Shown: piece after piece, positions 1 to 64,000 of the stretch
Layout of the letters: every line of letters starts with the position of its first letter
Position numbering within the stretch: the first letter of the stretch is position 1
From: Dehalococcoidia bacterium
GTDB taxonomy: Bacteria; Chloroflexota; Dehalococcoidia; Lucifugimonadales; Australimonadaceae
Length of the DNA: 64,000 bases
Assembly (NCBI GenBank): GCA_965206315.1
Contig: OZ242210.1
Coordinates: 258,822 to 322,821 of the forward strand
Direction of reading: 5' to 3'
Notes under the pieces: generated by a model
What the model was told of the DNA's origin: nothing
The model's input: the letters and a program-made list of their open reading frames with translations, nothing else
Database searches by the model: none
Program-made: the position numbers and the translations under genes

Positions 1-592
1 GCCAGCCGAGCGCCAGGATGCCGTACACGGTACGGCGCCAGCCGGTACTGCGGTCGCGGATGATGGCGAGGTCGGGTATGAGCGCGGTGTAGACGAACAG
101 CGAGCTGGACGTGAGGTAGGTGATGATGGCGGTGGGGTCCCACACCAGCGGAGAGCGTACGTCCGGCCAGATGCCGCGCGCCCAGTCGTACGGGAACACC
201 CAGTAGAAGATGCGCCAAGGCCTGCCTGCGTGGATGAGCGGCTGCAGCAAGGAGGTCATCAGCGCGAAGACCGTCATGGTCTCCGCCGCGCGCACCATCG
301 GCCTGCGCCACTCCGCCTGGCTCAGCCGCAGGATGGCGGAGATCATCACGCCCGCGTGGCTGATGCCGACCCAGAAGATGAAGTTGGTGATGAAGAAGCC
401 CCAGAAGATGGGCTGCTGCAAGCCGGTGACACCCAACCCCTGGTTCATCATGAAGCCGAACGCGCTCGCGGCGCCGGCGACGATGAGCCCCAGGATGGAG
501 ACGATAACGACCCACCACATGGGCGTCCTGAGGACGACGTCCAGGAGTTCCCTGTTTATCTGTGCGTCGGTTAGCGTTCTGCGGTAATACAT
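1..592 (-). CDS. NrfD/PsrC-family polytopic membrane subunit (ActF/ActC-like) of an Alternative-Complex-III-like oxidoreductase; 5' part only, gene runs off the left edge
   Basis: Absent from the ORF track because it is truncated. My reverse-strand translation from ATG at 590-592 gives MYYRRTLTDAQINRELLDVVLRTPMWWVVIVSILGLIVAGAASAFGFMMNQGLGVTGLQQPIFWGFFITNFIFWVGISHAGVMISAILRL..., a typical NrfD N-terminus. It starts 25 nt after the stop of the preceding NrfD-like gene. Confidence 0.75.
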   Translation of the reverse strand, partial: MYYRRTLTDAQINRELLDVVLRTPMWWVVIVSILGLIVAGAASAFGFMMNQGLGVTGLQQPIFWGFFITNFIFWVGISHAGVMISAILRLSQAEWRRPMVRAAETMTVFALMTSLLQPLIHAGRPWRIFYWVFPYDWARGIWPDVRSPLVWDPTAIITYLTSSSLFVYTALIPDLAIIRDRSTGWRRTVYGILALGW

Positions 593-617
593 CCGGCTGT
601 TGTCCGTGCCTGTGCGG

Positions 618-1997
618 CTAGTGCGACTTGGCTATCACTCTTGCGTAGCGGTTCAGGTAACGCCTCACCTTCACGAGTCTGAGTCCTTCGCCGACCTCCC
701 AGATGGAGACCACCGGGATGATCTTGCTGACGAGCATGAAGAGCAGCACGCATCCGGAGATCGCACCGACCATGATGAGCAGGTCCGGCGCGTCGGGCCA
801 CTGCGTTGCAGGGCGGGGGTGCATCACGTGCTGGCTCGGGTCTGCGACCGAGAAGGCCGAGACGTAGAGCCGCACCTGGTTCACGAGCGCTCCGATGACC
901 ACGCCCGTGCCAACGAGCGCGGGGCCCCATACGCTGCGGCGCACGGGGTTCCATACCAGTGCAATGAGCGGGCCGATGAAGTTGAGGAAGAAGGAGATCA
1001 TCAACGCACCGCGGTACTCGTCCAGCACCAGCAGGCGGATGACCTCGCTCTCGCCGGGCTGGCGTCCGTACCAGAAGGTGATGAAGCTCGCCCACCAGAA
1101 GTAGAACCAGAGCAGGGAGAACGCCAGCAACGGCTTGGAAAGCGCCCAGAACTGCTCCACGCTGAAGTACTTCTCATAGTTCCCCAACCGGCGCATCAGG
1201 TACATGGTGAGCAGGGTCATGCCCACCGCGCCCTGCAGGCCGTTGACCACCACCGTCGCGGGGATGATGGCGTCCTTCAACCCCGGTATCAGGCCGTGGT
1301 GGAAGTCCGAGATCATGAGCGTCTGCACGAGTGGATACGTGAGCAGGTACATCGCCCCGGCGAGCAGCGAACCCTGGTAGAGCACGCGCCACTGACGGAC
1401 ACCGCCGACCCACCCAAGCGACAGCCACTTGATGACGCGTTGGCGCTGGGAGGCGGGGAGGTGGTCCCGCGCCGCCGCGAGATCAGGCAGGGCAACGGCC
1501 CACAGCAGGGTGAGGCCGATGAACACCAGCGTGCCATAGCCGATGATGTCCCACACTCCGGGCGCGCCCAGCGGGAACTCGAACCAGATGGTGTACCTGC
1601 CGTTGATGGAAGGCAGTGCAATGAGCGCGGGGATGAGCATGAGGACGACGAGCAGGCCGGTAATGGCCATGTTCTCTGTCACGCGCGTAAGGGGCCGTCG
1701 CCAGTTCGCCTTCGCGAGACGCAGCCCTGCCGAGATGACCGGCATGGCGGTGAACGTGGTAACGATGAAGGCAAGCGTCGCTACGAGGTAACCCCAGTTG
1801 GCGCGGTTCTCGTCGCTGAACCCTTCCGACAGGCGGATGATGAACCCAACCACCCCAAGGACGAACAGGAACGCGAGCACCGTCACCCAGCCCCAGTACC
1901 GGTGACCCAGGTCCTGGAAGCGGCCGAGCACGTCCCTCGCGACGTCCTGATGCGTCGGGAGAGGGCCGGCCGTGAGTTCGTGTTCGCCGTTATGCAT
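618..1997 (-). CDS. NrfD/PsrC-family integral membrane quinone-interacting subunit (ActC-like)
   Basis: 459-aa ORF with many predicted TM helices and NrfD-like motifs. It lies directly downstream of the FeS and molybdopterin-like subunits, and its start overlaps the FeS gene stop by 8 nt. Confidence 0.8.
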   Translation of the reverse strand: MHNGEHELTAGPLPTHQDVARDVLGRFQDLGHRYWGWVTVLAFLFVLGVVGFIIRLSEGFSDENRANWGYLVATLAFIVTTFTAMPVISAGLRLAKANWRRPLTRVTENMAITGLLVVLMLIPALIALPSINGRYTIWFEFPLGAPGVWDIIGYGTLVFIGLTLLWAVALPDLAAARDHLPASQRQRVIKWLSLGWVGGVRQWRVLYQGSLLAGAMYLLTYPLVQTLMISDFHHGLIPGLKDAIIPATVVVNGLQGAVGMTLLTMYLMRRLGNYEKYFSVEQFWALSKPLLAFSLLWFYFWWASFITFWYGRQPGESEVIRLLVLDEYRGALMISFFLNFIGPLIALVWNPVRRSVWGPALVGTGVVIGALVNQVRLYVSAFSVADPSQHVMHPRPATQWPDAPDLLIMVGAISGCVLLFMLVSKIIPVVSIWEVGEGLRLVKVRRYLNRYARVIAKSH

Positions 1998-2700
1998 GAG
2001 CGTCTACCTGCTTCAGGTACTTCACGCTGGGGTTGGTGCCAAGTCCTTCCAACACACGGAAGGCGCGCTCGTCCTCCCACTTCTGCGAGACGCGAGAGCC
2101 AGGGTTGTTGAGGTTGCCGAACGTCATGGCGTCGGTCGGGCACGCCTGCACGCACGCGGGGTTGAATGCCTGGTCCTCCACCTCCTTGCCACCCCGGGTG
2201 CTCCGGCGGATGCGCTGGATGCAGAAGGTGCACTTCTCCATGATGCCGCGCGTCCGCACCGTAACGTCCGGGTTCAACTGGTTCCGGAGGTCTTCGGGCC
2301 AGACCGGCTCCCAGTAGTTGAACAGCCGGGCGTGGTACGGGCAGTTGTTGCCGCAGAAGCGTGTGCCCACACAGCGGTTGTACACCTGTACGTTCAGTCC
2401 CTCGTTGTTGTGGTAGGTCGCATATACCGGGCAGACAGACTCGCACGGGGCGTTGTCGCAGTGCTGGCAGAGCACCGGCAGGAAGCGCGCCTTGATGTCC
2501 GGGTAGTCGCCTTCCCAGTAGCGCTCCACGCGTATCCACTCAATGGCCCGACCGTCGAGGAAGGCGGTCTGATCGTTGAGCGGGATGTTGTTCTCAGACT
2601 GACAGGCGATGACGCATGCCTGGCAACCGGTGCAGCGGTCCAGGTCTATGACCATCCCCCATTTGTGTTCTGCCCGTGTGCTCTGTGTACGCGTCGCCAT
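1990..2700 (-). CDS. 4Fe-4S ferredoxin-type iron-sulfur subunit (ActB2/PsrB-like)
   Basis: Contains CTGCQACVIAC, CQHCDNAPC, CVGTRFCGNNCP and CTFC...CVQACP cluster motifs. Start moved to the internal ATG at 2698-2700 (MATRTQSTRAEHKWGMVIDLDRC), which lies 13 nt after the upstream gene's stop. Confidence 0.85.
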   Translation of the reverse strand: MATRTQSTRAEHKWGMVIDLDRCTGCQACVIACQSENNIPLNDQTAFLDGRAIEWIRVERYWEGDYPDIKARFLPVLCQHCDNAPCESVCPVYATYHNNEGLNVQVYNRCVGTRFCGNNCPYHARLFNYWEPVWPEDLRNQLNPDVTVRTRGIMEKCTFCIQRIRRSTRGGKEVEDQAFNPACVQACPTDAMTFGNLNNPGSRVSQKWEDERAFRVLEGLGTNPSVKYLKQVDAHA

Positions 2701-2713
2701 GAAGTCCTGTTTC

Positions 2714-4933
2714 CTATGCCTTGTGCACGAATATGAGTTCTTCGCCATGGAGCTGGCGGGCGGGCTCGAGGCCTTCCAACTTCGGAATCACCCTCGTCCG
2801 GGTGGTGCCGGAGATGCGGACGCGGGTGCCGCCCCAGGCGAATGCCCCGGTCTCTGCATCTTCCGCAGGCTCCAGTATGTCCAGCACGTTCGCACCGCGC
2901 CGTGCCGCGTAACTCGTAAAGGCCCGGTGACCCTGGCCCATGGGCACAGCGGCCACGTCGGGAGGCGTGGCGGGGTTGACGTAGACCGGCACGCGGATGG
3001 TGCGGCCCGTAGACGACTCCACGATGACGACGTCGTTGTTCTTGAGCCCCATCTCATCGGCGGTGTGCGGGTTGAGCTCCACCCACGTGTCCCACGCCGC
3101 GCTGGTGAGGGGGTCCGGCGCCGACTGTGCCCACGGGAGATGCGCGTACTGTCCTGCGCCTACTCCGATGCCCTCGAACGGCACGAGGTGGAGCGGGTAG
3201 CGGTCCGGATCAGCCGATGAAACCGCCGGCGCGCTCCTCGCAAGTTCAGGCAGAGCAGGCCGTGAGCCGTCCGCCGTTGCACCCGTGTCCCACCAACCGC
3301 CGCGCTCCAGCGTTCGCTTCCAGAACTCCGCGAACGTGGGCTGCACGACGGAGCCGCGTCCCCGCTCGTGCAGGTCCTGCGCGAGCGAGCGCACTGCCTC
3401 ACGCATGTTCTCCCACGGCAGACCGGGCAGGCCGAGTTGACTCCCTGTCTGCAGCAGAACGTCGCCGAAGCTCAGCGTGTCGTGGAAGCGGTTCACCGCA
3501 GGCTGCTGGAAGCCGATGGTCGTGTAGCCGGGGCCGGGGTTCGGCTCGTCCGTGCCCCACTCTTCCAACGGGGTGTGGCACGGCAGGATGAGGTCGGCAA
3601 GCTCGCTCGTCTCATCGAGGAAGCTGGAGAAGCTGACGATAGTGTCGACGCTGCGCAGCGCGCCACGGGCATCGAGCGCACCGGGCAGGCCGTAGGCCAG
3701 ATCCGACTCGCGCACGAGCACGGCGGTGATGTCGCCGGAGCGCATGTCGGCGAGCGTCTGCTTCCATTCACGCAGCGAGGCAGAACTGACCCGCCCGCTG
3801 ATCGGTTCAGGGTTGAAAACGAGTCCGCCGGAACGGTTCACCGACCCCACGAGCGCATTGAGCGCGTAGACCGCAAGCATGTTGAACAGGCCGTTCGCCT
3901 GGGCTGCCGCCGGGCCGCCCCCGATAACGAGTGCGGGGTGATGCTTCTTGTCCGCCAGTTCGTGGGCCAGTTCGGAGATAACGTGCGCATCAACACCGAT
4001 GCGCGCCGCTACCCGCTCAGGAGCGAAAGCCTGCAACGCCCTCGCGCCGTGCCCTCCGGTCAACTCGGACGCCGCGTCCGAGTCCGCCGTGCCTTCGTCG
4101 ATCATCGTGTACGCGATCGACATCGCCAGCAGCCCCTCTGAACCGGGGGTTGCGTACACCCAGTGGTCGGCGGCTGCCGCCGTGGTGGAGTAACGTGCGC
4201 CGACGTGCACCAGGCGTCCGCGCGAGCGGCCATCGCCCTGGCGGAACTCGCCGTAGCCGCGCGAGAAATGCGTGGGGTTGACCCACGTGCCCAGGAAGTC
4301 GGCGCCGAAGTTGAGTATGTAGCTCGCGTGCGCGATGTCGAAGTCGGGTTGCGCGTTCTGGCCATAGAGCTGACGCAGCGCCTCCCGGGCAACGCTCTCG
4401 CAGCCGAGCGCGTCGAAGCCCTGGAGCCGTATGCCGGAGCCGTCTGCGAACGCCTGCACGACATCGGCGGCACGCCCACGCAGCAACGGGGTCGTGAGCA
4501 GCACCTCGTTCGGGTCGCGGTCGCTGATGATGGCGGCGAGCCGCTCGATGCCCTCGGTCCAGTCGATACTGCGGAACGGCCCGCCCTTGGCGATACGGAG
4601 CAGCGGGTGCTTGATCCTGTCAGGATGGTAGAGCGCCTGCAGCAGGGCCTCGGCACGGATGCCGTGCTTGCCGGTGTTTACCGGATGGTCCGGGTTGCCT
4701 TCTATCTTCTTGGCACGGCCTTCCATCACCCGGACGAGCAGTCCTTCGCTCGCCAGACCGAGTTGGGCAGCAGTGGCGTAGTAGTTGTCTCTGCCGGTGA
4801 CGAGGTCTTCCGGCATCTCGACGGGGCTCTGGACCTGGATCTCGTGGTCCGGTACCCGGCAGCCGTTGAAGACGACAGCGCCGATGCCGGTCACGCCCGC
4901 CCATTTGAGAAACTGTCTGCGAGTCAGCGCCAT
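2714..4933 (-). CDS. Tat-exported molybdopterin-oxidoreductase-like subunit lacking the N-terminal FS0 cysteines (ActB1-like)
   Basis: Twin-arginine signal MALTRRQFLKWAGVTGIGAVV. 739 aa with a Mo-bisPGD-family layout, but the usual N-terminal CxxCxxxC...C cluster region reads YYATAAQLGLASEG...NTGKHGIRAE with no Cys, as expected for cofactor-less ACIII ActB. Confidence 0.8.
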   Translation of the reverse strand: MALTRRQFLKWAGVTGIGAVVFNGCRVPDHEIQVQSPVEMPEDLVTGRDNYYATAAQLGLASEGLLVRVMEGRAKKIEGNPDHPVNTGKHGIRAEALLQALYHPDRIKHPLLRIAKGGPFRSIDWTEGIERLAAIISDRDPNEVLLTTPLLRGRAADVVQAFADGSGIRLQGFDALGCESVAREALRQLYGQNAQPDFDIAHASYILNFGADFLGTWVNPTHFSRGYGEFRQGDGRSRGRLVHVGARYSTTAAAADHWVYATPGSEGLLAMSIAYTMIDEGTADSDAASELTGGHGARALQAFAPERVAARIGVDAHVISELAHELADKKHHPALVIGGGPAAAQANGLFNMLAVYALNALVGSVNRSGGLVFNPEPISGRVSSASLREWKQTLADMRSGDITAVLVRESDLAYGLPGALDARGALRSVDTIVSFSSFLDETSELADLILPCHTPLEEWGTDEPNPGPGYTTIGFQQPAVNRFHDTLSFGDVLLQTGSQLGLPGLPWENMREAVRSLAQDLHERGRGSVVQPTFAEFWKRTLERGGWWDTGATADGSRPALPELARSAPAVSSADPDRYPLHLVPFEGIGVGAGQYAHLPWAQSAPDPLTSAAWDTWVELNPHTADEMGLKNNDVVIVESSTGRTIRVPVYVNPATPPDVAAVPMGQGHRAFTSYAARRGANVLDILEPAEDAETGAFAWGGTRVRISGTTRTRVIPKLEGLEPARQLHGEELIFVHKA

Positions 4934-4942
4934 TCGTTCTTC

Positions 4943-5527
4943 CTAGTAGTGGCACGTTGTGCAATCGGTCGGTGCACTGTATTCGCGGTGACAGTCGACG
5001 CAATCGCGCATCTTCAAGTTACGGACCTGCTCGACGACCTCCATGCTCGCGACGTCTCCGTGGCACGTGGAGCAGGGGAAGCCTTGCTGGATATGCGGGG
5101 CGTGCACGAACTGCACGTGGTCGGGAAGACGATGAACACGCACCCAGTTGACGGGATCGGGCCCTTCCAGCGGGTCTCCTATGAGTTTGGCTATCTCAGT
5201 TTCAGCCGTGGGTGAGGAGGACTGCTCGCCCGTGATGCGGGTGAAGTCATGGCAGAACTGGCACTGCGCCACGGCAGGGACGGTGGCCGCCTCCTCCGTG
5301 GAGACGGTGCGATGGCAGAACTGGCAGTCCAGTCCGGCAGTGGTCACGTGCACCGTGTGGGGGAACGCTATCGGCTGTGTGGGGCCGTCCCCGAAACCGA
5401 GAACGGCGGGAGGCTGTGCCCACCAGGCCTGTACGAAGAAGTAGGCCACGAAGGCGAGAACCAGAGCTGCAACGAGACCGATGACCGGAACAGCTATCTT
5501 GATCAGGGAGTTGCTCATCGCCTGCAC
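4943..5527 (-). CDS. membrane-anchored pentaheme cytochrome c (ActA-like)
   Basis: N-terminal TM helix plus five CxxCH motifs (CQFCH, CQFCH, CSTCH, CVDCH, CTTCH). First structural gene of the operon. Confidence 0.85.
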   Translation of the reverse strand: MQAMSNSLIKIAVPVIGLVAALVLAFVAYFFVQAWWAQPPAVLGFGDGPTQPIAFPHTVHVTTAGLDCQFCHRTVSTEEAATVPAVAQCQFCHDFTRITGEQSSSPTAETEIAKLIGDPLEGPDPVNWVRVHRLPDHVQFVHAPHIQQGFPCSTCHGDVASMEVVEQVRNLKMRDCVDCHREYSAPTDCTTCHY

Positions 5528-5544
5528 GCCGGGGTACCCCGGCC

Positions 5545-5847
5545 CTACTGCGCCCCCCTGTAGAACAGATCAGATATGAGGTCCAACCTTTCGATGAAGA
5601 GCGAGATGGCGTAGAACCCAAGCAGCAGGAAGAGGACCGCCCCTGCGTAGAGCGGGATACGGATGCGGCGAGCCACATGGGCGGGGATGTCGCGCGAGAC
5701 AGCCAGGGACGGAATCATGCCGTGGGCAAGGAGCATGCACGCTCCGAAGCCAAGGGCCGAGCCGAGGAGGAACCAGAGCGCTGCAAGGAGATCAGCAGCA
5801 GCAGCCCAGTCGGATGCCGTCATGAACGTGGGGTCTGGGCCGGTCAT
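5545..5847 (-). CDS. small two-TM membrane protein of unknown function, upstream of the ACIII-like operon
   Basis: 100-aa ORF with two hydrophobic helices, same strand, 17 nt upstream of the cytochrome gene. No recognisable family. Confidence 0.45.
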   Translation of the reverse strand: MTGPDPTFMTASDWAAAADLLAALWFLLGSALGFGACMLLAHGMIPSLAVSRDIPAHVARRIRIPLYAGAVLFLLLGFYAISLFIERLDLISDLFYRGAQ

Positions 5848-6031
5848 TCACATCGTCCGAGGGCCTGGGTTTCAAACAGCGTCACCGGAAGCCCTGCCTG
5901 CTTCTGGATTGGGCGGAGAGACGCTGCGTGAACATACCATCGGCGATCCTCCCGCCAGGAAGAGCACGTTAAACCACCTTCAGGGCAGGTGTCAACAGTT
6001 TGTGATGAATTTCGCACACGGGCTGGACGAC

Positions 6032-6059
6032 TTGCAATCTACCGCTGTCCGCCTACAAT
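6032..6059 (+). promoter_or_regulatory. sigma-70-like promoter (TTGCAA-16 nt-TACAAT)
   Basis: -35 TTGCAA at 6032-6037 and -10 TACAAT at 6054-6059 with a 16-nt spacer, about 40 nt upstream of the 6102 ORF. Confidence 0.35.
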
Positions 6060-6101
6060 TATCCGCCGTGGCCGGCCTGGCCGCAGGAGCGTAGCGGACG
6101 A

Positions 6102-6317
6102 ATGGCAGGATCGAACGAAACGACCGCCCGGAACACCGTGACCCGACGCGGCTTTCTGAAACGGGCAGCCCTGGTGGGAGCCGCGGCGTCGGCTCTGGGC
6201 ATCCTCTCCAGAGGACGCATCGGCGGCATCGGGCAGCAAGGGCGCTCCACACCTGCCGACCTCCCCGGCGCAGGCTCCATCTTCCAACCCAGAGGCGACA
6301 CGCGGATCCAGCGCTGA
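6102..6317 (+). CDS. small ORF (71 aa) with a twin-arginine signal peptide and only about 40 mature residues; possibly a gene remnant
   Basis: MAGSNETTARNTVTRRGFLKRAALVGAAASALG is a textbook Tat leader. AGGAG lies 11 nt upstream. No homolog recognised. Confidence 0.3.
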   Translation: MAGSNETTARNTVTRRGFLKRAALVGAAASALGILSRGRIGGIGQQGRSTPADLPGAGSIFQPRGDTRIQR

Positions 6318-6407
6318 GCGCCACGAATCGCGCGTATTCCTGCTGATTCGCAAGGAACGCGTCGCAGATTTCCCCTCTCACGGCGATTAACATTCCTCTA
6401 ATCGTTG

Positions 6408-6457
6408 ACGATGCATGAATCCTCTTATACGATGCATCCGCATCCTGACGATGCGCC
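6408..6457. promoter_or_regulatory. three direct repeats (G/T)ACGATGC(A/G) phased exactly 20 bp apart, upstream of the Lrp/AsnC gene; candidate operator array
   Basis: gacgatgcat at 6408, tacgatgcat at 6428, gacgatgcgc at 6448. TTGACG at 6405 overlaps the first repeat. Confidence 0.35.
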
Positions 6458-6491
6458 ATAGCATGCTCAGCGCTCGTGTGCGGAGGACGTC

Positions 6492-6935
6492 TTGGACAAC
6501 ATCGACCGACGGATCATCGAAACCCTCCAACAGGACGGCCGCGCCTCTCACGCGCAGATGGCCCGCGAGTTGGGGCTGAGTGAGGGAACCGCCCGCCGCC
6601 GTCTTGCCAAGCTGCTGCAGGACAAGGTCATCAAAGTCGCCGCGATCCCGGACCCGGAACGCCTCGGCTACCACACGTCCGCGTTCATCGGGCTGCAGGT
6701 GGACCCGTCACGAGTTGAAGCCGTGGCAGACGAACTGGCCGAGCTGGCGGAGGCGGAGCACGTCTCCATCACCACCGGCAGTTACGACATCTTCATCTGG
6801 GTCAACCTGACGAGCTCCGAGGCTCTCGCCTCGTTCCTGCACAACAAGGTGGGCATCGTGGAGGGAATCCGGCACACAGAGACGTTCGTCAGTCTGGAGA
6901 CACGCAAGCGCGCCCTCGGCGCCGGGATGGTGTAG
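6492..6935 (+). CDS. Lrp/AsnC-family transcriptional regulator
   Basis: LDNIDRRIIETLQQDGRASHAQMARELGLSEGTARRRL HTH followed by a RAM/AsnC_trans_reg domain. TTG start with GGAGGA 4 nt upstream. Confidence 0.9.
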   Translation: MDNIDRRIIETLQQDGRASHAQMARELGLSEGTARRRLAKLLQDKVIKVAAIPDPERLGYHTSAFIGLQVDPSRVEAVADELAELAEAEHVSITTGSYDIFIWVNLTSSEALASFLHNKVGIVEGIRHTETFVSLETRKRALGAGMV

Positions 6936-6988
6936 CAACCCTCGTCGGTTGACACATACCGGGGCTCTCCGTAGCATGAAATGACCGG

Positions 6989-7064
<76 letters not shown>

Positions 7065-7092
7065 GGCTGTAAGGGGCCCGGTGCTGGCACGA

Positions 7093-7167
7093 GCGGAAGT
7101 GGCTCAGGGGTAGAGCGTCTCCTTGCCAAGGAGAAGGTCGCGGGTTCAAATCCCGTCTTCCGCTCCA
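7093..7167 (+). tRNA. tRNA-Gly (anticodon GCC), CCA encoded
   Basis: Acceptor stem gcggaag/cttccgc, anticodon stem-loop tctcc-ttGCCaa-ggaga, T-arm gcgggttcaaatcccgt, 3' tcca. Confidence 0.95.
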
Positions 7168-7276
7168 GCTTCATCCCATACATCGCCCAAACCCCATCGA
7201 TCTGAGCTTCAGGCCTGAGCAGCGTGTTCTGCCGACAGGCCCGGCTACAGCACGCTCCGCTATAATCCTGACCAGC

Positions 7277-7362
7277 GCCGAAGTGGCGGAATGGTAGACG
7301 CGACGGTCTCAAAAACCGTTGAGGGCAACCTCATGCCGGTTCGAATCCGGCCTTCGGCACCA
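7277..7362 (+). tRNA. tRNA-Leu (anticodon CAA), long variable arm, CCA encoded
   Basis: Acceptor stem gccgaag/cttcggc, anticodon loop ctCAAaa, variable arm gagggcaacctc, T-arm gccggttcgaatccggc. TATAAT at 7261-7266 lies 10 nt upstream. Confidence 0.95.
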
Positions 7363-7405
7363 GTATCCCTCCATCGGTCACAGTACAAGGGCAGCCATCC
7401 GTTGG

Positions 7406-8590
7406 ATGTCCGGGACCGCCCTGCTATATGCTGCGGCCGTGAACAGCCAGCCCTATACGATCCATGTCACAGACCGCGTCCTCGACGACCTGCGTGAGCG
7501 GCTCGCCAGGACCCGGTGGCCGGACGCGGTCGATGGCGCCGGCTGGGACTACGGGGCCAACCTCGACTACGTCCGCGAGCTGGCAGAGTACTGGCGCACG
7601 GGGTTCGACTGGCGTGCTCAGGAAGCGCGGCTGAACTCGCTGCCCAACTATCGGGCCGAGGTCGGCGGACTGGGCATCCATTTCATCCACGTCCGCGGCA
7701 ACGGCCCCCATCCCCTGCCGATCGTGCTGACCCACGGCTGGCCGAGCACGTTCCTCGAAGAGCTGGAGGTGCTCCCCCTGCTCTCCGACCCTGCGGCGCA
7801 CGGCGGGGACGCTGCCGACGCTTTCGACGTCGTCATCCCGTCGCTGCCGGGCTACGGCTTCTCCGACCGACCGTCGGAGAAGGGCATGAGCGCGAAGCGC
7901 ACCGCCGCGCTGTGGTCGGAGCTCATGCAGGGACTCGGCTACTCCCGGTTCGTGGCCCACGGGGGCGACTGGGGCGCTGCCGTCACCACGCAGCTCGGCC
8001 TCGGGCATTCCGATCGTGTCGCCGCGGTCCATCTGACCTCGGCAACCATCGTCGGGCCGCACCTCGGCGAGGGGTCTGCGCCGCTCAGCGCAGCCGAACA
8101 GGCGCTCGTCAAGCACCGGGACTGGTGGCAGGCCACCGAGCATGGGTACTCGCACGAACAGCGTACGAAGCCGTTGACGCTCGCCTACGGGCTCAGCGAC
8201 TCACCCGTCGGGATGCTGGCCTGGATCGTCGAGAAGTTCTGGAAGTGGAGCGACAACCGGGGCGACGTCGAGGAGCGGTTCACCAGGGACGAGCTGCTCA
8301 CGAACGCGACGGTCTACTGGGCCACGCAGACGATCTCGTCGTCCGTCCGGTTCTACAAGGAGTCGGCGGAGGACCCGGTGCGCCTTGGACCCGGCGAGCG
8401 GGTCGAGGTGCCCACCGGCTTCGCGATATTCCCCGGCGATTCGAGCCAGCCGCCGCGCGAATGGGCCGAGCGCTCCTACAACGTCCAGCGCTACACGTTG
8501 ATGCCGAGCGGCGGACACTTCGGCGCATGGGAAGAGCCGGAGCTGTTGGCGAACGAGTTGCGGGAGTTCTTCCGGCCGCTCCGGGGCTAG
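7406..8590 (+). CDS. epoxide hydrolase (EHN N-terminal domain plus alpha/beta hydrolase fold)
   Basis: Motifs PYTIHVTDRVLDDLRERLARTRWPD, GLGIHFIHVRG, THGWPSTF and HGGDWGA. Start moved to the ATG at 7406 because the longer ORF overlaps tRNA-Leu. Confidence 0.85.
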   Translation: MSGTALLYAAAVNSQPYTIHVTDRVLDDLRERLARTRWPDAVDGAGWDYGANLDYVRELAEYWRTGFDWRAQEARLNSLPNYRAEVGGLGIHFIHVRGNGPHPLPIVLTHGWPSTFLEELEVLPLLSDPAAHGGDAADAFDVVIPSLPGYGFSDRPSEKGMSAKRTAALWSELMQGLGYSRFVAHGGDWGAAVTTQLGLGHSDRVAAVHLTSATIVGPHLGEGSAPLSAAEQALVKHRDWWQATEHGYSHEQRTKPLTLAYGLSDSPVGMLAWIVEKFWKWSDNRGDVEERFTRDELLTNATVYWATQTISSSVRFYKESAEDPVRLGPGERVEVPTGFAIFPGDSSQPPREWAERSYNVQRYTLMPSGGHFGAWEEPELLANELREFFRPLRG

Positions 8591-8600
8591 TTCGCTGCGA

Positions 8601-10016
8601 TCAGCGCTCGCCCGGGTCCCGCGCGTCAGATCTGCTTTCGTTCCCGTCGCCGAGCCGGTACATCGACGCCACGAGGTTGCCGGCCACGACGAAGGCCATG
8701 TAGGCGAAGACAGTCATCGCATGCCACGGGTAGCCCAGGTTCAACCGGTCCAGGGCCTCTTCGCGGGAGAAGCCCAACGCGGCGAAGTCGATCTCCCACG
8801 AGTTCAACAGGTTATGGTCCGGCAGGACCATCGGCAGGTCGGGAGAGACGTATACCGCGATAATGGTGAGCAGGCCCAATACCGACGAAACGATCGCTGC
8901 CGCCAGCGTGGTAGACAGCAGAAACTGCCTGTCTCTCTCGCTGGGGTTAGTGGACGGGTCCTGGACAACCAGCAATGCGATGAAGAGGACCGCTGTCGCG
9001 GGCATCAGCACCCCGAGCTGTATCCAGACCGAGGCGTTCGAGATCACGAGGACAACGGCGTACACGAAGCCCACCGGCGGCAGGGCTGTCCAGACCGACC
9101 GCTGGATGATGCTGCCTTCGCCGCCGCGGCGCGGGTGTTGCCGCTGCCACAGGAACTGGAACATCAGCCCGGCAGATGCGGCGAGCGCCAGGTTCACCAG
9201 GAGGGCGAGCAGGAAAGGCACGTAAGTGCCGACGGAGTCCCCGACCCGATAGAGGGCGTAGTGGTCCATACCCAGAGGCGCGAACTGCAACAACGGCGTG
9301 CTGAGCACAACGAACAGCGTGATCCAGAAGAACTCCCTGTTGGGGACCGTGCGGTCCGGGAGCAGGAACCCCTGGGTCACTACCAGCGCCGTCGCAAGGA
9401 CAACGTAGAACGCGGGGGTCCAGATGTTCTCCCAGTTCAGGAATGACAGGGCGTACCCGGAACCCGCGATAGCAACACCCAGTGGCAGGCACCTGAGGAA
9501 TACGAATCGCGCCCAGCCTTGCAGCAGCGGGGGCGCGGTCGCAGTTGCGGCGGTGCCACCTCCCCTGGGGTCCGTCGGTCCATGCTCCTCGCCCGGCCTC
9601 GGTTCATATCCGGGGTTCTGGCTGCTTCCGCCACTGATGGCCATGGAGGAAGCCGTCTGGAGGTCGGGCGCGAGGCCTGCCAGCAGGATCAGCCCCGCCA
9701 CTTCCGTCGGCGACAGCCCCAGGGCCATCCCAAAGACCTGCAGCCGGCGCACGGTGGGACGTGTGGCCCCGGACTCCCACCGGGAGACGGTGGCATGGCT
9801 GAACCGCTCCGCGTACTCCTCGTCTATCGACGCCATTAGCCGGAGCAGCGCTTCCTGGCTCAGGCCGCGTTGGCCGTCTTCCGCGAGGAAGGACTCTCGG
9901 TAGGCCCTCATGGCGAACCCTGCCTGGGCCGCTCTCAGCCGTTGCTCATCGACCTCGGCTGCCATCGTCAGAAACTCACCGTAGGTAGTGTTCCTGAGAG
10001 GTCCGTTCGTGGGCAT
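8601..10016 (-). CDS. membrane protein with an N-terminal XRE/Cro-type HTH domain, divergent from the giant adhesin gene
   Basis: LSQEALLRLMASIDEEYAERFSHATVSRWESGATRPTVRRLQVFGMALGLS is a Cro/C1-type HTH. It is followed by a Gly/Pro linker and about 8 hydrophobic helices. Start placed at the ATG at 10014-10016 (9965 is an alternative). The longer ORF to 10343 runs into the tandem repeat. Confidence 0.7.
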   Translation of the reverse strand: MPTNGPLRNTTYGEFLTMAAEVDEQRLRAAQAGFAMRAYRESFLAEDGQRGLSQEALLRLMASIDEEYAERFSHATVSRWESGATRPTVRRLQVFGMALGLSPTEVAGLILLAGLAPDLQTASSMAISGGSSQNPGYEPRPGEEHGPTDPRGGGTAATATAPPLLQGWARFVFLRCLPLGVAIAGSGYALSFLNWENIWTPAFYVVLATALVVTQGFLLPDRTVPNREFFWITLFVVLSTPLLQFAPLGMDHYALYRVGDSVGTYVPFLLALLVNLALAASAGLMFQFLWQRQHPRRGGEGSIIQRSVWTALPPVGFVYAVVLVISNASVWIQLGVLMPATAVLFIALLVVQDPSTNPSERDRQFLLSTTLAAAIVSSVLGLLTIIAVYVSPDLPMVLPDHNLLNSWEIDFAALGFSREEALDRLNLGYPWHAMTVFAYMAFVVAGNLVASMYRLGDGNESRSDARDPGER

Positions 10017-10049
10017 GCAGACATGGTATCGGATGCAACTTCGGCGAAC

Positions 10050-10490
10050 AGCATGTCCGGCAACTGTTGCGGAGACCCTGAACGAACGCCATGCCATGCC
10101 CGTACATCGCCTCCGCTGACCGCGCACATAACCACTCATGGACTGTGCACAACGCGCCGGGTGCAGGCGTGGGCTTGCGCACATCGCAGGAGTGGAAGAG
10201 TCCGAAACTGCGCATGTACAGACTCCCGGGAAGGCATCGGTCAGGCTGTTGCGGATTTCAGGGCGGCTAGGCCGCTCCGCTATCGCCTCGGTGTTTGCCC
10301 GGCGCAGAGACCGCTGAGTAAACGCCACGCCGTGCCCGCACACCGTATCCGCTGACCGCGCACATAGCCCCTAATGGACTGTGCGCAACGCCCCGGATGC
10401 GGGCATCGATTCCCGAACAGCGCAGGAGTGAAACAGTCCGAAACCGGGCATGTACAGACTTCCAGAGACGTAGCGGTCAGGCTGTGGGCG
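10050..10490. repeat. intergenic tandem direct repeat, about 2.2 copies of a 235-bp unit
   Basis: Unit 10072-10255 aligns with 10307-10490 (period 235). Shared blocks include ccgctgaccgcgcacata, atggactgtgc, cgcaggagtg, agtccgaaac, gcatgtacagact and cggtcaggctgt, with scattered substitutions and small indels. A partial copy lies at about 10050-10071. Confidence 0.8.
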
Positions 10491-10560
10491 TGAATGACAT
10501 CGCGCGCGGGCGGAACAGCCCCATCTGAAGCGATGTCGAAGTGCGACGAGGGAACTCCAC

Positions 10561-13500
10561 ATGCACGCTACGCGCCCGGCGCGCTTCTTTCGCCCCCTCA
10601 TGTCCACGGCAGCCCTGGCCTTCCTGGCGGCGCTTATCGTGCTGTGCGTCCCGCAGGCGCGCGCGCAGTTCGACAATACCGCCCCCTTGCTGCTGGCAGC
10701 GAACGTGGACGGAACGTCCCTGGTCCTCATCTACAACGAGCTCCTGAACGAAAGCTCCACCCCCGCAGCGAGCGACTATACGGTGGACATCGGCGGCACG
10801 GACTACACCCCGTCGAGCGTCGCAGTGCTCGGCGCCGAGGTGGCGCTCACGCTGTCGACAGGCGCCGCAAGCGGCGACACGGTGACGTTGGACTACACCG
10901 TGGGGTCAAACCCGGTGGAGGACCCGGCAGGCAACGACGCGCAGGCGTTGACCAGCTGGTCTGTGACCAACCACACGGGCGCGACCAACGACCGGCCGGA
11001 ATTCTCGAGCGAGACGATCACCCTCACTGTCGATGAGAACACGCCGTCCCTGACCGCCTTCGGGGACCCGGTCGCCGCCACGGACGATGACACGGGCGAC
11101 ACGCTGACCTACGAGCTGCACTCGACCGTCGTTCCTACATTCTTCATCGACACGAGCACCGGTCAGATTTCAGTATTCGGAAACCTGGACTTCGAGACCA
11201 CATCCACCTACGTCGCACCCATGTACGTTCGCGACAGCAAGACCCCCGCCGGAGACGCTGACAGCGCATGGGACGACAGCATCAAGGTGACCATCAGCGT
11301 CAACGACCTCAATGAAGAGCCCACCATCACCGGCGACACTGCCCCTGATGTCGATGAGAACACGACCACCGTCGGGACGTACACGGTCTCGGACCCGGAC
11401 CCGGCGGACACCCACACGTGGTCGATAGACAGCGACACCAGCGTTGAGGAGAACCAGGACGGGGCGCTGTTCCAGATCGGACCGACCTCCGGCGTACTCT
11501 CGTTCATCAACGCACCGGATTACGAGACGCCGGGCAGCGCGACCACTCCCGCCAGCAACACATACCAGGTGACGATCAAGGTCACCGACAGCGGTTCGCC
11601 CGCCATGAGCGATACATTTGACGTTGTCGTCGATGTCACCAACGTCAACGAGGCGCCGTCCATCACGAGCACGGGCTCGTCCCACACCTCCATCAGCAAG
11701 CCGGAGGGGACAGGGCCCAGTGACCCTCTCGCAACGTACGCGGCGGACGACCCGGAGGACGACACGCTGACGTGGTCGCTGAGCGGGCCTGACGAGCTGG
11801 ACTTCACCATCAACTCGTCGACAGGAGTGCTCAGGTTTCAGGCCCTCACCGACTACGAGGACCCACGGGACGCCGGCACCAACAACGTCTACAACGTGAC
11901 CGTGGAGGTGAAGGACACTGATGGCTCCGCCGTCGACGACAGCATCAACGTCGTCGTCATGATCACCAACATCGACGAGGCGGGCACGGTGACGCTGCCC
12001 AGCACGATCACGGCCGGGCAGGCGGTAACCGCGACGTTGACCGACCACGACGGTACCCCCAGCAACGTAACGTGGCAGTGGTCGAGGTCCGACACGGCAG
12101 GCGGGACGTTTACACCCATCAGCGGGGCCACCTCAAACCCCTACACGCCCGTGGCCGCGGACGTGGGCAAGTATCTGAAGGCCACGGCGTCCTACACGGA
12201 CCCCCACGGTTCGGGCAAATCGGCAACCAGCGCCGCGTCGAGCCAGGTGGCGGTGGGCAACAGGGACCCGTCGTTCAGCAGCATGACCGCCACGCGCAGC
12301 GTGCCGGAGAACAGCACGACCGGGACGAACGTCGGGGCTGAGGTGTCGGCCACGGACCTCGACAACGATACGCTGCACTACTGGTTGACGGGCACGGACG
12401 CGTCTTCCTTCGACATCGTTTCGACGAGCGGCCAGATACGGACGAAGTCGGGGATCACCTACAACTACGAGTCCAAGAGCAGCTACACCATGACCGTGAA
12501 CGTGCGCGACAACAAGGACGAGGCTGGCGACGCCAACACCGTCACCGACGACACCATCGACGTGACCATCAGCCTCTCCAACGTGGACGAGCCCGGCACG
12601 GTGACGATCATGGGCACGGAGGCGGGCGGCGAGACGCTGACGGCGTCCGTGACCGACATCGACGGTACCCCCACCAGCGTCTCGTGGCAGTGGGCACGGG
12701 GAAACTCGGCCTCAGGGCCCTTCACCAACATCACGTCGAATGGCAATTCAGCCTCCTACACGACAGTGGCCGCCGACGTGAACAAGTTCCTGCGCGCCAC
12801 GGCGTCCTACACGGACCCCCAGGGGTCGGGCAAGTCCGCCAACGCCGTCACGGGCCAGATCGGCGCCAGCAACGTCGAGCCGTCATTCAGCAGCATGACC
12901 GCAACACGCAGCGTGGCGGAGAACAGCGGGTCAGGCGTGAACGTCGGGGCTGTGGTGTCGGCGACGGGCGGCGACAGCGACCCGCTGCATTACACGTTGA
13001 GCGGTACGGACGCGTCTTCCTTCACCATCGTCTCGACCAGCGGCCAGATACGGACTACTTCAACCGGCTACAACTACGAGTCCAAGAGCAGCTACAGCGT
13101 GACCGTGAACGTGAGCGACAGCAAGGACGCCGCCGGCAATGACGACAGCAACTCTGTGGACGACAGCATCACGGTGACCATCAACCTTCTGGACGTCAAC
13201 GAACAGCCCGCGATCTCCACCCCCCAGACCGCCATTTCCGTCGCGGAGAACCAGACCTCCGTCCTCACGTACATGGCAACCGACGTGGACAACGAGAACA
13301 ACGAGGCCCACGACTCGGCCAATACGCTGACCTGGTCAGTGGAGAGCGCCGACGACGGGGGCTTCTTCGAGATCGGCTCGTCGAGCGGCGTGCTCACGTT
13401 CAAGAACGCGCCGAACTTCGAGGACAAGCAGGACGCCGGCGGCGACAACGTCTACAACGTCACGGTCACAGTCACGGACAACGGCATCGACGGCGCGCGG

Positions 13501-16500
13501 GGAGCGTCAAATCACCTCAGCATCTCCAAGTCCCTGGCAGTCACGGTCACGGACGTCAATGAGACTCCCACGCTGACCACTGCCCCCGCCACTGCCACGT
13601 TCGACGAGAACGCAACAGGGGTTGTCGCGACGTACGTGGCGACGGACCCGGACGCGACGACGGGGACGATGTCATGGGACCTGCAGGGCAACGATGCGGG
13701 GGACTTCAACATCACTTCGAACGTGAACGGAACGGCCACGCTCACGTTCAAGAGCCCGCCGGACTACGAGATGCCGGACGACACCGGCGGCAACAACGTC
13801 TACGACGTGACGGTGCGGGTGAGAGACAACGGGAGCCCCAGGCTTGAAGACACCCAAGCCGTCGCAATCACGGTCAACGACCTCAACGAGACGCCGGTGG
13901 TCGCCGGGAACGCCGGGCCAAGCTTTGCGGAGATCGAGTTCGACCACACGGCCACGGCCTCCGAGCTCGTCGTCGGCACCTACACCGCCACCGACGACGA
14001 CAACGCCGACAACGCCGGCCTCCAGACGATCACGTTCGACGTGTCCGGCACGGACGCGGCCCACTTCACCATCAACGCGAATACCGGCGTCCTCTCCTTC
14101 AGCATCGAGCCGGACTTCGAGAACCCCGCCGACCTGGCGGACTCGAACATGATGGGCGCCTCCGACAACATGTACGAGATCGTCGTGGAGGCGGATGACG
14201 GAGCAGGGCAATCGAACAGCGTCGGGACGTTCAACGTCACCGTGACCGTCACCAACATCAACGAGACGCCAGAGGTCCCGGCCGGCGTTCCTGACGAGGA
14301 CTTTGCGGAGATCGAGTGGGACGCCGATTCCGCGGACCTGGACGTGATGACCTACATCCCCCGGGACGAGGAGACAACCACCCTTACCGCCCTGTCATGG
14401 TCCCTGGCCGGCACGGACGCCGCCGACTTCCAGATCACCGAAAACTCCACAACCGGCCATGGCACGCTCAGCTTCCGGGACCGGCCCAATTTCGAGGACC
14501 CGACCGACCGCGTGAACACCGCCGAAAGCCACGCAGCCGGTGACAACATGTACCAGATCATCGTGAAGATCAGCGACGGCCCGAACACGCGCGACTACCC
14601 GCTGGCCGTGACGGTCACCAACGTCAACGAGACGCCGGGGTTCACTCAGCTTTCGACCGGTCGGCACGCGGACGAGATCGAGTACGACTCGGGGACAACG
14701 GCGTCTGATCTCTCCACCATCCCCGCCACGGTGGCGAACCAGGCCTATTGGTACCGGTTCGAAGCCCGGGACGAGGAGGGGGACGACATCATCTGGACCA
14801 TCACCGGGCCCGACGCGGCCGATTTCGTCATCGTGGAAGACCCCACCTTCGTCATGACGGCCGACGCTGACGAGAGCGCCATCGCCCGCTGGAATATCGT
14901 GCCGGACTTCGAGGACCCGATGGGTTCTTCAACCGATGTAGGAGCTAACGGATACGTGTTCACCGTGAACGCTTCCGACGGCACCAATACCGCGATGCAC
15001 GAGGTCTTCATCCGTATCTTCGACGTCAACGAGCAGCCGGAGTTCACGGGGACAGTCGAAACGGCGATAGCGCTCGACGAACACGACGCAACCCTTGACA
15101 TGGCCTTCCAGGAGCCTCCTTATGCCTTCCCCACTATCGCCACATACACCGGGCGCGACGAGGAGGGTGGGGTCACGTGGTCGCTCACGGGCACGGACGC
15201 GGGCGACTTCGAGATCGACAGCGGCGGAAACGTCGTCTTCAAGGAGACGCCCAGCTTCGAGGACCCGAAGGACTCCGGCGGGGACAACGTCTACAACTTC
15301 AACGTCGTCGCCACGGACATCCTGAGCAAGACGAACCGGCGTACCGCCACGCAGCCCGTCACCGTGACGGTGCGCGACATCGAAGAGACAGGCGTCATCA
15401 TGGTGGACAACCTGGACCCGGTCGTGGGGGACACGATCACCTTCACGTTGTCGGACCCGGATGGCGGCATCGATGTGAGTCAGACCAACATCAGCTGGAC
15501 TCTGAGGGCCAGGGAATCTGGGGTGTGGCAACCCATCACCATCGGCCCCACCGCCTCGACCACGCTGACGTACACCGTGGACGAGGACGATGCCGGGAAG
15601 CCCCTGCGGGCCGAGGTGTCCTACTTCGACCGGCGAAGCGAGGACCGCGTTTTCGCCAACCGGAAAGAGCTTACGAGCGGCGAGACCTCGTCTGTGGAAG
15701 CGGACCCCCTGCCCAACGTGAAGCCCCGGTTCCGCTCCGGGTCCAGCCAGGCGATCGACGAGGGGCCCGCCGGCAGGGTCCTCTCCGAACGCATAACGGC
15801 CACGGACCGCGATAACGACAACCTGACGTTCGGTATCCAGGCCGGGCAGGACTCCGCTCTCTTCGAGATCGACGCTTCTTCCGGACAGATCACCGCCGTC
15901 GGGGCGTTGGACTTCGAGACGGCGGGGTCGGAAGGCCTGCTGTTCTTCACCGCTACCCTGCATGACGGCAAGGGCCTGGACGCTAACGACATGGTGATCA
16001 ACGACGACTCCATCGACGTGACCACCGTTGTATCGGTGCGTGTCATAGACCTGGAGGAAGACGGCGTAGTAACCCTCTCCGCCCAGGAGCCTGATGTCGG
16101 GGTGCTGCTGACGGCCACGCTCGCCGACGGGGATGGCGGCGTCACGGGCGCCTCCTGGCAGTGGGCCTGGTCGGATGACGGGCGGACCGGCTGGACGCCC
16201 ATATCGGGAGCGACGAACCGCAGCTACACGCCGACCGAAGACGACGGGGACCGCTACCTGCGCGCCAGGGTCGAATACACGGACCGGCGCGGCGGCGGCA
16301 AGAGCGCGGAAGGGATCACGAACCCCGTTCCCACTACGAACCGGCGCCCCCTCTTCCCGGCCACGGAGAACGGCCAGCGCACAGTGGACGAGAATTCGCG
16401 GGCGGGCACGAACATCGGCGCGCCGGTGGCGGCGGAAGACCCTGAGCGAAACACACTGACGTACACGCTGACCGGCACGGACGCCGCCTCCTTCACCATC

Positions 16501-18804
16501 GTGACGAGGACAGGTCAGATACGGGTCGGGTCGGGCGTGACGCTGGACTATGAGACGAAGTCCACCTACCGCGTCACCGTGGAGGTGCACGACGGCAGGG
16601 ACGGCTCCGGCGTCACGTCGACCGCCATCGACGACACGCAGGACGTGACGATAACGGTGGAGAACCTCGAAGAGCCGGGGACCGTCACCCTCTCTTCCGA
16701 GACGGCCACCATCCAGGCAAGGGTCCCGGTGACGGCCACGCTGGAGGACGACGACGGGGTCATCGGCTCCGTCAGCTGGCAGTGGGCGCGCTCTCGCAGC
16801 AGTACGTCGGGATGGGCCAACATCGCGGGGGCGACGTCCGACACGTTCACGCCGGCGGACACCGACGTCGGCGGCTACATCCGCGCGACCGCCAGCTACA
16901 ACGACGGCGAAGACTCGGGCAAGACGGCTGTCAGGGTGTCGCCGCGCGTGGGACAGCCGCCGCCGGTGAACTCGGCCCCGGCGTTCCCGGCGACGGAGAA
17001 CGGCAGGCGGGAGATCCCGGAGGACGCCACCGGCGGCACGGCCGTTGGCGACCCCGTGGCGGCAACGGACTTCAACGACGACCCGCTGACGTACACGTTG
17101 AGCGGGGCGGACGCGGCGCTCTTCACCGTCGGCGCGAGCGATGGGCAACTGCGGGTTGCCACCGGCGCGCAACTGGACTTCGAAACCAGGCGCACCCTGC
17201 GGGTCACGGTGGAGGTCACCGACGGCGCGAACTCGCTGGGCGACCCCGACATGGACGCCATCGACGACCGGCAGAACATGATCATCACGCTGACGGATGT
17301 GAACGAAGCGCCCGTCGTTACCGGCGACGAGACGCCGTCATTCCAGGAGAACTCCAACCGGGCGGTCGCGACCTACACCGGCACGGACCCGGAGCGCGAC
17401 GTGCTCACCTGGTCGGTCAGCGACACCACCAACTTCTGGATCTCCGAGCGGGGCCAGCTCTACTTCCGCACGCCCCCCAGCTACGAGGACCGGACCTCCT
17501 ACCCGGTGACCATCACCGCCACGGACGACGACCCGGACAACCCCCTCTCCGGCTCCCTCTCCGTGACCGTAACGGTGACAGATGTTGAGGAAGAGGGCGT
17601 GGTCGCCATCACCCCGTCACGAGGCTGGGTGGACGCGAACACGCGGTTCAGCGCCAGCCTGACCGACGACGACGGCAGCATAAGCAGCGAGTCCTGGCAG
17701 TGGGCGCGGTCGCGTAGCCGCGGGGGCGGATGGACAGACATCGATGGCGCAACGTCCAGCAGCTACACGGTTGGCGCGGACGACGCCGACCAGTACCTGC
17801 GTGCGAGCGTCTCCTACGAGGACGCCCGCGGCAGCAACAAGACGGCTTCCGCCGTGCTCGCTTCGGCCATCGGCGCTACGAGGTCTGCAACGAACACTGC
17901 GCCTGAGTTCTCGGAGGACGATGACACAACGACACCGGGCCGCACGGCCACCCGCAGCGTCTCCGCGGGAACAACGGCGGGCCGTAACGTCGGCTCGCCC
18001 GTGCGGGCGACCGACACCGACCCTGGCGACGTACTCACGTATCTGCTCAGCGGCCCGGATGCCGGCACCTTCGACATCGACCCGGCCACCGGGCAGATCA
18101 AGACGAAGGACGTCCTCGAACGCGACCCGGAAGGGGACAACACCTACGAGGTCACCGTCGACGTCCACGACGGCTTCGACGCCGGCTACAACGAGTCCAC
18201 CGCCCCGGACGACACCATCGACGTGACGATAACGGTGACCGCCGCTCCCACGGTACGGCGGCCGCCACCCCCCGGCGGTTCCACCGGCGGCGGGGGCGGT
18301 GGTGGCGGAGGAGGAGGCACCTTCACCCGCGTCATCCCTCCGCCCGTGTTCAGCGAAGGGTTCCAGGCCTCGCGCAGCGTGCCCGAGAACGCGCAGCCCG
18401 GGGATGCTATCGGCGATCCGGTATCGGCGCGAGACAACCAGGGTGAGGCGGTGACGTACAGCCTGTCGGGCGCCGACGCCGCCCTGTTCACCATCGATGC
18501 GCAGACCGGACAGATCAGCATCGCCGAGGAAGCGGTCTTCGACTTCGAGGGCGAGCAGAACACGTACGAGGTCACCGTGGTGGCGCAGAACGCCAGCGGC
18601 GCGTCGGCCAGCATACGGGTCGTCATCCGCATCACCGACGTGGCCTTGGCGGGCGTCGCCAACGACTACGACGCCAACGGCAACGAGCGGATCGACCTCG
18701 ACGAGGCCATCGCGGCGGTCAACGACTTCAACGCGGGCACGCTCACCCGCGAGCAGGCGACGGAGGTCGTCAAGATCTACTTCGCCGGGGGAAGCGCGTC
18801 GTGA
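10561..18804 (+). CDS. giant secreted cadherin-repeat surface protein/adhesin (2747 aa)
   Basis: Signal peptide MHATRPARFFRPLMSTAALAFLAALIVLCVPQARAQ. SwmB-like Ig domain at the N-terminus. At least 14 cadherin-type repeats ending in (V/I)x(D/N)(V/L/I)NE(x)P. Six interspersed modules carrying a W(Q)W...YTP...D(V)G(K/R)(Y/F)LRA...Y(T/N)D signature. Pro/Gly hinge PPPPGGSTGGGGGGGGGGG. C-terminal EF-hand/dockerin-like loop DYDANGNERIDLDE. Confidence 0.9.
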   Translation: MHATRPARFFRPLMSTAALAFLAALIVLCVPQARAQFDNTAPLLLAANVDGTSLVLIYNELLNESSTPAASDYTVDIGGTDYTPSSVAVLGAEVALTLSTGAASGDTVTLDYTVGSNPVEDPAGNDAQALTSWSVTNHTGATNDRPEFSSETITLTVDENTPSLTAFGDPVAATDDDTGDTLTYELHSTVVPTFFIDTSTGQISVFGNLDFETTSTYVAPMYVRDSKTPAGDADSAWDDSIKVTISVNDLNEEPTITGDTAPDVDENTTTVGTYTVSDPDPADTHTWSIDSDTSVEENQDGALFQIGPTSGVLSFINAPDYETPGSATTPASNTYQVTIKVTDSGSPAMSDTFDVVVDVTNVNEAPSITSTGSSHTSISKPEGTGPSDPLATYAADDPEDDTLTWSLSGPDELDFTINSSTGVLRFQALTDYEDPRDAGTNNVYNVTVEVKDTDGSAVDDSINVVVMITNIDEAGTVTLPSTITAGQAVTATLTDHDGTPSNVTWQWSRSDTAGGTFTPISGATSNPYTPVAADVGKYLKATASYTDPHGSGKSATSAASSQVAVGNRDPSFSSMTATRSVPENSTTGTNVGAEVSATDLDNDTLHYWLTGTDASSFDIVSTSGQIRTKSGITYNYESKSSYTMTVNVRDNKDEAGDANTVTDDTIDVTISLSNVDEPGTVTIMGTEAGGETLTASVTDIDGTPTSVSWQWARGNSASGPFTNITSNGNSASYTTVAADVNKFLRATASYTDPQGSGKSANAVTGQIGASNVEPSFSSMTATRSVAENSGSGVNVGAVVSATGGDSDPLHYTLSGTDASSFTIVSTSGQIRTTSTGYNYESKSSYSVTVNVSDSKDAAGNDDSNSVDDSITVTINLLDVNEQPAISTPQTAISVAENQTSVLTYMATDVDNENNEAHDSANTLTWSVESADDGGFFEIGSSSGVLTFKNAPNFEDKQDAGGDNVYNVTVTVTDNGIDGARGASNHLSISKSLAVTVTDVNETPTLTTAPATATFDENATGVVATYVATDPDATTGTMSWDLQGNDAGDFNITSNVNGTATLTFKSPPDYEMPDDTGGNNVYDVTVRVRDNGSPRLEDTQAVAITVNDLNETPVVAGNAGPSFAEIEFDHTATASELVVGTYTATDDDNADNAGLQTITFDVSGTDAAHFTINANTGVLSFSIEPDFENPADLADSNMMGASDNMYEIVVEADDGAGQSNSVGTFNVTVTVTNINETPEVPAGVPDEDFAEIEWDADSADLDVMTYIPRDEETTTLTALSWSLAGTDAADFQITENSTTGHGTLSFRDRPNFEDPTDRVNTAESHAAGDNMYQIIVKISDGPNTRDYPLAVTVTNVNETPGFTQLSTGRHADEIEYDSGTTASDLSTIPATVANQAYWYRFEARDEEGDDIIWTITGPDAADFVIVEDPTFVMTADADESAIARWNIVPDFEDPMGSSTDVGANGYVFTVNASDGTNTAMHEVFIRIFDVNEQPEFTGTVETAIALDEHDATLDMAFQEPPYAFPTIATYTGRDEEGGVTWSLTGTDAGDFEIDSGGNVVFKETPSFEDPKDSGGDNVYNFNVVATDILSKTNRRTATQPVTVTVRDIEETGVIMVDNLDPVVGDTITFTLSDPDGGIDVSQTNISWTLRARESGVWQPITIGPTASTTLTYTVDEDDAGKPLRAEVSYFDRRSEDRVFANRKELTSGETSSVEADPLPNVKPRFRSGSSQAIDEGPAGRVLSERITATDRDNDNLTFGIQAGQDSALFEIDASSGQITAVGALDFETAGSEGLLFFTATLHDGKGLDANDMVINDDSIDVTTVVSVRVIDLEEDGVVTLSAQEPDVGVLLTATLADGDGGVTGASWQWAWSDDGRTGWTPISGATNRSYTPTEDDGDRYLRARVEYTDRRGGGKSAEGITNPVPTTNRRPLFPATENGQRTVDENSRAGTNIGAPVAAEDPERNTLTYTLTGTDAASFTIVTRTGQIRVGSGVTLDYETKSTYRVTVEVHDGRDGSGVTSTAIDDTQDVTITVENLEEPGTVTLSSETATIQARVPVTATLEDDDGVIGSVSWQWARSRSSTSGWANIAGATSDTFTPADTDVGGYIRATASYNDGEDSGKTAVRVSPRVGQPPPVNSAPAFPATENGRREIPEDATGGTAVGDPVAATDFNDDPLTYTLSGADAALFTVGASDGQLRVATGAQLDFETRRTLRVTVEVTDGANSLGDPDMDAIDDRQNMIITLTDVNEAPVVTGDETPSFQENSNRAVATYTGTDPERDVLTWSVSDTTNFWISERGQLYFRTPPSYEDRTSYPVTITATDDDPDNPLSGSLSVTVTVTDVEEEGVVAITPSRGWVDANTRFSASLTDDDGSISSESWQWARSRSRGGGWTDIDGATSSSYTVGADDADQYLRASVSYEDARGSNKTASAVLASAIGATRSATNTAPEFSEDDDTTTPGRTATRSVSAGTTAGRNVGSPVRATDTDPGDVLTYLLSGPDAGTFDIDPATGQIKTKDVLERDPEGDNTYEVTVDVHDGFDAGYNESTAPDDTIDVTITVTAAPTVRRPPPPGGSTGGGGGGGGGGGTFTRVIPPPVFSEGFQASRSVPENAQPGDAIGDPVSARDNQGEAVTYSLSGADAALFTIDAQTGQISIAEEAVFDFEGEQNTYEVTVVAQNASGASASIRVVIRITDVALAGVANDYDANGNERIDLDEAIAAVNDFNAGTLTREQATEVVKIYFAGGSAS

Positions 18805-19592
18805 TCAGGAGCGTTCAACTGTTGTGCCTGCTGCTGCTCATGGTGGGCGCGGTCCTGATAGCGGCCCTCCTCCTGACAGGTAGCGTGGGGGCGTCCGGGC
18901 ACAGCGCCACGCGATCGTTCGCCTCCCCCTCGGTCGCTCCGGGTGGTCAGATCGAGGTGACCATCACAGCCCGGAACTACGGGGCCTTCGCCCAGGTTGT
19001 GGAGACGCTTCCGGGTGGGTTCACGTTCGCTGGCTCCAGCCTCCCCGACGCTGCCGTGGAGGCGAAGCTGGATGCAATCACGTTCACGCTGTTGGGGGAG
19101 GAGCAGTTCACCTACACGGTGCAGGCGCCTGCCGTCGAGGCGGAGTTCACCTTCTCCGGCGTCGTGCGAGACCAGCACAAGGTCGAACACGAGGTCGGAG
19201 GCGACACCAGCCTGCGGGTCGGGCCACCATCCACGCCAGTCCCCACGCCCGACCCGCAGGCCTCGCCGACGGCCGAACCAACCCCCACGGCAACCCCCAT
19301 GCCGACGCCTGTTCCAACCGCCACACCGGCCCCGACTGCGACGCCGCGTCCGATGGCCACTCCCAGACAGGAGCCAACAGCAACACCTGTGCCGGAGCCC
19401 ACGGCAACACCTGTGCCGGAGCCCACCGCCACGCCTACGCCCAGACCCCCGGCGCCTCCGACGATGACCCCGGTTCCGGTTGTGCCAACGCCTCAGGAAG
19501 AAGGCGGCATTCCCCCGTGGGTATGGGTCCTGCCGCTCTTCTTTATTGTGCTGGTCCTCGTCAGCATCGGATACGCGCGCAGGCGGCGTTAG
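18801..19592 (+). CDS. secreted beta-sandwich domain protein with a Pro/Thr-rich stalk and a C-terminal GG-TM-RRRR anchor
   Basis: GTG start overlaps the adhesin stop (GTGA). Signal peptide, about 110-aa globular domain, PT-rich linker with repeated EPTATPVP, then the C-terminus EEGGIPPWVWVLPLFFIVLVLVSIGYARRRR. Confidence 0.75.
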   Translation: MIRSVQLLCLLLLMVGAVLIAALLLTGSVGASGHSATRSFASPSVAPGGQIEVTITARNYGAFAQVVETLPGGFTFAGSSLPDAAVEAKLDAITFTLLGEEQFTYTVQAPAVEAEFTFSGVVRDQHKVEHEVGGDTSLRVGPPSTPVPTPDPQASPTAEPTPTATPMPTPVPTATPAPTATPRPMATPRQEPTATPVPEPTATPVPEPTATPTPRPPAPPTMTPVPVVPTPQEEGGIPPWVWVLPLFFIVLVLVSIGYARRRR

Positions 19593-19640
19593 AGCCTGCA
19601 GGCGGGCCTTGCCTGCTCCCTTCCGAGCGGCCGTAGCCTT

Positions 19641-20640
19641 CTACGAGAACCGCTGGCCGTACACGCTCCGGGCGTTGCCTTCGTAGATGGCGCCCCGGTC
19701 CTCGTCCGAAAGGAAATCGATGTCGTCGATGTAGGGCTTCGTGTTGTCGTACCACTCACCGGTGCGCGGGTTATCGGCCGACCCCGCGCCCGGACGCTCC
19801 GTGCCGAACAGGCAGCGGTCCGTCCCCACGATCTTGAACAGCAGCTCCAGCGACTCCTGGTTGTAGAGGCAGGTGTCATAGTAGAGGTTGCGCACGTGGC
19901 GGTCGAACGTCTCCTCCCCGTTCGCGCCGCGCATCCGGGCCCGCCAGCGCCCCGATCTGGTAGGGGATCGAGCCGCCGCCGTGGCTCATGATGATCTTGA
20001 GTCCCGGGAAGTCGTCGAATACCGTGGACTTCGCGAGCGACAGGATGGCGATGCTCTCCTCCGTGATGAAGTGGTTGTGGAACGACTCGCGCAGGTCTTT
20101 GCAGCTTGCCGGATGGATCAGCGCCGGTATGTCCTCCTTCTCCATCTTCTCGTAGAGCGGGTACCAGTACTCTTCGCCCATCGTCGGCGTCGTGTGCTGG
20201 CCCTCGCTCGGGTCCGGGTTGATCATGATGCCGATGAACCCGAGGTCGTTGATGCAGCGGTCGATCTCCTCGAACGTATCGGTCACGGGCGCTCCGTCGC
20301 ACTGCGGCAGGCCCGCGACGCCCCTGAACCGATCAGGTTCGTTCTGCACGGCCAGCGCGATCGCGTTGTTGTTCGCCTCGCAGAACCAGTGCACGATCTT
20401 GTCGGGCTTCTCCGAGTGCATCAGCGAGTACGGGCGCGGGGAGATGAAGGCCATATCCGTCCCCACGTCGTCCAACAGCTGGGAATGCGTCTTCCCCGCC
20501 GTCTTCCAGCTCGCCACGGTCTCCGCCGTAACGCCCGGATGCCCCTTGCCGTGGAACCCGCGCCCATTGATGAGGAACGCCTGGTACTGACCGATCTGCG
20601 ACCCCGTAACCAGATGCTGGTGCGCGTCGATGATCATCAT
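19641..20640 (-). pseudogene. amidohydrolase_2 (ACMSD-like) gene interrupted by a +1 frameshift
   Basis: The N-terminal part (MMIIDAHQHL...IIMSHGGGSIPYQIG) and the C-terminal part (MRGANGEETFDRHVRNLYYDTCLY...) lie in different frames. Removing one C from the CCCC run at 19950-19953 restores ...PYQIGRWRARMRGANGEETF.... Confidence 0.75.
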
Positions 20641-20785
20641 CGCCTCCCCTGCGCGTAGTGGCCGCATCATCCGCGCAACAGCGCTCCGGTGCAACCTGCC
20701 CGGCGCGCTCCCCGGGTGGAACCTGCTCCTTATGGAGACTAGACTCAGCCACAGCCCTTGTGAGACTTAGAGGAGGCGCGGAAGC

Positions 20786-22171
20786 ATGACCGATCCAGTC
20801 GTTGAACGTCTCGCCGGTTACGCAGCCGGCATCAGGTACGACGACCTGCCCGGCGAGGTCGTGCACCAGGTCAAGCGGCTCGTGATCGATTCGATGGGTT
20901 GCGGGCTGGCAGCGAGCGACGCCGTCCCGGTGCGCGCGGCACGAGACCTGGCGCTCGGAGTGCGCGGTTCATCACCTGCCACGCTGCTGGGGACCAACGA
21001 GACCACCACGCCGGACATGGCCGCTTTCGTGAACGGCGCCATGGTGCGCTACCTGGACTTCAACGACTCCTACAACGGCAAGGACATCGCCCACCCCTCC
21101 GACAACATCCCCGCAGTGCTGGCTGCGGCCGAGGCGCACGGAGCGTCGGGCCGGGAGCTCATCGCGGCTGTGGCACTCGCCTACGAGGTGCAGGCCGCAT
21201 GGGCGGACAGCTTCCACCTCGCCTCAGGCGGCGCCTGGGACCAGGCCGCCTATGCCGCCATCTCCGCGCCGCTCGGAGCGGGCAGCGTGATCGGCCTCAC
21301 GGAGGAACAGCTCGCGGAAGCGCTCCGCATCTCCGTGGTCAGCAGCATGACGCTCGGCGAGGCCCGTCGCGGGACCATCTCCCACTGGAAGGCGGCTGCC
21401 GTCCCGAACGCGGGCAGGAACGGCGTCTTTGCTGCCATGCTCGCGCGGCGCGGGATGACGGGGCCGCCGGAGGTGTTCTCCGGTTCGCACGGGTTCTTCG
21501 CCGGCGTGACGAGCAGCCCCGTCGAGCTTGCCCTGCTGGCGGGCGAAGGCGGCAACGACCGCCCGTTCCGGCTCATGGAGTCGCGCTTCAAGCGGTTCCC
21601 GGCGGGCTTCGTCTCCCAGACAGCGATAGAGGGTGCGATGGAGGCGCGGGAGGCACTGAGCATCGTCGACGTGGCCGACGTCGAGCACGTCCACATCCGC
21701 ACGTTCGAGAGCGGCAAGCGCATCATGGCGGGCGACCCCACGCGCTGGCGCCCGGAGACGCGCGAGACCGCCGACCACAGCATCCCCTTCGTCGTTGCCT
21801 GCGCCCTCCGGTTCGGCACGGTCGAACCCGCGCACTTCGAGGACGACGTCCTGCGCGACCCGGCGTTGCTGGGCCTGATGCAGCGTATCGAAGTCGTGCA
21901 GGACCCGGAATGTGACGCGGCCTGGCCGGAGGCCATCCTCAACATCCTCACGGTCCGTACCTCGGACGGTCGCCAGCACACGGCGTCCGTCCCCTACTAC
22001 ACCGGGCACTTCAAGAAGCCCATGACTGACACCGACGTCGAGGACAAGTTCAGGCGGCTTACGACCGGCCTGCTCGACGAGTCCCGCCAGCAGGCAGCCC
22101 TGGACCGCCTCTGGCATCTCGACGAGCAGACCGACCTCGGCCAGGTCATGGCAGCGATGGCTATCGCGTAG
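20786..22171 (+). CDS. MmgE/PrpD-family protein (2-methylcitrate dehydratase-like)
   Basis: 461 aa. N-terminus MTDPVVERLAGYAAGIRYDDLPGEVVHQVKRLVIDSMGCGLAA is typical of the family. GAGGAGG SD. Confidence 0.9.
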   Translation: MTDPVVERLAGYAAGIRYDDLPGEVVHQVKRLVIDSMGCGLAASDAVPVRAARDLALGVRGSSPATLLGTNETTTPDMAAFVNGAMVRYLDFNDSYNGKDIAHPSDNIPAVLAAAEAHGASGRELIAAVALAYEVQAAWADSFHLASGGAWDQAAYAAISAPLGAGSVIGLTEEQLAEALRISVVSSMTLGEARRGTISHWKAAAVPNAGRNGVFAAMLARRGMTGPPEVFSGSHGFFAGVTSSPVELALLAGEGGNDRPFRLMESRFKRFPAGFVSQTAIEGAMEAREALSIVDVADVEHVHIRTFESGKRIMAGDPTRWRPETRETADHSIPFVVACALRFGTVEPAHFEDDVLRDPALLGLMQRIEVVQDPECDAAWPEAILNILTVRTSDGRQHTASVPYYTGHFKKPMTDTDVEDKFRRLTTGLLDESRQQAALDRLWHLDEQTDLGQVMAAMAIA

Positions 22172-22208
22172 GCATCGCCGGGCACAGCACTTCGTAGCGC
22201 CGAGCGTC

Positions 22209-22214
22209 TATAAT
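22209..22214 (+). promoter_or_regulatory. -10 hexamer TATAAT placed 6 nt before the selD ATG (leaderless-type promoter)
   Basis: tataat-cccccc-ATG with no Shine-Dalgarno sequence. The same geometry occurs at 50580 and 55821. Confidence 0.4.
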
Positions 22215-22220
22215 CCCCCC

Positions 22221-23270
22221 ATGACGCAGCAAGAAGTCCGCCTCACCAGTCTGGCCACCTGCGCGGGTTGAGCCGGTAAGTTCAGCCCTGAGGACCTCGG
22301 CGAGGTCCTGAGCCACCTCCCTCACGTGCAGCACGACGACCTGCTCGTGGGGTTCGACACGAGCGACGACGCCGCCGTCTACCGCCTGACGGACGACCTC
22401 GCGGTCGTGCAGACGATCGACTTCTTCCCGCCGATCGTCGACGACCCGTACGACTTCGGCGCGATCGCCGCGGTGAACGCGCTGAGTGACGTCTACGCCA
22501 TGGGCGGGACGCCCCTGCTTGCGCTCAACATCGTCTGCTTCCCGGAGGACCTGCCGAAGGAGGTGCTCGGGCGCATGCTGCTCGGCGGGATGGACGTCGC
22601 GAAGGAGGCCGGCATCGTCATCGCCGGCGGTCACACGGTGAAGGACAGGGAGCCTAAGTACGGGCTGTCGGTCACCGGCATCGTGCGGCCTGACAGCATC
22701 GTCACGAACGCCGCCGCAGCCGTCGGCGACGACCTCGTGCTGACGAAGCCGCTCGGCTCAGGAATCATCACGACCGCGGCCAAGGCAGGGGTAACGGACG
22801 ACGCCATCCTCGCGGGCGCTGTGGCGACGATGCGCCAGCTGAACCGCGCGGGCGGCGAGGCGATGGTGGAAGCCGGGGTGAAGTCCGCCACGGACATCAC
22901 CGGCTTCGGGCTGGCGGGGCACATGCTCGGCATGCTGAAGGCGAGCGGGACCGCCGCGAAGGTCCGCTTCCCGGACGTGCCGCTCCTGCCCGGTGTGCGG
23001 GAGTTGGCCGAGCGCGGCGTCGTTCCGGGCGGAACGCGCAACAACCTCGACGCCTTCGATCCCGACATCGCCTGGGGCGACGGCATCACGGATGAGGAGA
23101 AGCTCATCTTCTGCGATGCCCAGACGTCGGGCGGCCTGCTCATTGCCGTGCCGCACGCTTCGACGCAGGTGGTGCTGGACGGTCTCGCCCGGCGTGGCGT
23201 TACGGGAGCAGTGATCGGTCGAGTCGTCGCTGCGGAAGACGCCGCCAACACGATCGAGGTCTCAGCGTAG
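22221..23270 (+). CDS. selD: selenide, water dikinase (selenophosphate synthetase; SenC role), selenocysteine-containing, with UGA at 22269-22271
   Basis: The ORF track starts at 22326, but the frame extends upstream as MTQQEVRLTSLATCAG-U-AGKFSPEDLGEVLSHLPHVQHDDLLVGF. The in-frame TGA aligns with Cys17 of E. coli SelD (GAGCGCK). The remainder (DDAAVY, DFFPPIVDDPYDFGAIAAVNALSDVYAMGG, TDITGFGL) is canonical SelD. Confidence 0.9.
22288..22312 (+). promoter_or_regulatory. candidate bacterial SECIS hairpin downstream of the selD UGA
   Basis: ct-g-AGGACCTC-ggc-GAGGTCCT-g-ag forms a 7-8 bp GC-rich stem starting 16 nt after the UGA, with G residues in the apical loop. Confidence 0.5.
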
Positions 23271-23288
23271 CGTGGAGCGCCCGTCGCC

Positions 23289-24599
23289 ATGAGCGCGTAC
23301 GACCTGCCCCCCGCGCCCTCGCGCAGGACCGACGACCTCGTCGCTGAGGCATTGGACTCGATCGAGATGGTGCTCGCCCTGACCGCCGACCTCGACGCCC
23401 GCCAGCAGCAGGGACCCATGATCCAGATCGTGAACCCGGCGCTGTGGGAGGTCGGTCACGTGGGGTGGTTCTTCGAGAAATGGACGCTCCGCAACCTCTA
23501 CGAGACGCAGAGCATGGTGCCCCACTCCGACGCGCTCTACGACTCGGCGGCCATCGCGCACGACACCCGCTGGCGGCTGAGCTTCCCGACGTGGGAGGAG
23601 ACGCGGGCGTTCGCACTGAAGGTCGCCCGAGATGCGACCGGCCGCCTCGGGCCGGGCGCACCGGACGCGTTGGAGCAGTACTTCATCCAACTCGCGACGA
23701 TCCACACGGACATGCATGCCGAGGCGTTCACGTACACGCGACAGACGCTCGGCTTTCCCGAGCCTGCGCTGCCATCGACGGCGACCCCCTCGCCGCAACT
23801 CGATTTCGAGCCGCACGACGTCGCCATCCCCGGAGGGACGTTCACGCTGGGCGCGGTCGAGGGCGAGCTGCCGTTCGTCTTCGACAACGAGAAGTGGGGG
23901 CACGAGGTCCACGTGGAACCGTTCGCGATAGCGGCCACCGCGGTGAGCAACGGCGAGTTCCTGCGCTTTGTCGAGTCCGGCGGCTACCGCGACCGTTCGT
24001 GCTGGACGGACGAGGGCTGGTGGTGGAGGCAGGCGCTCGGTGCTGAGCATCCCGTCTACTGGCGCAGGGAGAGCGACGGCCGATGGCTGGTGCGGCGCTA
24101 CGACGCCTGGGTACCGATCGACCCGCACGCCGCCATCATCCACGTCAATTGGCACGAAGCGAGCGCGTACTGCGCCTGGGCCGGGAGGCGATTGCCGACG
24201 GAACCCGAGTGGGAGCTGGCGGCGGCGGGCGGCGCGGACGGCGCTCCGAAACGCCGCTACCCGTGGGGCGACGAGCCGCCGACGCCCGAGCGCGCGAACC
24301 TCGACTTCCGGGGCCGGGGCACCGTCGACGTGCGCGCATTCCCCGCGGGAGACACGCCGGTCGGCTGTCGTCAGATGGTGGGCAACGCCTGGGAGTGGAC
24401 CGCAACGGAGTTCGGGCCGTACCCGGGTTTCGTCGCCGACCCCTACAAGGAGTACTCCGAGCCGTGGTTCAGCGGTCACAAGGTGCTTCGGGGGGGAGCG
24501 TGGAGCACGCGCAGCCGCCTGATCCGCAATACCTGGCGCAATTTCTACCTGCCCGACCGGCGCGACGTGATGTGCGGTTTCCGCACCTGCGCGGTCTGA
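23289..24599 (+). CDS. senA: EgtB-like non-heme-iron sulfoxide/selenoxide synthase (DinB_2 plus FGE-sulfatase domains); probable selenoneine synthase
   Basis: 436 aa. DinB-type metal ligands (VGHVGWFFE; IHTDMHAEAF = HX3HXE). FGE domain (VSNGEFLRFV, NWHEASAYCAWAGRRLPTEPEWE, GNAWEWT, LRGGAW). Lies 18 nt after selD and 17 nt before the glycosyltransferase. Confidence 0.8.
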   Translation: MSAYDLPPAPSRRTDDLVAEALDSIEMVLALTADLDARQQQGPMIQIVNPALWEVGHVGWFFEKWTLRNLYETQSMVPHSDALYDSAAIAHDTRWRLSFPTWEETRAFALKVARDATGRLGPGAPDALEQYFIQLATIHTDMHAEAFTYTRQTLGFPEPALPSTATPSPQLDFEPHDVAIPGGTFTLGAVEGELPFVFDNEKWGHEVHVEPFAIAATAVSNGEFLRFVESGGYRDRSCWTDEGWWWRQALGAEHPVYWRRESDGRWLVRRYDAWVPIDPHAAIIHVNWHEASAYCAWAGRRLPTEPEWELAAAGGADGAPKRRYPWGDEPPTPERANLDFRGRGTVDVRAFPAGDTPVGCRQMVGNAWEWTATEFGPYPGFVADPYKEYSEPWFSGHKVLRGGAWSTRSRLIRNTWRNFYLPDRRDVMCGFRTCAV

Positions 24600-24616
24600 C
24601 CCGGAGGTAAACGCTC

Positions 24617-25579
24617 GTGTACATCGGCCTCGTGACGCCCGCCCCGCCGTACAGCCGGAACGGCAACCGCGTCACGGCGAACCGCTGGGCCGGGATCCTG
24701 CGCAGCCTGGGGCACCGGGTCACGATCAGCCAGGACTACGGCGGGCAGGACTTCGACCTGCTCGTCGCCATCCACGCGCTGCGGAGCGCACAGGCCGTCG
24801 GTGCGTTCAAGGTCCGCCATCCGGACAGCCCGGTCATCGTGCTGCTGGCGGGCACCGACGTCTACGGGCCGCTCTATGAGGAGGGCGGCGGCCAGGTGCT
24901 CGACGCTGCGGAGCGCCTCGTAACCCTCCAGCGCCTCGCCGTCGACGAGCTCAGGGAGGAGCACAAGGTCAAGGTCCGGACGATCGTGCAGTCCGCGAGG
25001 GCCACGCCCACGTCCGGCCCGTCGCAGAACGCGCGCCACTTCGACGTGAGCGTCGTAGGGCACCTGAGACCGGTCAAGGACCCGTTCCTCACGGCCGACG
25101 CAACGCGGCGCCTCCCGCAAGAGTCCCGCATCCGCGTGCTGCAGATGGGCGATTCGATGGGCCCCGCGATGACCCGCCGGGCGAACGCGCTCGCGGCGAA
25201 CCATCCGCGGTATGCGTGGCTGCGCGGCCTGCCGTCGTGGCGCGCCCGCCGGCTGCTCAAGCGCTCCCACGTGATGGTGATCTCGTCGCTCTCGGAGGGC
25301 GGGGCCAATGTCGTCTCAGAGGCGGCGGTCGACGGCGTGCCGATACTGGCGTCCCGCATGCCCGGCAACGTGGGCCTGCTCGGCGACGACTATCCCGGCT
25401 ACTTCCCCGTGGGCGACAGCGCGGAGTTGCGCCGCCTGTTGCTCTGCTGCGAGAGCGACCCCACGTTCCTCGACTCCCTGCGGGAGGCGGAGAAGCCCCT
25501 CCGCTCGCTGCTCGATCCACGGCGCGAGTGCGCCGACTGGGCTGCGCTCCTGGACGAGGTCGCGCCAGTCAGGGGCTAG
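24617..25579 (+). CDS. senB: GT-B-type glycosyltransferase; probable selenosugar synthase
   Basis: 320 aa, GTG start with GGAGGT SD. The N-terminus MYIGLVTPAPPYSRNGNRVTANRWAGILRSLGHRV matches my recollection of the SelD/EgtB-associated glycosyltransferase family (NCBI TIGR04348, needs an HMM check). C-terminal SxSEGGANVVSEA motif. Confidence 0.7.
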   Translation: MYIGLVTPAPPYSRNGNRVTANRWAGILRSLGHRVTISQDYGGQDFDLLVAIHALRSAQAVGAFKVRHPDSPVIVLLAGTDVYGPLYEEGGGQVLDAAERLVTLQRLAVDELREEHKVKVRTIVQSARATPTSGPSQNARHFDVSVVGHLRPVKDPFLTADATRRLPQESRIRVLQMGDSMGPAMTRRANALAANHPRYAWLRGLPSWRARRLLKRSHVMVISSLSEGGANVVSEAAVDGVPILASRMPGNVGLLGDDYPGYFPVGDSAELRRLLLCCESDPTFLDSLREAEKPLRSLLDPRRECADWAALLDEVAPVRG

Positions 25580-26451
25580 CGCGCCAGGCGGCGCATCGCC
25601 GCAGAGGCGAGGTCGACGCTCAGCACCAGCAGCAGGTACCAGATGAGGAGCAGGGTCACGGTCGTGTAGTGGAAGTGGCTCAGGGAGATCCGGAACTCCA
25701 TGCCGAGGCCGCCGGCCGCCACCAGCCCGACGACGATGGTTGTCCGGATGATGACCTCCCAGCGGTAGAAGAGGTAGGTGATGAACCGGGGCAGGGCGGC
25801 GGGGAGGATGGCGTAGGCGATGACCTGGAACCAGCCCGCGCCGGACGTCCTGAGCGCGCGGGCCGGGCGCGTGTCGAGGCCTTCCACGACTTCCGCCGTG
25901 AGCTTGCCAAGGATGCCGAAGTTGTGTATCGCGAGCGCCAACGCCCCGGGAAGGATGCCGGGCGAGAAGATGAAGACGAGAAGCATCGCCCATATCAGCT
26001 CCGGCACGGAGCGGCTCAGCGCGTAACCGAGCCTGACGACCCCGAACCACGCGGTCCAGACCGGACTCCGGTAAGGGGCCAACTCGCCCGCCATGACGTT
26101 GCGCGCCGCGAACATGAAGGTGAACAGCGCCCCTATGGCGGCGATGCCCGCCGCGAGGACGCTCATGGCAAGCGTGGTCAGCGCGAGGCGCCCGGCCTCC
26201 GCCCACTCCGCGCCCTTCAGGTACGCGGGCGTGCTCTCGCGGCCCACGCCCGCGAGGTCGCCGAGGAACGACCACGCCCGCGAAGCGGTTTCCCCGGAGA
26301 AGAAGCCGTGGCTCGGCCACGACTGCCCGAAGACGATGTACGTCCACGCGGTGAGCATGAGGAAGGCCATCGCCAGCACGGAGCCCGACACGAACGTCAG
26401 CCTCGGACGCCCGCTCCCTGACACGTAAGCGGCGGTTGGAGCGGGGTTCAT
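25576..26451 (-). CDS. phnE: phosphonate/phosphite-type ABC transporter permease
   Basis: Polytopic protein with the permease EAA-like region ALRTSGAGWFQVIAYAILPAALP. Start set at the ATG at 26449-26451, which overlaps the upstream permease stop (ATGA). Confidence 0.8.
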   Translation of the reverse strand: MNPAPTAAYVSGSGRPRLTFVSGSVLAMAFLMLTAWTYIVFGQSWPSHGFFSGETASRAWSFLGDLAGVGRESTPAYLKGAEWAEAGRLALTTLAMSVLAAGIAAIGALFTFMFAARNVMAGELAPYRSPVWTAWFGVVRLGYALSRSVPELIWAMLLVFIFSPGILPGALALAIHNFGILGKLTAEVVEGLDTRPARALRTSGAGWFQVIAYAILPAALPRFITYLFYRWEVIIRTTIVVGLVAAGGLGMEFRISLSHFHYTTVTLLLIWYLLLVLSVDLASAAMRRLAR

Positions 26452-27263
26452 GGCGCAAGCCTCCGCCGTACCTGGGAGCTCCAGAGGTCCACGAGCACGA
26501 CCATGACCACCAGTACCCAGAGGAACGTCCAGACGCGGGAGTAGGCGAGGTCCTCGAGCGCGATCTGCACCTGGAAGCCCAGCCCGCCGAGCCCGACCCA
26601 GCCGAGCACCGCTGCCGACCGGATGCCGCACTCCAGCCGGTAGAAGGTGTAGGAGACCATGTCCGGCAGCGCCATCGGCAGGCGTCCGAACAGGAACACC
26701 CGCCACTCCGACGCCCCGGAGCGGCGCAGCGCGTCCAGCGGGGCCTGCGGCACGTCCTGCAACAACTCCGAGTAGATGCGGCCCAGGATCCCTCCGTACG
26801 GGATGCCCAGGGCCAGGACCGCCGCCATCGGCGAGAGACCTATCGCGGCAACGAAGAGCAGGGCCCAAACGAGTTCATGGATCGCCCGGAAGAAGGCGAG
26901 GAGACCCCGCGCGGCGCCTATCTGGGTGAGGGCCCCCACACGCGAGCGTGCCGTCGTTCCGGAAGCGATCACACCCAGCGGGATGCCGATGAGCAGTGCG
27001 ACCGTAAGCCCCGCGACCGCATAGGCCAGGGTCTGCCAAGCGGCGGCAGCGGCCTTCCTCAGGAGGTCCGGTGAGAGGTCGGGCCGGATGAATGCGCCCA
27101 GCGTCTCGGCGATCGCGCTCACCCCGCGCGGCCGGAAGACGCCCTCGCTCCAGTCGATGCCGAGCAGGCTCAGCGCGAATGCGCCGAGAAGGATGAGGGT
27201 GATCGTGCGCCGGCTGTCGATCGCGCGTGGGCGTCCCGGAGATATGGGGTACTCAGACCTCAC
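26448..27263 (-). CDS. phnE: phosphonate/phosphite-type ABC transporter permease (second copy)
   Basis: ALRRSGASEWRVFLFGRLPMALP permease loop. Proposed GTG start at 27261-27263 overlaps the phnC stop. The longer ORF to 27386 would lie inside phnC. Confidence 0.7.
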   Translation of the reverse strand: MRSEYPISPGRPRAIDSRRTITLILLGAFALSLLGIDWSEGVFRPRGVSAIAETLGAFIRPDLSPDLLRKAAAAAWQTLAYAVAGLTVALLIGIPLGVIASGTTARSRVGALTQIGAARGLLAFFRAIHELVWALLFVAAIGLSPMAAVLALGIPYGGILGRIYSELLQDVPQAPLDALRRSGASEWRVFLFGRLPMALPDMVSYTFYRLECGIRSAAVLGWVGLGGLGFQVQIALEDLAYSRVWTFLWVLVVMVVLVDLWSSQVRRRLAP

Positions 27264-28062
27264 TCCGCAGTCCTTCGATCTCGTACAGCTCCTCGAGCAT
27301 GCGGTCACGGATGCTGAAGGCGGGCACGTCGAACTGCACGAGCCCGTTCCGCAGGCCCACGATGCGGTCGAAGAACTCGCGCGCAAGGTCGATGGAGTGG
27401 ATGCTGGCGACGAGCGTTTCGCCCTGCTCCTCGGTCACGTCGGTGAGCAGGCGCACGACTTCCCTGGCCCGTGCGGGATCGAGCGATGCCACGGGCTCGT
27501 CCGCCAGCACGACAGTGGGACGCTGGACGAGCACCCGCGCTATCGCGACCCGCTGCTGCTCGCCGCCGGAGAGGCGACCGGCGCGCTGGTGCGCAAGGTG
27601 CGTGACGCCTACGCGTTCGAGGGCATCGAGCGCGAGCCGCTGCTCGCGGGGCCAGACCAGCGAGAGCAACGACTTGCCGAAGCTCCACTCGCCGAGCCTT
27701 CCCGCCAGCACGTTGTGCAGCACCGAGAGGTTCGGGACGAGGTCGAACTGCTGGGCGATCATCCCGACGAGCCGGGCGAGTTCGCGGCCGGGACGGAGGC
27801 TGGAGAGGTCACGCCCGCAAAGCTCGACAACGCCGGTCGTCGGGGCGGCGGCGCCCGCCATGAGCCGCAGCAGCGTCGTCTTTCCGGCGCCGCTCGGCCC
27901 GATCACGGCCACCCGGGTGCCCCGCTCGACGGCGAACTCCAGCGGCGCCAGCACGGTCGTTTGGCCGTAGCGCATGGAGGCGCCGTCGAACCGGACGGCG
28001 GGGACCGCCGTCGCAGCGACGGACGCCTCGCTACTCGATAATGCCGAATTGGCGCGCAGCAT
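27253..28062 (-). CDS. phnC: phosphonate/phosphite-type ABC transporter ATP-binding protein
   Basis: Walker A GPSGAGKT, signature LSGGEQQRVAIAR, Walker B VVLADEP. The start is uncertain. ATG at 28062 keeps the first beta-strand (VRFDGASMRYG) and overlaps phnD by 32 nt. Confidence 0.8.
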   Translation of the reverse strand: MLRANSALSSSEASVAATAVPAVRFDGASMRYGQTTVLAPLEFAVERGTRVAVIGPSGAGKTTLLRLMAGAAAPTTGVVELCGRDLSSLRPGRELARLVGMIAQQFDLVPNLSVLHNVLAGRLGEWSFGKSLLSLVWPREQRLALDALERVGVTHLAHQRAGRLSGGEQQRVAIARVLVQRPTVVLADEPVASLDPARAREVVRLLTDVTEEQGETLVASIHSIDLAREFFDRIVGLRNGLVQFDVPAFSIRDRMLEELYEIEGLRSEV

Positions 28063-28903
28063 CCTCAATGGCCTGGTACCTGTCGTTGCTCGTGCGAACG
28101 AACCGTTCGCCGTTGAAGGACTCGGCGATCTCCTTCGCCTGCCCGCCCCGGTCAACGTCGACGGTGAGCAGCGCGTCGGTGATGTTGTCCAACGCGTCCT
28201 CGCCGAACTTGTCGCCGATCGAAGGATGCGCCACCCAGTGGTAGTTGACGTACGCCGGCGTTCGATAGAACACGTCGACCTTGGACGTGTCGACCTCGCC
28301 GGCCGCGACGCGTCTCTCCCAGACGGCCTCGCTGAGCGCGCCTGCGTCGAACGAGCCGGCCTCCACGAGCTTCCATGTCGTGTCGTGCGAACCGCTGAAG
28401 CTGAGGGCGCCGAGCTCCGTCTCCGTGTCGACTCCCGCCTGGCTCAGGTAGTAGCGGGGCATCAGGTGCCCGGAGGTGGAGCTTTCGGAGCCGAACGTCA
28501 CCGTCTTGCCGCGCAGGTCATCGAGACTGCTGATGCCCGAGCCGGGCGCCGCGACGAAGACGGAATGGAACTCGCCGTCGCGCGGGCGGTGCGCGATGGC
28601 GTCGGCCTCGGGGACGGCGATCCGCGCCTGCACGCCGGTGACTGCGCCGTACCACACGAGATGGATGTCGCCCTGCTTGAAGGAGGTGACGACGGCGGCA
28701 TAGTCCGCCTGGGGCACGTAGCGCACGTTCAACCCTGTCTCCTCCGAAAGGTACTCGGCGAGATTGTTGAAGCGCGCTTCCAACACGCTCACGTCCTGAT
28801 CGGGTATCCCGGCGATGAGCAGCTCCTGCTCTTCTCCGCTTCCACACGCTGTCAGCCCTGCCAGCAGCAGGACAGCAGCCATTCCGATGACGATCTTTCG
28901 CAT
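28031..28903 (-). CDS. phnD: PhnD/PtxB-family periplasmic binding lipoprotein
   Basis: Lipobox MRKIVIGMAAVLLLAGLTAC. PhnD-like core (IPDQD..., DIHLVWYGAVTG, SGHLMPRYYL). AAGGAGAG SD before the ATG at 28901-28903. Confidence 0.85.
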   Translation of the reverse strand: MRKIVIGMAAVLLLAGLTACGSGEEQELLIAGIPDQDVSVLEARFNNLAEYLSEETGLNVRYVPQADYAAVVTSFKQGDIHLVWYGAVTGVQARIAVPEADAIAHRPRDGEFHSVFVAAPGSGISSLDDLRGKTVTFGSESSTSGHLMPRYYLSQAGVDTETELGALSFSGSHDTTWKLVEAGSFDAGALSEAVWERRVAAGEVDTSKVDVFYRTPAYVNYHWVAHPSIGDKFGEDALDNITDALLTVDVDRGGQAKEIAESFNGERFVRTSNDRYQAIEDAARQFGIIE

Positions 28904-28992
28904 GTCTCTCCTTAGGTCTCCTGGGGGATGCGAGGTATGATACTGTCTCGTGATGGTTGGCGGCATGAACGATTACAATTTATCATCAACGC

Positions 28993-29916
28993 ATGGATGT
29001 TGGTGCACTCAGGAGCTTCGTCGCCGTGTGTCGTTCCGGCAGCTTCCATGGGGCTGCGCGTGAGCGGCACGTGAGCCAACCGGGCGTGAGCAGGCACGTC
29101 CAACGGTTGGAGGAAGAGCTCGGCGTAACCCTGCTGGTCCGCCAACGGAAGCACGCGGTGCCGACCGCCGCGGGCAGCAGGCTCTTCGCCTACGCCGTGG
29201 ACGCGATCGCCGCCCATGACCGGATCATCGAGTCACTCGCGCGGGACGACGCAGCGGTCGAGGGCGAGCTCCGGATCGCGGCGAGCACCGCACCGGGGGA
29301 GTACCTGCTGCCCGGCCTCCTGTCGCAGTTCACGGAGATCTACCCGCGAGTGCGGCCACGGGTTGCAGTCACCGATTCCGCATCGGCGACTGCCCAGGTC
29401 GCGGAGGGCCACGCCGATATCGGGTTCACCGGGATGCGGGCGGCGCACCCTTCCCTGGAGTGGACGGTGGTCGCGGAAGACGAGCTGGTGCTCGCCGTGC
29501 CGGGAAGACATCCGTTCGCGGGCAGGGCGTCGGTTGACGTGAGCGAGCTGAAAGGGCTGCCGTTTATCGAGCGGGAACCGGGGTCCGGCACCTGGACCGG
29601 TCTCCGCCGCGCGCTGGACACGGCGGGGATCGGAGAGCCCGGTTACACGCCGGTCATGGTCGTCAACTCGACGCACGCTACGCTCGCCGCCGTCAACAAC
29701 GGCTTCGGGTTCAGTATCGTATCCTCGCTTGCGGTCCACGAGCACGAGTTCGACCAGGTCTACCCGGCGCGGTTGACCGGCCTCGACACCACTCGAAGCT
29801 TGTTTATGGTCAAGCGGACCTCGCTCGACTCATCCGTTGCCCAGGCGTTCGGGGACTGGGTGCTGGCCCGCCTCGCAAAGGGGCGCGAGACCATTGAAGG
29901 GGATCTATCGCGATGA
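28993..29916 (+). CDS. LysR-family transcriptional regulator
   Basis: MDVGALRSFVAVCRSGSFHGAARERHVSQPGVSRHVQRLEEELGVTLL HTH plus a LysR substrate domain. Divergent from phnD. A GAT-N8-ATC dyad lies at 28971-28984. Its stop overlaps the egtD start (ATGA). Confidence 0.9.
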   Translation: MDVGALRSFVAVCRSGSFHGAARERHVSQPGVSRHVQRLEEELGVTLLVRQRKHAVPTAAGSRLFAYAVDAIAAHDRIIESLARDDAAVEGELRIAASTAPGEYLLPGLLSQFTEIYPRVRPRVAVTDSASATAQVAEGHADIGFTGMRAAHPSLEWTVVAEDELVLAVPGRHPFAGRASVDVSELKGLPFIEREPGSGTWTGLRRALDTAGIGEPGYTPVMVVNSTHATLAAVNNGFGFSIVSSLAVHEHEFDQVYPARLTGLDTTRSLFMVKRTSLDSSVAQAFGDWVLARLAKGRETIEGDLSR

Positions 29917-30893
29917 CCGGATCATTCAACGTCACCGTCTGTACGTCAGCGGACGAGGAGCGCGCCTCCGCGGTGGAGGAGATCGTTCGGGGTCTGACGG
30001 CGGAGCCGAAGACGCTGAGCCCCAAGTTCCTCTACCACGAGGACGGCTCCGGCCTGTTCGACGAGATCACGCACCTGGAGGAGTACTACCCCACCCGTAT
30101 CGAGCACTGGCTGCTCGAGAACTACGGCGCCCTGATAGTTGGCGAGGTTCGGCCCCACGAGGTCGTTGAGCTCGGGCCCGGCAACAGCGCCAAGAGCGGT
30201 ATGCTCATCGGCCCCGGACTGCAAGCCGGAACGCTGCAGCGCTACATTCCCTTCGACATCAGCGAGTCGGCGGTCCGTGAGGGTGCGCGTGCCCTGTTCG
30301 ACCTGTACCCGGACCTCGGCGAGATCGCCGCTGTCGTCGGCGATTTCGGACGCCACCTCTCCGCCATACCTCACCCGCAGGGAACACGCCTCATCGCGTT
30401 CCTGGGTTCGACGATCGGCAACCTCTACCCCGATGAGCGAAGCCGCTTCCTGACGGAGGTGCGAGGGCTGATGTCCCAGCCGGAAGATGCGCTGCTCGTG
30501 GGAGTGGACCTCATCAAGGAGGTTCGCACCATAGAGGCGGCCTACAACGACGCCAGGGGCGTGACCGCCCTGTTCAACCTCAACTCGCTCAAGGCGGTGA
30601 ACGACCTGCTGGGCGTCGACATCGACGTCAACCAGTTCAGACACTGCGCGCTGTTCAACGACGAGCATTCGCGGATCGAGATGCACCTGGAGGCACGGGC
30701 CGACGTTGCATTCACGCTGCCCGGGAGCAACGACATCGTGCGCGTCCAGGCCGGAGAAACGATCTGGACCGAGAGCTCCTACAAGTTCACCAGGGACGGC
30801 TTCGCCGGGACGCTGCACGATGCGGGCTTCGGCGATGTCCGCTGGTTCACCGACCCCGAGGAGATGTTCGCGCTGGCGCTGGCCCGTCCGTGA
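29913..30893 (+). CDS. egtD: L-histidine N-alpha-methyltransferase (hercynine synthase)
   Basis: Strong resemblance to mycobacterial EgtD: LSPKFLYHEDGSGLFDEITHLEEYYPTR, ELGPGNSAK, FLGSTIGNLYP, AYNDARGVTALFN, RIEMHL, SYKF. Confidence 0.88.
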   Translation: MTGSFNVTVCTSADEERASAVEEIVRGLTAEPKTLSPKFLYHEDGSGLFDEITHLEEYYPTRIEHWLLENYGALIVGEVRPHEVVELGPGNSAKSGMLIGPGLQAGTLQRYIPFDISESAVREGARALFDLYPDLGEIAAVVGDFGRHLSAIPHPQGTRLIAFLGSTIGNLYPDERSRFLTEVRGLMSQPEDALLVGVDLIKEVRTIEAAYNDARGVTALFNLNSLKAVNDLLGVDIDVNQFRHCALFNDEHSRIEMHLEARADVAFTLPGSNDIVRVQAGETIWTESSYKFTRDGFAGTLHDAGFGDVRWFTDPEEMFALALARP

Positions 30894-30900
30894 GCCGGCG

Positions 30901-31845
30901 TCATCCCCCGGTGGACGCTTCCTTGAGGCGGCGGTACACCGCGACCACCGTCTCCCACGCCGCCTGCGCCTGCTCCGAACGGATCGCGGTCATCTGCTCG
31001 CCCGCGCGGTAGCACCACGTCGACACGTTGGCTATCCCGGTTGCGGCCATCGCCTCCGCAGCCCTGGTGATCTCGTTCTCCCGACCCGCTGGTATCGAGA
31101 ACGCCTGCAGCCAGGCCATTGGCTCCTGCCGGGACTTACTGCATGCGTCGACGATAGCTGCGCACGCGTCGTGCACATAAGGAGAGACGGGTTGTCCGTG
31201 CGCTCCCCACAAGGGTGATACCGCGACCACGTCGGCCGCGCGGGCCGCCGCCAGCTGCTCCGACAGGCTTGGCCCGGGGAGCACGCCGACCGCAGTGCGC
31301 AGTCCGAGTCCGCGGGCATCGCCGCATGCGTCCTCCATCAGGCGGGCCAGGCTCCACTCGAGAAACGTCCCCCCGCCCTGCGCTTCGAGGAAGGCTTGCT
31401 GCATCTCCCGGCAGCTCTCGCAAACGCACGACGCCTCTCCGGGAGCCATCGGGTCGTCGAAGAACACAGCGTCGGCGCCCGCCCCTGCTGCCGCCTCGAT
31501 CCAGCTCTGGAGCAGTTCGCGGAATGCAGGCGCGTTCGGGCAGGCCACCGGGACCCGTTCGCCATCAGGCTTGACCTGCCATGACTCGGGATGCCTGAGC
31601 AGGAAGTCGCTGAACGCTTCGCCCGCGAAGAGGCCCCCCAGCCCCCAGCAGTCCAGCCAGGCATCGAGGCCGGCCTCGTGCGTGGCGTTCACCAGCGCGC
31701 TTATCTCGCCGGAGTGGAAGGCCAGGTCGTACTCGCTGAAGGTGTGAACGACGTAGTCGCAACCGGCCTCGACGATCTCAGGAAGGTCTCGCTCCGCGTA
31801 ATGCCGGACGAACCGGTTGCCAAGGTACGTGACGCCGAGTTTCAT
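30901..31845 (-). CDS. hypothetical protein, possibly TIM-barrel-like, downstream of glmS
   Basis: 314 aa from MKLGVTYLGNRFVRHY..., 28 nt after the glmS stop. No family recognised with confidence. The ORF extension to 32031 overlaps glmS and is rejected. Confidence 0.5.
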   Translation of the reverse strand: MKLGVTYLGNRFVRHYAERDLPEIVEAGCDYVVHTFSEYDLAFHSGEISALVNATHEAGLDAWLDCWGLGGLFAGEAFSDFLLRHPESWQVKPDGERVPVACPNAPAFRELLQSWIEAAAGAGADAVFFDDPMAPGEASCVCESCREMQQAFLEAQGGGTFLEWSLARLMEDACGDARGLGLRTAVGVLPGPSLSEQLAAARAADVVAVSPLWGAHGQPVSPYVHDACAAIVDACSKSRQEPMAWLQAFSIPAGRENEITRAAEAMAATGIANVSTWCYRAGEQMTAIRSEQAQAAWETVVAVYRRLKEASTGG

Positions 31846-31873
31846 ACGCGCGCAGTACCGCCCGGCTCTCGCG

Positions 31874-33727
31874 CTACTCGACGGTGACGCTCTTCGCGAG
31901 ATTGCGCGGCTGGTCCACGTCGTTGCCGAGCAGGTCGGCCGTCCGGTAGGCGAACATCTGCAGCGGCGCCACAGCCACCATCGGCTGCAGCAGCGGCGGA
32001 CACTCGGGCACCCACAGCACGTCGTCCGCATACCCCGCGATCTCGACGCTGCCCGCCGTGGCTACGGCGATGACCTTCCCGTCGCGAGCGCGCACTTCCG
32101 ACATGCTGATCAGCATCTTCTCGTACAGCGCGTTGCGCGGCGCTACCGCGACGACCGGGGTATCGGCGTCGATGAGCGCGATAGGGCCGTGCTTTATCTC
32201 CGCGGCGGACATGCCCTCCGCGTGGATGTAGCTCGTCTCCTTCATCTTGTACGCGCCCTCGCGCGCGACCGGCTCCATCAGCCCGCGGCCCAGGAAGAGG
32301 AAACGCCGCGCGTTCATATGCCGCCGCGCGGTCTCCTCTGCATCGCGTTCTGTCATCTCGATCGCGGCGCCCAGAAGGGCGGGGAGCCGGGTGATCTCGT
32401 CCACGCAGCGCACGACGCTCTCCGCGCTCAGCGTTTCGCGTTGCTGTCCGAGGGCGCACGCCGCGAGATACATCACGACCATCGAGTTCACCATCGTCTT
32501 CGTCGAGGCGACGCCAACCTCGTGGCCCGCGTGCATGAGCAGGGTGCGTTCCACGGCGCGAGTGGCTTCACTCTCCGGTACGTTGGTGATGACGGCGGTC
32601 CGGGCGCCACGGGCGCGGGCCTCGTGGAGCGCCTGCAGAGTATCCGCCGTCTCGCCGGACTGCGTGACGCCGACGACCAGTGTGTGCCTGTCCAGCACCG
32701 GGTCGCGGTGAAGAAACTCAGCGGCGTTCTCAGCCGATGCCGGGATGCGGGCGAGCAACTCGACGTAACGAGCGCCCACCAGACCCGCGTGAACGCTCGT
32801 GCCCATACCCAGGAAGACCACGCGCGTCAGCGCCTTGGCCTCCGCGTCCGTGAGCGGCAGCAGCCTCTCTTCCAGTTGGGCCTCGCCCTGCGAGAATGCG
32901 ATGCGTCCGTGCAGGGCGCTCATCGCGGACTCGGGCTGCTCGTGTATCTCCTTCAGCGTGAAGTGCTTGTAGCCGCCCTTCGCGGCGGCCCCGCCGTTCA
33001 CACCCACGGGGTGCAGCGCGCGCGTCGACAGCCTGCCGTCCAGCGTCCGCAGTTCGAATCCCTCCGGCCTCACCACTGCGGACTCCCCCGGCTCCAGGAA
33101 TATCGCCGTCGGCGCATAGGGCGTCAGCGCGGGAAGGTCGCTCCCGATGAGCGTTTCGCCCTCACCCGCGCCCACGGCGATGCCGCCCGCGTTGCCGATG
33201 CGCGCGACGACGAGCATCTCCGGCGTACGCGCGTGCATGCAGGCTATCGCGTGGGCCCCCCGCAGCCGTCCTGCCGCCCGGCGGACCGCCTCCTCGAACG
33301 CCAACCCATCGGCCAACAACTCTTCTATAAGGTGCGGGATGATCTCCGTATCCGTCTGCGAGTGGAACCGGTGGCCGCTCGCGGTCAGCCGCGCCTTGAG
33401 CTCAGCGTAGTTCTCCACGATGCCGTTGTGGACGACCACGACCTCGCCCGTGCCGTCCGTGTGCGGGTGCGCGTTCACGTTGGAGGCGGGCCCGTGCGTG
33501 GCCCAGCGTGTGTGGCCGATGCCCTGCCGCCCGCTGACCGGCTCGTTCTCAACGAGCCGCCGGAGGTTGTCCAGCTTGCCGGCGGCGCGCCGGATCGAAA
33601 GGTGCCCGAAGTCGTCCGCAACGGCAAGGCCCGCGCTGTCGTAGCCGCGGTAGGAGAGGCGCGTCAGCCCGTCCAGCAGGATGCTGGATGCCTCACGAGG
33701 GCCGGTGTATCCGAATATCCCGCACAT
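31874..33727 (-). CDS. glmS: glutamine--fructose-6-phosphate aminotransferase
   Basis: MCGIFGYTG (catalytic Cys2), two SIS domains, C-terminal ...AKSVTVE. 617 aa. Confidence 0.97.
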   Translation of the reverse strand: MCGIFGYTGPREASSILLDGLTRLSYRGYDSAGLAVADDFGHLSIRRAAGKLDNLRRLVENEPVSGRQGIGHTRWATHGPASNVNAHPHTDGTGEVVVVHNGIVENYAELKARLTASGHRFHSQTDTEIIPHLIEELLADGLAFEEAVRRAAGRLRGAHAIACMHARTPEMLVVARIGNAGGIAVGAGEGETLIGSDLPALTPYAPTAIFLEPGESAVVRPEGFELRTLDGRLSTRALHPVGVNGGAAAKGGYKHFTLKEIHEQPESAMSALHGRIAFSQGEAQLEERLLPLTDAEAKALTRVVFLGMGTSVHAGLVGARYVELLARIPASAENAAEFLHRDPVLDRHTLVVGVTQSGETADTLQALHEARARGARTAVITNVPESEATRAVERTLLMHAGHEVGVASTKTMVNSMVVMYLAACALGQQRETLSAESVVRCVDEITRLPALLGAAIEMTERDAEETARRHMNARRFLFLGRGLMEPVAREGAYKMKETSYIHAEGMSAAEIKHGPIALIDADTPVVAVAPRNALYEKMLISMSEVRARDGKVIAVATAGSVEIAGYADDVLWVPECPPLLQPMVAVAPLQMFAYRTADLLGNDVDQPRNLAKSVTVE

Positions 33728-34101
33728 GCGCTGTAAGGGAGTGTAGCACTCCGGCCGTCACTGCTGTGAATCGTGACATCCGCCCGTTGCGCTGGCGAAC
33801 ATCCCTCCTTACCCTGTTCCTGGCGACCGTGTGCCCCTGGGGCTGCGCCTCCGGAAGCCCTGTCGCATATTGCTGCTTTCTGTACGCATTGCAGCGGCAG
33901 TTCGTCTGGGTCGCTGGTGCGGAGCGCAGGCCGATTGTCGCAGGGAAGGGCCGGGATTCACGAAGAAAGTACGCCTGATGCAGCAGAAAGCGACAGAAAA
34001 CAGAAACTCGCCCTCGCCCCAGGCACTCCTTCACCCTCGGAGGTTGGCTACTGAGGCCGGTGGGGCTACCATCCGCCCAAGCGACGGTTGAGGAGGGCGA
34101 C

Positions 34102-35148
34102 ATGGCACGAGGTCCGGTGATCGACGCAGACGGCCACATCCTGGAGCGGTCTCAGGATGTGTGGCGATACATCGAGCCGCCGTTCGACAAGCGTGGCGGC
34201 GGCCTCTGGGGAGGTGGTCATCCGTGGGATGCCGAGCTGGCCGGGACGCTGACCAACCACGACTACAAGGACGGTGGCTTGGAGCCCGAGCGCCAGGTGG
34301 AGACGTGGCTGCGCATCGCTGACCGGGAGAATATCGAGACGGCGGTCCTCTTCCCCACCGGCTCCGGGCACGTCGCCTACATCCCCGAGCCTGCGTGGGC
34401 AGTCGCGGTCGCGCGCGCGACCAACACCCACTTCGCGACCGATTACGGCGCAGCGTCGCCGCGCCTCCGTCCTGTGGGTGTTCTGCCCATGCGCGACCCG
34501 CAGGCAGCGGCGGAAGAGCTCCGCCGGGCCGTTACGGAGCTGGGGCTGGTGAGCTTCGAGATCCTCTCGCAGGGGCTTAACTTTGGGTTCGGCGACCCCT
34601 TCTATGACCCCATCTTCGCGGAGGCCGAGCGCCTTGGCGTGCCGCTCTGCATACACGGCACGCGCTCCAGGCCGGAGGAGGTAGGGGGCGAACGGTTCAA
34701 GACGTTCGCTGAGGTGCACACCTACGTGTTCCCGGCGTCCGTCACCCTGCACTTCGTCAGCACCATGGCGAACGGGGTGCTCGAGCGCTTCCCGAAGCTG
34801 AAGCTCGCCTTCCTCGAGATCGGTGCGACGTGGCTGCCCTACTGGCTGGACCGGCTGGACGAGCACTGGGAGCTCCGTGGCGCCCAGGAGATGCCGCACG
34901 TCACGAAACGGCCGACGGACGTCTTCCGTGAGCACGAGGTCTACGTGAGCGTGGAGCCGGAGGAGACGATGCTCCCCCAGACTATCGAACACCTCGGAGA
35001 CGAACACTTCCTGTTCGCATCCGACGTTCCACACTGGGATGCGCGGTTCCCAGAGAACCTCGAATACCTAGAGTCTCGACAGGACATCTCCGCGGCGAGC
35101 CTTCGGAAGATCACGTACGACAACGGGAAGCGCCTCTTCGGGCTCTAG
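34102..35148 (+). CDS. amidohydrolase_2-family metal-dependent hydrolase
   Basis: MARGPVIDADGHILE..., CIHG, FASDVPHWD. GAGGAGGG SD before the ATG at 34102. Confidence 0.85.
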   Translation: MARGPVIDADGHILERSQDVWRYIEPPFDKRGGGLWGGGHPWDAELAGTLTNHDYKDGGLEPERQVETWLRIADRENIETAVLFPTGSGHVAYIPEPAWAVAVARATNTHFATDYGAASPRLRPVGVLPMRDPQAAAEELRRAVTELGLVSFEILSQGLNFGFGDPFYDPIFAEAERLGVPLCIHGTRSRPEEVGGERFKTFAEVHTYVFPASVTLHFVSTMANGVLERFPKLKLAFLEIGATWLPYWLDRLDEHWELRGAQEMPHVTKRPTDVFREHEVYVSVEPEETMLPQTIEHLGDEHFLFASDVPHWDARFPENLEYLESRQDISAASLRKITYDNGKRLFGL

Positions 35149-35154
35149 GCTGCT

Positions 35155-36684
35155 TCACCGCTGGGGAACGGCCTTCGGCTCCGCTGGCTGCAGCACCCCG
35201 ATGTACGGCAGGTTGCGGTAGCGCCCGCCGTAGTCCAACCCGTAGCCGATGACGAACTCGTCCGGCACCTCGAAGCCCACGTAGTCGACGCGTACGTCCG
35301 CCATGCGGCGCACGGACTTGTCGAGCATCGTGCAGACGCGCAGGCTCGCCGGGCCCTTGGCTTGCAGGTGCTCCAGCAGGTAGCGCAGCGTAAGCCCGGT
35401 ATCCACGATGTCCTCGACGATGACCACGTGGCGCCCCTTGAGTTCCGTCATCACGTCCCTGATAACGTCGATGCTCTTCTCCCGTTCCTCGCCGTAATGC
35501 GTGATCTCCATGAACTCGACCTGCAGGGGCAGGTTCATGGCGCGCATCAGGTCTGCCATGAAGACGACCACGCCCCGGAGGATGCCGATGAGCACCGGCT
35601 CCGTTCCCGCGTAGTCCTGCGACAGCTGCGCACCCAGATCCTTCACGCGCTTCTGGACGGTCGCCTCATCGAACAACACGCGTTCCGTGCCCTCGACCGA
35701 GACCTCCGAAAGAGGCCCGAACCCGTACTTGCCCATCAGCCGCATCAGGTCCCGGCGATAGAGCAGTTGGACGTTCACCTCCGGGTACAGCTCCCGCACG
35801 TGCCGGAGCTTCCGGTTCTTCTGGGTGACCAGGTTCTGCTTCATGGTGGTCAGCTCGAAGTACTGGTCGTACTCCGGCAGGTAGAAGTCCGGCGTGAACA
35901 TCTCCACGACGCGGCTCCCGTCCCAGCGAAGCGGGAAGGACCGGGGCTCGTAGAGGTAGTTGATGTGGTAGTAGTCGAGGAGGTCCGCAAACTCCTTCTC
36001 GCTCGGGTGCATGAAGGCCTTGGAGGGGGGTGCCTTCTCAGCATCGCCACGGCGGCCCCGACGCCCACGACGTGATCCGCCCCCGCTGCCGTCGCGCTCC
36101 GGCGCTGGAGATTCGTCCGATGGCGGAGGCATCCCCAGCGCGGCGCGCTCCGCGGTCTGCCTGCCTCGTCCCCGACGCCGCGACGGAGTCCGCTGCGGTG
36201 GCTCAGAGGCGGTGTCCTGCGCGGGTGCTTCACTCGTTTCCTCGGAAGCAGGCGCGGCGGCTATGCCGGGCGAACGACGACCACGACGGCGTGTCGTTGC
36301 GCGCTGTGGTTCCTCCGCTGCAGCATCCCTGGCTGGCGCTTCGCTCGCTTCCTCTGAAGCGGGTGCGGTGGCTATGCCGGGCGAACGACGACCACGACGA
36401 CGCGTCGTTGCGCGCTGTGGTTCCTCCGCTACAGCATCCCTGGCTGGCGCTTCGCTCGCTTCCTCTGAAGCGGGTGCGGTGGCTATGCCGGGCGAACGAC
36501 GTCCGCGACGGCGCGCCGTAGTGCGTTGCGGCTCCTCCGGCGCAACCGGTGATTCGTCCACGGCATCGGCGGACAGCGCGGCTTCGGGCGCAGCGTCCGC
36601 TGCGCGGCGGCGCGTGGTCCTGCGCCGTCGAGGTCGAGGTTCCGAGTCCTCGGACGGGTCTGCCTGCTGGGGGTCCTGCACCAT
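35155..36684 (-). CDS. hpt: hypoxanthine/guanine phosphoribosyltransferase with a roughly 330-aa N-terminal extension (Arg-rich 37-aa repeats plus an unknown, possibly PD-(D/E)xK-like, domain)
   Basis: The C-terminal 180 aa are canonical Hpt (VLIGILRGVVVFMADL, HVVIVEDIVDTGLTL PRPP loop, FVIGYGLDY). The N-terminus has 3 or more repeats of EEPQRATTRRRGRRSPGIATAPASEEASEAPARDA. The middle domain contains FTPDFYLPEYDQYFELTTMKQ. Confidence 0.85.
   Translation of the reverse strand: MVQDPQQADPSEDSEPRPRRRRTTRRRAADAAPEAALSADAVDESPVAPEEPQRTTARRRGRRSPGIATAPASEEASEAPARDAVAEEPQRATTRRRGRRSPGIATAPASEEASEAPARDAAAEEPQRATTRRRGRRSPGIAAAPASEETSEAPAQDTASEPPQRTPSRRRGRGRQTAERAALGMPPPSDESPAPERDGSGGGSRRGRRGRRGDAEKAPPSKAFMHPSEKEFADLLDYYHINYLYEPRSFPLRWDGSRVVEMFTPDFYLPEYDQYFELTTMKQNLVTQKNRKLRHVRELYPEVNVQLLYRRDLMRLMGKYGFGPLSEVSVEGTERVLFDEATVQKRVKDLGAQLSQDYAGTEPVLIGILRGVVVFMADLMRAMNLPLQVEFMEITHYGEEREKSIDVIRDVMTELKGRHVVIVEDIVDTGLTLRYLLEHLQAKGPASLRVCTMLDKSVRRMADVRVDYVGFEVPDEFVIGYGLDYGGRYRNLPYIGVLQPAEPKAVPQR
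36200..36550. repeat. in-frame 111-bp tandem repeat (about 3.2 copies) inside the hpt-fusion gene
   Basis: ggctatgccgggcgaacgacg recurs at 36259, 36370 and 36481 (period 111 = 37 codons), nearly identical between copies. Confidence 0.9.
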
Positions 36685-36717
36685 CTCGTCAGACCTCTCG
36701 TCTCAGTGTTGTCGTCT

Positions 36718-39700
36718 TCATCGCGCCGAGTGCTGTTCTTCCACCTGTACGACGCCGCGCACGTACTCCGCGGTCGTTGCGACGTTGTAGTCCGAGCCGC
36801 CCAGCACCAGCGCCTCGACTGCCGCCCGCGCCGTGTCCATGGAGGTGTAGCAAGGTATCCGGCGCTCCGTCGCTGCGCGGCGTATCTCGAACCCGTCGCG
36901 CAGCGCCTGCGCGACCTCCTCGACCGTGTTCAGCACCGCGTCCACCGTCCCATCCGCCACGACGGAGTAGGCGTTGGGGTAAGGCTCGGCTGCCTTGTTC
37001 ACTTCGGTGACCGTCAGCCCCAGCCCGCGCATCAGCGCCGCCGTCCCATGCGTGGCATACAGTTCATAGTCCAACCCACCCAGCATCTTCAACCATGCAA
37101 CGGCGTCAGATTTGTCCCTGTCCGCGATGGTGATCAGGATGCGGCCGGAAGACGGCAGCATGAGCCCCGCTGCCATCAGCGCTTTCGCGACCGCTGGCCG
37201 GGTGCTTACGTCTATGCCCATCACCTCGCCGGTTGACTTCATCTCGGGGCCCAGGTACGTGTCCACTCCCGCGAGTTTGGACATGGAGAAGACCGGCGCT
37301 TTCACGCTGGCCATGGGCGGATCAGGCTGCAGCCCGCCGGTGTACCCCTGCTCCGCTATCGAGTGTCCAAGCATCACGTTCGTCGCCAGCTGCACCATCG
37401 GGATGCCGGTGACCTTGGAGATGAACGGCACCGTGCGGCTCGACCTGGGATTGACCTCGATGACGTACACCGATGACAGCCCGCTGTCGGCGGCAACCGT
37501 GAGGCCGAACGGTCTGCTCTCGTTCACGATGACGTACTGGATGTTCATCAGGCCGCGTACGCCTATGGCCAGCCCGATGCGTGCCGTGTAATCGACGAGC
37601 GCCTCCCGTTCGTGTTCCGAGATTCCCTCCGCGGGGTAGACCGCCATCGAGTCCCCGGAGTGGACGCCCGCCCGCTCGATATGTTCCATGATGCCGGGGA
37701 TCAGCACCTGCTCGCCGTCAACGACGGCATCGACTTCCACCTCGCGCCCCTGGAGGTACTTGTCGATGAGGATAGGGCGGCCCGGCGCAGCCTCGAACGC
37801 GCGCGACAGGTAGCGCCGGAACTCAGTCATGTTGTCCACGATCTCCATCGCCCTCCCGCCCAGCACGTAGCTCGGCCTCACCACCAGCGGAAAGCCGAGC
37901 CGCTCCGCTATCGCCGTCCCCTGGTCGAGCGAGGTCGCCGTGTCGCCCGGCGGCTGTGGGATCCCGAGACTCGCCATCAGGTCGCCGAACCGCTCCCGAT
38001 CGGAGGCGATGTCTATGGCGTCCGCTGACGAGCCGAGGATCGGCAGTCCCGCTGCCCCTATCGACTGGCTCAGGTTGATGGCGGTCTGCCCGCCGAACTG
38101 CACGACGGCAGGGGGGTACACGCCGTCCATGCCTTCGTTCTCGATGATGTCGCGGACGCTCTCCTCGTCGAGCGGCTCGAAGTAGAGGCGGTCGCTCGTA
38201 TCGAAGTCGGTTGAGACCGTTTCCGGGTTGGAGTTGACCATGATGGAGTTGACGCCCGCGTCGTCCAGCGCCCACGCCGCGTGGACCGAGCAGTAGTCGA
38301 ACTCGATGCCCTGCCCGATGCGGATCGGCCCGCTGCCGATCACGACGGCCTTGTCGCCCTGCAAAGGCTCCGCCTCGTTCTCCTGCTCGTAGGTGCTGTA
38401 GAAGTACGGCGTCACGGCTTCGAACTCCGCGGCGCAGGTATCCACCATCTTGTAGACCGGCCGCAGGCCGAACCCCTGCCTGAGCGAGCGCACGTCCTCG
38501 TGCGTCCGGCCAGTGAGCGTGGCGATGACCTCGTCCGGCATCCCGAGGCGTTTGGCGTCCCACAGCAGGTCGCGCGAGAGCGCCTCGGAGCGCAGCCGCT
38601 CCTCCATGCCGATGATGCGCGCCATGCCATGTACGAACCACGGGTCGACGTGGGTCGCCTGCGCCAGTGCGTTCGGGGTCATGCCCCTCCGGAGCGCCGC
38701 GGCCATCGCCCACAACCGCTCATCCGTCGGCTCGAGCGGAAGTTCCTCGGCTGCGAGTCCGTCCCACTCCGGCGACTCCCACAGCAACGTGCGGCCCCCG
38801 AGTTCGATCGACCGCACCGCCTTCATCAGCGCAGCTTCGAAGCCGCGGTCTATCGACATCACCTCGCCCGTCGCCTTCATCTGTGTACTGATGGCGCGGT
38901 CTCCGAGGGAGAACTTGTCGAACGGCCAGCGTGGCGACTTGATGACGCAGTAGTCCAGCGCCGGCTCAAATGCCGCTTTCGTGCGCTGCGTCACCGCGTT
39001 CGGTATCTCGTCCAGTCGCCGTCCGACCGCGATCTTCGCCGCAACCCGAGCGATGGGATAGCCCGTTGCCTTGGACGCGAGCGCGGAAGAGCGACTCACG
39101 CGCGGGTTCACCTCGATGACGACGTACTGCATCGGGTCCGGGACGCCGCCCGGCAGCACTTCGCCGACGACCGGATGCGGCGACAGCCCGAACTGGATGT
39201 TGCACCCGCCCTCGATCCCGAGCGCCCGGATGATGCGGATGCTCGCGGAGCGGAGCATCTGGTACTCCTTGTCCGAGAGCGTCTGGCTTGGTGCGATGAC
39301 GATGCTGTCTCCGGTGTGAACGCCCAGCGCGTCGAGGTTCTCCATGTTGCATATCGTGATGCAGGTGTCGGCGGCGTCGCGCATCACCTCGTACTCCACC
39401 TCGCGCCAGCCCCGCAGCGAGCGCTCAACCAGCACCTGGTGGATGGGGCTGGCGGCGAGTCCGCTCGAAACGACCGCTTCCAGCTCCTCCATCGTCGTGG
39501 CGAACCCGCCGCCCGTGCCGCCCAGCGTGTACGCGGGCCGCACCACCAACGGAAGGCCCAGCTCGCTCCCTACGCGCATCCCCTCCTCCAGGGAGTTCGC
39601 GATCTCGCTCGGCGGCGTGGGTTCGCCAAGCCGGTTCAGCAGAGCCCGGAAAAGCTCGCGGTCCTCCGCCGTCTTGATCGTTTCGATGGAGGTCCCCAGC

Positions 39701-40053
39701 AGCCGGACGTCGTACCGGTCGAGCACGCCCGCCTCGTGCAGGGCGACCGCCAGGTTCAGCCCTGTCTGGCCTCCGAGCGTCGGTAGCAGGCCGTCCGGGC
39801 GCTCGCGAGCGATGATGCGCTCGATCACCTCGACGGTCAGCGGCTCGATGTAGACCGCGTCCGCCACGCCCTCGTCCGTCATGATGGTCGCGGGGTTTGA
39901 GTTCACGAGGACGACGGATTTGCCCTCCTCACGCAGGGCCTTGCATGCCTGTGTTCCCGCGTAGTCAAACTCGGCGGCCTGCCCGATGACGATGGGCCCG
40001 CTGCCGATAACCAGCACTTTGTGGAGTCCGGAGGTTGCGTCGTGTGTCTGCAC
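36718..40053 (-). CDS. carB: carbamoyl-phosphate synthase large subunit
   Basis: 1111 aa. KVLVIGSGPIVIGQAAEFDYAGTQACKAL and a duplicated ATP-grasp architecture. Confidence 0.97.
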   Translation of the reverse strand: MQTHDATSGLHKVLVIGSGPIVIGQAAEFDYAGTQACKALREEGKSVVLVNSNPATIMTDEGVADAVYIEPLTVEVIERIIARERPDGLLPTLGGQTGLNLAVALHEAGVLDRYDVRLLGTSIETIKTAEDRELFRALLNRLGEPTPPSEIANSLEEGMRVGSELGLPLVVRPAYTLGGTGGGFATTMEELEAVVSSGLAASPIHQVLVERSLRGWREVEYEVMRDAADTCITICNMENLDALGVHTGDSIVIAPSQTLSDKEYQMLRSASIRIIRALGIEGGCNIQFGLSPHPVVGEVLPGGVPDPMQYVVIEVNPRVSRSSALASKATGYPIARVAAKIAVGRRLDEIPNAVTQRTKAAFEPALDYCVIKSPRWPFDKFSLGDRAISTQMKATGEVMSIDRGFEAALMKAVRSIELGGRTLLWESPEWDGLAAEELPLEPTDERLWAMAAALRRGMTPNALAQATHVDPWFVHGMARIIGMEERLRSEALSRDLLWDAKRLGMPDEVIATLTGRTHEDVRSLRQGFGLRPVYKMVDTCAAEFEAVTPYFYSTYEQENEAEPLQGDKAVVIGSGPIRIGQGIEFDYCSVHAAWALDDAGVNSIMVNSNPETVSTDFDTSDRLYFEPLDEESVRDIIENEGMDGVYPPAVVQFGGQTAINLSQSIGAAGLPILGSSADAIDIASDRERFGDLMASLGIPQPPGDTATSLDQGTAIAERLGFPLVVRPSYVLGGRAMEIVDNMTEFRRYLSRAFEAAPGRPILIDKYLQGREVEVDAVVDGEQVLIPGIMEHIERAGVHSGDSMAVYPAEGISEHEREALVDYTARIGLAIGVRGLMNIQYVIVNESRPFGLTVAADSGLSSVYVIEVNPRSSRTVPFISKVTGIPMVQLATNVMLGHSIAEQGYTGGLQPDPPMASVKAPVFSMSKLAGVDTYLGPEMKSTGEVMGIDVSTRPAVAKALMAAGLMLPSSGRILITIADRDKSDAVAWLKMLGGLDYELYATHGTAALMRGLGLTVTEVNKAAEPYPNAYSVVADGTVDAVLNTVEEVAQALRDGFEIRRAATERRIPCYTSMDTARAAVEALVLGGSDYNVATTAEYVRGVVQVEEQHSAR

Positions 40054-40054
40054 G

Positions 40055-41122
40055 CTAGTTCTTCACCATGTCGAGGAAGCGGTCGAAGATGTACTCGTTG
40101 TCGAGCGGCCCCGGCGACGCCTCCGAGTGGTATTGGATGGTCAGCACCGGCAACTCGCGGTGCCGGATGCCTTCGATCGTCCCGTCGTTCAGGTTCCGGT
40201 GCGTCACCTCGATAGCGCCCGGCAGCCCCTCGTCGGAGACGGCGAACCCGTGGTTCTGCGCAGTGATGTAGACGCGCCCGGTGTCGATGTCCTGCACCGG
40301 ATGATTGCCCCCGCGGTGGCCGAACTTCAGCTTGTACGTCTCCGCGCCGAGCGCGCGGGCGATGATCTGGTGCCCCAGGCAGATGCCGAGCGCAGGCACG
40401 CGCTCGATGACCTCGCGCGCCGTCTCGACGGTTGGCGCGTTATGCACCGGGTCGCCCGGCCCCGGTGAGAAGACGACTCCGTCCGGGTTGTCCCGCAGGA
40501 TCTCGTTCGCCGTGGCAGCCGCGGGATGCACGCGCACCCGGCAGCCGCGTTGCGTCAGCAGTCGCAGGATGTTGTACTTCACGCCGCAGTCCACCACCGC
40601 GATGCGCCTGCCGCCCTCCCCGCTCCACTCGTACGCCTCGTCCACCGTCACGCGGTCAACGAAGTTCACCGTGTCGTAGGACGGAAGCGACGCCAGTTCG
40701 CGGAGCGCCGTCTGCGGGTCGTGAGTGGTCAGCACGCCCATCATCACGCCGTGGGAGCGGATGCGCCGTGTGATGGCCCGCGTGTCCACGCCCCAGATGC
40801 CCGGGATGCCTTCGTCGGCGAGATAAGTATGAAGCGTGCGCGTCGAGTCGTAGTGGCTCGGCGTGGACGAGTGCTCGCGCACCACGAACGCCGCCACTTT
40901 GATGTCCTTCGACTCGACATCGGACGGGTTGATGCCGTAGTTCCCCTGCATCGGGTACGTGGGCACGAGGATCTGCCCTGCGTAGGAGGGGTCGGTGAGC
41001 ATCTCCTGGTAGCCCGACATGCTCGTGTTGAAGACCACCTCGCCGAACGCGTTGCGCTCGGCCCCGAACGCATAGCCCTCGTACACCGTCCCGTCGTTCA
41101 GCACCAGGTACGCCGTCGTCAC
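40055..41122 (-). CDS. carA: carbamoyl-phosphate synthase small (glutaminase) subunit
   Basis: 355 aa. EVVFNTSMSGYQEMLTDPSYAGQI and GATase motifs GICLGHQ and HRGGNHP. Confidence 0.97.
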   Translation of the reverse strand: MTTAYLVLNDGTVYEGYAFGAERNAFGEVVFNTSMSGYQEMLTDPSYAGQILVPTYPMQGNYGINPSDVESKDIKVAAFVVREHSSTPSHYDSTRTLHTYLADEGIPGIWGVDTRAITRRIRSHGVMMGVLTTHDPQTALRELASLPSYDTVNFVDRVTVDEAYEWSGEGGRRIAVVDCGVKYNILRLLTQRGCRVRVHPAAATANEILRDNPDGVVFSPGPGDPVHNAPTVETAREVIERVPALGICLGHQIIARALGAETYKLKFGHRGGNHPVQDIDTGRVYITAQNHGFAVSDEGLPGAIEVTHRNLNDGTIEGIRHRELPVLTIQYHSEASPGPLDNEYIFDRFLDMVKN

Positions 41123-42455
41123 CGCGCCGCCTCCCCGAACGCGATCTCGCCGCCTGCGATGGTCATACGTACCCTGCCTCGCAGCGTCTGTCCTGCCAGC
41201 GGCGTGTTCTTCCCCTTGGACGCGAAGCGGCTCACGTCCACCGTCCAGCGCTCCTCCGGATCGAACAGCACGATGTCCGCCGGAGTGCCGACAGCCAGCG
41301 AGGCGAGGTTCGCAAAGCGCTCGCCCAGGACCGATGCCGGCCCTGTCGTGAGCCGCGCAACGAGCGTGGGCAGGTCTATCGCGCCCGACCGCACGAGGCT
41401 CATCAGCGAGCCGAACGCCGTTTCGAGCGTGGAGATGCCAACGGCCGCCTCGTCGAACGGCGTCGCCTTATCCCCGAACGTGTGGGGCGCGTGGTCGGTC
41501 GCCACTGCGTCTATCGTGCCGTCGCGCAGCCCCTCTACCAGCGCATCGCGGTCGGTGTGCGACCGCAGCGGAGGGCTGACCTTGGCCTGGGTTTCATACG
41601 CGGCGAGCGTGAGCGATCCAGCTATGCCGTCCGCTGGGCCGTTCGCGCCGAGCACCCATTCGTCCGTCATCGTCAGGTGATTGGGCGTTACCTCCGCCGT
41701 GACACGCAGCCCGCGACGCTTGGCCATGCGCACCATCTCGACGCCGCCCGCCGTGCTGACGTGTGCAACGTGGAAGTGCCCGCCGGTCAGGCCGAGCAGC
41801 GCGATGTCCCGCGCGACGAGCGATTCCTCCGCAGCCGACGGGTACCCTGCGAGCCCCAGCCGCGAGGCGACCGCTCCTTCGTGCATCCCCAGCCCCGCCG
41901 TGATGGAGTGGTCCTCGCAATGGTCCATCACCGGCAGGCCGAGCTCACCTGCATACAGCAGCGCCTTCTCCATCAGCAGGCCCGTCGCAACAGGGCTGCC
42001 GTCGTCCGTGAAGCCGACGACCCCCGCCCGCGCAAGCTCCTCCATGTCCGTCAGCTCGACGCCCTTGCGTCCGCTGGAGACCGCGCCGAACGCCAGCACC
42101 CGGACGGGGCCCGCCTCGCGCGCGCGATGTGCGATGAAGTCGACGACCGCCGCCGTGTCTATCGCCGGCGACGTGTTCGGCATCGCGCAGACCGTCGTGA
42201 ATCCTCCGGCTGCGGCCGCAGCGGTGCCCGTCTCGATCGACTCCTTGTCCTCGAAACCCGGCTCACGCAGGTGCGCGTGCAGGTCTATGAACCCTGGCGC
42301 CGCAACCAACCCCTTCCCGTCTACGACCAGCGCATTCGCGGGAGCCGTCTCCGGCGCATCCGCGATGACGCCGTCTAGCATGAACAGGTCCCCCGTGCGG
42401 TCTGAGCCCGCGACCGGGTCGATGATCCGCGCGCCGGTGATGAGGATCGGTCTGC

Positions 42456-42459
<4 letters not shown>
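41119..42459 (-). CDS. pyrC: dihydroorotase
   Basis: 446 aa. IDLHAHLREPG metal motif, 4-nt overlaps with both neighbours. Confidence 0.93.
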
Positions 42460-44077
<1,618 letters not shown>

Positions 44078-44089
44078 TCACGATTCCTG

Positions 44090-44123
44090 ACCTTGCCAGC
44101 CTCACGGGACTGGATTTAAAGGT
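44090..44123 (-). promoter_or_regulatory. PyrR-binding anti-antiterminator hairpin
   Basis: The reverse strand reads ACCTTTAAATCCAGTCCCGTGAGGCTGGCAAGGT and contains the UUUAA...UCCAG...GAGGCU...AAGG elements of PyrR binding loops. GCTGGCAAGG can alternatively pair with the terminator 5' arm (antiterminator). A TATACT -10 candidate lies at 44151-44156. Confidence 0.65.
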
Positions 44124-44198
44124 CGGTCGCGGTGCAACACCGCAACGCAGAGTATAGGACGTCGCCACCCCGCCGCGCAACCGCCCCGGGCATCCGTC

Positions 44199-44293
44199 AT
44201 TCCCGCACCGGCGGGAATCCAGAGTGACCGGGCAGGTCACGCGGCGGGGTGTGGTTCGAGGACAGCCTATCCCACCTCTCCCTCGGGGAGAGG
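44199..44293. repeat. cluster of three short GC-rich palindromic hairpins (REP-like)
   Basis: ATTCCCGC-accg-GCGGGAAT (44199-44218), GTGAC-cgggcag-GTCAC (44224-44240) and CCTCTCCC-tcg-GGGAGAGG (44275-44293), followed by gggtgaggg / agggtgaagg words. They lie between the Lon-N gene stop and the pyr promoter. Confidence 0.4.
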
Positions 44294-44356
44294 TCGACGT
44301 GCTTGCGCGGCGGGTGAGGGTTGGAGGGGAGAGGGCTAGGGTGAAGGTCGGCGTCC

Positions 44357-45016
44357 CTAGTTATCCGAGAACCCGTGCGAGGGACGGCGGCGACTGCGCC
44401 GCTCCAGCTGCTTGCGGGCGTCCTTCAGCAGCTCCAACTCGTCCCAGAGCCGATCGAACGCGGGCTGTTCCAGCAGCTTCTGCTGCACCGACAGATTGCC
44501 CTGGAATATCTGCGCCACCTGGTAGGAGAGCACCTCCGGGTCGTCCGGGAAGTTGACCTCCCGTACGTAGCCGCCGCGCGAGGCGACCAGCTGCCGCACG
44601 AACGAGGCCGCGTCGAAGCGCACGTTCTCGACCAGAGACGGGTCCACCATCTCGTGGCTGTCGTCTTGAAGGTATTCCACCTCGGCAGCGAGGTAGGCGT
44701 TGTCGCGCAGGAACTCCCGCACCTTGAAGCGCCGGCCGCCGACCGCAACGACGCTCAACCGTCCGCCTCCTGCCTCGCTCGTCGTCATGATGTGAGCCGT
44801 TGTGCCGGTCTCGAACGGGGTCACCTCGTTAGTCCCCACCTCGCCGCCTTCCTTGAGCAGCAGCACGCCGAACGGTTCGTCGTTCGCCAGGCACTCGTCG
44901 GTCAGTTGAAGGTAGCGCGGCTCGAACACGATGAGCGGCAGCTCCATCCCCGGGTACAGGACGACAGCCTGGAGGGGAAAGAGACGGAGGTAACCGGTTT
45001 CAGCGTTCTCGGCCAT
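44357..45016 (-). CDS. LON substrate-binding (Lon N-terminal) domain protein
   Basis: 219 aa. LRLFPLQAVVLYPGMELPLIVFEPRYLQL...FGVLL is the Lon-N/PUA-like signature. Confidence 0.85.
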   Translation of the reverse strand: MAENAETGYLRLFPLQAVVLYPGMELPLIVFEPRYLQLTDECLANDEPFGVLLLKEGGEVGTNEVTPFETGTTAHIMTTSEAGGGRLSVVAVGGRRFKVREFLRDNAYLAAEVEYLQDDSHEMVDPSLVENVRFDAASFVRQLVASRGGYVREVNFPDDPEVLSYQVAQIFQGNLSVQQKLLEQPAFDRLWDELELLKDARKQLERRSRRRPSHGFSDN

Positions 45017-45066
45017 GCGCAGAGTGTACAGACGCAGCCTCGTGCGTCAACCGCCACGTCCCCGGA

Positions 45067-46491
45067 TCACGGGTCCCCGACCGTACGGATATTGATGTCG
45101 TTCGGTATGCCGCCCGCGCCGATGCGCGTCGCTCCGAAAACGACGACACGATCGCCGGGGGCGACTGCGCCGCGTTCGCGGAGCGTGGAGAACGCCTGCA
45201 GCACGCGCGCCTCGGTCCGGTCGGAGAGGTCCGCGTGGATGGGGCGCACGCCGTAATAGAGCGCCAGCCCGTTGCAGACCGCGGGGTCAGGCGTGAATGC
45301 GTAGACGGGAGCCCTTGGCCGCAGGTGCGAGATCGTCTTCGCCGTGTGGCCGGACTGCGTGAACACCACCAGCGCCTCGGCCCGCAGCTGCTCCGCTACG
45401 AAACGCGCGGCTTCGGCCATCGCGTGGGACTCGTCGTGTGGATGCTTGACGTGGAACGGTGTCTCGGCCGTCTCCGCCTGCAACGCGATGCGGCCCATCG
45501 TCGCTATGGCTTCCACGGGATACTGCCCGATAGCCGTCTCCTCCGAGAGCATCACCGCGTCCGTGCCGTCGAGGATCGCGTTGGCGACGTCGCTCGCTTC
45601 CGCCCTCGTCGGGACGGGACTGTCCATCATCGACCCCAGCATCTGGGTAGCCGTGATGACCGGCTTCCCTGCCTCGTTCGCCTTGCTGATGATGAGTTTC
45701 TGCAGCAGTGGCACCCGCTCCGGTGACACCTCCACGCCGAGGTCGCCCCGCGCGACCATGATGCCGTCCGATTCTTCGATGATCTCATCGAGGTACTCGA
45801 TCGCCATCGGATGCTCGATCTTCGAGATGATGGGCGACGCTGAGCGCATCTTCTGCAGCAGCTCCCGGCAGGAGCGCACGTCGTCGCCGCTGCGGACGAA
45901 ACTCATCGCGACGTAGTCCACGCCGATGAACACGCCGTAAGCCAGGTCCTTCCGGTCCTTCTCGGTGAGCGGATCGGCCGTAACCCTGGAGTCGGGCAGG
46001 TTGACTCCCTTGTGCGACGTCAGCACGCCGCCTGCAACGACGGATGCGCGCAGGTCGCTGCCGTTCACTTCGGCGACGCGCAACACCAGGTTCCCGTCCG
46101 CTATGAGGATGCGGTCGCCCCGGCTGACGTCGCTAGCGAGCCGGGGGTACGGGATCGCAACCGAGCCGTGCGTGGTTGGCACGTCCTCGGACACGACGCG
46201 CACCACCTCCCCCGATGTGAGCCGGACACCGTCGGGGTCCTCCACAACGCTTGTGCGCAGACGCGGCCCCTGGATGTCCTGCATCAGGGCGACGGTGCGC
46301 CCGATCTCATGGCTGATCGCCTTGATGCGCGGAACGGTCTGCTCCAGTTCCGCATGCGTGGCGTGCGAGAAGTTGAGTCGGAAGACGTCCACCCCTGCCG
46401 CGATGGCCTGCCGCAGATGCTCATCCGAGGCGACCGCAGGCCCCAGCGTGGCGACGATCTTGGTGTGGCGCGGAAATCCGTTCATGCGCAT
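45067..46491 (-). CDS. pyk: pyruvate kinase
   Basis: TKIVATLGPA, NFSHA, MVARGDLGVE and MLSEETA motifs. Start set at the ATG at 46489-46491 (46485 is an alternative). Confidence 0.93.
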   Translation of the reverse strand: MRMNGFPRHTKIVATLGPAVASDEHLRQAIAAGVDVFRLNFSHATHAELEQTVPRIKAISHEIGRTVALMQDIQGPRLRTSVVEDPDGVRLTSGEVVRVVSEDVPTTHGSVAIPYPRLASDVSRGDRILIADGNLVLRVAEVNGSDLRASVVAGGVLTSHKGVNLPDSRVTADPLTEKDRKDLAYGVFIGVDYVAMSFVRSGDDVRSCRELLQKMRSASPIISKIEHPMAIEYLDEIIEESDGIMVARGDLGVEVSPERVPLLQKLIISKANEAGKPVITATQMLGSMMDSPVPTRAEASDVANAILDGTDAVMLSEETAIGQYPVEAIATMGRIALQAETAETPFHVKHPHDESHAMAEAARFVAEQLRAEALVVFTQSGHTAKTISHLRPRAPVYAFTPDPAVCNGLALYYGVRPIHADLSDRTEARVLQAFSTLRERGAVAPGDRVVVFGATRIGAGGIPNDINIRTVGDP

Positions 46492-46533
46492 AGATGATAG
46501 CCCCCGCCGGTTCCCATCAGGAACCACCTAACT

Positions 46534-46842
46534 GTGACATCCGCCCCTTACGCGGTCGCCCCTGCCTCCGCTACGCTGGACGCATGGCTTTCCCGCAGAC
46601 CCGACCTATAGACCGCGTCTATGGCTCGCAGCCCCACCCATCGACAGCGCCTATGGCTTGGGCTCGAACTTTTCAAAACAATGGCATTGTTGACATTCTT
46701 GATACTCCGAAGCCCGGGAAGCAGGCCACGGCCATGAAACAGGCTCGATCAAGGATCTCAAGGATGCCAAACGCGGTGACCGTTTCACTCGTGATGGACC
46801 GATCAAGGATGCCAGCTATGGGGCAGGTTGGCATTCTTGATC
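46534..46842 (+). repeat. dispersed intergenic repeat, copy 1 (homologous to the reverse complement of 61819-62155)
   Basis: gtgacatccgccccttacgcggtcgcccc, cgctacgctgga, ctatag, catcgacagcgcctatggc, ttgacattcttgat, gggaagcaggccacggcc and cactcgtgatg occur in the same order as in the rc of the second locus. Internal 14-mers of the form TTGRCATYCTTGAT lie at 46690, 46757(rc), 46801(rc) and 46829. Confidence 0.75.
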
Positions 46843-47063
46843 CGGCCCGCCCCATCCGCCTGGACCTGCACGGGGTACAGGCAAGCCGCAGGCCGACGTA
46901 CCACCGAACACTGTTAGTGGGATTAGGCGATGGATGTGGTAAAGTTGCGCAAGGATGGCGCATCCCGTTGAGCATCCGCCCCGAGTGCGATGCGCCATGA
47001 TTCGGGTAAGGCCGCTATCGGCGCGCTCCCCGCATCATCATGACATACACGGAGGGAGAGCAC

Positions 47064-48575
47064 ATGTATGACGTGCTCGTCGTTGGCGGCGGGATAGCCG
47101 GGCTCCGCGCCGCGGAAGCGGCGAAGGGAGCAGGCGCGTCGGTCGCGCTGATTACCCAGTCGCACCCCACCCGCAGTTACTCGGTTACCGTGCAGGACGG
47201 CATCAACGCGCCGGAAAGCCCGGAGGGGCGTGACAGCCACGTCAGCGAAACGCTGGCAGCGGGCGCGGGACTGAACGTCGCATCGGTGGTCGAGAGCGTC
47301 TGCCGCGAGGCGGCGGGCCTCGTCGAGGAGCTCGACCGGATGGGCGTGCCCTTCAACCGCGTCGGCTCCGTCATAGACCGGGCCAGCGTCTCCGGCGACG
47401 GTAGCTCCCGGACTGTCTACGTCAACGACATAACCGGCCTCGCGGTCACACAGACCCTGTGGGAGCAGGCCATCGGCGCCGGCGTGGACATCTACGAAGA
47501 GTGGATCGTCCTCTCGCTGGTCATAGAGAACGGAGAATGTGCGGGAGTCGTCGCGCTCCAACTCGCCACCGGTGAGGTGGAGCCCTTCCGTGCGAAGGGC
47601 GTCGTGCTCGCGACCGGCGGGCCGCGCCGCGCATTCGAACCCAGCACTGCATCCCTGCTTTGCAGCGGCTCCGGCATCGCGCTGGCGTACAGGGCCGGTG
47701 CAGCGCTCGCGGACATGGAGTTCGTCCAGTACTACCCCGCGGTGCTGAACGGCAGCCACCTCGCCCTCTCCCCGCTCCTGCTTGGAGCTGGCGCGGCACT
47801 GGAGGATGGCAACCTCCGGCTCAACGGCGCTCTGGACGACGCGCAGGTGGAGGCCCGGTTCCCCGACACGCTGCACCGCGTGGAAGCGCTCTCTGGCGTC
47901 AACATGCTCAGGGAGCCCGCGCCGGTGCATTCCGCGATGTCCCGGCTGCTCGGCGGCATCGACGTAACGGTGCAGGGGGAGTCGTCTCTGGCAGGGCTCT
48001 TCGCGGCCGGTGAGTGTGCGGGCAACGGTTTCCACGGCGCGCAGGGGTTGGACGGCAACTTCCTCCTCGCGTCGATCGCCTCCGGCAAGAGTGCCGGGCT
48101 GGCGGCAGCGGCGCAGGTACGCCCGTTCGGCGACAGCGCGGTTGGCGAGCAGGCCGCGGGCGCTGTGCGCTCGGAGTTGGACGCCGCGCTGGGCCGTCCC
48201 GGCGGCGCGCCCGTCGCCGCCCTGCGAAGCGAGCTTGCTTCGCTCATGCATGAGAAGGTCGGCGAGAGCCGCAACGCCGGTGGCCTGAACGAGGCCCTCC
48301 AGCGCATCCGGGCGATGCGCGAGGAGCACGCCCAACTCGGCGCGGGCTCCAGTGCCCGCGACTACAACTTCGGTCTCGTCCAGTACCTCGAACTGGGAGC
48401 GCTGCTGGACGTCGCGGAAGCCATCGCCGTCAGCGCCTCGGAGCGCACCGAGAGCCGTGGCGTACACCAACGGACCGACCACCCGAAACAGGACGACGCT
48501 CAGAGCACCCGCCTCCAAGTCACGAAGGGCGAGAGTGGAGCGCAGGTGAGCAGGGAGACCACGCCCGCCTCGTAG
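47064..48575 (+). CDS. fumarate reductase/succinate dehydrogenase-type flavoprotein, non-covalent-FAD variant
   Basis: YDVLVVGGGIAGLRAAEAA dinucleotide fold. The FAD-histidyl site reads HPTRSYSVTVQDGINA (Tyr where SdhA/FrdA have His). GGAGGGA SD before the ATG at 47064. Confidence 0.85.
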   Translation: MYDVLVVGGGIAGLRAAEAAKGAGASVALITQSHPTRSYSVTVQDGINAPESPEGRDSHVSETLAAGAGLNVASVVESVCREAAGLVEELDRMGVPFNRVGSVIDRASVSGDGSSRTVYVNDITGLAVTQTLWEQAIGAGVDIYEEWIVLSLVIENGECAGVVALQLATGEVEPFRAKGVVLATGGPRRAFEPSTASLLCSGSGIALAYRAGAALADMEFVQYYPAVLNGSHLALSPLLLGAGAALEDGNLRLNGALDDAQVEARFPDTLHRVEALSGVNMLREPAPVHSAMSRLLGGIDVTVQGESSLAGLFAAGECAGNGFHGAQGLDGNFLLASIASGKSAGLAAAAQVRPFGDSAVGEQAAGAVRSELDAALGRPGGAPVAALRSELASLMHEKVGESRNAGGLNEALQRIRAMREEHAQLGAGSSARDYNFGLVQYLELGALLDVAEAIAVSASERTESRGVHQRTDHPKQDDAQSTRLQVTKGESGAQVSRETTPAS

Positions 48576-48615
48576 GGGCGTAGCGAGCGGAGATCCGCAG
48601 AGAGGAGACGCGCAG

Positions 48616-49581
48616 ATGGAGATCACCTTCAAGTTCCAGCGCGGAGGCACGCGGGCACAGCCCGAGTACGTCGACTACCAGATAGACGTGCCGCCTGAGA
48701 TGACCGTCTTCGACGCGCTCGTGGCCGTGCGCGAGACCCAGGACGGCACGCTCGCGTTCCGGGGCAACTGTTCCGTCGGCTTCTGCGGCGACTGCACCCT
48801 GAGCGTCAACGGCGCGCAGAAGGTCACCTGCCTCGTCACCGTCGGCAAGACGCAGAAGGACGGCGTCATCACCGTCCAGCCCATCCGGTACGCGCCGGTG
48901 GAGAAAGACGTGATGCACGACATGCGGAAGTTCCTCTGGGACAAGGTGGACGTCTTCGCCAAGGGCGTCGTTCCCAACGGCGGCCACCCGGTTACGGACG
49001 AGGAACTGCGTCCCGTCCGTAAGGCGATGCGCTGCACCACCTGCGGTCTCTGTGACGAGGGGTGCACGGTGATCGACGTGAACCTCGACTTCTACGGCCC
49101 TGCCGCTCTCACCAAGCTTTACCGCTTCGCGTTCGACCCCCGCGACGGCATCACCGCCGAGCGGCTGCGACAGGGCAGCGAGATCCACGGCATCTGGGAC
49201 TGCGTGCACTGCTGGGAGGCGACCGAGCACTGCCCGTTCGGCCTCGAGCCCACCCACCTCATCATGGACACGCGGGACCGCGCCATCGCGCACGGCATCA
49301 AGTCCGGCTACGGCAACAAGATGCTGGAGCGCCACTACGACGCGTTCGAGGAGTCCATCTCCCGCAAGGGCTGGCTCGACGAGCGCTCCGTCGCACTGCA
49401 GACCTACGGCGGCCTCATCAAAGGCGGAATCAAGACGCTCCCGCTCGGCCTTCGCGCCCTCCGGAAGGGGAAGGCAACCCTGAAACCCCACTACAAGCGG
49501 CCGGGCGCTGACCGGATACGCAAGATATTTGACCGATACAACCGCTCCAACGCGGGTCTGCGAAAGGAGAAGCAGCGATGA
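48616..49581 (+). CDS. succinate dehydrogenase/fumarate reductase iron-sulfur subunit-like protein
   Basis: 2Fe-2S motif CSVGFCGDCTLSVNGAQKVTC, then CTTCGLCDEGC and CVHCWEATEHCP cluster motifs. 321 aa, longer than classical SdhB. Confidence 0.85.
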   Translation: MEITFKFQRGGTRAQPEYVDYQIDVPPEMTVFDALVAVRETQDGTLAFRGNCSVGFCGDCTLSVNGAQKVTCLVTVGKTQKDGVITVQPIRYAPVEKDVMHDMRKFLWDKVDVFAKGVVPNGGHPVTDEELRPVRKAMRCTTCGLCDEGCTVIDVNLDFYGPAALTKLYRFAFDPRDGITAERLRQGSEIHGIWDCVHCWEATEHCPFGLEPTHLIMDTRDRAIAHGIKSGYGNKMLERHYDAFEESISRKGWLDERSVALQTYGGLIKGGIKTLPLGLRALRKGKATLKPHYKRPGADRIRKIFDRYNRSNAGLRKEKQR

Positions 49582-50471
49582 GCCACCGGTTCGCCTTCTA
49601 CCCCGGATGCGTTGCCAAGGGCTTCTGCCCCGAACTCTACGAATCGTTCGTGCGGGTCGCAGCCGAGTTCGACATCGAAGTTGAGGAGTTAAAGGACGTC
49701 GGCTGCAGTGGCGCGGGACTGATTCCGGCCGAGATATGCGACCCCATCAACGCCCGCACGCTAGCCAAGGCGGAGGCCATGGGCCTCCCGCTGCTCACCA
49801 TCTGCAGCACCTGCCAGGGCGTCATCGGCGGGAGCGCGCTCCGGCTGACAGACCCGGCTTACCGCGCCCGCATCAACCGCGAGCACCTGGCCGATGAGGG
49901 GCTCGAATACCAGGGCACAACCGACGTGAAGCACTTCCTCTGGGCGCTCGTCGAAGACGTGGGACTGGACGTCGTCCAGAGCAAGATCAAGCGTCCGTTG
50001 GATGGCCTCGGCTTCTCCCCCTTCTACGGCTGCTATCTCCGCCGCCCGATAGACGTCATCCAGCGGCCCGAGCGCAAGCTCTACCTGGAGCAGGTCACCG
50101 AGGCGCTCGGCGGCACCAACGTGGACATCAGCGGCAAGGGCAAGTGCTGCGGCTTCCCGTCGCTCACCGCCAACGAGGAGAACGCCTTCGCCATGACCGC
50201 GAAGCACCTCGGTGAAGCGGTCGACAAGGGCGCCGACGCCATGGTGTTGCCCTGCCCGCTCTGCCACCTGGAGATGGACGGCGAGCAGAGTGCGGTGGAG
50301 AAGGCCACAGGCCGCCGTTTCGACCTGCCCATCCTCCACCTGCCGCAGGTCGTTGGCCTCGCCATAGGCCTGGAGCCCAAGGAACTGGGCCTCTCCCGGC
50401 ACATGATCTCCACCAAGAAGTTCGTCGCGCAGCTCCAGCCTGTCGGCTCCCTCGTTGGAGCAGCCGGCTGA
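49578..50471 (+). CDS. HdrB/SdhE-like protein with two CCG-type cysteine-rich domains
   Basis: FYPGC...GCSGAG...CSTCQG (degenerate first CCG domain) and FYGC...GKCCGFP...CPLCH (intact second). Its start overlaps the FeS gene stop (ATGA). Confidence 0.85.
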   Translation: MSHRFAFYPGCVAKGFCPELYESFVRVAAEFDIEVEELKDVGCSGAGLIPAEICDPINARTLAKAEAMGLPLLTICSTCQGVIGGSALRLTDPAYRARINREHLADEGLEYQGTTDVKHFLWALVEDVGLDVVQSKIKRPLDGLGFSPFYGCYLRRPIDVIQRPERKLYLEQVTEALGGTNVDISGKGKCCGFPSLTANEENAFAMTAKHLGEAVDKGADAMVLPCPLCHLEMDGEQSAVEKATGRRFDLPILHLPQVVGLAIGLEPKELGLSRHMISTKKFVAQLQPVGSLVGAAG

Positions 50472-50501
50472 CCGCCTGCTGCGTCAGATGAAACGTTGCC
50501 T

Positions 50502-50532
50502 CTGCAGGCTGCCTGCTTCAGGCAGCCCGCAG
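50502..50532 (+). terminator. GC-rich hairpin after the frd/sdh-like operon (no U-tract)
   Basis: CTGCAGGCTGCCTG-ctt-CAGGCAGCCCGCAG: 14-bp stem with one mismatch, 31 nt after the stop. Confidence 0.4.
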
Positions 50533-50591
50533 GCATGAGGCGCACGCCTGTCCGCTTACCGCGCCGCCCCTGTCTCGGTTAATATACCCTC

Positions 50592-51302
50592 ATGGCTGGC
50601 GCTAACCCCTTCTCGGTCAACAACACGCGTATACGCAGACTCACCGTCGACGGCGAACCACTCGTCGAGAAGACGATCAACCGCAACGCGCCGCTGTCCG
50701 TATCTTCCGCCGAACTCAAGGCGGAGATGGACACGTACCGCGAGCAACTGACCGCTGCGGGCGTTCCGATGCCGCGCGTCGCCGAGAGTCACGTCACGGA
50801 CGGCACCATCGTCTACCTCTGCGAGGATGGTGGTCCCAACCTGGTCGAGCGGTACGAACAGCCCGACCTGCTCACGGATGGCCACGCGGACGTGCTGGCG
50901 AGCGCCATCGGTATCATCAAACGCGCCATCGACGCCGGGCTCGCCATCGACCCGCACATCAAGAACTTCGTAGGGGAGGATGCCGACCTCACCTACGTAG
51001 ACTTCTCGCCGCCGCTGACCATGGCCTACGTCGAGGCGCGTTGTGCGGTCGCCAAAGACACCGAACGGGACATCCTGCGGGAGAACTTCGCCTATTTCAC
51101 GCCGTACTTCCTCCCCTACCACTTCGCCGGGGACTTCCTGAACGTCGACTCCTCGGCAGACAGGCTCTTCCCCGCTCTCCACGCACTGCTGACGGATACC
51201 GGACTCCTCTCCGGCATCCCGCTGGCTGAGTTCGTCTCCCAGGCCAGGGCCATCCGCGCACTGGAAGACCGCCGCCTGCGAGAACACATCTATCTGATCT
51301 AG
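50592..51302 (+). CDS. hypothetical protein with protein-kinase-like/aminoglycoside-phosphotransferase-like motifs
   Basis: 236 aa. IDPHIKNF (HxDxxxxN-like catalytic loop) and YVDFSPP (DFG-like). TAATAT at 50580-50585 lies 6 nt before the ATG, with no SD. Confidence 0.55.
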   Translation: MAGANPFSVNNTRIRRLTVDGEPLVEKTINRNAPLSVSSAELKAEMDTYREQLTAAGVPMPRVAESHVTDGTIVYLCEDGGPNLVERYEQPDLLTDGHADVLASAIGIIKRAIDAGLAIDPHIKNFVGEDADLTYVDFSPPLTMAYVEARCAVAKDTERDILRENFAYFTPYFLPYHFAGDFLNVDSSADRLFPALHALLTDTGLLSGIPLAEFVSQARAIRALEDRRLREHIYLI

Positions 51303-51375
51303 CCTGCGCAACCGTCTGCCGGCGAGGGCCCTCCGGGTATCTTGAACGCGGCGCTCACACCGGAGGGAGGCACCT

Positions 51376-52245
51376 ATCGACCCGCTGAACGGCATCTTCT
51401 GGGGCAGCCTCGGCCTTCTCTCCTGGGGCTTCGCCGACTATCTCGCGCGGTCGGTCGCGGTCCGCGTCGGAAGCATGAGCACCGCCGTCCTCATCCAGGT
51501 GCTGGGGCTAGTGCTGCCGCTGCCGTTCGTACTGGCCGGACTCGCCGCGAACGGGCTCGATGCAGATTGGGGTGCAGTCGCGGTCTGGGCGCCGCTAGGC
51601 GCCGCGTGCCTCGGCCTCGCCTATCTCGCCTACTACACGGGCCTGCACCGTGGCTCCGTGTCCGTGGTCACGAGCGCGGCATCGGCCTGGCTTGCGGTGA
51701 CAGTCGCCGTGACCGTGCTCTTCTTCGGAGAGCGCATCTCGCCGCTGCAGATCGTCCTCATGGGCGCCGTACTCGGAGGCATCCTCATGCTCTCCGCGCA
51801 GCCGTCCACGCGCTCCGGGGGAAGCGCCGGACTGCTGTGGGGTCTCAGCGCAATGTTCGGACTCGGACTCGCGCTCGCCCTTCTGGACCGCGTCACCGAA
51901 GCATCCGATCCGATGCTCGCCGTGCTCATCGTGCGGGCGCTCTCCATCATCCCGGCGTATCTCTTCACCCGGTCGCGCGGCGAGGTCATCCGGCTGCCGC
52001 GGGGATGGGACGGCAAACGCCTGCTGCTGGCGGCGGCGCTGCTGGACTCGGGAGGCTACGTCGGCTACAACCTGGGCGTCGATGCAGCGCCCGTAGCCGT
52101 CGTCGCGCCGATCACGGCGGCGCACCCCGTCGTGACGATCGCGCTGGCCATCGTGCTGCTGCGCGAGCGACCGCGCTCGCTGCAGTGGGCTGGGGCGGGC
52201 GTCACTGTAGCGGCGGTGATTGCGCTGAGCGCGGTCGCGGCGTAG
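51376..52245 (+). CDS. EamA/DMT-family transporter; probable non-canonical (ATC or CTG) start
   Basis: The first ATG (51475) would delete TM1 (GIFWGSLGLLSWGFADYLARSVAV), which is in frame upstream. GGAGGGAGG at 51362-51370 sits 5 nt before ATC 51376. There is no ATG, GTG or TTG in the open upstream frame. Confidence 0.65.
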   Translation: MDPLNGIFWGSLGLLSWGFADYLARSVAVRVGSMSTAVLIQVLGLVLPLPFVLAGLAANGLDADWGAVAVWAPLGAACLGLAYLAYYTGLHRGSVSVVTSAASAWLAVTVAVTVLFFGERISPLQIVLMGAVLGGILMLSAQPSTRSGGSAGLLWGLSAMFGLGLALALLDRVTEASDPMLAVLIVRALSIIPAYLFTRSRGEVIRLPRGWDGKRLLLAAALLDSGGYVGYNLGVDAAPVAVVAPITAAHPVVTIALAIVLLRERPRSLQWAGAGVTVAAVIALSAVAA

Positions 52246-52321
52246 CCAACCCGCACGAAACCTGCCCCATAGTCCTGAGCAAGGTACAATCCCCGTCTAC
52301 CATCTACTCGGAGGCAGGACG

Positions 52322-52636
52322 ATGCTCGTTCTCGTAGTGAGTGTGAAAGTGAAGCCGGGGCGCGCGGACGACTACATAGCCGCGGTCCAGGCGGACGGGG
52401 AAGGAACGCATGCGAACGAGGAGGGGAACTTCCAGTTCAGCTGCGTCCGCGACCAGAACGATCCCGACCGCTTCTTCCTGTTCGAGGTGTACAAGGACGA
52501 GGCGGCGCTGGAGGCGCATCGCGGCATGCCGCACTTCCTGAAGTACCGCGAGGCGACCGCGGATATCTACGCCGAAGAGACCGTGCGCCACATGTGCACC
52601 AATGTCTTTCCTCCCGACTCCTGGTGGACGTCCTGA
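52322..52636 (+). CDS. antibiotic-biosynthesis-monooxygenase (ABM) domain protein
   Basis: 104 aa. Ferredoxin-like ABM pattern: LVVSVKVKPGRADDY...FFLFEVYKDEAALEAHRGMPHF. Confidence 0.85.
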   Translation: MLVLVVSVKVKPGRADDYIAAVQADGEGTHANEEGNFQFSCVRDQNDPDRFFLFEVYKDEAALEAHRGMPHFLKYREATADIYAEETVRHMCTNVFPPDSWWTS

Positions 52637-53888
52637 ATCGCTCGTGAGGCCTGAGCGCTGGCCGTTCTTCTACGGCTGGGTCATAGTCGGGGTTGCATTC
52701 GTCTCCTCCGGCATCGGTTCCGGAGCGGCGATCTGGGGACCGAGTGTCCTGCTCCTCCCGATGACCGGAGAGCTCGGCTGGTCACGGGCTGAGTTCTTCT
52801 CGGCGTTCCTGGTTCGAGAACTGATCATCGGCCTCGCGGCGCCGCTGGTCGGGCCGCTGTACGACACCAAACATGGGCCGCGCGTGCTTGCGCTGGTGGG
52901 CGCGGTGCTGCTCGGTCTGTCGATGGCGCTCATCCAGAACATCACGGAACTGTGGCAGTTCATCGCCCTCTTTGGCGTGCTGGGCGGGATAGCAGAGCTG
53001 GGAGGCGGTTTCTTCATCTCCCAGGCGCTGGTGCCCAAATGGTTCATCCGGAAACGCGGGCGTGCGCTCGGCATCTCGATCATGGGCGTCGGACTGGGAG
53101 CCCTCGTCTTCCCTACCGCCATCTCCATGCTCATCGAGGCCGTGGGCTGGCGTGAGGCATGGATGTGGTTCGGTGTGGGCATCGGCAGCATCGCGTTCGT
53201 TCTTGCGTTGCTCCTCCGCACCACGCCGGAAGACGCAGGGCTGCTGCCTGATGGGAGTACGATCCGCAGAGGCGAACAAGGCGAAGCCCCGCTAGCCGCT
53301 GAAGAACGTTCGTTGACACGGAGAGAGGCGGTGCGGACACCGGCATTCTGGCTGCTGCTTGCGGCATTCAGTCTGGTCGGGCTCGGCATCACCGGTTTCC
53401 AGAGCAACTGGCACCCTTTTCTCGTGGAGAGCGGGTTCGGGCCTGCAGAGGCATCGTTCGGTATCGCCATATACGGACTCGTGTCAGGGCTGGTGCGGCC
53501 CGGCTGGGGGCTGCTCGGCGAGCGCTACCCGGCCCGCTATCTCCTGGGAGGTGTCTCCGTCGCAACCGCCGTGCTCATCATGGTCTTTCTGAACGTGCAG
53601 GGGATGGCTGCGCTCATACCCGTCATGTTCATGGCCGGGTTCATCATGGGCGGGTACCTCATCCTGCGTGCTCTGCTGACCGCCAACTACTTCGGCAGAG
53701 CGCACCTCGGTGCGGTGAACAGCCTCTTCAGGCCAATCGTCATGGGCACGGGCGCGGCGGGGCCGATCCTGTTCGGCGCGCTCTACGACCTGCAGGGCGG
53801 CTATGCGCTCGCATTCCTCGCCGCCGCTCTGGCATGGGGAGCATCGGGCGTTATCGTGCTGTTGGCAAAGCCTCCCCACCCACGTTGA
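52602..53888 (+). CDS. MFS transporter
   Basis: 428 aa, about 12 TM helices, WPFFYGWVIVGVAFV N-terminus. The start is uncertain because it overlaps the ABM gene by 35 nt. Confidence 0.85.
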   Translation: MSFLPTPGGRPESLVRPERWPFFYGWVIVGVAFVSSGIGSGAAIWGPSVLLLPMTGELGWSRAEFFSAFLVRELIIGLAAPLVGPLYDTKHGPRVLALVGAVLLGLSMALIQNITELWQFIALFGVLGGIAELGGGFFISQALVPKWFIRKRGRALGISIMGVGLGALVFPTAISMLIEAVGWREAWMWFGVGIGSIAFVLALLLRTTPEDAGLLPDGSTIRRGEQGEAPLAAEERSLTRREAVRTPAFWLLLAAFSLVGLGITGFQSNWHPFLVESGFGPAEASFGIAIYGLVSGLVRPGWGLLGERYPARYLLGGVSVATAVLIMVFLNVQGMAALIPVMFMAGFIMGGYLILRALLTANYFGRAHLGAVNSLFRPIVMGTGAAGPILFGALYDLQGGYALAFLAAALAWGASGVIVLLAKPPHPR

Positions 53889-54057
53889 TCCGGCATGTCA
53901 CGGTGAAAGCACAGGCATTGCATGCAGGGTACACACTCCGAACAATAGCGTTCCATGTTCTAGAAAAGCCAAGATATTGTGCAAATATCGCGGTATGTGG
54001 TACTGTTAACCGACCGCAAATCCAAGCGGTTATCCGGCATCAGATGGAAGGCAACCC

Positions 54058-54231
54058 ATGCGCCCAGGACTCGTCTTCATCGGCCTCTTCGCTCTGCTTA
54101 TGGTCGTGTACTTCAGCTTCCAGAGCACGCTTGGCGCCGTGACGACCATCGTGCTCCAAGCAGCTATCGTACTCGCGCTCCTGGGCTCCGCGCTCTGGCT
54201 GCGGAAGCGGTTCTCGCCCCCTGAGAACTAA
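54058..54231 (+). CDS. possible small two-TM membrane protein (57 aa)
   Basis: My translation is MRPGLVFIGLFALLMVVYFSFQSTLGAVTTIVLQAAIVLALLGSALWLRKRFSPPEN. It is below the ORF-track size cutoff and has only a weak GGAAGG SD. Confidence 0.3.
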   Translation: MRPGLVFIGLFALLMVVYFSFQSTLGAVTTIVLQAAIVLALLGSALWLRKRFSPPEN

Positions 54232-54283
54232 CGCTCAAGCGCGGTTGGCGATTGCCCGTTCACTTCCATGAGTTCCCTCCTGT

Positions 54284-55762
<1,479 letters not shown>

Positions 55763-55820
55763 GGGGGAATTGTACCCGCGCTGTCTCTCAGCGCGCCGCC
55801 GCTCCCGACACGCTCTGCGC

Positions 55821-55826
55821 TATAAT
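55821..55826 (+). promoter_or_regulatory. -10 hexamer TATAAT 9 nt upstream of the gatB ATG (near-leaderless)
   Basis: tataat-cgaagcccc-ATG, with no SD. Confidence 0.4.
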
Positions 55827-55835
55827 CGAAGCCCC

Positions 55836-57314
<1,479 letters not shown>

Positions 57315-57323
57315 GGGGAGCAC

Positions 57324-57542
57324 TTGGGTACGTACATCAGTTTTGCAGTCATCATCGTGGTCGTGCTGCTCGTGGCGAGCATCCTCATGCAGGTGCGCGG
57401 CGCGGGGGGCGGCCTCTTCGGCGCAGGCTCCATCCAGTCCTACCGGACGCGGCGTGGGGTAGAGCGCACGCTCTTCCAGTTCACCATCGGGCTGGGCGTC
57501 ATCTTCGTCATCCTCGCAGTCCTCAACCTGACCATCACCTAG
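57324..57542 (+). CDS. secG: preprotein translocase subunit SecG
   Basis: 72 aa, two TM helices separated by QVRGAGGGLFGAG. TTG start with GGGGGAG SD. Confidence 0.85.
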   Translation: MGTYISFAVIIVVVLLVASILMQVRGAGGGLFGAGSIQSYRTRRGVERTLFQFTIGLGVIFVILAVLNLTIT

Positions 57543-58393
57543 CCCAGCGACGCGAAGTAGTCCTCCAGCCGCCGCTCACCGGCTACAGGCGCGACCATGT
57601 TCACCGCCGACTCCGAGATCCGGTAGACCGCCGAGTCGTACCCGTGCCGCCCCGTGAACCGCCTGAACGCGGCCCGCAACTGCGCCCGCCATAAGTGAGA
57701 GAAACGCACGTCCGCATCTCCTGCGGCGCGAGCGGCTATCTCCGCTATCTCCTCCCAGGTCAGCACTTCCGGCCCGCCGACGTCCACCTCCCCTTCCCGG
57801 CCTTCCAAGCCGTCGACGAGCGCTTTCGCCACGTCTGCCTCGTGGACGGGGTTCGTACGCGCCTGCCCCGTCCCAACCATCACCAGCTTCCCGCGCTTGC
57901 GTGCGCGCTCCACCAGCGGGGCGAGCCGTGCGAACGTGACGGTAGGCCGCACGATGAGGTGGTCGATGGAGGACAGGCGCATCGCGGCGGCGAACGACTC
58001 GTGCGCCCGGACATACTCCATCATGCCGAGGAAACGCCCACCGTACACGGAGACGTACCCGAACCGCCGCACGCCCGCTTCCTCAGCCTCACGCAGCAGG
58101 CTTCGATTGCCTCCATCGTCCACCGCGTGGAACGACTCGGCCTTGTAGGTGAAGATCTTCGACGCGAGGCTGGCGCCTGCGCACGAGACGACGGCGTCCG
58201 CGCCTGTGCACGACCCTTCCAGCGTCCGCGGGTTGAGCAGGTTGCCGACGAATATCTCCTCCGGCTCGGTGGTCAGGCGTGCGGGCTCGCGGACCAGCAC
58301 ACGAACGCGGGAGCCGCGGGACTGCAGTTCGTGCACGACCTCTGCACCGATGGCGCCGGTTGCGCCCGCGACCACGACGAGCGGAAAACTCAC
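57539..58393 (-). CDS. NAD(P)H-binding NmrA/atypical-SDR-like protein
   Basis: VVVAGATGAIGAEVVHEL Rossmann motif. The GTG start at 58391-58393 overlaps the upstream stop (GTGA). Confidence 0.8.
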   Translation of the reverse strand: MSFPLVVVAGATGAIGAEVVHELQSRGSRVRVLVREPARLTTEPEEIFVGNLLNPRTLEGSCTGADAVVSCAGASLASKIFTYKAESFHAVDDGGNRSLLREAEEAGVRRFGYVSVYGGRFLGMMEYVRAHESFAAAMRLSSIDHLIVRPTVTFARLAPLVERARKRGKLVMVGTGQARTNPVHEADVAKALVDGLEGREGEVDVGGPEVLTWEEIAEIAARAAGDADVRFSHLWRAQLRAAFRRFTGRHGYDSAVYRISESAVNMVAPVAGERRLEDYFASLG

Positions 58394-59811
58394 AGCCCCA
58401 GCTTCTCCGGGTTCAGGATGCCGTTGGGGTCGACCACACGCTTGAGCCGACGAGCGAGCAGCAGCGCGTCGCCCCACTCCCGCTCAGCCCAACTGCCGAG
58501 CTTCACGCCCAGGCCGTGGCAGTACTCGACGCCCCCACCGAGGCGCAGCGCCTCATCCAGCATGGCGTCGACCGCCTGCCGCAGTGCGGCAGCGGTGCCC
58601 TCACCCCCAGCCTCACCGTGGGGGGTGCGCACGAACACGGAGAAGAGCTCCGGGTGCGTCCAGACGGCAGATTCGCGAATGTCCAGGCCGTGGCGTACAG
58701 CGATCTCCTCACAGGCGCGCTTGTAAGCGAGCACCCGTGAGACGGGCATCGCCACGTGCAGATAGTCGGCGTAGCGCCAGCGCTGCTCCTTCCACCGCTC
58801 GGTCGGACGGAGCGGGCGCGTGTGGTCGCGCCAGCGTTCGGCGACGGCGTGCCGCGTCTCCCAGTACTCGCGTGTCGGGCCGGGGCCGAGGTCGCGGCCG
58901 CCCGCCGCCAGCGCCTCCGCCATCGTGCGGCTCCGCTGCGCCTCCACCTGCTCACGGTAGCCCTCGAAACCCAGGTAGAGGATGCACGGCGCGGCGTTCT
59001 CCGGCGTCCCCAGCTCCTCGGTGAGGTCTATCAGCGCGGGCACGAGGCCGATGTCGAACAGCCGCGTGACGACCGGATAACCCTGCTCGAACGTGTCGAA
59101 CCCGACCGACGCGAACTCACGCGCCTCCGGCAGGGCGCGCAGGTCGATCGTTGCCTCCGTGATGACGCCCATCGTGCCCTCGGCGCCGGCGAACAGCCCC
59201 TTCAGCATCGGGCCGCTGCTCTGTCGCTGGATGGCCCGCGTCCGTACGACCTCGCCACTGCCCAGCACCACCTCGAGCGCCCGCACCTGCTGCCCCATCG
59301 AGCCGTACCTGCTGGCGCGGTAGCCGACGCTGTCCGTCGAGATCGCGCCGCCGACGGTGGCTATCGGCACGCTCCACGGGTCGTGCCCCAGCATCATGCC
59401 GTGGTCGCGGGCGGCGGCATCGAGGTCGGCGAGGTAGACGCCGGGTTGCACGCGCGCCGTTCTGTCCTCACGGTTCACCTCGACGATGCGGTCCATGCGC
59501 CGGAGGTCGAGCGCGATGCCGCCGCGCACCGGCACAACCGCACCCATGACGCCGGTGCCGCCGCCGTAGGGCACGACCGGTATGCCGCGCTCCGACGCGA
59601 ACGACACCACCGCCGCGACCTCCGCCGTAGTCGCCGGACACGCCACTGCGTCCACCCGCGCCCCGGCCAGCTCCGGGCGTCCGCCGAGCCGGTGGGCGGT
59701 TACCGCATCGAACGACAGCCGCTCGCGGGACTCGTCGTCGGTCAGCACGTGCTCCGCGCCCATGATGGCAGCGAGGGCGTCGCGAAGGTCGGTAGCAGAC
59801 GTGGTGCTCAT
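58390..59811 (-). CDS. FAD-linked oxidase (GlcD-like; FAD_binding_4 plus C-terminal domain)
   Basis: VACPATTAEVAAVVSFASERGIPVVPYGGGTGVMG and a C-terminal ...YCHGLGVKL...DPNGILNPEKLGL. Start set at the ATG at 59809-59811, 13 nt after the cysS stop. Confidence 0.85.
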   Translation of the reverse strand: MSTTSATDLRDALAAIMGAEHVLTDDESRERLSFDAVTAHRLGGRPELAGARVDAVACPATTAEVAAVVSFASERGIPVVPYGGGTGVMGAVVPVRGGIALDLRRMDRIVEVNREDRTARVQPGVYLADLDAAARDHGMMLGHDPWSVPIATVGGAISTDSVGYRASRYGSMGQQVRALEVVLGSGEVVRTRAIQRQSSGPMLKGLFAGAEGTMGVITEATIDLRALPEAREFASVGFDTFEQGYPVVTRLFDIGLVPALIDLTEELGTPENAAPCILYLGFEGYREQVEAQRSRTMAEALAAGGRDLGPGPTREYWETRHAVAERWRDHTRPLRPTERWKEQRWRYADYLHVAMPVSRVLAYKRACEEIAVRHGLDIRESAVWTHPELFSVFVRTPHGEAGGEGTAAALRQAVDAMLDEALRLGGGVEYCHGLGVKLGSWAEREWGDALLLARRLKRVVDPNGILNPEKLGL

Positions 59812-59824
59812 GCCCACAGCCCGC

Positions 59825-61192
59825 CTACCCGACGACGCGCCAAGTGGTACCGGAGGGCGAATCCGTGAGCTCGATGCCCATGGCGGTGAGCCGGTCGCGG
59901 ACAGCGTCAGCGCCAGCGAAGTCGCGGGCGGCACGCAGGGCGGCACGCTCCTCGACGAGCGCCTCCACCCGCGCAGCGAGGTCCGCATCGACCGAGGCCT
60001 CGCGCTCCTCCAGCGTCAGGCCGAGCACGCCGGTCAGCTCGCGCAGCGTCTCCTGCGCGGAGGCAACGTCCGCTCCCTCGGCCGAGCCCCGGTTGATGTC
60101 GCGCGCGAGGTCGAAGAGGGCGGCGACAGCCTGGGGGCTGTTGAGGTCGTCGTCCATCGCCTCGATGAAGCGAGCCCGAGTCTCGGAGGCATCGAGCGCG
60201 TCGCCAGCGCCGGCGTTGGACTCAGCCGACGCCGCCTGCCTAAGCCGTCCTGCGGCGCGCTCAGAACCAGCGAGCGCCTCGTCCGAGTAGTAGCCGGGGC
60301 TGCGGTAGTGGGCGTTGAGCACGGAGAGGCGGATGGCGTCCGAGGAGTAGCGTTCCAGCGCGTCGCTGATGGTGACGAGGTTGCCGAGCGACTTGCTCAT
60401 CTTCTGCGCGTCCATGTTCAGCAGACCGTTGTGCAGCCAGAAGCGGGCGAACGGGCGCATACCGGTGAACGCCTCGCTCTGGGCAATCTCGTTCTCGTGG
60501 TGTGGGAAGATCAGGTCCTGCCCGCCGCCGTGGATGTCGATGCTCTCGCCGAGGTAGCGCAGCGCCATCGCGGAGCACTCGATGTGCCAGCCGGGGCGTC
60601 CGCCGCCCCACGGGCTCTCCCACGACGGCTCGCCGGGTTTGGCGGACTTCCAGAGGGCAAAGTCCATGGGGTGCTCTTTCTGAACGCCCGGCTCGATGCG
60701 CGCGCCCGCCCGCATCGCATCCAGCGAGCGATGGCTGAGCTTACCGTACTGCTCGTCGCTGCGGACGCGGAAGTAGACGTCGCCGTTGGACTCGTAGGCA
60801 TGGCCGGAATCGATGAGGCCGGAGATGAGCTCGATGATCTTCGGCACTTCCTGGGTGGCGCGGGGATACTCGTCGGCCTCGCGGACGTTGAGGGCGGCCA
60901 TGTTCGCGAAGTAGTCAGCGATGTGCTGCTCGGCGAGCGCCTCGACGGTCGTGCCCTCCTGGACGGCGCGGTCGATGAGCTTGTCGTCGATGTCGGTGAA
61001 GTTCTGGACGCGGCGGACCTTGAAGCCCCGGAACTCCAGGTAGCGGTGGAGCACGTCGAAGACGATGTAGCTCATCGCGTGGCCTACGTGCGCGGAGGAG
61101 TACGGGGTGACGCCGCAGACGTAGATGCGGACCTCGTCACCGGCGGGTTCGAAATCGCGCTTCTCGCCGGTGAGGGTGTCGGAGAGTTTCAT
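59825..61192 (-). CDS. cysS: cysteine--tRNA ligase
   Basis: YVCGVTPYSSAHVGHA (HIGH) and KMSKSLGN (KMSKS). The start ATG at 61190-61192 overlaps the ispF stop (ATGA). Confidence 0.95.
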   Translation of the reverse strand: MKLSDTLTGEKRDFEPAGDEVRIYVCGVTPYSSAHVGHAMSYIVFDVLHRYLEFRGFKVRRVQNFTDIDDKLIDRAVQEGTTVEALAEQHIADYFANMAALNVREADEYPRATQEVPKIIELISGLIDSGHAYESNGDVYFRVRSDEQYGKLSHRSLDAMRAGARIEPGVQKEHPMDFALWKSAKPGEPSWESPWGGGRPGWHIECSAMALRYLGESIDIHGGGQDLIFPHHENEIAQSEAFTGMRPFARFWLHNGLLNMDAQKMSKSLGNLVTISDALERYSSDAIRLSVLNAHYRSPGYYSDEALAGSERAAGRLRQAASAESNAGAGDALDASETRARFIEAMDDDLNSPQAVAALFDLARDINRGSAEGADVASAQETLRELTGVLGLTLEEREASVDADLAARVEALVEERAALRAARDFAGADAVRDRLTAMGIELTDSPSGTTWRVVG

Positions 61193-61677
61193 GGATTGCC
61201 GTCTGTGATGGATGCCACGGCTATGGCCGCTACGCCCGCCTCGGAGCCGGTGTACCCGAGGCCATCCTCGGTGGTGGCCTTGATGCTCACAGCGGAGAGT
61301 CCCACTCCAAGCGAGGCGGCGATAGCCCACCGCATCGCCGGGACGTACTCCGAGAGACGAGGACGCTGGAGAACGATTGTAGCATCGACGTTGACCGCGC
61401 TCCATCCGGCCCTGCGGAGCATGGCGACGGTGCGCTCCAGAAGCGACGTGCTCGTGACGCCCTTCGGGACGGAGGGGTCGTCCGGCTTGAAGTGCGTGCC
61501 GATGTCACCGAGGGCCGCCGCGCCGAGCAGGGCGTCGATGATGGCGTGTGCGACGACGTCGCCATCGCTGTGGCCGGCGAGCCCGCGCTCCGACGGGATG
61601 CGTACGCCGCCAAGCGTGAGCGGCACACCTGCCTCCAGTGCGTGTGCGTCGTAGCCTATGCCGAATCGCGTGGCCAT
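61189..61677 (-). CDS. ispF: 2-C-methyl-D-erythritol 2,4-cyclodiphosphate synthase
   Basis: FGIGYDAHAL, GHSDGDVVAHAIIDALLGA, GDIGTHF. 162 aa. Confidence 0.95.
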   Translation of the reverse strand: MATRFGIGYDAHALEAGVPLTLGGVRIPSERGLAGHSDGDVVAHAIIDALLGAAALGDIGTHFKPDDPSVPKGVTSTSLLERTVAMLRRAGWSAVNVDATIVLQRPRLSEYVPAMRWAIAASLGVGLSAVSIKATTEDGLGYTGSEAGVAAIAVASITDGNP

Positions 61678-61818
61678 CGCGTCATCCTCCCTCGCGGTGT
61701 GTCCGTGAGTTTAGCAGCGGGCAGGCGTCACCGCCTCTCCCGCCGGCTGTTGCACCCGCGAGCAAGGCGGCGACCAAGGCGTCAGGCCCAGGAGCCAACA
61801 GGGGCAAGGCTGCCACCC

Positions 61819-62155
61819 TTGACGTCTTGATCAGCAAGGCCGTGGCCTGCTTCCCGCACCAAGGCGGCAAGGCGGGTGGGGGTGTGCAATCCAACAGCCC
61901 AATCCAAGAGCCGCACATCACGAGTGCGTCCATGCGGTTTTCTGTTCTTGGATCCTTGCCCGGCGAGGCCACGGCCTGCTTCCGTGTTCAAGAATCCAAG
62001 GGCAGAACGAGAAGGGGGTGTGCAGTCTTCCCGCCATAGACGCTGTCGATAGCAGCGGGGGGAGCTATAGCAACGGTCGATGAGCGAGGCGGGGCGCGCA
62101 GTCATCCATCCAGCGTAACGGGCGTGGGGGCAACCGCGTAAGGGGCGGGTGTCAC
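61819..62155 (-). repeat. dispersed intergenic repeat, copy 2 (inverted relative to 46534-46842)
   Basis: The rc of 62101-62155 is gtgacacccgccccttacgcggttgcccccacgcccgttacgctgga (2 mismatches in the first 30 nt against 46534). The shared downstream blocks run through cactcgtgatg (rc of 61915-61925). Contains ttgacgtcttgatc (61819) and GGAAGCAGGCC(AC/GT)GGCC at 61838 and 61967. Confidence 0.75.
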
Positions 62156-62202
62156 TGGGTTACATGGCGTACGTCGCCAGCGAGGAGCAAGCAGAGTCTG
62201 GG

Positions 62203-63087
62203 CTACGCGGGAGATTCTGTTGTGTCCTCCTCAGCCCAAGCTTCTTCCAGTTCCAAGGCAGCACTTTTCCACGCCTGCGCAATTCTAACCTTCCCCGCCA
62301 AGTACGCGTTCGCAGCGTACTCCCATGCCAGCGCTATATCAGCACGGCCTTTATCGTGTTCTTCAACAGCCTGACGGAGCGGAAACCATATCTCTTCTGC
62401 TGCTGGTGATTCTGCAGCCCTCATCCAAGTTTTGGCCCTAGATTCCAGACTAGAGGCTTCATCTGTATCTCCTACAGTTCTTACTTCAATAACTCGATGC
62501 CACGATGCGATTGCTTCTTCTAAGCAAAAGCAGGCGTACATTTCTCTAGGGTCATCTGGAGATATCGTTTCTTGAACGATATCTCTCTGCTTCTTCAGCA
62601 AGTTGACCTGACAATCAATTCTGTTTTTCACGGCATCAAGCCACGCCTTCAAGTTTTCAATGAAGTTAACTTCTCTAAAGTGGATTGCCCATCGTCCAGC
62701 TGCATCACCTTGAAAGGTATAGACATAAGGTAACTCTTGAGGTTGGACCCATACCGTGGCTGCCTCGGCATCACTTTCAACCCATTTGGCTACATGCGCC
62801 CATGCCGACTCAATAGATATTAACTCGCCAGCTAATAGGATGGCCGATTCTTCTTCACGCATTCGTCTATGATACTGAGCTCTCGCTCTCGCTATACCTT
62901 TGCGCACTTCTATTGCAAATTCCATCCTACCGGCTTCACGTTCCAAGTCTTCGGCTAACGCAGCGTTGTTCTGCTGCCATGCCATAGTGGCAGCCTCCCA
63001 TGCCCCTGTAGCGCTAACTTTACCCTCGGAGCGAGCTATTACAACACGCCACTCTGCGTCCTTTGCTCTTTCACATTCGTAACTCAC
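62203..63087 (-). CDS. hypothetical Trp/Ala/Glu-rich helical protein encoded in a low-GC island
   Basis: 294 aa, GTG start with GAGGAA 5 nt upstream and 2 nt after the preceding stop. Recurrent AW-containing helices (TGAWEAATMAWQQ, ESAWAHVAKWV, IALAWEYAANAY, IAQAWKSAALELEEAWAEE). No family recognised. Confidence 0.55.
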   Translation of the reverse strand: MSYECERAKDAEWRVVIARSEGKVSATGAWEAATMAWQQNNAALAEDLEREAGRMEFAIEVRKGIARARAQYHRRMREEESAILLAGELISIESAWAHVAKWVESDAEAATVWVQPQELPYVYTFQGDAAGRWAIHFREVNFIENLKAWLDAVKNRIDCQVNLLKKQRDIVQETISPDDPREMYACFCLEEAIASWHRVIEVRTVGDTDEASSLESRAKTWMRAAESPAAEEIWFPLRQAVEEHDKGRADIALAWEYAANAYLAGKVRIAQAWKSAALELEEAWAEEDTTESPA

Positions 63088-63089
63088 TG

Positions 63090-63791
63090 TTATTCCTCAT
63101 CTTCTATCATAGCGCCCAAGAGTTCTGGTTGCTTGTCTTCAATTGCCTGTCGCATTGCCCGAATTTCTCCTATCACCGCAAAGGCGCCTTCACTAGTTCC
63201 TAAGCCGAACTCTCCGGCAATCGTTTCGATAAAGCCTATATGCCGCTCTATCTCACCTAGGATGGAATAGGTCAAAGCACTTGCTATTTCATGGTCTTCT
63301 CTTTCATATTGGGTATACAATACTATCTTATTCTCCCGCACAAGCATATTCATGCTCGGATTCCTTGGATGTGCATTCTCACTTAGCGGTCCATATCTCT
63401 TTAGCCATTGTTCACCCTCAGGAAGGGTTCGAGCCATAGATGCGAAAGATAGCCGGCCTATCCATTTAATCTTTTTGCCATCTAGTAGCATATCGCGTAC
63501 TTCAGGGCTGTTCGTTATGTAGCGACCCACCAAGTGAGACTCCATGGCCATGCGAACCAGTGCCAGAGATTGCGAATAGTAGCTGCGCTCTAGCAGTAAC
63601 GCTGCAGCAGTCAAGGAGTGAAATCCCCGGATGGCAAGAAGTAACTGTGCATAATGTGTCTTTGACAATTCTCCGGGTGTAATACGTTGCAGGCCAGTTG
63701 CAATCTGCTCAATGCCGATTCTCAACACTCTCATCTCCATTGAGTGATCCACGTAGATATCAGAAATCGCAACTTCTTCAATATCATGCAT
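63090..63791 (-). CDS. hypothetical helical protein in a low-GC island; start uncertain because the frame is open back into ispD
   Basis: About 233 aa from MHDIEEV.... Contains RMAMESH (Rx5H, HEPN-like spacing, weak) and LSENAHP. GC content is clearly lower than the flanks. Confidence 0.45.
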   Translation of the reverse strand: MHDIEEVAISDIYVDHSMEMRVLRIGIEQIATGLQRITPGELSKTHYAQLLLAIRGFHSLTAAALLLERSYYSQSLALVRMAMESHLVGRYITNSPEVRDMLLDGKKIKWIGRLSFASMARTLPEGEQWLKRYGPLSENAHPRNPSMNMLVRENKIVLYTQYEREDHEIASALTYSILGEIERHIGFIETIAGEFGLGTSEGAFAVIGEIRAMRQAIEDKQPELLGAMIEDEE

Positions 63792-63845
63792 AAATCCCTG
63801 ATAGTAGATGGGGCGGTCAAACTTTTGCTTGAACTCTTCTCTGTT

Positions 63846-64000
63846 CAGCGCATCTGCAATCACCAGGTCCTCGGGTGTTGTGACCTTGATGTTGCTACGC
63901 GCGCCGTCGAAAGTGCGCACCTCGACGCCGGTGCGCTCCACCATCGCGGCGTCGTCGGTCACGTCGGCAGCGACCTCGGCGTGGGCTCGTTCGAGCACGT
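63846..64000 (-). CDS. ispD: 3' end of 2-C-methyl-D-erythritol 4-phosphate cytidylyltransferase (partial; continues beyond the right edge; no in-frame stop before the low-GC ORF)
   Basis: ...VERTGVEVRTFDGARSNIKVTTPEDLVIADAL matches the conserved IspD C-terminal NIK(V/I)TTPEDL..A motif. Lies upstream of ispF-cysS on the same strand. Confidence 0.7.

What the first reader, a model, noticed from the sequence alone, without database searches (positions are those of the whole stretch)
22221..25579. selD - egtB-like - glycosyltransferase operon: a selenoneine-type (senC-senA-senB) organoselenium biosynthetic cluster
Three co-directional genes, separated by only 18 and 17 nt, encode the following. 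(i) Selenophosphate synthetase. (ii) A 436-aa DinB_2 plus FGE-sulfatase protein of the EgtB fold with the iron-binding His residues present (VGHVGW; IHTDMHAE = HX3HXE). (iii) A 320-aa GT-B glycosyltransferase. Ergothioneine clusters pair EgtB with EgtD/A/C/E, not with SelD. The SelD + EgtB-homolog + glycosyltransferase triad is the signature of the sen pathway reported in 2022 (Kayrouz et al., Nature). In that pathway SenC makes selenophosphate, SenB builds a selenosugar from a UDP-sugar, and SenA forms the C-Se bond to hercynine to give selenoneine. Standard annotation would call these genes selD, sulfatase-modifying-factor/EgtB and glycosyltransferase, and would miss the pathway. Local context strengthens the call. 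egtD (hercynine synthase) lies 4.3 kb downstream, and glmS (entry to UDP-GlcNAc) 6 kb downstream. The selD itself is a selenoprotein, so the organism is already committed to selenium metabolism.
Basis: partly seen in the sequence, partly recalled or inferred. Interest (0 to 1): 0.9.

Follow-up and report, generated by a model that had tools for sequence, protein, structure and literature searches.

The report
Selenoneine biosynthesis gene island
This is a correctly spotted but already well-known kind of gene cluster, the 2022 "sen" pathway that makes the selenium antioxidant selenoneine, sitting in an uncultured Dehalococcoidia genome next to its own selenium importer, regulator and hercynine-forming enzyme.

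Summary
selD (22221-23270, in-frame UGA at codon 17), a 436-aa EgtB-fold enzyme (23289-24599) and a 320-aa GT-B glycosyltransferase (24617-25579) are co-directional, with 18- and 17-nt spacers.

NCBIfam equivalog models call them SelD, SenA (473 bits, cut-off 420; the EgtB model scores 311, below its 360 cut-off) and SenB (350 bits, cut-off 300). The best solved-structure match is the ovoselenol enzyme OvsA. However, the published 14 informative motif residues read NEHHRHMHYYNFYR, which is the SenA rule, not OvsA (..YMQAYR) or EgtB-I (SDHRRHQHYYNWDR).

The cluster is larger than reported. A convergent PhnCDE-type "putative selenate" ABC importer, a selenium-associated-type LysR and a translationally coupled egtD make an 8.7-kb island. 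This island is conserved in related Dehalococcoidia MAGs.

Current annotation does not miss the pathway: a 91%-identical protein is already named SenA. The glmS linkage is not conserved.

The only possibly new element is an unannotated glycosidase-like TIM-barrel gene (30901-31845) that travels with sen islands in Dehalococcoidia.

Verdict: an ordinary new member of a known system, of low interest.

The parts
22209..22214 (+). TATAAT -10 box, 6 nt upstream of the selD ATG. It probably drives a leaderless sen operon transcript.
   Evidence: Read directly from the sequence. CTATAATC is invariant in the window and in L001-L005, while the rest of the upstream DNA diverges. No Shine-Dalgarno sequence lies between the box and the ATG. 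Promoter function is inferred.
22221..23270 (+). selD / senC: selenophosphate synthetase, itself a selenoprotein (Sec17 encoded by TGA at 22269-22271).
   Evidence: TIGR00476 390 bits (cut-off 125) and NF002098 370 bits (cut-off 299), with U replaced by C for the scan. Motif TCAG-U-AGK. The same in-frame TGA is present in 15 of 17 sen-linked selD genes in other loci.
22291..22309 (+). Candidate SECIS hairpin (AGGACCUC-GGC-GAGGUCCU), starting 20 nt after the UGA.
   Evidence: RNA fold of 22260-22330: -33.3 kcal/mol, z = -2.65. The hairpin is conserved in Dehalococcoidia relatives, with a C:G to G:C swap in L012 and L054. The consensus across phyla is weak, and no Rfam family matched.
23289..24599 (+). 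senA: non-haem-iron selenoxide (selenoneine) synthase. It is a long-form variant with a 52-residue segment (313-364) that V. paradoxus SenA lacks.
   Evidence: NF041186 SenA 473 bits (cut-off 420); the EgtB model TIGR03440 gives 311 bits (cut-off 360). Composite motif N49 E54 H57 H91 R94 H139 M142 H143 Y386 Y389 N418 F419 Y420 R424, which is the SenA rule. 40% identical to OvsA, 37% to V. paradoxus SenA and 34% to M. thermoresistibile EgtB.
24617..25579 (+). senB: selenosugar synthase (Se-glycosyltransferase, GT-B fold).
   Evidence: TIGR04348 350 bits (cut-off 300). Matches the SenB crystal structures 8jjq and 8fbx at E=2e-56. V. paradoxus N20, T23, H58, R61, T85, Q131, R155, V157, K158, E231 and E239 are conserved as window N17, T20, H53, R56, T80, Q126, R151, V153, K154, E227 and E235.
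25576..27263 (-). Two PhnE-type ABC permease genes (about 25576-26451 and 26448-27263). They converge on senB, and the two stop codons overlap in CTAG.
   Evidence: TIGR01097 PhnE 173 and 199 bits, both below the 217 cut-off. Pfam BPD_transp_1. Start codons chosen by length and Shine-Dalgarno sequence. Stop-codon overlap seen.
27253..28062 (-). PhnC-type ABC ATPase.
   Evidence: TIGR02315 239 bits, below the 266 cut-off. Start chosen.
28031..28903 (-). Substrate-binding lipoprotein of the 'putative selenate' ABC importer (signal peptide MRKIVIGMAAVLLLAGLTAC).
   Evidence: TIGR04553 306 bits (cut-off 250). The PhnD model gives only 141 bits. Pfam Phosphonate-bd. Start codon with GGAGAG Shine-Dalgarno sequence. 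The substrate has never been shown experimentally; the model is a 'hypothetical equivalog'.
28904..28992 (.). Divergent control region. ATGATA (28937-28942, a -10 box on the minus strand for the importer) and TATCAT (28981-28986, 6 nt before the lysR ATG) lie inside conserved boxes.
   Evidence: TATGATACYGTC..GTGAT and CGATTACAATTTATCAT are conserved in the window, L001 and L003. Promoter-like hit TTGGCG-18-TATCAT. Function is inferred.
28993..29916 (+). LysR-family regulator, of the selenium-metabolism-associated type.
   Evidence: Best model NF040786, 242 bits, just under its 250 cut-off; the next model gives 144 bits. A LysR gene also flanks sen genes in L001, L003-L006, L008, L038, L085 and L086.
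29913..30893 (+). egtD: histidine N-alpha-trimethyltransferase (makes hercynine). Its start overlaps the lysR stop (ATGA).
   Evidence: TIGR03438 310 bits (cut-off 291); Pfam Methyltransf_33 313 bits. Overlap seen. egtD lies within 10 kb of senA in 33 of 80 loci; it directly follows lysR in L001 and L003-L005, and directly follows senB in, for example, L009, L010, L013, L020, L021, L056 and L065.
30901..31845 (-). orf314: uncharacterised glycosidase-like TIM-barrel protein with a Cys4 site. It is a candidate lineage-specific accessory gene of the island, and its membership is tentative.
   Evidence: No Pfam, NCBIfam or PDB-sequence hit. AlphaFold2 model pLDDT 92.8. Foldseek best matches are GH35 and GH20 TIM barrels, TM 0.6-0.7. 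Invariant D130-(D/E)131-P132 and C102/C140/C142/C145. A homologue lies within about 7 kb of senA in 9 distinct Dehalococcoidia genomic places (11 locus ids, since L086 = L006 and L081 = L012), in varying positions.

Best explanation
The region is a selenoneine (sen) biosynthetic island of an uncultured Dehalococcoidia (Chloroflexota) bacterium.

Proposed flow:
1. A PhnCDE-like ABC importer takes up a selenium oxyanion (inferred).
2. After reduction to selenide (enzyme not identified), SelD/SenC uses ATP to make selenophosphate. This protein is itself a Sec17 selenoprotein.
3. SenB transfers selenophosphate onto a UDP-sugar, most likely UDP-GlcNAc, and hydrolyses the Se-P bond. Lys154 is the equivalent of the catalytic K158. 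The product is 1-seleno-beta-D-GlcNAc.
4. EgtD trimethylates histidine to hercynine.
5. SenA is an Fe(II)/O2 enzyme with a His57/His139/His143 triad and a catalytic Tyr386. It joins the selenosugar to C2 of hercynine.
6. The resulting selenoxide eliminates spontaneously, and reduction gives selenoneine.

selD-senA-senB form one operon, probably leaderless, starting from a conserved TATAAT box. A LysR regulator is transcribed divergently from the importer operon and is translationally coupled to egtD. It probably ties uptake and hercynine supply to selenium status.

What is shown and what is inferred:
- Gene identities and active-site residues are shown by sequence.
- The chemistry is inferred from characterised homologues that are 37-40% identical (SenA/OvsA), or that match at E about 1e-56 (SenB).
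- Transporter substrate, regulation and promoters are inference.
For: - Curated equivalog HMMs are passed by SelD, SenA, SenB and EgtD, and the importer's binding protein passes TIGR04553.
- The composite active-site motif NEHHRHMHYYNFYR satisfies the published SenA rule xNEH--HRHxHYYN(F/Y)(F/Y)R. It differs from EgtB-I at the thiol-binding pair (R87 to H91, D416 to Y420), exactly as described for all SenA proteins.
- The three residues that switch OvsA to SenA chemistry (M401Y/Q430N/A431F) are Y389/N418/F419 here.
- The SenB catalytic and selenophosphate-pocket residues are conserved.
- Gene spacers are 18 and 17 nt with Shine-Dalgarno sequences, and there are no terminators.
- In 80 related loci, senB lies beside the senA homologue in about 60. 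The full layout selD-senA-senB | importer | lysR-egtD recurs in L001 and L003-L005 at 80-91% SenA identity.
- NCBI already names a 91%-identical homologue SenA.
- The pathway chemistry was reconstituted in vitro for V. paradoxus.
Against: - No biochemistry exists for this clade. The nearest characterised NHISS enzymes are only 37-40% identical, and the best overall PDB match is OvsA rather than SenA.
- The enzyme is a long form with a 52-residue segment that the crystallised SenA lacks.
- SenB differs from V. paradoxus SenB at several ligand-contact positions: R22 to V (with an Arg one residue earlier), T83 to A, H211 to S, T214 to A, and EGGAHV to EGGANV. T214A did not impair the V. paradoxus enzyme.
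- The LysR and the PhnC/PhnE proteins score below their family cut-offs.
- The transporter's substrate is only a database hypothesis.
- Sec-insertion genes (selA, selB, tRNA-Sec) are not in the window, so the UGA read-through rests on conservation and a hairpin.
- Whether the organism is aerobic, as SenA requires, was not tested.
Confidence: 0.88

Rival explanations
1. The cluster makes ovoselenol. The 436-aa enzyme would be an OvsA that selenylates C5 of free histidine, followed by N-pi methylation.
For: OvsA of Halomonas utahensis is the best solved-structure match: 300-310 bits against 242 for V. paradoxus SenA, and 40% against 37% identity. ovs clusters also contain senB and senC homologues.
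Against: - The three specificity residues are Y389/N418/F419, the SenA type. OvsA has M/Q/A, and mutating it to YNF converts it to a hercynine-using, C2-selective enzyme.
- The best PDB hit is in fact that YNF mutant, 8ux5.
- The score advantage comes from the 52-residue segment that V. paradoxus SenA lacks. On trimmed columns the distances are equal (0.62 and 0.63), and an NJ tree does not place the window protein beside OvsA.
- egtD lies in the island, whereas most ovs organisms lack egtD.
- Apart from EgtD (PF10017, histidine N-alpha methyltransferase), no methyltransferase family, and so no OvsM-like candidate, was hit among the window ORFs scanned. The pyr-operon ORFs at about 36.7-44.1 kb were not scanned.
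- OvsA is described as almost exclusive to aquatic gammaproteobacteria.
Confidence: 0.04
2. The 436-aa enzyme is an ordinary sulfur-specific EgtB making ergothioneine with egtD. selD and the glycosyltransferase would be unrelated neighbours.
For: It has the same fold and the same iron triad, is 34% identical to M. thermoresistibile EgtB, and egtD is nearby.
Against: - The EgtB model scores 311 bits, below its 360 cut-off, while the SenA model passes.
- The thiol-binding residues S/D/R87/Q/W/D416 are replaced by N/E/H/M/F/Y.
- No egtA, egtC or egtE was found among the ORFs scanned.
- The trio is tightly spaced and recurs across phyla.
Confidence: 0.02
3. The genes are sen-type, but the end product differs from selenoneine. 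Examples are a free selenosugar, or a conjugate with a different sugar or acceptor. The clade is distant from the characterised enzymes, and SenB is known to be promiscuous.
For: Identity to any characterised NHISS is only 37-40%. SenB enzymes accept six UDP-sugars. Several SenB contact residues differ here.
Against: All hercynine-binding and selenol-binding motif residues are of the SenA type, and 58 of 81 sen-context proteins (80 loci plus the window) share this exact motif. The sugar-selectivity triad N20/T23/E231 is conserved. A dedicated egtD is coupled to the island.
Confidence: 0.05

Closest known systems
sen cluster (senA-senB-senC) of Variovorax paradoxus DSM 30034 (Kayrouz and Seyedsayamdost 2022; structures 8K5I/8K5J SenA, 8JJQ/8FBX SenB)
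   Same: It has the same three enzymes, the same SenA composite active-site motif (differing only F397 to Y420, which the rule allows), and the same SenB catalytic residues (N20, T23, K158, E231, E239). The family HMMs are passed. [quoted passage not shown]
   Different: - Identity to V. paradoxus SenA is only 37%.
- The window SenA keeps a 52-residue FGE-domain segment that V. paradoxus SenA has lost.
- SelD here is a Sec enzyme (UGA).
- Gene order is senC-senA-senB.
- The importer, LysR and egtD are all in the same island.
- The host is an uncultured Dehalococcoidia bacterium.
ovs (ovoselenol) cluster of Halomonas utahensis / Marinobacter vinifirmus; OvsA structures 8U41/8U42/8UX5
   Same: It is the closest solved structure by sequence (40% identity), shares the long-form architecture, and shares the SenB/SenC selenosugar cassette.
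   Different: The specificity residues are Y/N/F rather than M/Q/A. egtD is present. Apart from EgtD, no methyltransferase family, and so no OvsM-like candidate, was hit among the window ORFs scanned; the pyr-operon ORFs at about 36.7-44.1 kb were not scanned.
EgtB type I (Mycobacterium thermoresistibile, 4X8B) and the egtABCDE ergothioneine pathway
   Same: It shares the DinB + FGE fold, the 3-His iron site, the catalytic Tyr, hercynine as acceptor, and EgtD as hercynine source.
   Different: The donor-binding residues are changed (R87 to H, D416 to Y, S/D to N/E). The score is below the EgtB HMM cut-off. It is paired with SelD and SenB instead of EgtA/C/E.
TIGR04553 'putative selenate ABC transporter' / PhnCDE phosphonate importers
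   Same: The binding protein passes TIGR04553 (306 bits). The permeases and ATPase are PhnE- and PhnC-like. The same kind of importer flanks sen genes in L001-L007, L068, L069 and L084-L086.
   Different: No experimental substrate is known for this family. The PhnC and PhnE components score below the phosphonate-transporter cut-offs, which is consistent with a different substrate.

Membership tests
SenA (selenoneine synthase, NHISS subfamily) | Passes the curated equivalog HMM NF041186 and scores above the EgtB model | tested here: met
   473.4 bits against a 420 cut-off. EgtB TIGR03440 gives 310.9 bits against a 360 cut-off.
SenA (selenoneine synthase, NHISS subfamily) | Composite active-site motif xNEH--HRHxHYYN(F/Y)(F/Y)R (Kayrouz et al. 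2024), including EgtB R87 to H and D416 to F/Y | tested here: met
   N49 E54 H57 H91 R94 H139 M142 H143 Y386 Y389 N418 F419 Y420 R424. The leading 'x' and the two gap positions of the 17-position rule were not separately checked.
SenA (selenoneine synthase, NHISS subfamily) | Genomic association with senB (TIGR04348) and selD | tested here: met
   The genes are adjacent, with 18- and 17-nt spacers. The association recurs in related loci.
SenA (selenoneine synthase, NHISS subfamily) | Catalyses C2-Se bond formation between hercynine and SeGlcNAc | not testable with these tools
   This needs an enzyme assay. The nearest assayed enzymes are 37-40% identical.
SenB (selenosugar synthase, TIGR04348) | Passes the equivalog HMM TIGR04348 | tested here: met
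   349.6 bits against a 300 cut-off.
SenB (selenosugar synthase, TIGR04348) | Catalytic K158, sugar triad N20/T23/E231, E239 and the EGGAHV motif | tested here: met
   K154, N17/T20/E227 and E235 are present. The motif reads EGGANV, an H-to-N change at a position that contacts through the backbone.
SenB (selenosugar synthase, TIGR04348) | Hydrophilic selenophosphate pocket N20, H58, R61, T83, T85, R155 | tested here: inconclusive
   Five of six residues are conserved, and T83 is Ala78 here. The effect of that change is unknown.
SelD / SenC (selenophosphate synthetase) | Equivalog HMM plus the N-terminal (Sec/Cys)-x-x-Lys catalytic loop | tested here: met
   TIGR00476 390 bits. U17 and K20 lie in TCAG-U-AGK.
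SelD / SenC (selenophosphate synthetase) | The UGA is decoded as selenocysteine (SECIS element and Sec machinery) | tested here: inconclusive
   The in-frame TGA is conserved in 15 of 17 linked selD genes, and a downstream hairpin has z = -2.65. No tRNA-Sec, selA or selB lies in the window, and no Rfam hit was found.
EgtD (histidine N-alpha-methyltransferase) | Passes the equivalog HMM TIGR03438 | tested here: met
   310.3 bits against a 290.9 cut-off.
OvsA (ovoselenol selenoxide synthase) | Composite motif ...HYMQAYR (M401/Q430/A431 histidine-binding residues) | tested here: not met
   The window protein has Y389/N418/F419.
EgtB type I | Motif xSDH--RRHQHYYNWDR and a TIGR03440 score above the cut-off | tested here: not met
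   The motif reads NEH..HRHMH..NFY, and the score is 311 bits, below 360.
Selenium-metabolism-associated LysR (NF040786) | Passes the equivalog HMM | tested here: not met
   242.4 bits against a 250 cut-off. It is the best model by about 100 bits, so it resembles the family, but PGAP would not name it.
Putative selenate ABC transporter binding protein (TIGR04553) | Passes the HMM (a hypothetical equivalog) | tested here: met
   305.7 bits against a 250 cut-off. The substrate itself cannot be tested here.

The most novel reading that the evidence does not exclude
The island may contain one uncharted component. This is orf314 (30901-31845), a Pfam-less, glycosidase-like TIM barrel with an invariant D-(D/E)-P at the end of predicted strand 4, a Gln where clan GH-A enzymes carry the nucleophile, and a Cys4 site.

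In Dehalococcoidia it sits beside sen islands at 39-78% identity, although its position relative to them changes. It could be an accessory enzyme that handles the GlcNAc part of the pathway. One possibility is cleaving the dead-end hercynyl-SeGlcNAc selenoether that thiols produce from the SenA product. Another is recycling 2-acetamidoglucal.

Together with the LysR that couples a selenium importer to egtD, the island would then be a self-contained, selenium-responsive selenoneine regulon with a new Se-glycoside-processing step.
Probability: 0.15. Interest if true: 0.5.

Novelty: new member of a known kind. Interest (0 to 1): 0.22.

Why it matters
It adds one more uncharacterised instance of a pathway published in 2022. 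About 1,500 SenA sequences and 827 complete sen clusters had already been catalogued, and current NCBI models annotate the pathway automatically.

Its modest value has three parts:
- It places a complete set of uptake, regulation, activation and biosynthesis genes in uncultured Dehalococcoidia. Their closest relatives are MAGs that I suspect are sponge- or marine-derived, judging from accession and locus-tag styles I recall; no record of sampling source was examined.
- It shows that the abundant 'long-form' SenA clade, which is closer overall to OvsA than to the crystallised SenA, still carries the hercynine/C2 motif.
- It gives practical warnings for anyone expressing such clusters. The selD needs Sec decoding or a U17C change, and the transcripts look leaderless.

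The linked glycosidase-like gene is the only lead that could extend the known pathway.

Tried and rejected
- glmS as pathway context: rejected. It is adjacent only in the window and L001, and not in L003-L006.
- PrpD-like gene upstream (20786-22171) as part of the cluster: rejected. It is conserved only in L001, and the upstream DNA diverges right up to the TATAAT box.
- OvsA and EgtB assignments: rejected on motif residues.
- Rfam scan: no SECIS or other RNA family in the region.
- Cross-phylum consensus fold of the UGA-downstream region: weak, -1.1 kcal/mol with 2 covarying pairs. The SECIS therefore rests mainly on the within-clade hairpin.
- Terminator scan of 22000-31200: none found.
- Exact-sequence look-up of the window's SenA in the contig index: nothing on record. 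The source genome was therefore not identified beyond 'Dehalococcoidia, closest OZ242348.1 / DAOUJK01'.
- tRNA-Sec: not in the window. No selA- or selB-type family was hit among the ORFs scanned.
- Inverted-repeat search of the lysR/importer intergenic region: none found with a 6-nt seed.
- Sequence searches for orf314 against PDB, Pfam and NCBIfam: no significant hits. The profile against PDB gave only a marginal GH42 hit, E=0.014.
- Literature search for selenoneine together with Chloroflexota, Dehalococcoidia, SAR202 or sponge: the 12 top-ranked papers of 2,022 that hold at least two of the terms do not mention selenoneine. The search did not require the word, so this is inconclusive.

Full report
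**1. Observation**

- Translating 22221-23273 gives a 349-residue SelD with a single in-frame TGA at codon 17, inside TCAG-U-AGK.
- The 436-aa ORF 23289-24599 and the 320-aa ORF 24617-25579 follow after 18 and 17 nt. Each is preceded by a Shine-Dalgarno sequence.
- No terminator-like site occurs between 22000 and 31200.
- egtD (29913-30893, +) and glmS (31874-33727, -) lie at the stated distances.

**2. Identity of the three proteins**

Against NCBIfam:
- The first protein is SelD (TIGR00476, 390 bits).
- The second passes the SenA equivalog NF041186 (473 bits, cut-off 420). It fails the EgtB equivalog (311 bits, cut-off 360).
- The third passes TIGR04348, now named 'selenoneine biosynthesis selenosugar synthase SenB' (350 bits, cut-off 300).

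Pfam sees only the generic FGE-sulfatase and Glycos_transf_1 domains.

Homologues that are 74-93% identical occur in Chloroflexota/Dehalococcoidia MAGs. One of them, 91% identical, is already named 'selenoneine synthase SenA' by NCBI.

**3. SenA, OvsA or EgtB?**

The best solved-structure match is not SenA but OvsA, the ovoselenol enzyme. OvsA scores 300-310 bits, V. paradoxus SenA 242 bits and EgtB 222 bits. By BLASTP the identities are 40%, 37% and 34%.

Kayrouz et al. 2024 give a residue rule that separates the subfamilies:
- SenA: xNEH--HRHxHYYN(F/Y)(F/Y)R
- OvsA: ...HYMQAYR
- EgtB-I: xSDH--RRHQHYYNWDR

They also showed that M401Y/Q430N/A431F converts OvsA into a hercynine-using, C2-selective enzyme.

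I aligned the window protein with the three reference enzymes and with the 80 related loci. Its motif reads NEHHRHMHYYNFYR (N49 E54 H57 H91 R94 H139 M142 H143 Y386 Y389 N418 F419 Y420 R424). That is the SenA rule, and 58 of 81 sen-context proteins (80 loci plus the window) share this exact motif. The top PDB hit is in fact the OvsA-YNF mutant.

The apparent closeness to OvsA has a simple cause. V. paradoxus SenA lacks a 52-residue segment (window residues 313-364) that OvsA, EgtB-I and most SenA homologues keep. On trimmed columns the window protein is equidistant from SenA and OvsA, and an NJ tree places it inside the large SenA-motif clade.

The EgtB thiol-binding pair R87/D416 is H91/Y420 here. 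The original paper describes this replacement for all SenA proteins.

**4. SenB and SelD details**

Alignment to the V. paradoxus SenB crystal sequence, read against the mutagenesis literature, shows these residues conserved (window number = V. paradoxus number):
- the catalytic Lys (K154 = K158);
- the sugar triad (N17/T20/E227 = N20/T23/E231);
- E235 (= E239), H53, R56, T80 and R151.

The differences are T83 to A78, R22 to V19 (with an Arg one position earlier), H211 to S, T214 to A, and EGGAHV to EGGANV.

For SelD, the same in-frame TGA is found in 15 of 17 selD genes linked to sen genes in other loci (Dehalococcoidia, Acidobacteriota, Rubrobacteraceae). Two gammaproteobacterial loci have Cys. 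A hairpin at 22291-22309 folds better than shuffled sequence (z = -2.65). It is conserved among Dehalococcoidia with one compensatory swap, but the cross-phylum consensus is weak.

No tRNA-Sec lies in the window, and none of the ORFs scanned hit a selA- or selB-type family.

**5. The island is bigger than reported**

Four minus-strand genes lie between senB and egtD: two PhnE-like permeases, a PhnC-like ATPase and a lipoprotein binding protein. The binding protein passes TIGR04553, 'putative selenate ABC transporter substrate-binding protein' (306 bits, cut-off 250). The last permease gene converges on senB with overlapping stop codons.

Divergent from the binding-protein gene is a LysR regulator. 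Its best model by about 100 bits is 'selenium metabolism-associated LysR' (242 bits, just under the 250 cut-off). Its stop codon overlaps the egtD start (ATGA).

The layout selD-senA-senB | importer | lysR-egtD is conserved in L001 and L003-L005, and partly in L002, L006 and L007. senA-senB adjacency holds in about 60 of 80 loci across many phyla. egtD lies within 10 kb of senA in 33 of the 80 loci.

Kayrouz et al. [quoted passage not shown] This architecture is therefore known.

glmS is adjacent only in the window and L001, so it is not evidence for the pathway.

**6. Control signals (inferred)**

An invariant CTATAATC lies 6 nt upstream of the selD ATG in the window and five relatives, while the remaining upstream DNA is unrelated. 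No Shine-Dalgarno sequence is present. The same geometry (TATCAT, then 6 nt, then ATG) precedes lysR. Its reverse complement ATGATA sits 38 bp away, facing the importer operon, inside conserved boxes. This suggests leaderless selD and lysR transcripts and a compact divergent operator region.

**7. Mechanism**

The proposed flow is:
1. Uptake of a selenium oxyanion (inferred).
2. Reduction to selenide (enzyme unknown).
3. SelD makes selenophosphate.
4. SenB makes SeGlcNAc from a UDP-sugar.
5. EgtD makes hercynine.
6. SenA forms the C2-Se bond with Fe(II)/O2.
7. The selenoxide eliminates spontaneously to give selenoneine (chemistry).

I put 0.88 on this. The rivals are ovoselenol at 0.04, ergothioneine at 0.02 and another Se product at 0.05.

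**8. A side lead**

The gene after egtD, orf314 (30901-31845, minus strand, 28 nt downstream of glmS), has no Pfam, NCBIfam or PDB-sequence match.

Structure and residues:
- A confident AlphaFold2 model (pLDDT 92.8) is a TIM barrel. It is most like GH35 and GH20 glycosidases (TM 0.6-0.7, 10-14% identity).
- A profile search gives a marginal GH42 match that includes the Cys-rich stretch.
- Invariant residues include D130-(D/E)131-P132 after predicted strand 4, where I recall clan GH-A enzymes having NEP. Q247 lies at the end of predicted strand 7, where I recall GH-A enzymes placing the nucleophile Glu. C102/C140/C142/C145 are also invariant.

Genomic context:
- Homologues lie within about 7 kb of senA in 9 distinct Dehalococcoidia places: L001, L003, L004, L005, L006 (=L086), L012 (=L081), L054, L084 and L085. 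Identity is 39-78%.
- The position changes from place to place: after egtD, after lysR, or upstream of selD.
- Two homologues are unlinked to sen genes.
- None occurs in the roughly 70 non-Dehalococcoidia sen loci.
- The wider family has at least 299 clusters at E<=1e-30. Of the four most distant homologues examined, those in L090, L089 and L087/L088 sit among carbohydrate-related genes, while L082 shows no such context.

A role in handling the GlcNAc moiety is possible but speculative. One candidate substrate is the hercynyl-SeGlcNAc selenoether shunt product reported. Another is 2-acetamidoglucal. I put about 0.15 on this.

**9. Verdict**

This is a new, uncharacterised member of a known and already auto-annotated system.

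Noticed in passing
window 30901-31845 (-); also L001, L003-L006, L012, L054, L081, L084-L086: A Pfam-less 314-aa protein is predicted with high confidence to be a GH35/GH20/GH42-like TIM barrel. It has invariant D-(D/E)-P and a Cys4 site. It sits beside sen islands in Dehalococcoidia in varying positions, and it is absent from sen loci of other phyla. The wider family has at least 299 clusters, and several distant members lie among carbohydrate-related genes.
   Followed up: yes
window 22209-22221 and 28981-28993: Both selD and lysR have a -10-like hexamer (TATAAT, TATCAT) ending 6 nt before the ATG, with no Shine-Dalgarno sequence. This suggests leaderless mRNAs. The selD box is invariant in five relatives although the upstream DNA is otherwise unrelated.
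   Followed up: partly
L001-L005, L008, L012, L027, L036, L038, L040, L044, L052, L054, L071 (selD genes next to sen genes): 15 of 17 sen-linked selD genes encode selenocysteine (in-frame TGA) at the catalytic position. Only the two gammaproteobacterial loci (L048, L076) use Cys. Expressing such clusters in a foreign host would truncate SelD unless it is recoded.
   Followed up: partly
L011, L015, L046 (NHISS genes at about 10001-11300): Three homologues have a deviant composite motif: EEH(N/Y)R... instead of NEHHR... at the donor-binding positions. They have no senB nearby, only egtD or nothing. They fit none of the published subfamily rules and may use a different sulfur or selenium donor.
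   Followed up: no
L038 6425-7672 and L040 8679-9977: A second, 31-33%-identical NHISS paralogue lies between selD and senA in two loci. It may be an EgtB sharing the same neighbourhood.
   Followed up: no
window 19641-20766 (-): An Amidohydro_2 gene is split into two overlapping ORFs. One matches Pfam profile positions 1-182 and the other 215-288. This is either a frameshifted pseudogene or a sequencing error.
   Followed up: partly
window about 62200-64000: GC content drops sharply from about 67% to about 47%. One ORF (63090-63998, -) has its first 50 residues matching the C-terminus of IspD and the rest containing a DUF5677 match. A 294-aa ORF (62203-63087, -) has no family. Together they look like a foreign insertion between ispD and ispF (61189-61677).
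   Followed up: partly
window 10561-18804 (+): A 2,747-aa secreted protein contains cadherin-type and SWM repeats.
   Followed up: partly
window 2-5569 (-): A respiratory-type operon encodes an NrfD-like membrane subunit, a 4Fe-4S protein, a molybdopterin-like subunit (best model QrcB, below its cut-off) and a multihaem cytochrome c. It resembles a Qrc or alternative-complex-III module.
   Followed up: partly
window 44011-44126 (-): A PyrR-binding RNA element (Rfam RF00515, 61.6 bits) lies at the head of what looks, from ORF sizes and order, like a minus-strand pyr operon. The ORFs at about 36.7-44.1 kb were not scanned against any protein family library.
   Followed up: no

Follow-up and report, generated by a model that had tools for sequence, protein, structure and literature searches.

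In the 64,000-nt stretch of DNA analysed here (the window), a 1.7-kb segment between the IspD domain and ispF is compositionally foreign and truly extra, and it is missing from close relatives. It had been described as a self-contained operon of two genes placed between ispD and ispF; the first of these "genes", however, is a domain fused to IspD, an in-frame C-terminal extension of ispD read with it as one polypeptide. Judging by the sequences compared, the 3′ end of ispD and the ispD-ispF slot are polymorphic, being either empty, occupied by a fusion of type A or type B, or occupied by an ORF2-like gene alone, and these states do not track host relatedness. The whole account, favoured here tentatively and with somewhat less than even confidence, is that of a polymorphic recombining cassette, with an IspD-fused tail, an optional ORF2 and a conflict-type function.

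Table 1. Features of the ispD-ispF region, in positions of the window
Feature	Position	Strand	Remarks
ispD 3′ end	63852..64000	-	Pfam IspD positions 168-218 of 221, E = 5.9e-10, 39.7 bits (cut-off 27)
DUF5677-like helical extension, type A tail, 253 aa	63090..63851	-	frame continuous with ispD; stop TAA 63092-63090
GAGGAA Shine-Dalgarno-like motif for ORF2, within the end of the fused ORF	63093..63098	-	sequence GAGGAA-TAA-CA-GTG; order on the minus strand GAGGAA 63098-63093, TAA 63092-63090, CA, GTG 63087-63085
ORF2, 294-aa Trp/Ala/Glu-rich helical-repeat protein	62203..63087	-	GTG start 63087-63085, 2 nt past the fused-ORF stop
45-nt junction of uncertain origin, ORF2 stop to resumed homology	62158..62202	-	window '...GCCATGTAACCCAGTGACAC' vs L003 '...GCGATGGTGTCTTTAGCTCAGTGACAC'
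Native strain-variable GC-rich spacer	61742..62157	-	begins with dispersed repeat module GTGACACCCGCCCCTTACGCGG; internal direct repeat of ~130 nt
Conserved ispF leader CCGCTGCTAAACTCACGG...GGAGGATGACGCG-ATG	61678..61741	-	blastn 84-95% identity to L003-L006; homology resumes here
ispF, separate unfused gene	61189..61677	-	Pfam YgbB, E = 4.5e-58

The foreign segment and its borders

The host of the AT-rich cassette is a high-GC member of the Dehalococcoidia, and the low-GC island reported in the preliminary description was borne out by sliding GC and tetranucleotide analysis. The 1,698 nt from 62158 to 63855 have a GC content of 0.482, against a mean of 0.665 (sd 0.020, minimum 0.615) in other segments of this length (z = -9.0), and in tetranucleotide usage they stand 0.737 away from the background of the window, where other segments average 0.241 and do not exceed 0.390. 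Local GC is 0.44-0.52 across about 62200-63850 and 0.62-0.73 in the flanks. The distance from the ispF start codon (61677) to the end of the IspD domain (63852) is 2,174 nt, which agrees with the separation of about 2.2 kb noted earlier, but merely about 1.7 kb of this gap is inserted and the remainder is native GC-rich spacer. Comparison with empty sites, which had been proposed as a check, confirmed the insertion: the 1,698-nt segment is absent from 5-6 close relatives whose flanks show 86-92% nucleotide identity. Homology to L003-L007 ends at 63856-63863 and resumes at 62157 or 61741, and the ispD 3′ end of the window is 84-92% identical at the DNA level to ispD of L003-L008 down to the same 63856-63863. 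The cassette takes the place of the last few codons of ispD.

On the downstream side, the 45-nt junction may descend in degraded form from the tail that ispD originally had; its similarity to the L003 sequence is weak. The native spacer adjoining ispF measures 420-460 nt, and in the nearest relatives 130-610 nt lie between the ispD stop and ispF. The GTGACACCCGCCCCTTACGCGG module is conserved directly after the ispD stop in L003-L007 and is present in two copies in L088; a second copy of the modular element of the spacer is located in the window at 46533-46830, and the internal repeats of the spacer are D1, D11 and D13. No homology was detected between this spacer and the repeat-rich DNA behind the L001 fusion. 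An RNA element in the spacer was considered and rejected, with no Rfam match at gathering score or at E ≤ 1 and a fold z-score of -0.5, that is, a stability no greater than that of shuffled sequence. Promoter-like and terminator-like sites were found neither in the spacer nor on the coding (minus) strand. The TGCTAAACT element in the ispF leader is a putative promoter, although a consensus scan gave no sigma-70 site. The IspF protein of the window is 93-95% identical to IspF of the Dehalococcoidia MAGs L003-L006.

The earlier statement that the island carries no integrase or transposase holds for the ORFs of its visible part. The cassette is not flanked by direct repeats longer than 4 nt or by att-like repeats, and searches of phage records, plasmid records, IMG/VR and JGI metagenome contigs gave no match to it. 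An integrative mobile element, whether of the integrase/att type, a transposon or a prophage, was therefore rejected on the grounds of the missing recombinase ORF, the missing flanking repeats and the empty phage, plasmid and IMG/VR searches.

The IspD tail and ORF2

The ispD gene extends past the window edge, so that no more than the final ~50 codons of its IspD domain (147 nt) are visible and the N-terminal part lies outside. Residues 4-51 of the first ORF match the C-terminal end of IspD. Because the frame is open to the window edge and no stop stands between this match and the low-GC part, the first ORF is regarded as an extension of ispD, and the separate gene of 233-302 aa assumed earlier gives way to an extension of 253 aa. 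The ispD 3′ end has a host-like GC3 of 0.80; the type A tail of the window has a GC of 0.46 and a GC3 of 0.46. A separate start of the tail at the internal ATG 63791 was rejected, as it is not conserved in L087, L009 and L088, and no conserved internal start exists across the four tail-bearing lineages. The linker peptide (EEFKQKFDRPIYYQGF / EEFREKVDRSVYFDGF) is conserved, and it lies upstream of any Met that they have in common. The tail of the window is 52-54% identical to the tails of the fusion proteins P0003 and P0012, with which the junction is shared. The full-length fusions P0010 and P0013 (442 aa) and P0012 (457 aa) contain a complete IspD domain. Membership of the IspD family above curated cut-offs was found both for the visible end in the window (Pfam) and for P0010, which scores 218.7 bits on the TIGR00453 ispD model (cut-off 181.3). 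The carrier is a complete cytoplasmic IspD, in which Pfam and NCBIfam detect no domain beyond IspD and the tail, secretion or delivery domains included.

It had been stated that neither protein of the island is recognisable. This stands for ORF2, but the first ORF has a borderline match to Pfam DUF5677 (PF18928), with 28.4 bits against a gathering score of 27.1; the scores of the sister fusions P0010 (26.9) and P0012 (24.7) are just under this cut-off. In all three proteins the alignment is limited to profile positions 5-53 (up to 59) of 166, so most of the profile is not covered, and some 150 further residues of the tail are unmatched. The AlphaFold2 (AF2) model of the tail is all-helical and of modest quality (pLDDT 64); Foldseek against the PDB returned generic helical bundles and GPCRs with TM ≤ 0.30, which with such a model is a weak test of fold. 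Sequence and profile searches of the PDB were empty or at chance level, and no PADLOC, PHROGs or NCBIfam match was obtained for the tail; PADLOC was empty also for the homologues of the tail and of ORF2. A scan of GTDB genomes for the type A tail found nothing, and a search of a paper library yielded no mention of IspD fused to the DUF5677 family.

The Rx5H string on which attention had been focused is real in part. RMAMESH, which fits the Rx4-6H pattern, is present in type A tails (window, P0003) and lost in type B tails (L009, P0010), which read RCSRECM / RCSKECM with Met in place of His, leaving R100 and E104 as the only residues of the motif that are invariant across tail types. No HEPN-clan Pfam model matched the tail at E ≤ 1, hhalign of the tail profile against the HEPN-like protein of L002 gave a probability of 0.2 and hence no similarity, and no HEPN structures occurred among the Foldseek matches of the tail. 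The HEPN assignment was rejected, as the motif is not conserved and neither HMM nor fold supports it.

The tight linkage of the two ORFs by a 2-nt spacer was confirmed, since TAA-CA-GTG is read on the minus strand. The GAGGAA motif that had been called the pair's own Shine-Dalgarno sequence is also present, but it serves ORF2 only and not both ORFs. The residues of ORF2 upstream of its first ATG are conserved in homologues, and GTG is therefore regarded as the real start. ORF2 has a GC3 of 0.43, and its AF2 model is all alpha (pLDDT 91, pTM 0.87). No match to ORF2 was found in Pfam, PADLOC, PHROG, NCBIfam, PDB or BFVD; the best PDB and BFVD structure matches reach TM values of ~0.2-0.3, and the top ones are designed helical repeats. 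The family profile of ORF2 matches 7 proteins among 1.84 billion (1.84e9) representatives. Both encoded families, the IspD-linked tail and ORF2, are very rare and undescribed.

Distribution, transfer and possible function

Apart from the window, IspD::DUF5677-like fusions with the same junction are found in the lineages L087/L001, L009 and L088/L083, and the tail is attached to IspD in all four; the sample comprises few loci, all of them from metagenomes. Type A and type B tails share 29-36% identity, and both are joined within ~5 codons of one IspD position. The tail occurs without ORF2 in the three lineages other than the window: no ORF2 remnants adjoin these fusions, L087 and L088 are without an ORF2-like gene, and the fused ORF of L009 runs into the start of ispF. 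Conversely, relatives of ORF2 occur without the tail at five places. In L008 and L084 such a gene stands alone in the ispD-ispF slot, and the L084 gene begins immediately behind the stop of ispD and reaches into the start of ispF; in L085, L086 and L002 the relatives are single low-GC genes in unrelated neighbourhoods. ORF2-like genes are thus located in the slot in three of seven cases, the window included, and only the window has tail and ORF2 together. The pair as a conserved unit, whose failure to co-occur elsewhere the preliminary description had itself named as counting against its proposal, is accordingly abandoned. In the group whose CysS is 92-94% identical to that of the window, type A with ORF2 is present in the window, type B in L088, and no tail or ORF2 in L003-L007. 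The sister lineages L009 and L008, with IspD proteins that are 89% identical, differ as well: the former carries just type B, the latter just an ORF2-like gene. The reading frames are intact in every lineage.

Two aspects of the history of the cassette are highlighted, its movement and its composition. Behind the fused gene, L088/L083 keep a 428-nt second copy of the 3′ part of ispD, which is 87.6% identical to the first copy and ends in a normal tail, and the L088 cassette is followed by the same repeat module as the cassette of the window. The displaced copy indicates transfer by recombination among related chromosomes. We infer that cassettes would pass from one such chromosome to another by recombination, with ispD and the downstream repeat/spacer as anchors, and that no integrase or transposase would drive this movement. 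Type A (L001 vs L087) gives a dN/dS ratio of 0.35, type B (L009 vs L088) one of 0.12 and ORF2 (L085 vs L002) one of 0.38, against 0.09 for the adjacent IspD tail; both families are thus, by these estimates, under purifying selection. Their GC3 is 0.40-0.54 in every host, against 0.80-0.95 in host genes, and the part of ispD that travelled with the L088 cassette is high-GC (GC3 0.91). Higher GC is typical of recombining bacterial genes (PMC4450053). The low GC3 would reflect a long life as rare accessory DNA, which may for example have escaped GC-biased gene conversion; a recent low-GC donor is disfavoured as its source.

What function could such a cassette perform? On the one hand, patchy spread, divergent alleles and an evolution faster than that of the neighbouring IspD form a pattern typical of conflict systems, and a role in defence, abortive infection or addiction is plausible and the favoured candidate. 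The active or sensing function would reside in the tail, which would be produced solely as an extension of IspD, an enzyme that is essential and constitutively expressed, and ORF2 would be an optional binding partner (a modulator or an antidote) and no obligatory antitoxin. The presence of the tail without ORF2 in three lineages makes a toxin that needs ORF2 as its antidote unlikely. Some neighbourhoods hint at a conflict-type role: in L002 a protein whose HEPN match stays below the cut-off (E = 0.0035, 17.9 bits vs 22) is encoded 197 nt upstream of the ORF2 relative, and the ORF2 relative of L085 has a methylase/Mrr-type fusion and an AAA_25 ATPase as neighbours. In Bacillota, DUF5677 is reported to show statistical enrichment around serine recombinases that serve as markers of defence loci (PMC12632615). 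On the other hand, the DUF5677 ORF assayed in E. faecalis did not belong to the phage-protective ORFs, and no homology to defence or toxicity proteins was found for either protein in PADLOC (PADLOC-DB 2.0), PHROGs, NCBIfam, the PDB or Foldseek searches. The defence or addiction candidate proposed earlier is therefore retained for being foreign, rare, patchy and fast-evolving, and is weakened by the lack of any PADLOC, PHROGs, NCBIfam, phage, plasmid or IMG/VR match.

A more specific form of the conflict-type account, quite unlikely as it stands, is that IspD acts as the fixed handle of an intracellular polymorphic conflict or addiction module with swappable effector or sensor tails and ORF2-like genes as free-standing partners or antidotes. 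IspD tails would then circulate in the population by homologous recombination, and ORF2-like partners could persist alone in the slot. By analogy with the nucleotidylylation of HEPN toxins by MNT proteins, it is a possibility that the cytidylyltransferase domain controls its own tail.

The constant attachment of the tail to IspD, and the location of three of the seven ORF2-like genes in the slot, are just as compatible with a function in the MEP pathway. The tail could be a regulatory, substrate-binding or scaffolding domain of IspD, and ORF2-like proteins could be adaptors for the IspD/IspF step, which together would tune isoprenoid synthesis in some strains and play no part in conflict. The tail is found exclusively as an IspD fusion; two tail types of ~30% identity at one junction suggest an old, maintained fusion; and purifying selection acts on both families. 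Moreover, IspD tolerates a C-terminal partner, as in the bifunctional IspDF (NCBIfam model NF006899). However, the nearest relatives manage with a plain IspD, the distribution of the alleles departs from host phylogeny, ORF2 relatives are also solitary low-GC genes elsewhere, the dN/dS of the tail is ~4 times that of the adjacent IspD tail, and no ligand-binding or enzyme fold was recognised in structure and PDB searches. This metabolic accessory role is considered possible but unlikely.

The conflict-type account does not amount to the toxin-antitoxin reading given in the preliminary description, in which a HEPN-like RNase toxin carrying the Rx5H motif is paired beside ispD with ORF2 as antitoxin. 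The position of ORF2 2 nt behind the fused ORF with its own Shine-Dalgarno motif, the fit of RMAMESH in type A tails and the HEPN-like neighbour in L002 are consistent with a classical toxin-antitoxin or abortive-infection pair, but the combination is present in the window only, and the supposed toxin, for which no separate start is conserved, forms part of IspD in every case. Furthermore, its His is replaced in type B (RCS[RK]ECM), no HEPN-clan Pfam, PADLOC or HEPN Foldseek match was obtained, and the hhalign comparison with the L002 protein speaks against the relationship. A pair of this kind is very unlikely.

That acquired DNA merely removed the ispD stop, and that tail and ORF2 are tolerated, useless and being lost, would agree with the existence of close relatives without the cassette, with its foreign composition, with the lack of an assignable function and with the extreme rarity of both families in databases. 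Against such a neutral passenger stand dN/dS values well under 1 in both families, intact frames in all lineages, a fusion point kept despite tails of ~30% identity and a confident, well-packed helical model of ORF2 (pLDDT 91), which together make it highly improbable. It is extremely improbable that long-read metagenome assembly created the insertion or the fusion through a chimeric join or an indel error: although the relatives come from long-read MAG projects and L001 (6x coverage) has a frameshift inside ispD, both cassette flanks are syntenic with relatives, which indicates an insertion and no chimeric join, and the in-frame junction recurs in independent assemblies and samples (L087, L009 and L088, the last at 18x), so that an assembly chimera was rejected.

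Should the tail function as part of IspD, close wild relatives would possess at least three forms of a core MEP-pathway enzyme (plain, with tail A and with tail B), and the swapping of IspD forms by recombination, if true, would be an unusual way to carry and express accessory functions. The two very rare families are candidates for conflict or pathway-regulating functions in uncultured soil Dehalococcoidia, and the locus is a clear natural example on which to study why accessory DNA remains rich in AT over the long term in GC-rich genomes.

Comparison with known systems

The closest domain family is Pfam DUF5677, whose gathering score the tail of the window passes, but only the first third of the profile is matched and the sister tails fall below the cut-off. 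With HEPN and HEPN-MNT toxins the tail shares its all-helical character, the R-x5-H of type A and the physical coupling to a nucleotidyltransferase; it differs from them in the loss of the His in type B and in the lack of any HEPN HMM or fold match. The cytidylyltransferase fold of IspD also differs from that of the Pol-beta-type MNT antitoxins. The fusion resembles the bifunctional IspDF in that IspD has a C-terminal fusion partner in the ispD-ispF region, but here the partner is not IspF, and ispF is separate, intact and located downstream.

Variable hotspots flanked by core genes gather defence systems in E. coli and Pseudomonas aeruginosa. The slot between the core genes ispD and ispF-cysS likewise varies among close relatives; unlike in such hotspots, its cargo is small (0.65-1.7 kb), contains no known defence family (PADLOC) and no integrase or transposase, and is joined in frame to the core gene upstream, whereas hotspot cargo sits between genes.

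Polymorphic toxin/immunity cassettes such as CdiA-CT/CdiI and Rhs-CT/RhsI are known for their displaced 'orphan' 3′ modules. Compared with these, the IspD carrier is cytoplasmic, essential and metabolic and has no secretion or delivery domain, no toxin fold is recognised in the tail, and empty alleles with plain ispD are common. The partner gene is missing in three of four tail lineages and is also found alone, so there is no cognate immunity gene for each tail. The architecture is nevertheless alike in several respects: a conserved gene body is joined to an exchangeable, compositionally deviant C-terminal domain, deeply divergent tail alleles (29-36% identical) share one fixed junction, a small gene (ORF2) directly follows the tail in the window, a displaced 428-nt 3′ fragment of the carrier lies downstream in L088/L083, and the cassette, which has no mobility genes of its own, appears to spread by recombination.

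Composition and boundaries of the island

The preliminary description had placed a low-GC island between ispD and ispF, and this observation is solid, since the segment 62158-63855 deviates both in GC content (0.482 against a mean of 0.665 for the remaining 1,698-nt windows, sd 0.020, minimum 0.615; z = -9.0) and in tetranucleotide composition, where its distance to the background of the window is 0.737 and no other segment exceeds 0.390. It is the sole strong low-GC island within the 64 kb, with GC of 0.44-0.52 across about 62200-63850 and 0.62-0.73 in the surroundings. The tight spacing and GAGGAA motif reported for ORF2, which encodes a 294-aa Trp/Ala/Glu-rich protein, were likewise confirmed. 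All genes relevant to the locus are on the minus strand, and ispD, which crosses the window edge, is represented by its last 147 nt only.

Several Dehalococcoidia MAGs (Chloroflexota), whose chromosomes measure about 2.9 Mb at about 66% GC, encode an IspF that shares 93-95% identity with the window's. In the closest relatives (loci L003-L007) DNA homology at 86-92% identity spans 64000-63856 and 61741-58001, and window positions 62157-62127 form a short conserved module found just past the relatives' ispD stop. Because homology ends at 63856 and restarts at this module, the window-specific DNA, called here the cassette, is 62158-63855 (1,698 nt), which coincides exactly with the low-GC part and a 45-nt junction that might perhaps be a decayed ispD tail. 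The cassette is absent from all five relatives, where plain ispD stops 2-7 codons past the domain; in the more distant loci L010, L011 and L013 the ispD stop overlaps the ispF start, which is the textbook arrangement. Considering that the spacer of L003-L007 ranges from 130 to 610 nt, the slot is unstable even without a cassette. That spacer (~5650-6000 of each locus) is assembled from common short modules, such as CAGGAGTGCAGTGGC..AATGGC.CA..TTGGC.CAC, GTCAGAGGTGAAATGAGA.GGAATGAGAAGAAATGAGACAG and GCTCATTCC repeats. Downstream, the listed cysS ORF is over-extended; in L084 and L088 CysS has 455-456 aa and the start overlaps the ispF stop by 4 nt, therefore the true start in the window is probably the ATG of 'MKLSDTLTGEK...' near 61192.

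Features of the window and states of the ispD slot in related loci
Locus	Feature	Position	Strand	Remarks
Window	ispD 3' end	64000-63852	minus	
Window	low-GC continuation of ispD frame	from ispD to TAA at 63092-63090	minus	type A tail
Window	ORF2	63087-62203	minus	GTG start 2 nt past TAA, 6 nt past GAGGAA
Window	GC-rich non-coding stretch	62202-61678	minus	525 nt
Window	ispF	61677-61189	minus	then cysS
Window	cysS ORF as listed, 526 aa	59825-61405		overlaps ispF by 217 nt
Window	intergenic repeat	61742-62157	minus	native ispD-ispF spacer; internal direct repeat of about 130 nt
Window	intergenic repeat	46533-46830	plus	in gap between ORFs 45067-46527 and 46923-48650
Window	PyrR-binding site RF00515	44011-44126	minus	61.6 bits; ordinary, unrelated to cassette
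Window	tRNAs Phe-GAA, Gly-GCC, Leu-CAA	6989-7362		ordinary, unrelated to cassette
L087 / L001	type A tail			52-54% identical to window's; full-length fusion 457 aa; no ORF2; ispD away from ispF, between sucCD and MR_MLE-family gene
L001	repeated segments	5600-7100		past fusion
L009	type B tail			fused ORF overlaps ispF start
L088 / L083	type B tail			442-aa fusion
L088	partial ispD duplication	8223-8650 and 9691-10118		428 nt, 87.6% identity
L088	124-aa IspD fragment	9769-10143		
L008	ORF2-like gene, 368 aa			overlaps stop of plain ispD
L084	ispD, ORF2-like, ispF			tight packing
L085	ORF2 relative			between methylase/Mrr-type fusion and AAA_25 ATPase
L086	ORF2 relative			close to IS1595 transposase
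L002	ORF2 relative			197 nt past 293-aa protein
L002	293-aa protein	158-1039		GC3 0.50
L087	IS110	6834-7778		
L088	DDE_Tnp_1	5783-6778		
L086	IS1595	4204-5139		

The IspD extension and ORF2

The first gene had been described as a separate one of 233-302 aa; it is better read as an in-frame extension of IspD. The 302-aa ORF aligns through residues 4-51 to positions 168-218 of the 221 in Pfam IspD (E = 5.9e-10) and through residues 119-167 to DUF5677 positions 5-53 of 166 (28.4 bits, cut-off 27.1), and there are zero stop codons between the two matches. GC3, followed codon by codon, drops from 0.80-0.93 to about 0.5 and lower directly past ...TTPEDLV. As a database query the low-GC part retrieved one protein, P0003 (54% identity), which is likewise an IspD fusion with an identical junction (...KVTTPDDVEMAQALLSEEFREKVDR... 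against ...KVTTPEDLVIADALNREEFKQKFDR... in the window). Since the frame is open, the junction and the linker ahead of any common methionine are conserved between these two, and the ATG at 63791 that would start a 233-aa protein is not conserved in other tail lineages, the tail domain is probably translated as part of IspD. The preliminary description assigned neither protein to a known family, which holds for ORF2 and fails for the first ORF, given its IspD end; kinship with the wider DUF5677 family is borderline, judged from a single, partial Pfam match.

Neither protein had a match in PADLOC, PHROGs or NCBIfam. Among PDB sequences the tail had none and ORF2 had chance-level matches alone (E at least 0.029), and Foldseek with both models, extended to BFVD for ORF2, gave no meaningful match (TM 0.3 or less). 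The Rx5H string noted earlier, RMAMESH, is present in type A tails and is replaced by RCS[RK]ECM in type B; H161-P162 of the other noted string, SENAHP, is invariant in both, together with R100, E104 and a few other polar residues. A HEPN identity is therefore not supported, as type B lacks the Rx5H string and its His.

The dN/dS values, the reading frames, which are intact throughout, and the models indicate that both proteins are real and under constraint, with faster evolution than the housekeeping genes beside them. Type A tails (L001 vs L087) have a dN/dS of 0.35, type B tails (L009 vs L088) of 0.12 and ORF2 relatives (L085 vs L002) of 0.38; the neighbouring IspD tail has 0.09 and IspF 0.12-0.33. 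ORF2 is modelled confidently as an all-helical repeat (pLDDT 91, pTM 0.87) from just seven sequences, and the tail as helical with modest confidence (pLDDT 64).

Distribution and probable movement of the cassettes

All 88 fetched loci were searched with HMMs, complemented by exact look-ups, which yielded the slot states of the table. In all, four tail lineages and seven ORF2-family members are known, the related loci all being metagenomic. Type B tails share 67% identity with each other and 29-36% with type A. The state of the slot is not predicted by host relatedness: within the group sharing 92-94% CysS identity with the window, type A and ORF2 occur in the window itself and type B in L088, and L003-L007 are empty. 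The IspD proteins of L008 (ORF2-like only) and L009 (type B only) are 89% identical. ORF2 remnants were sought beside other IspD fusions and none were found. Two neighbouring regions are also described. In L002 the low-GC 293-aa protein matches HEPN below the threshold (E = 0.0035) and contains an RHATTNSH string, and hhalign detected no similarity to the IspD tail (probability 0.2). The L001 contig (6x coverage, frameshift within ispD) carries about 1.5 kb at 57-64% GC with translations repeating motifs like 'LIL(T/A)FSPQGRRDL' and no convincing gene.

The L088 locus (18x coverage) and its variant L083 have a second, partial ispD copy downstream of the fused gene. In L088 this copy has a normal tail and stop and a GC3 of 0.91, and the upstream copy is slightly nearer to the ispD found in L008/L009, a relation that would agree with import alongside the type B cassette. 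L088 has the repeat module GTGACAC.CGCCCCTTACGC past the cassette (9399) and past the displaced ispD fragment (10629), and the window has it past ORF2 (62155). The simplest reading of the L088 structure would be import by recombination: a fragment with the ispD 3' part, tail and repeat module would have come from the high-GC chromosome of a relative and used ispD as one of its anchors, displacing the resident ispD 3' end downstream. The right-hand homology for such exchange may be provided by the dispersed modular intergenic repeat (GTGACAYCCGCCCCTTACGCGGT..., ATCGACAGCGYCTATGGC, ATTCTTGA..GGAAGCAGGCCRYGGCC and ACTCGTGATG), whose first module is conserved past ispD in L003-L007 and present in two copies in L088. 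This repeat may be a MITE/REP-like element; it had zero Rfam matches and its fold stability is not unusual. Neither att-like repeats nor, as noted earlier, integrase or transposase genes were found at the cassette, and both proteins had zero matches in phage and plasmid records, IMG/VR and JGI metagenome contigs. IS elements lie 1-2 kb or less from three related loci, outside the cassettes themselves.

In every host both families have GC3 of 0.40-0.54, compared with 0.80-0.95 for surrounding genes, and in L085 the ORF2 relative is the lone low-GC3 gene among host-like neighbours. Because the ispD piece carried with the L088 cassette is high-GC, the cassettes appear to circulate among high-GC genomes and yet remain AT-rich. 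Recombination is linked to higher GC in bacterial genes (PMC4450053), which offers a candidate neutral explanation: rare accessory DNA would seldom meet a homologous partner and would drift to the equilibrium set by AT-biased mutation. Alternatively, rare codons may be selected for in the tail.

Possible roles and related systems

There is good support for a cassette at the 3' end of ispD that varies between strains, that encodes an IspD tail and an optional helical-repeat protein, and that is probably exchanged by recombination. As to function, a conflict-type role is favoured, at somewhat less than even chances, because the distribution is patchy, the alleles are deeply divergent, the proteins evolve faster and there are loose links to defence-like neighbourhoods. 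DUF5677, which two papers of the searched literature mention, is listed with other domains as enriched in Bacillota near serine recombinases associated with defence; when an ORF of this family was assayed in E. faecalis, it did not belong to the phage-protective ones (PMC12632615). A less likely but live alternative is that tail or ORF2 serves the MEP pathway, which is suggested by the tail always being tied to IspD and by ORF2-like genes repeatedly occupying the ispD-ispF slot. The classical two-gene toxin-antitoxin pair of the preliminary description failed the co-occurrence test, tail and ORF2 being found together in the window only among the loci surveyed.

In form, the closest analogy would be the polymorphic toxin loci, which similarly combine a fixed body with swappable C-terminal domains and displaced 3' fragments. 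However, those loci have a secretion component and an obligatory immunity gene, and since both are missing here, the likeness is one of resemblance rather than membership.
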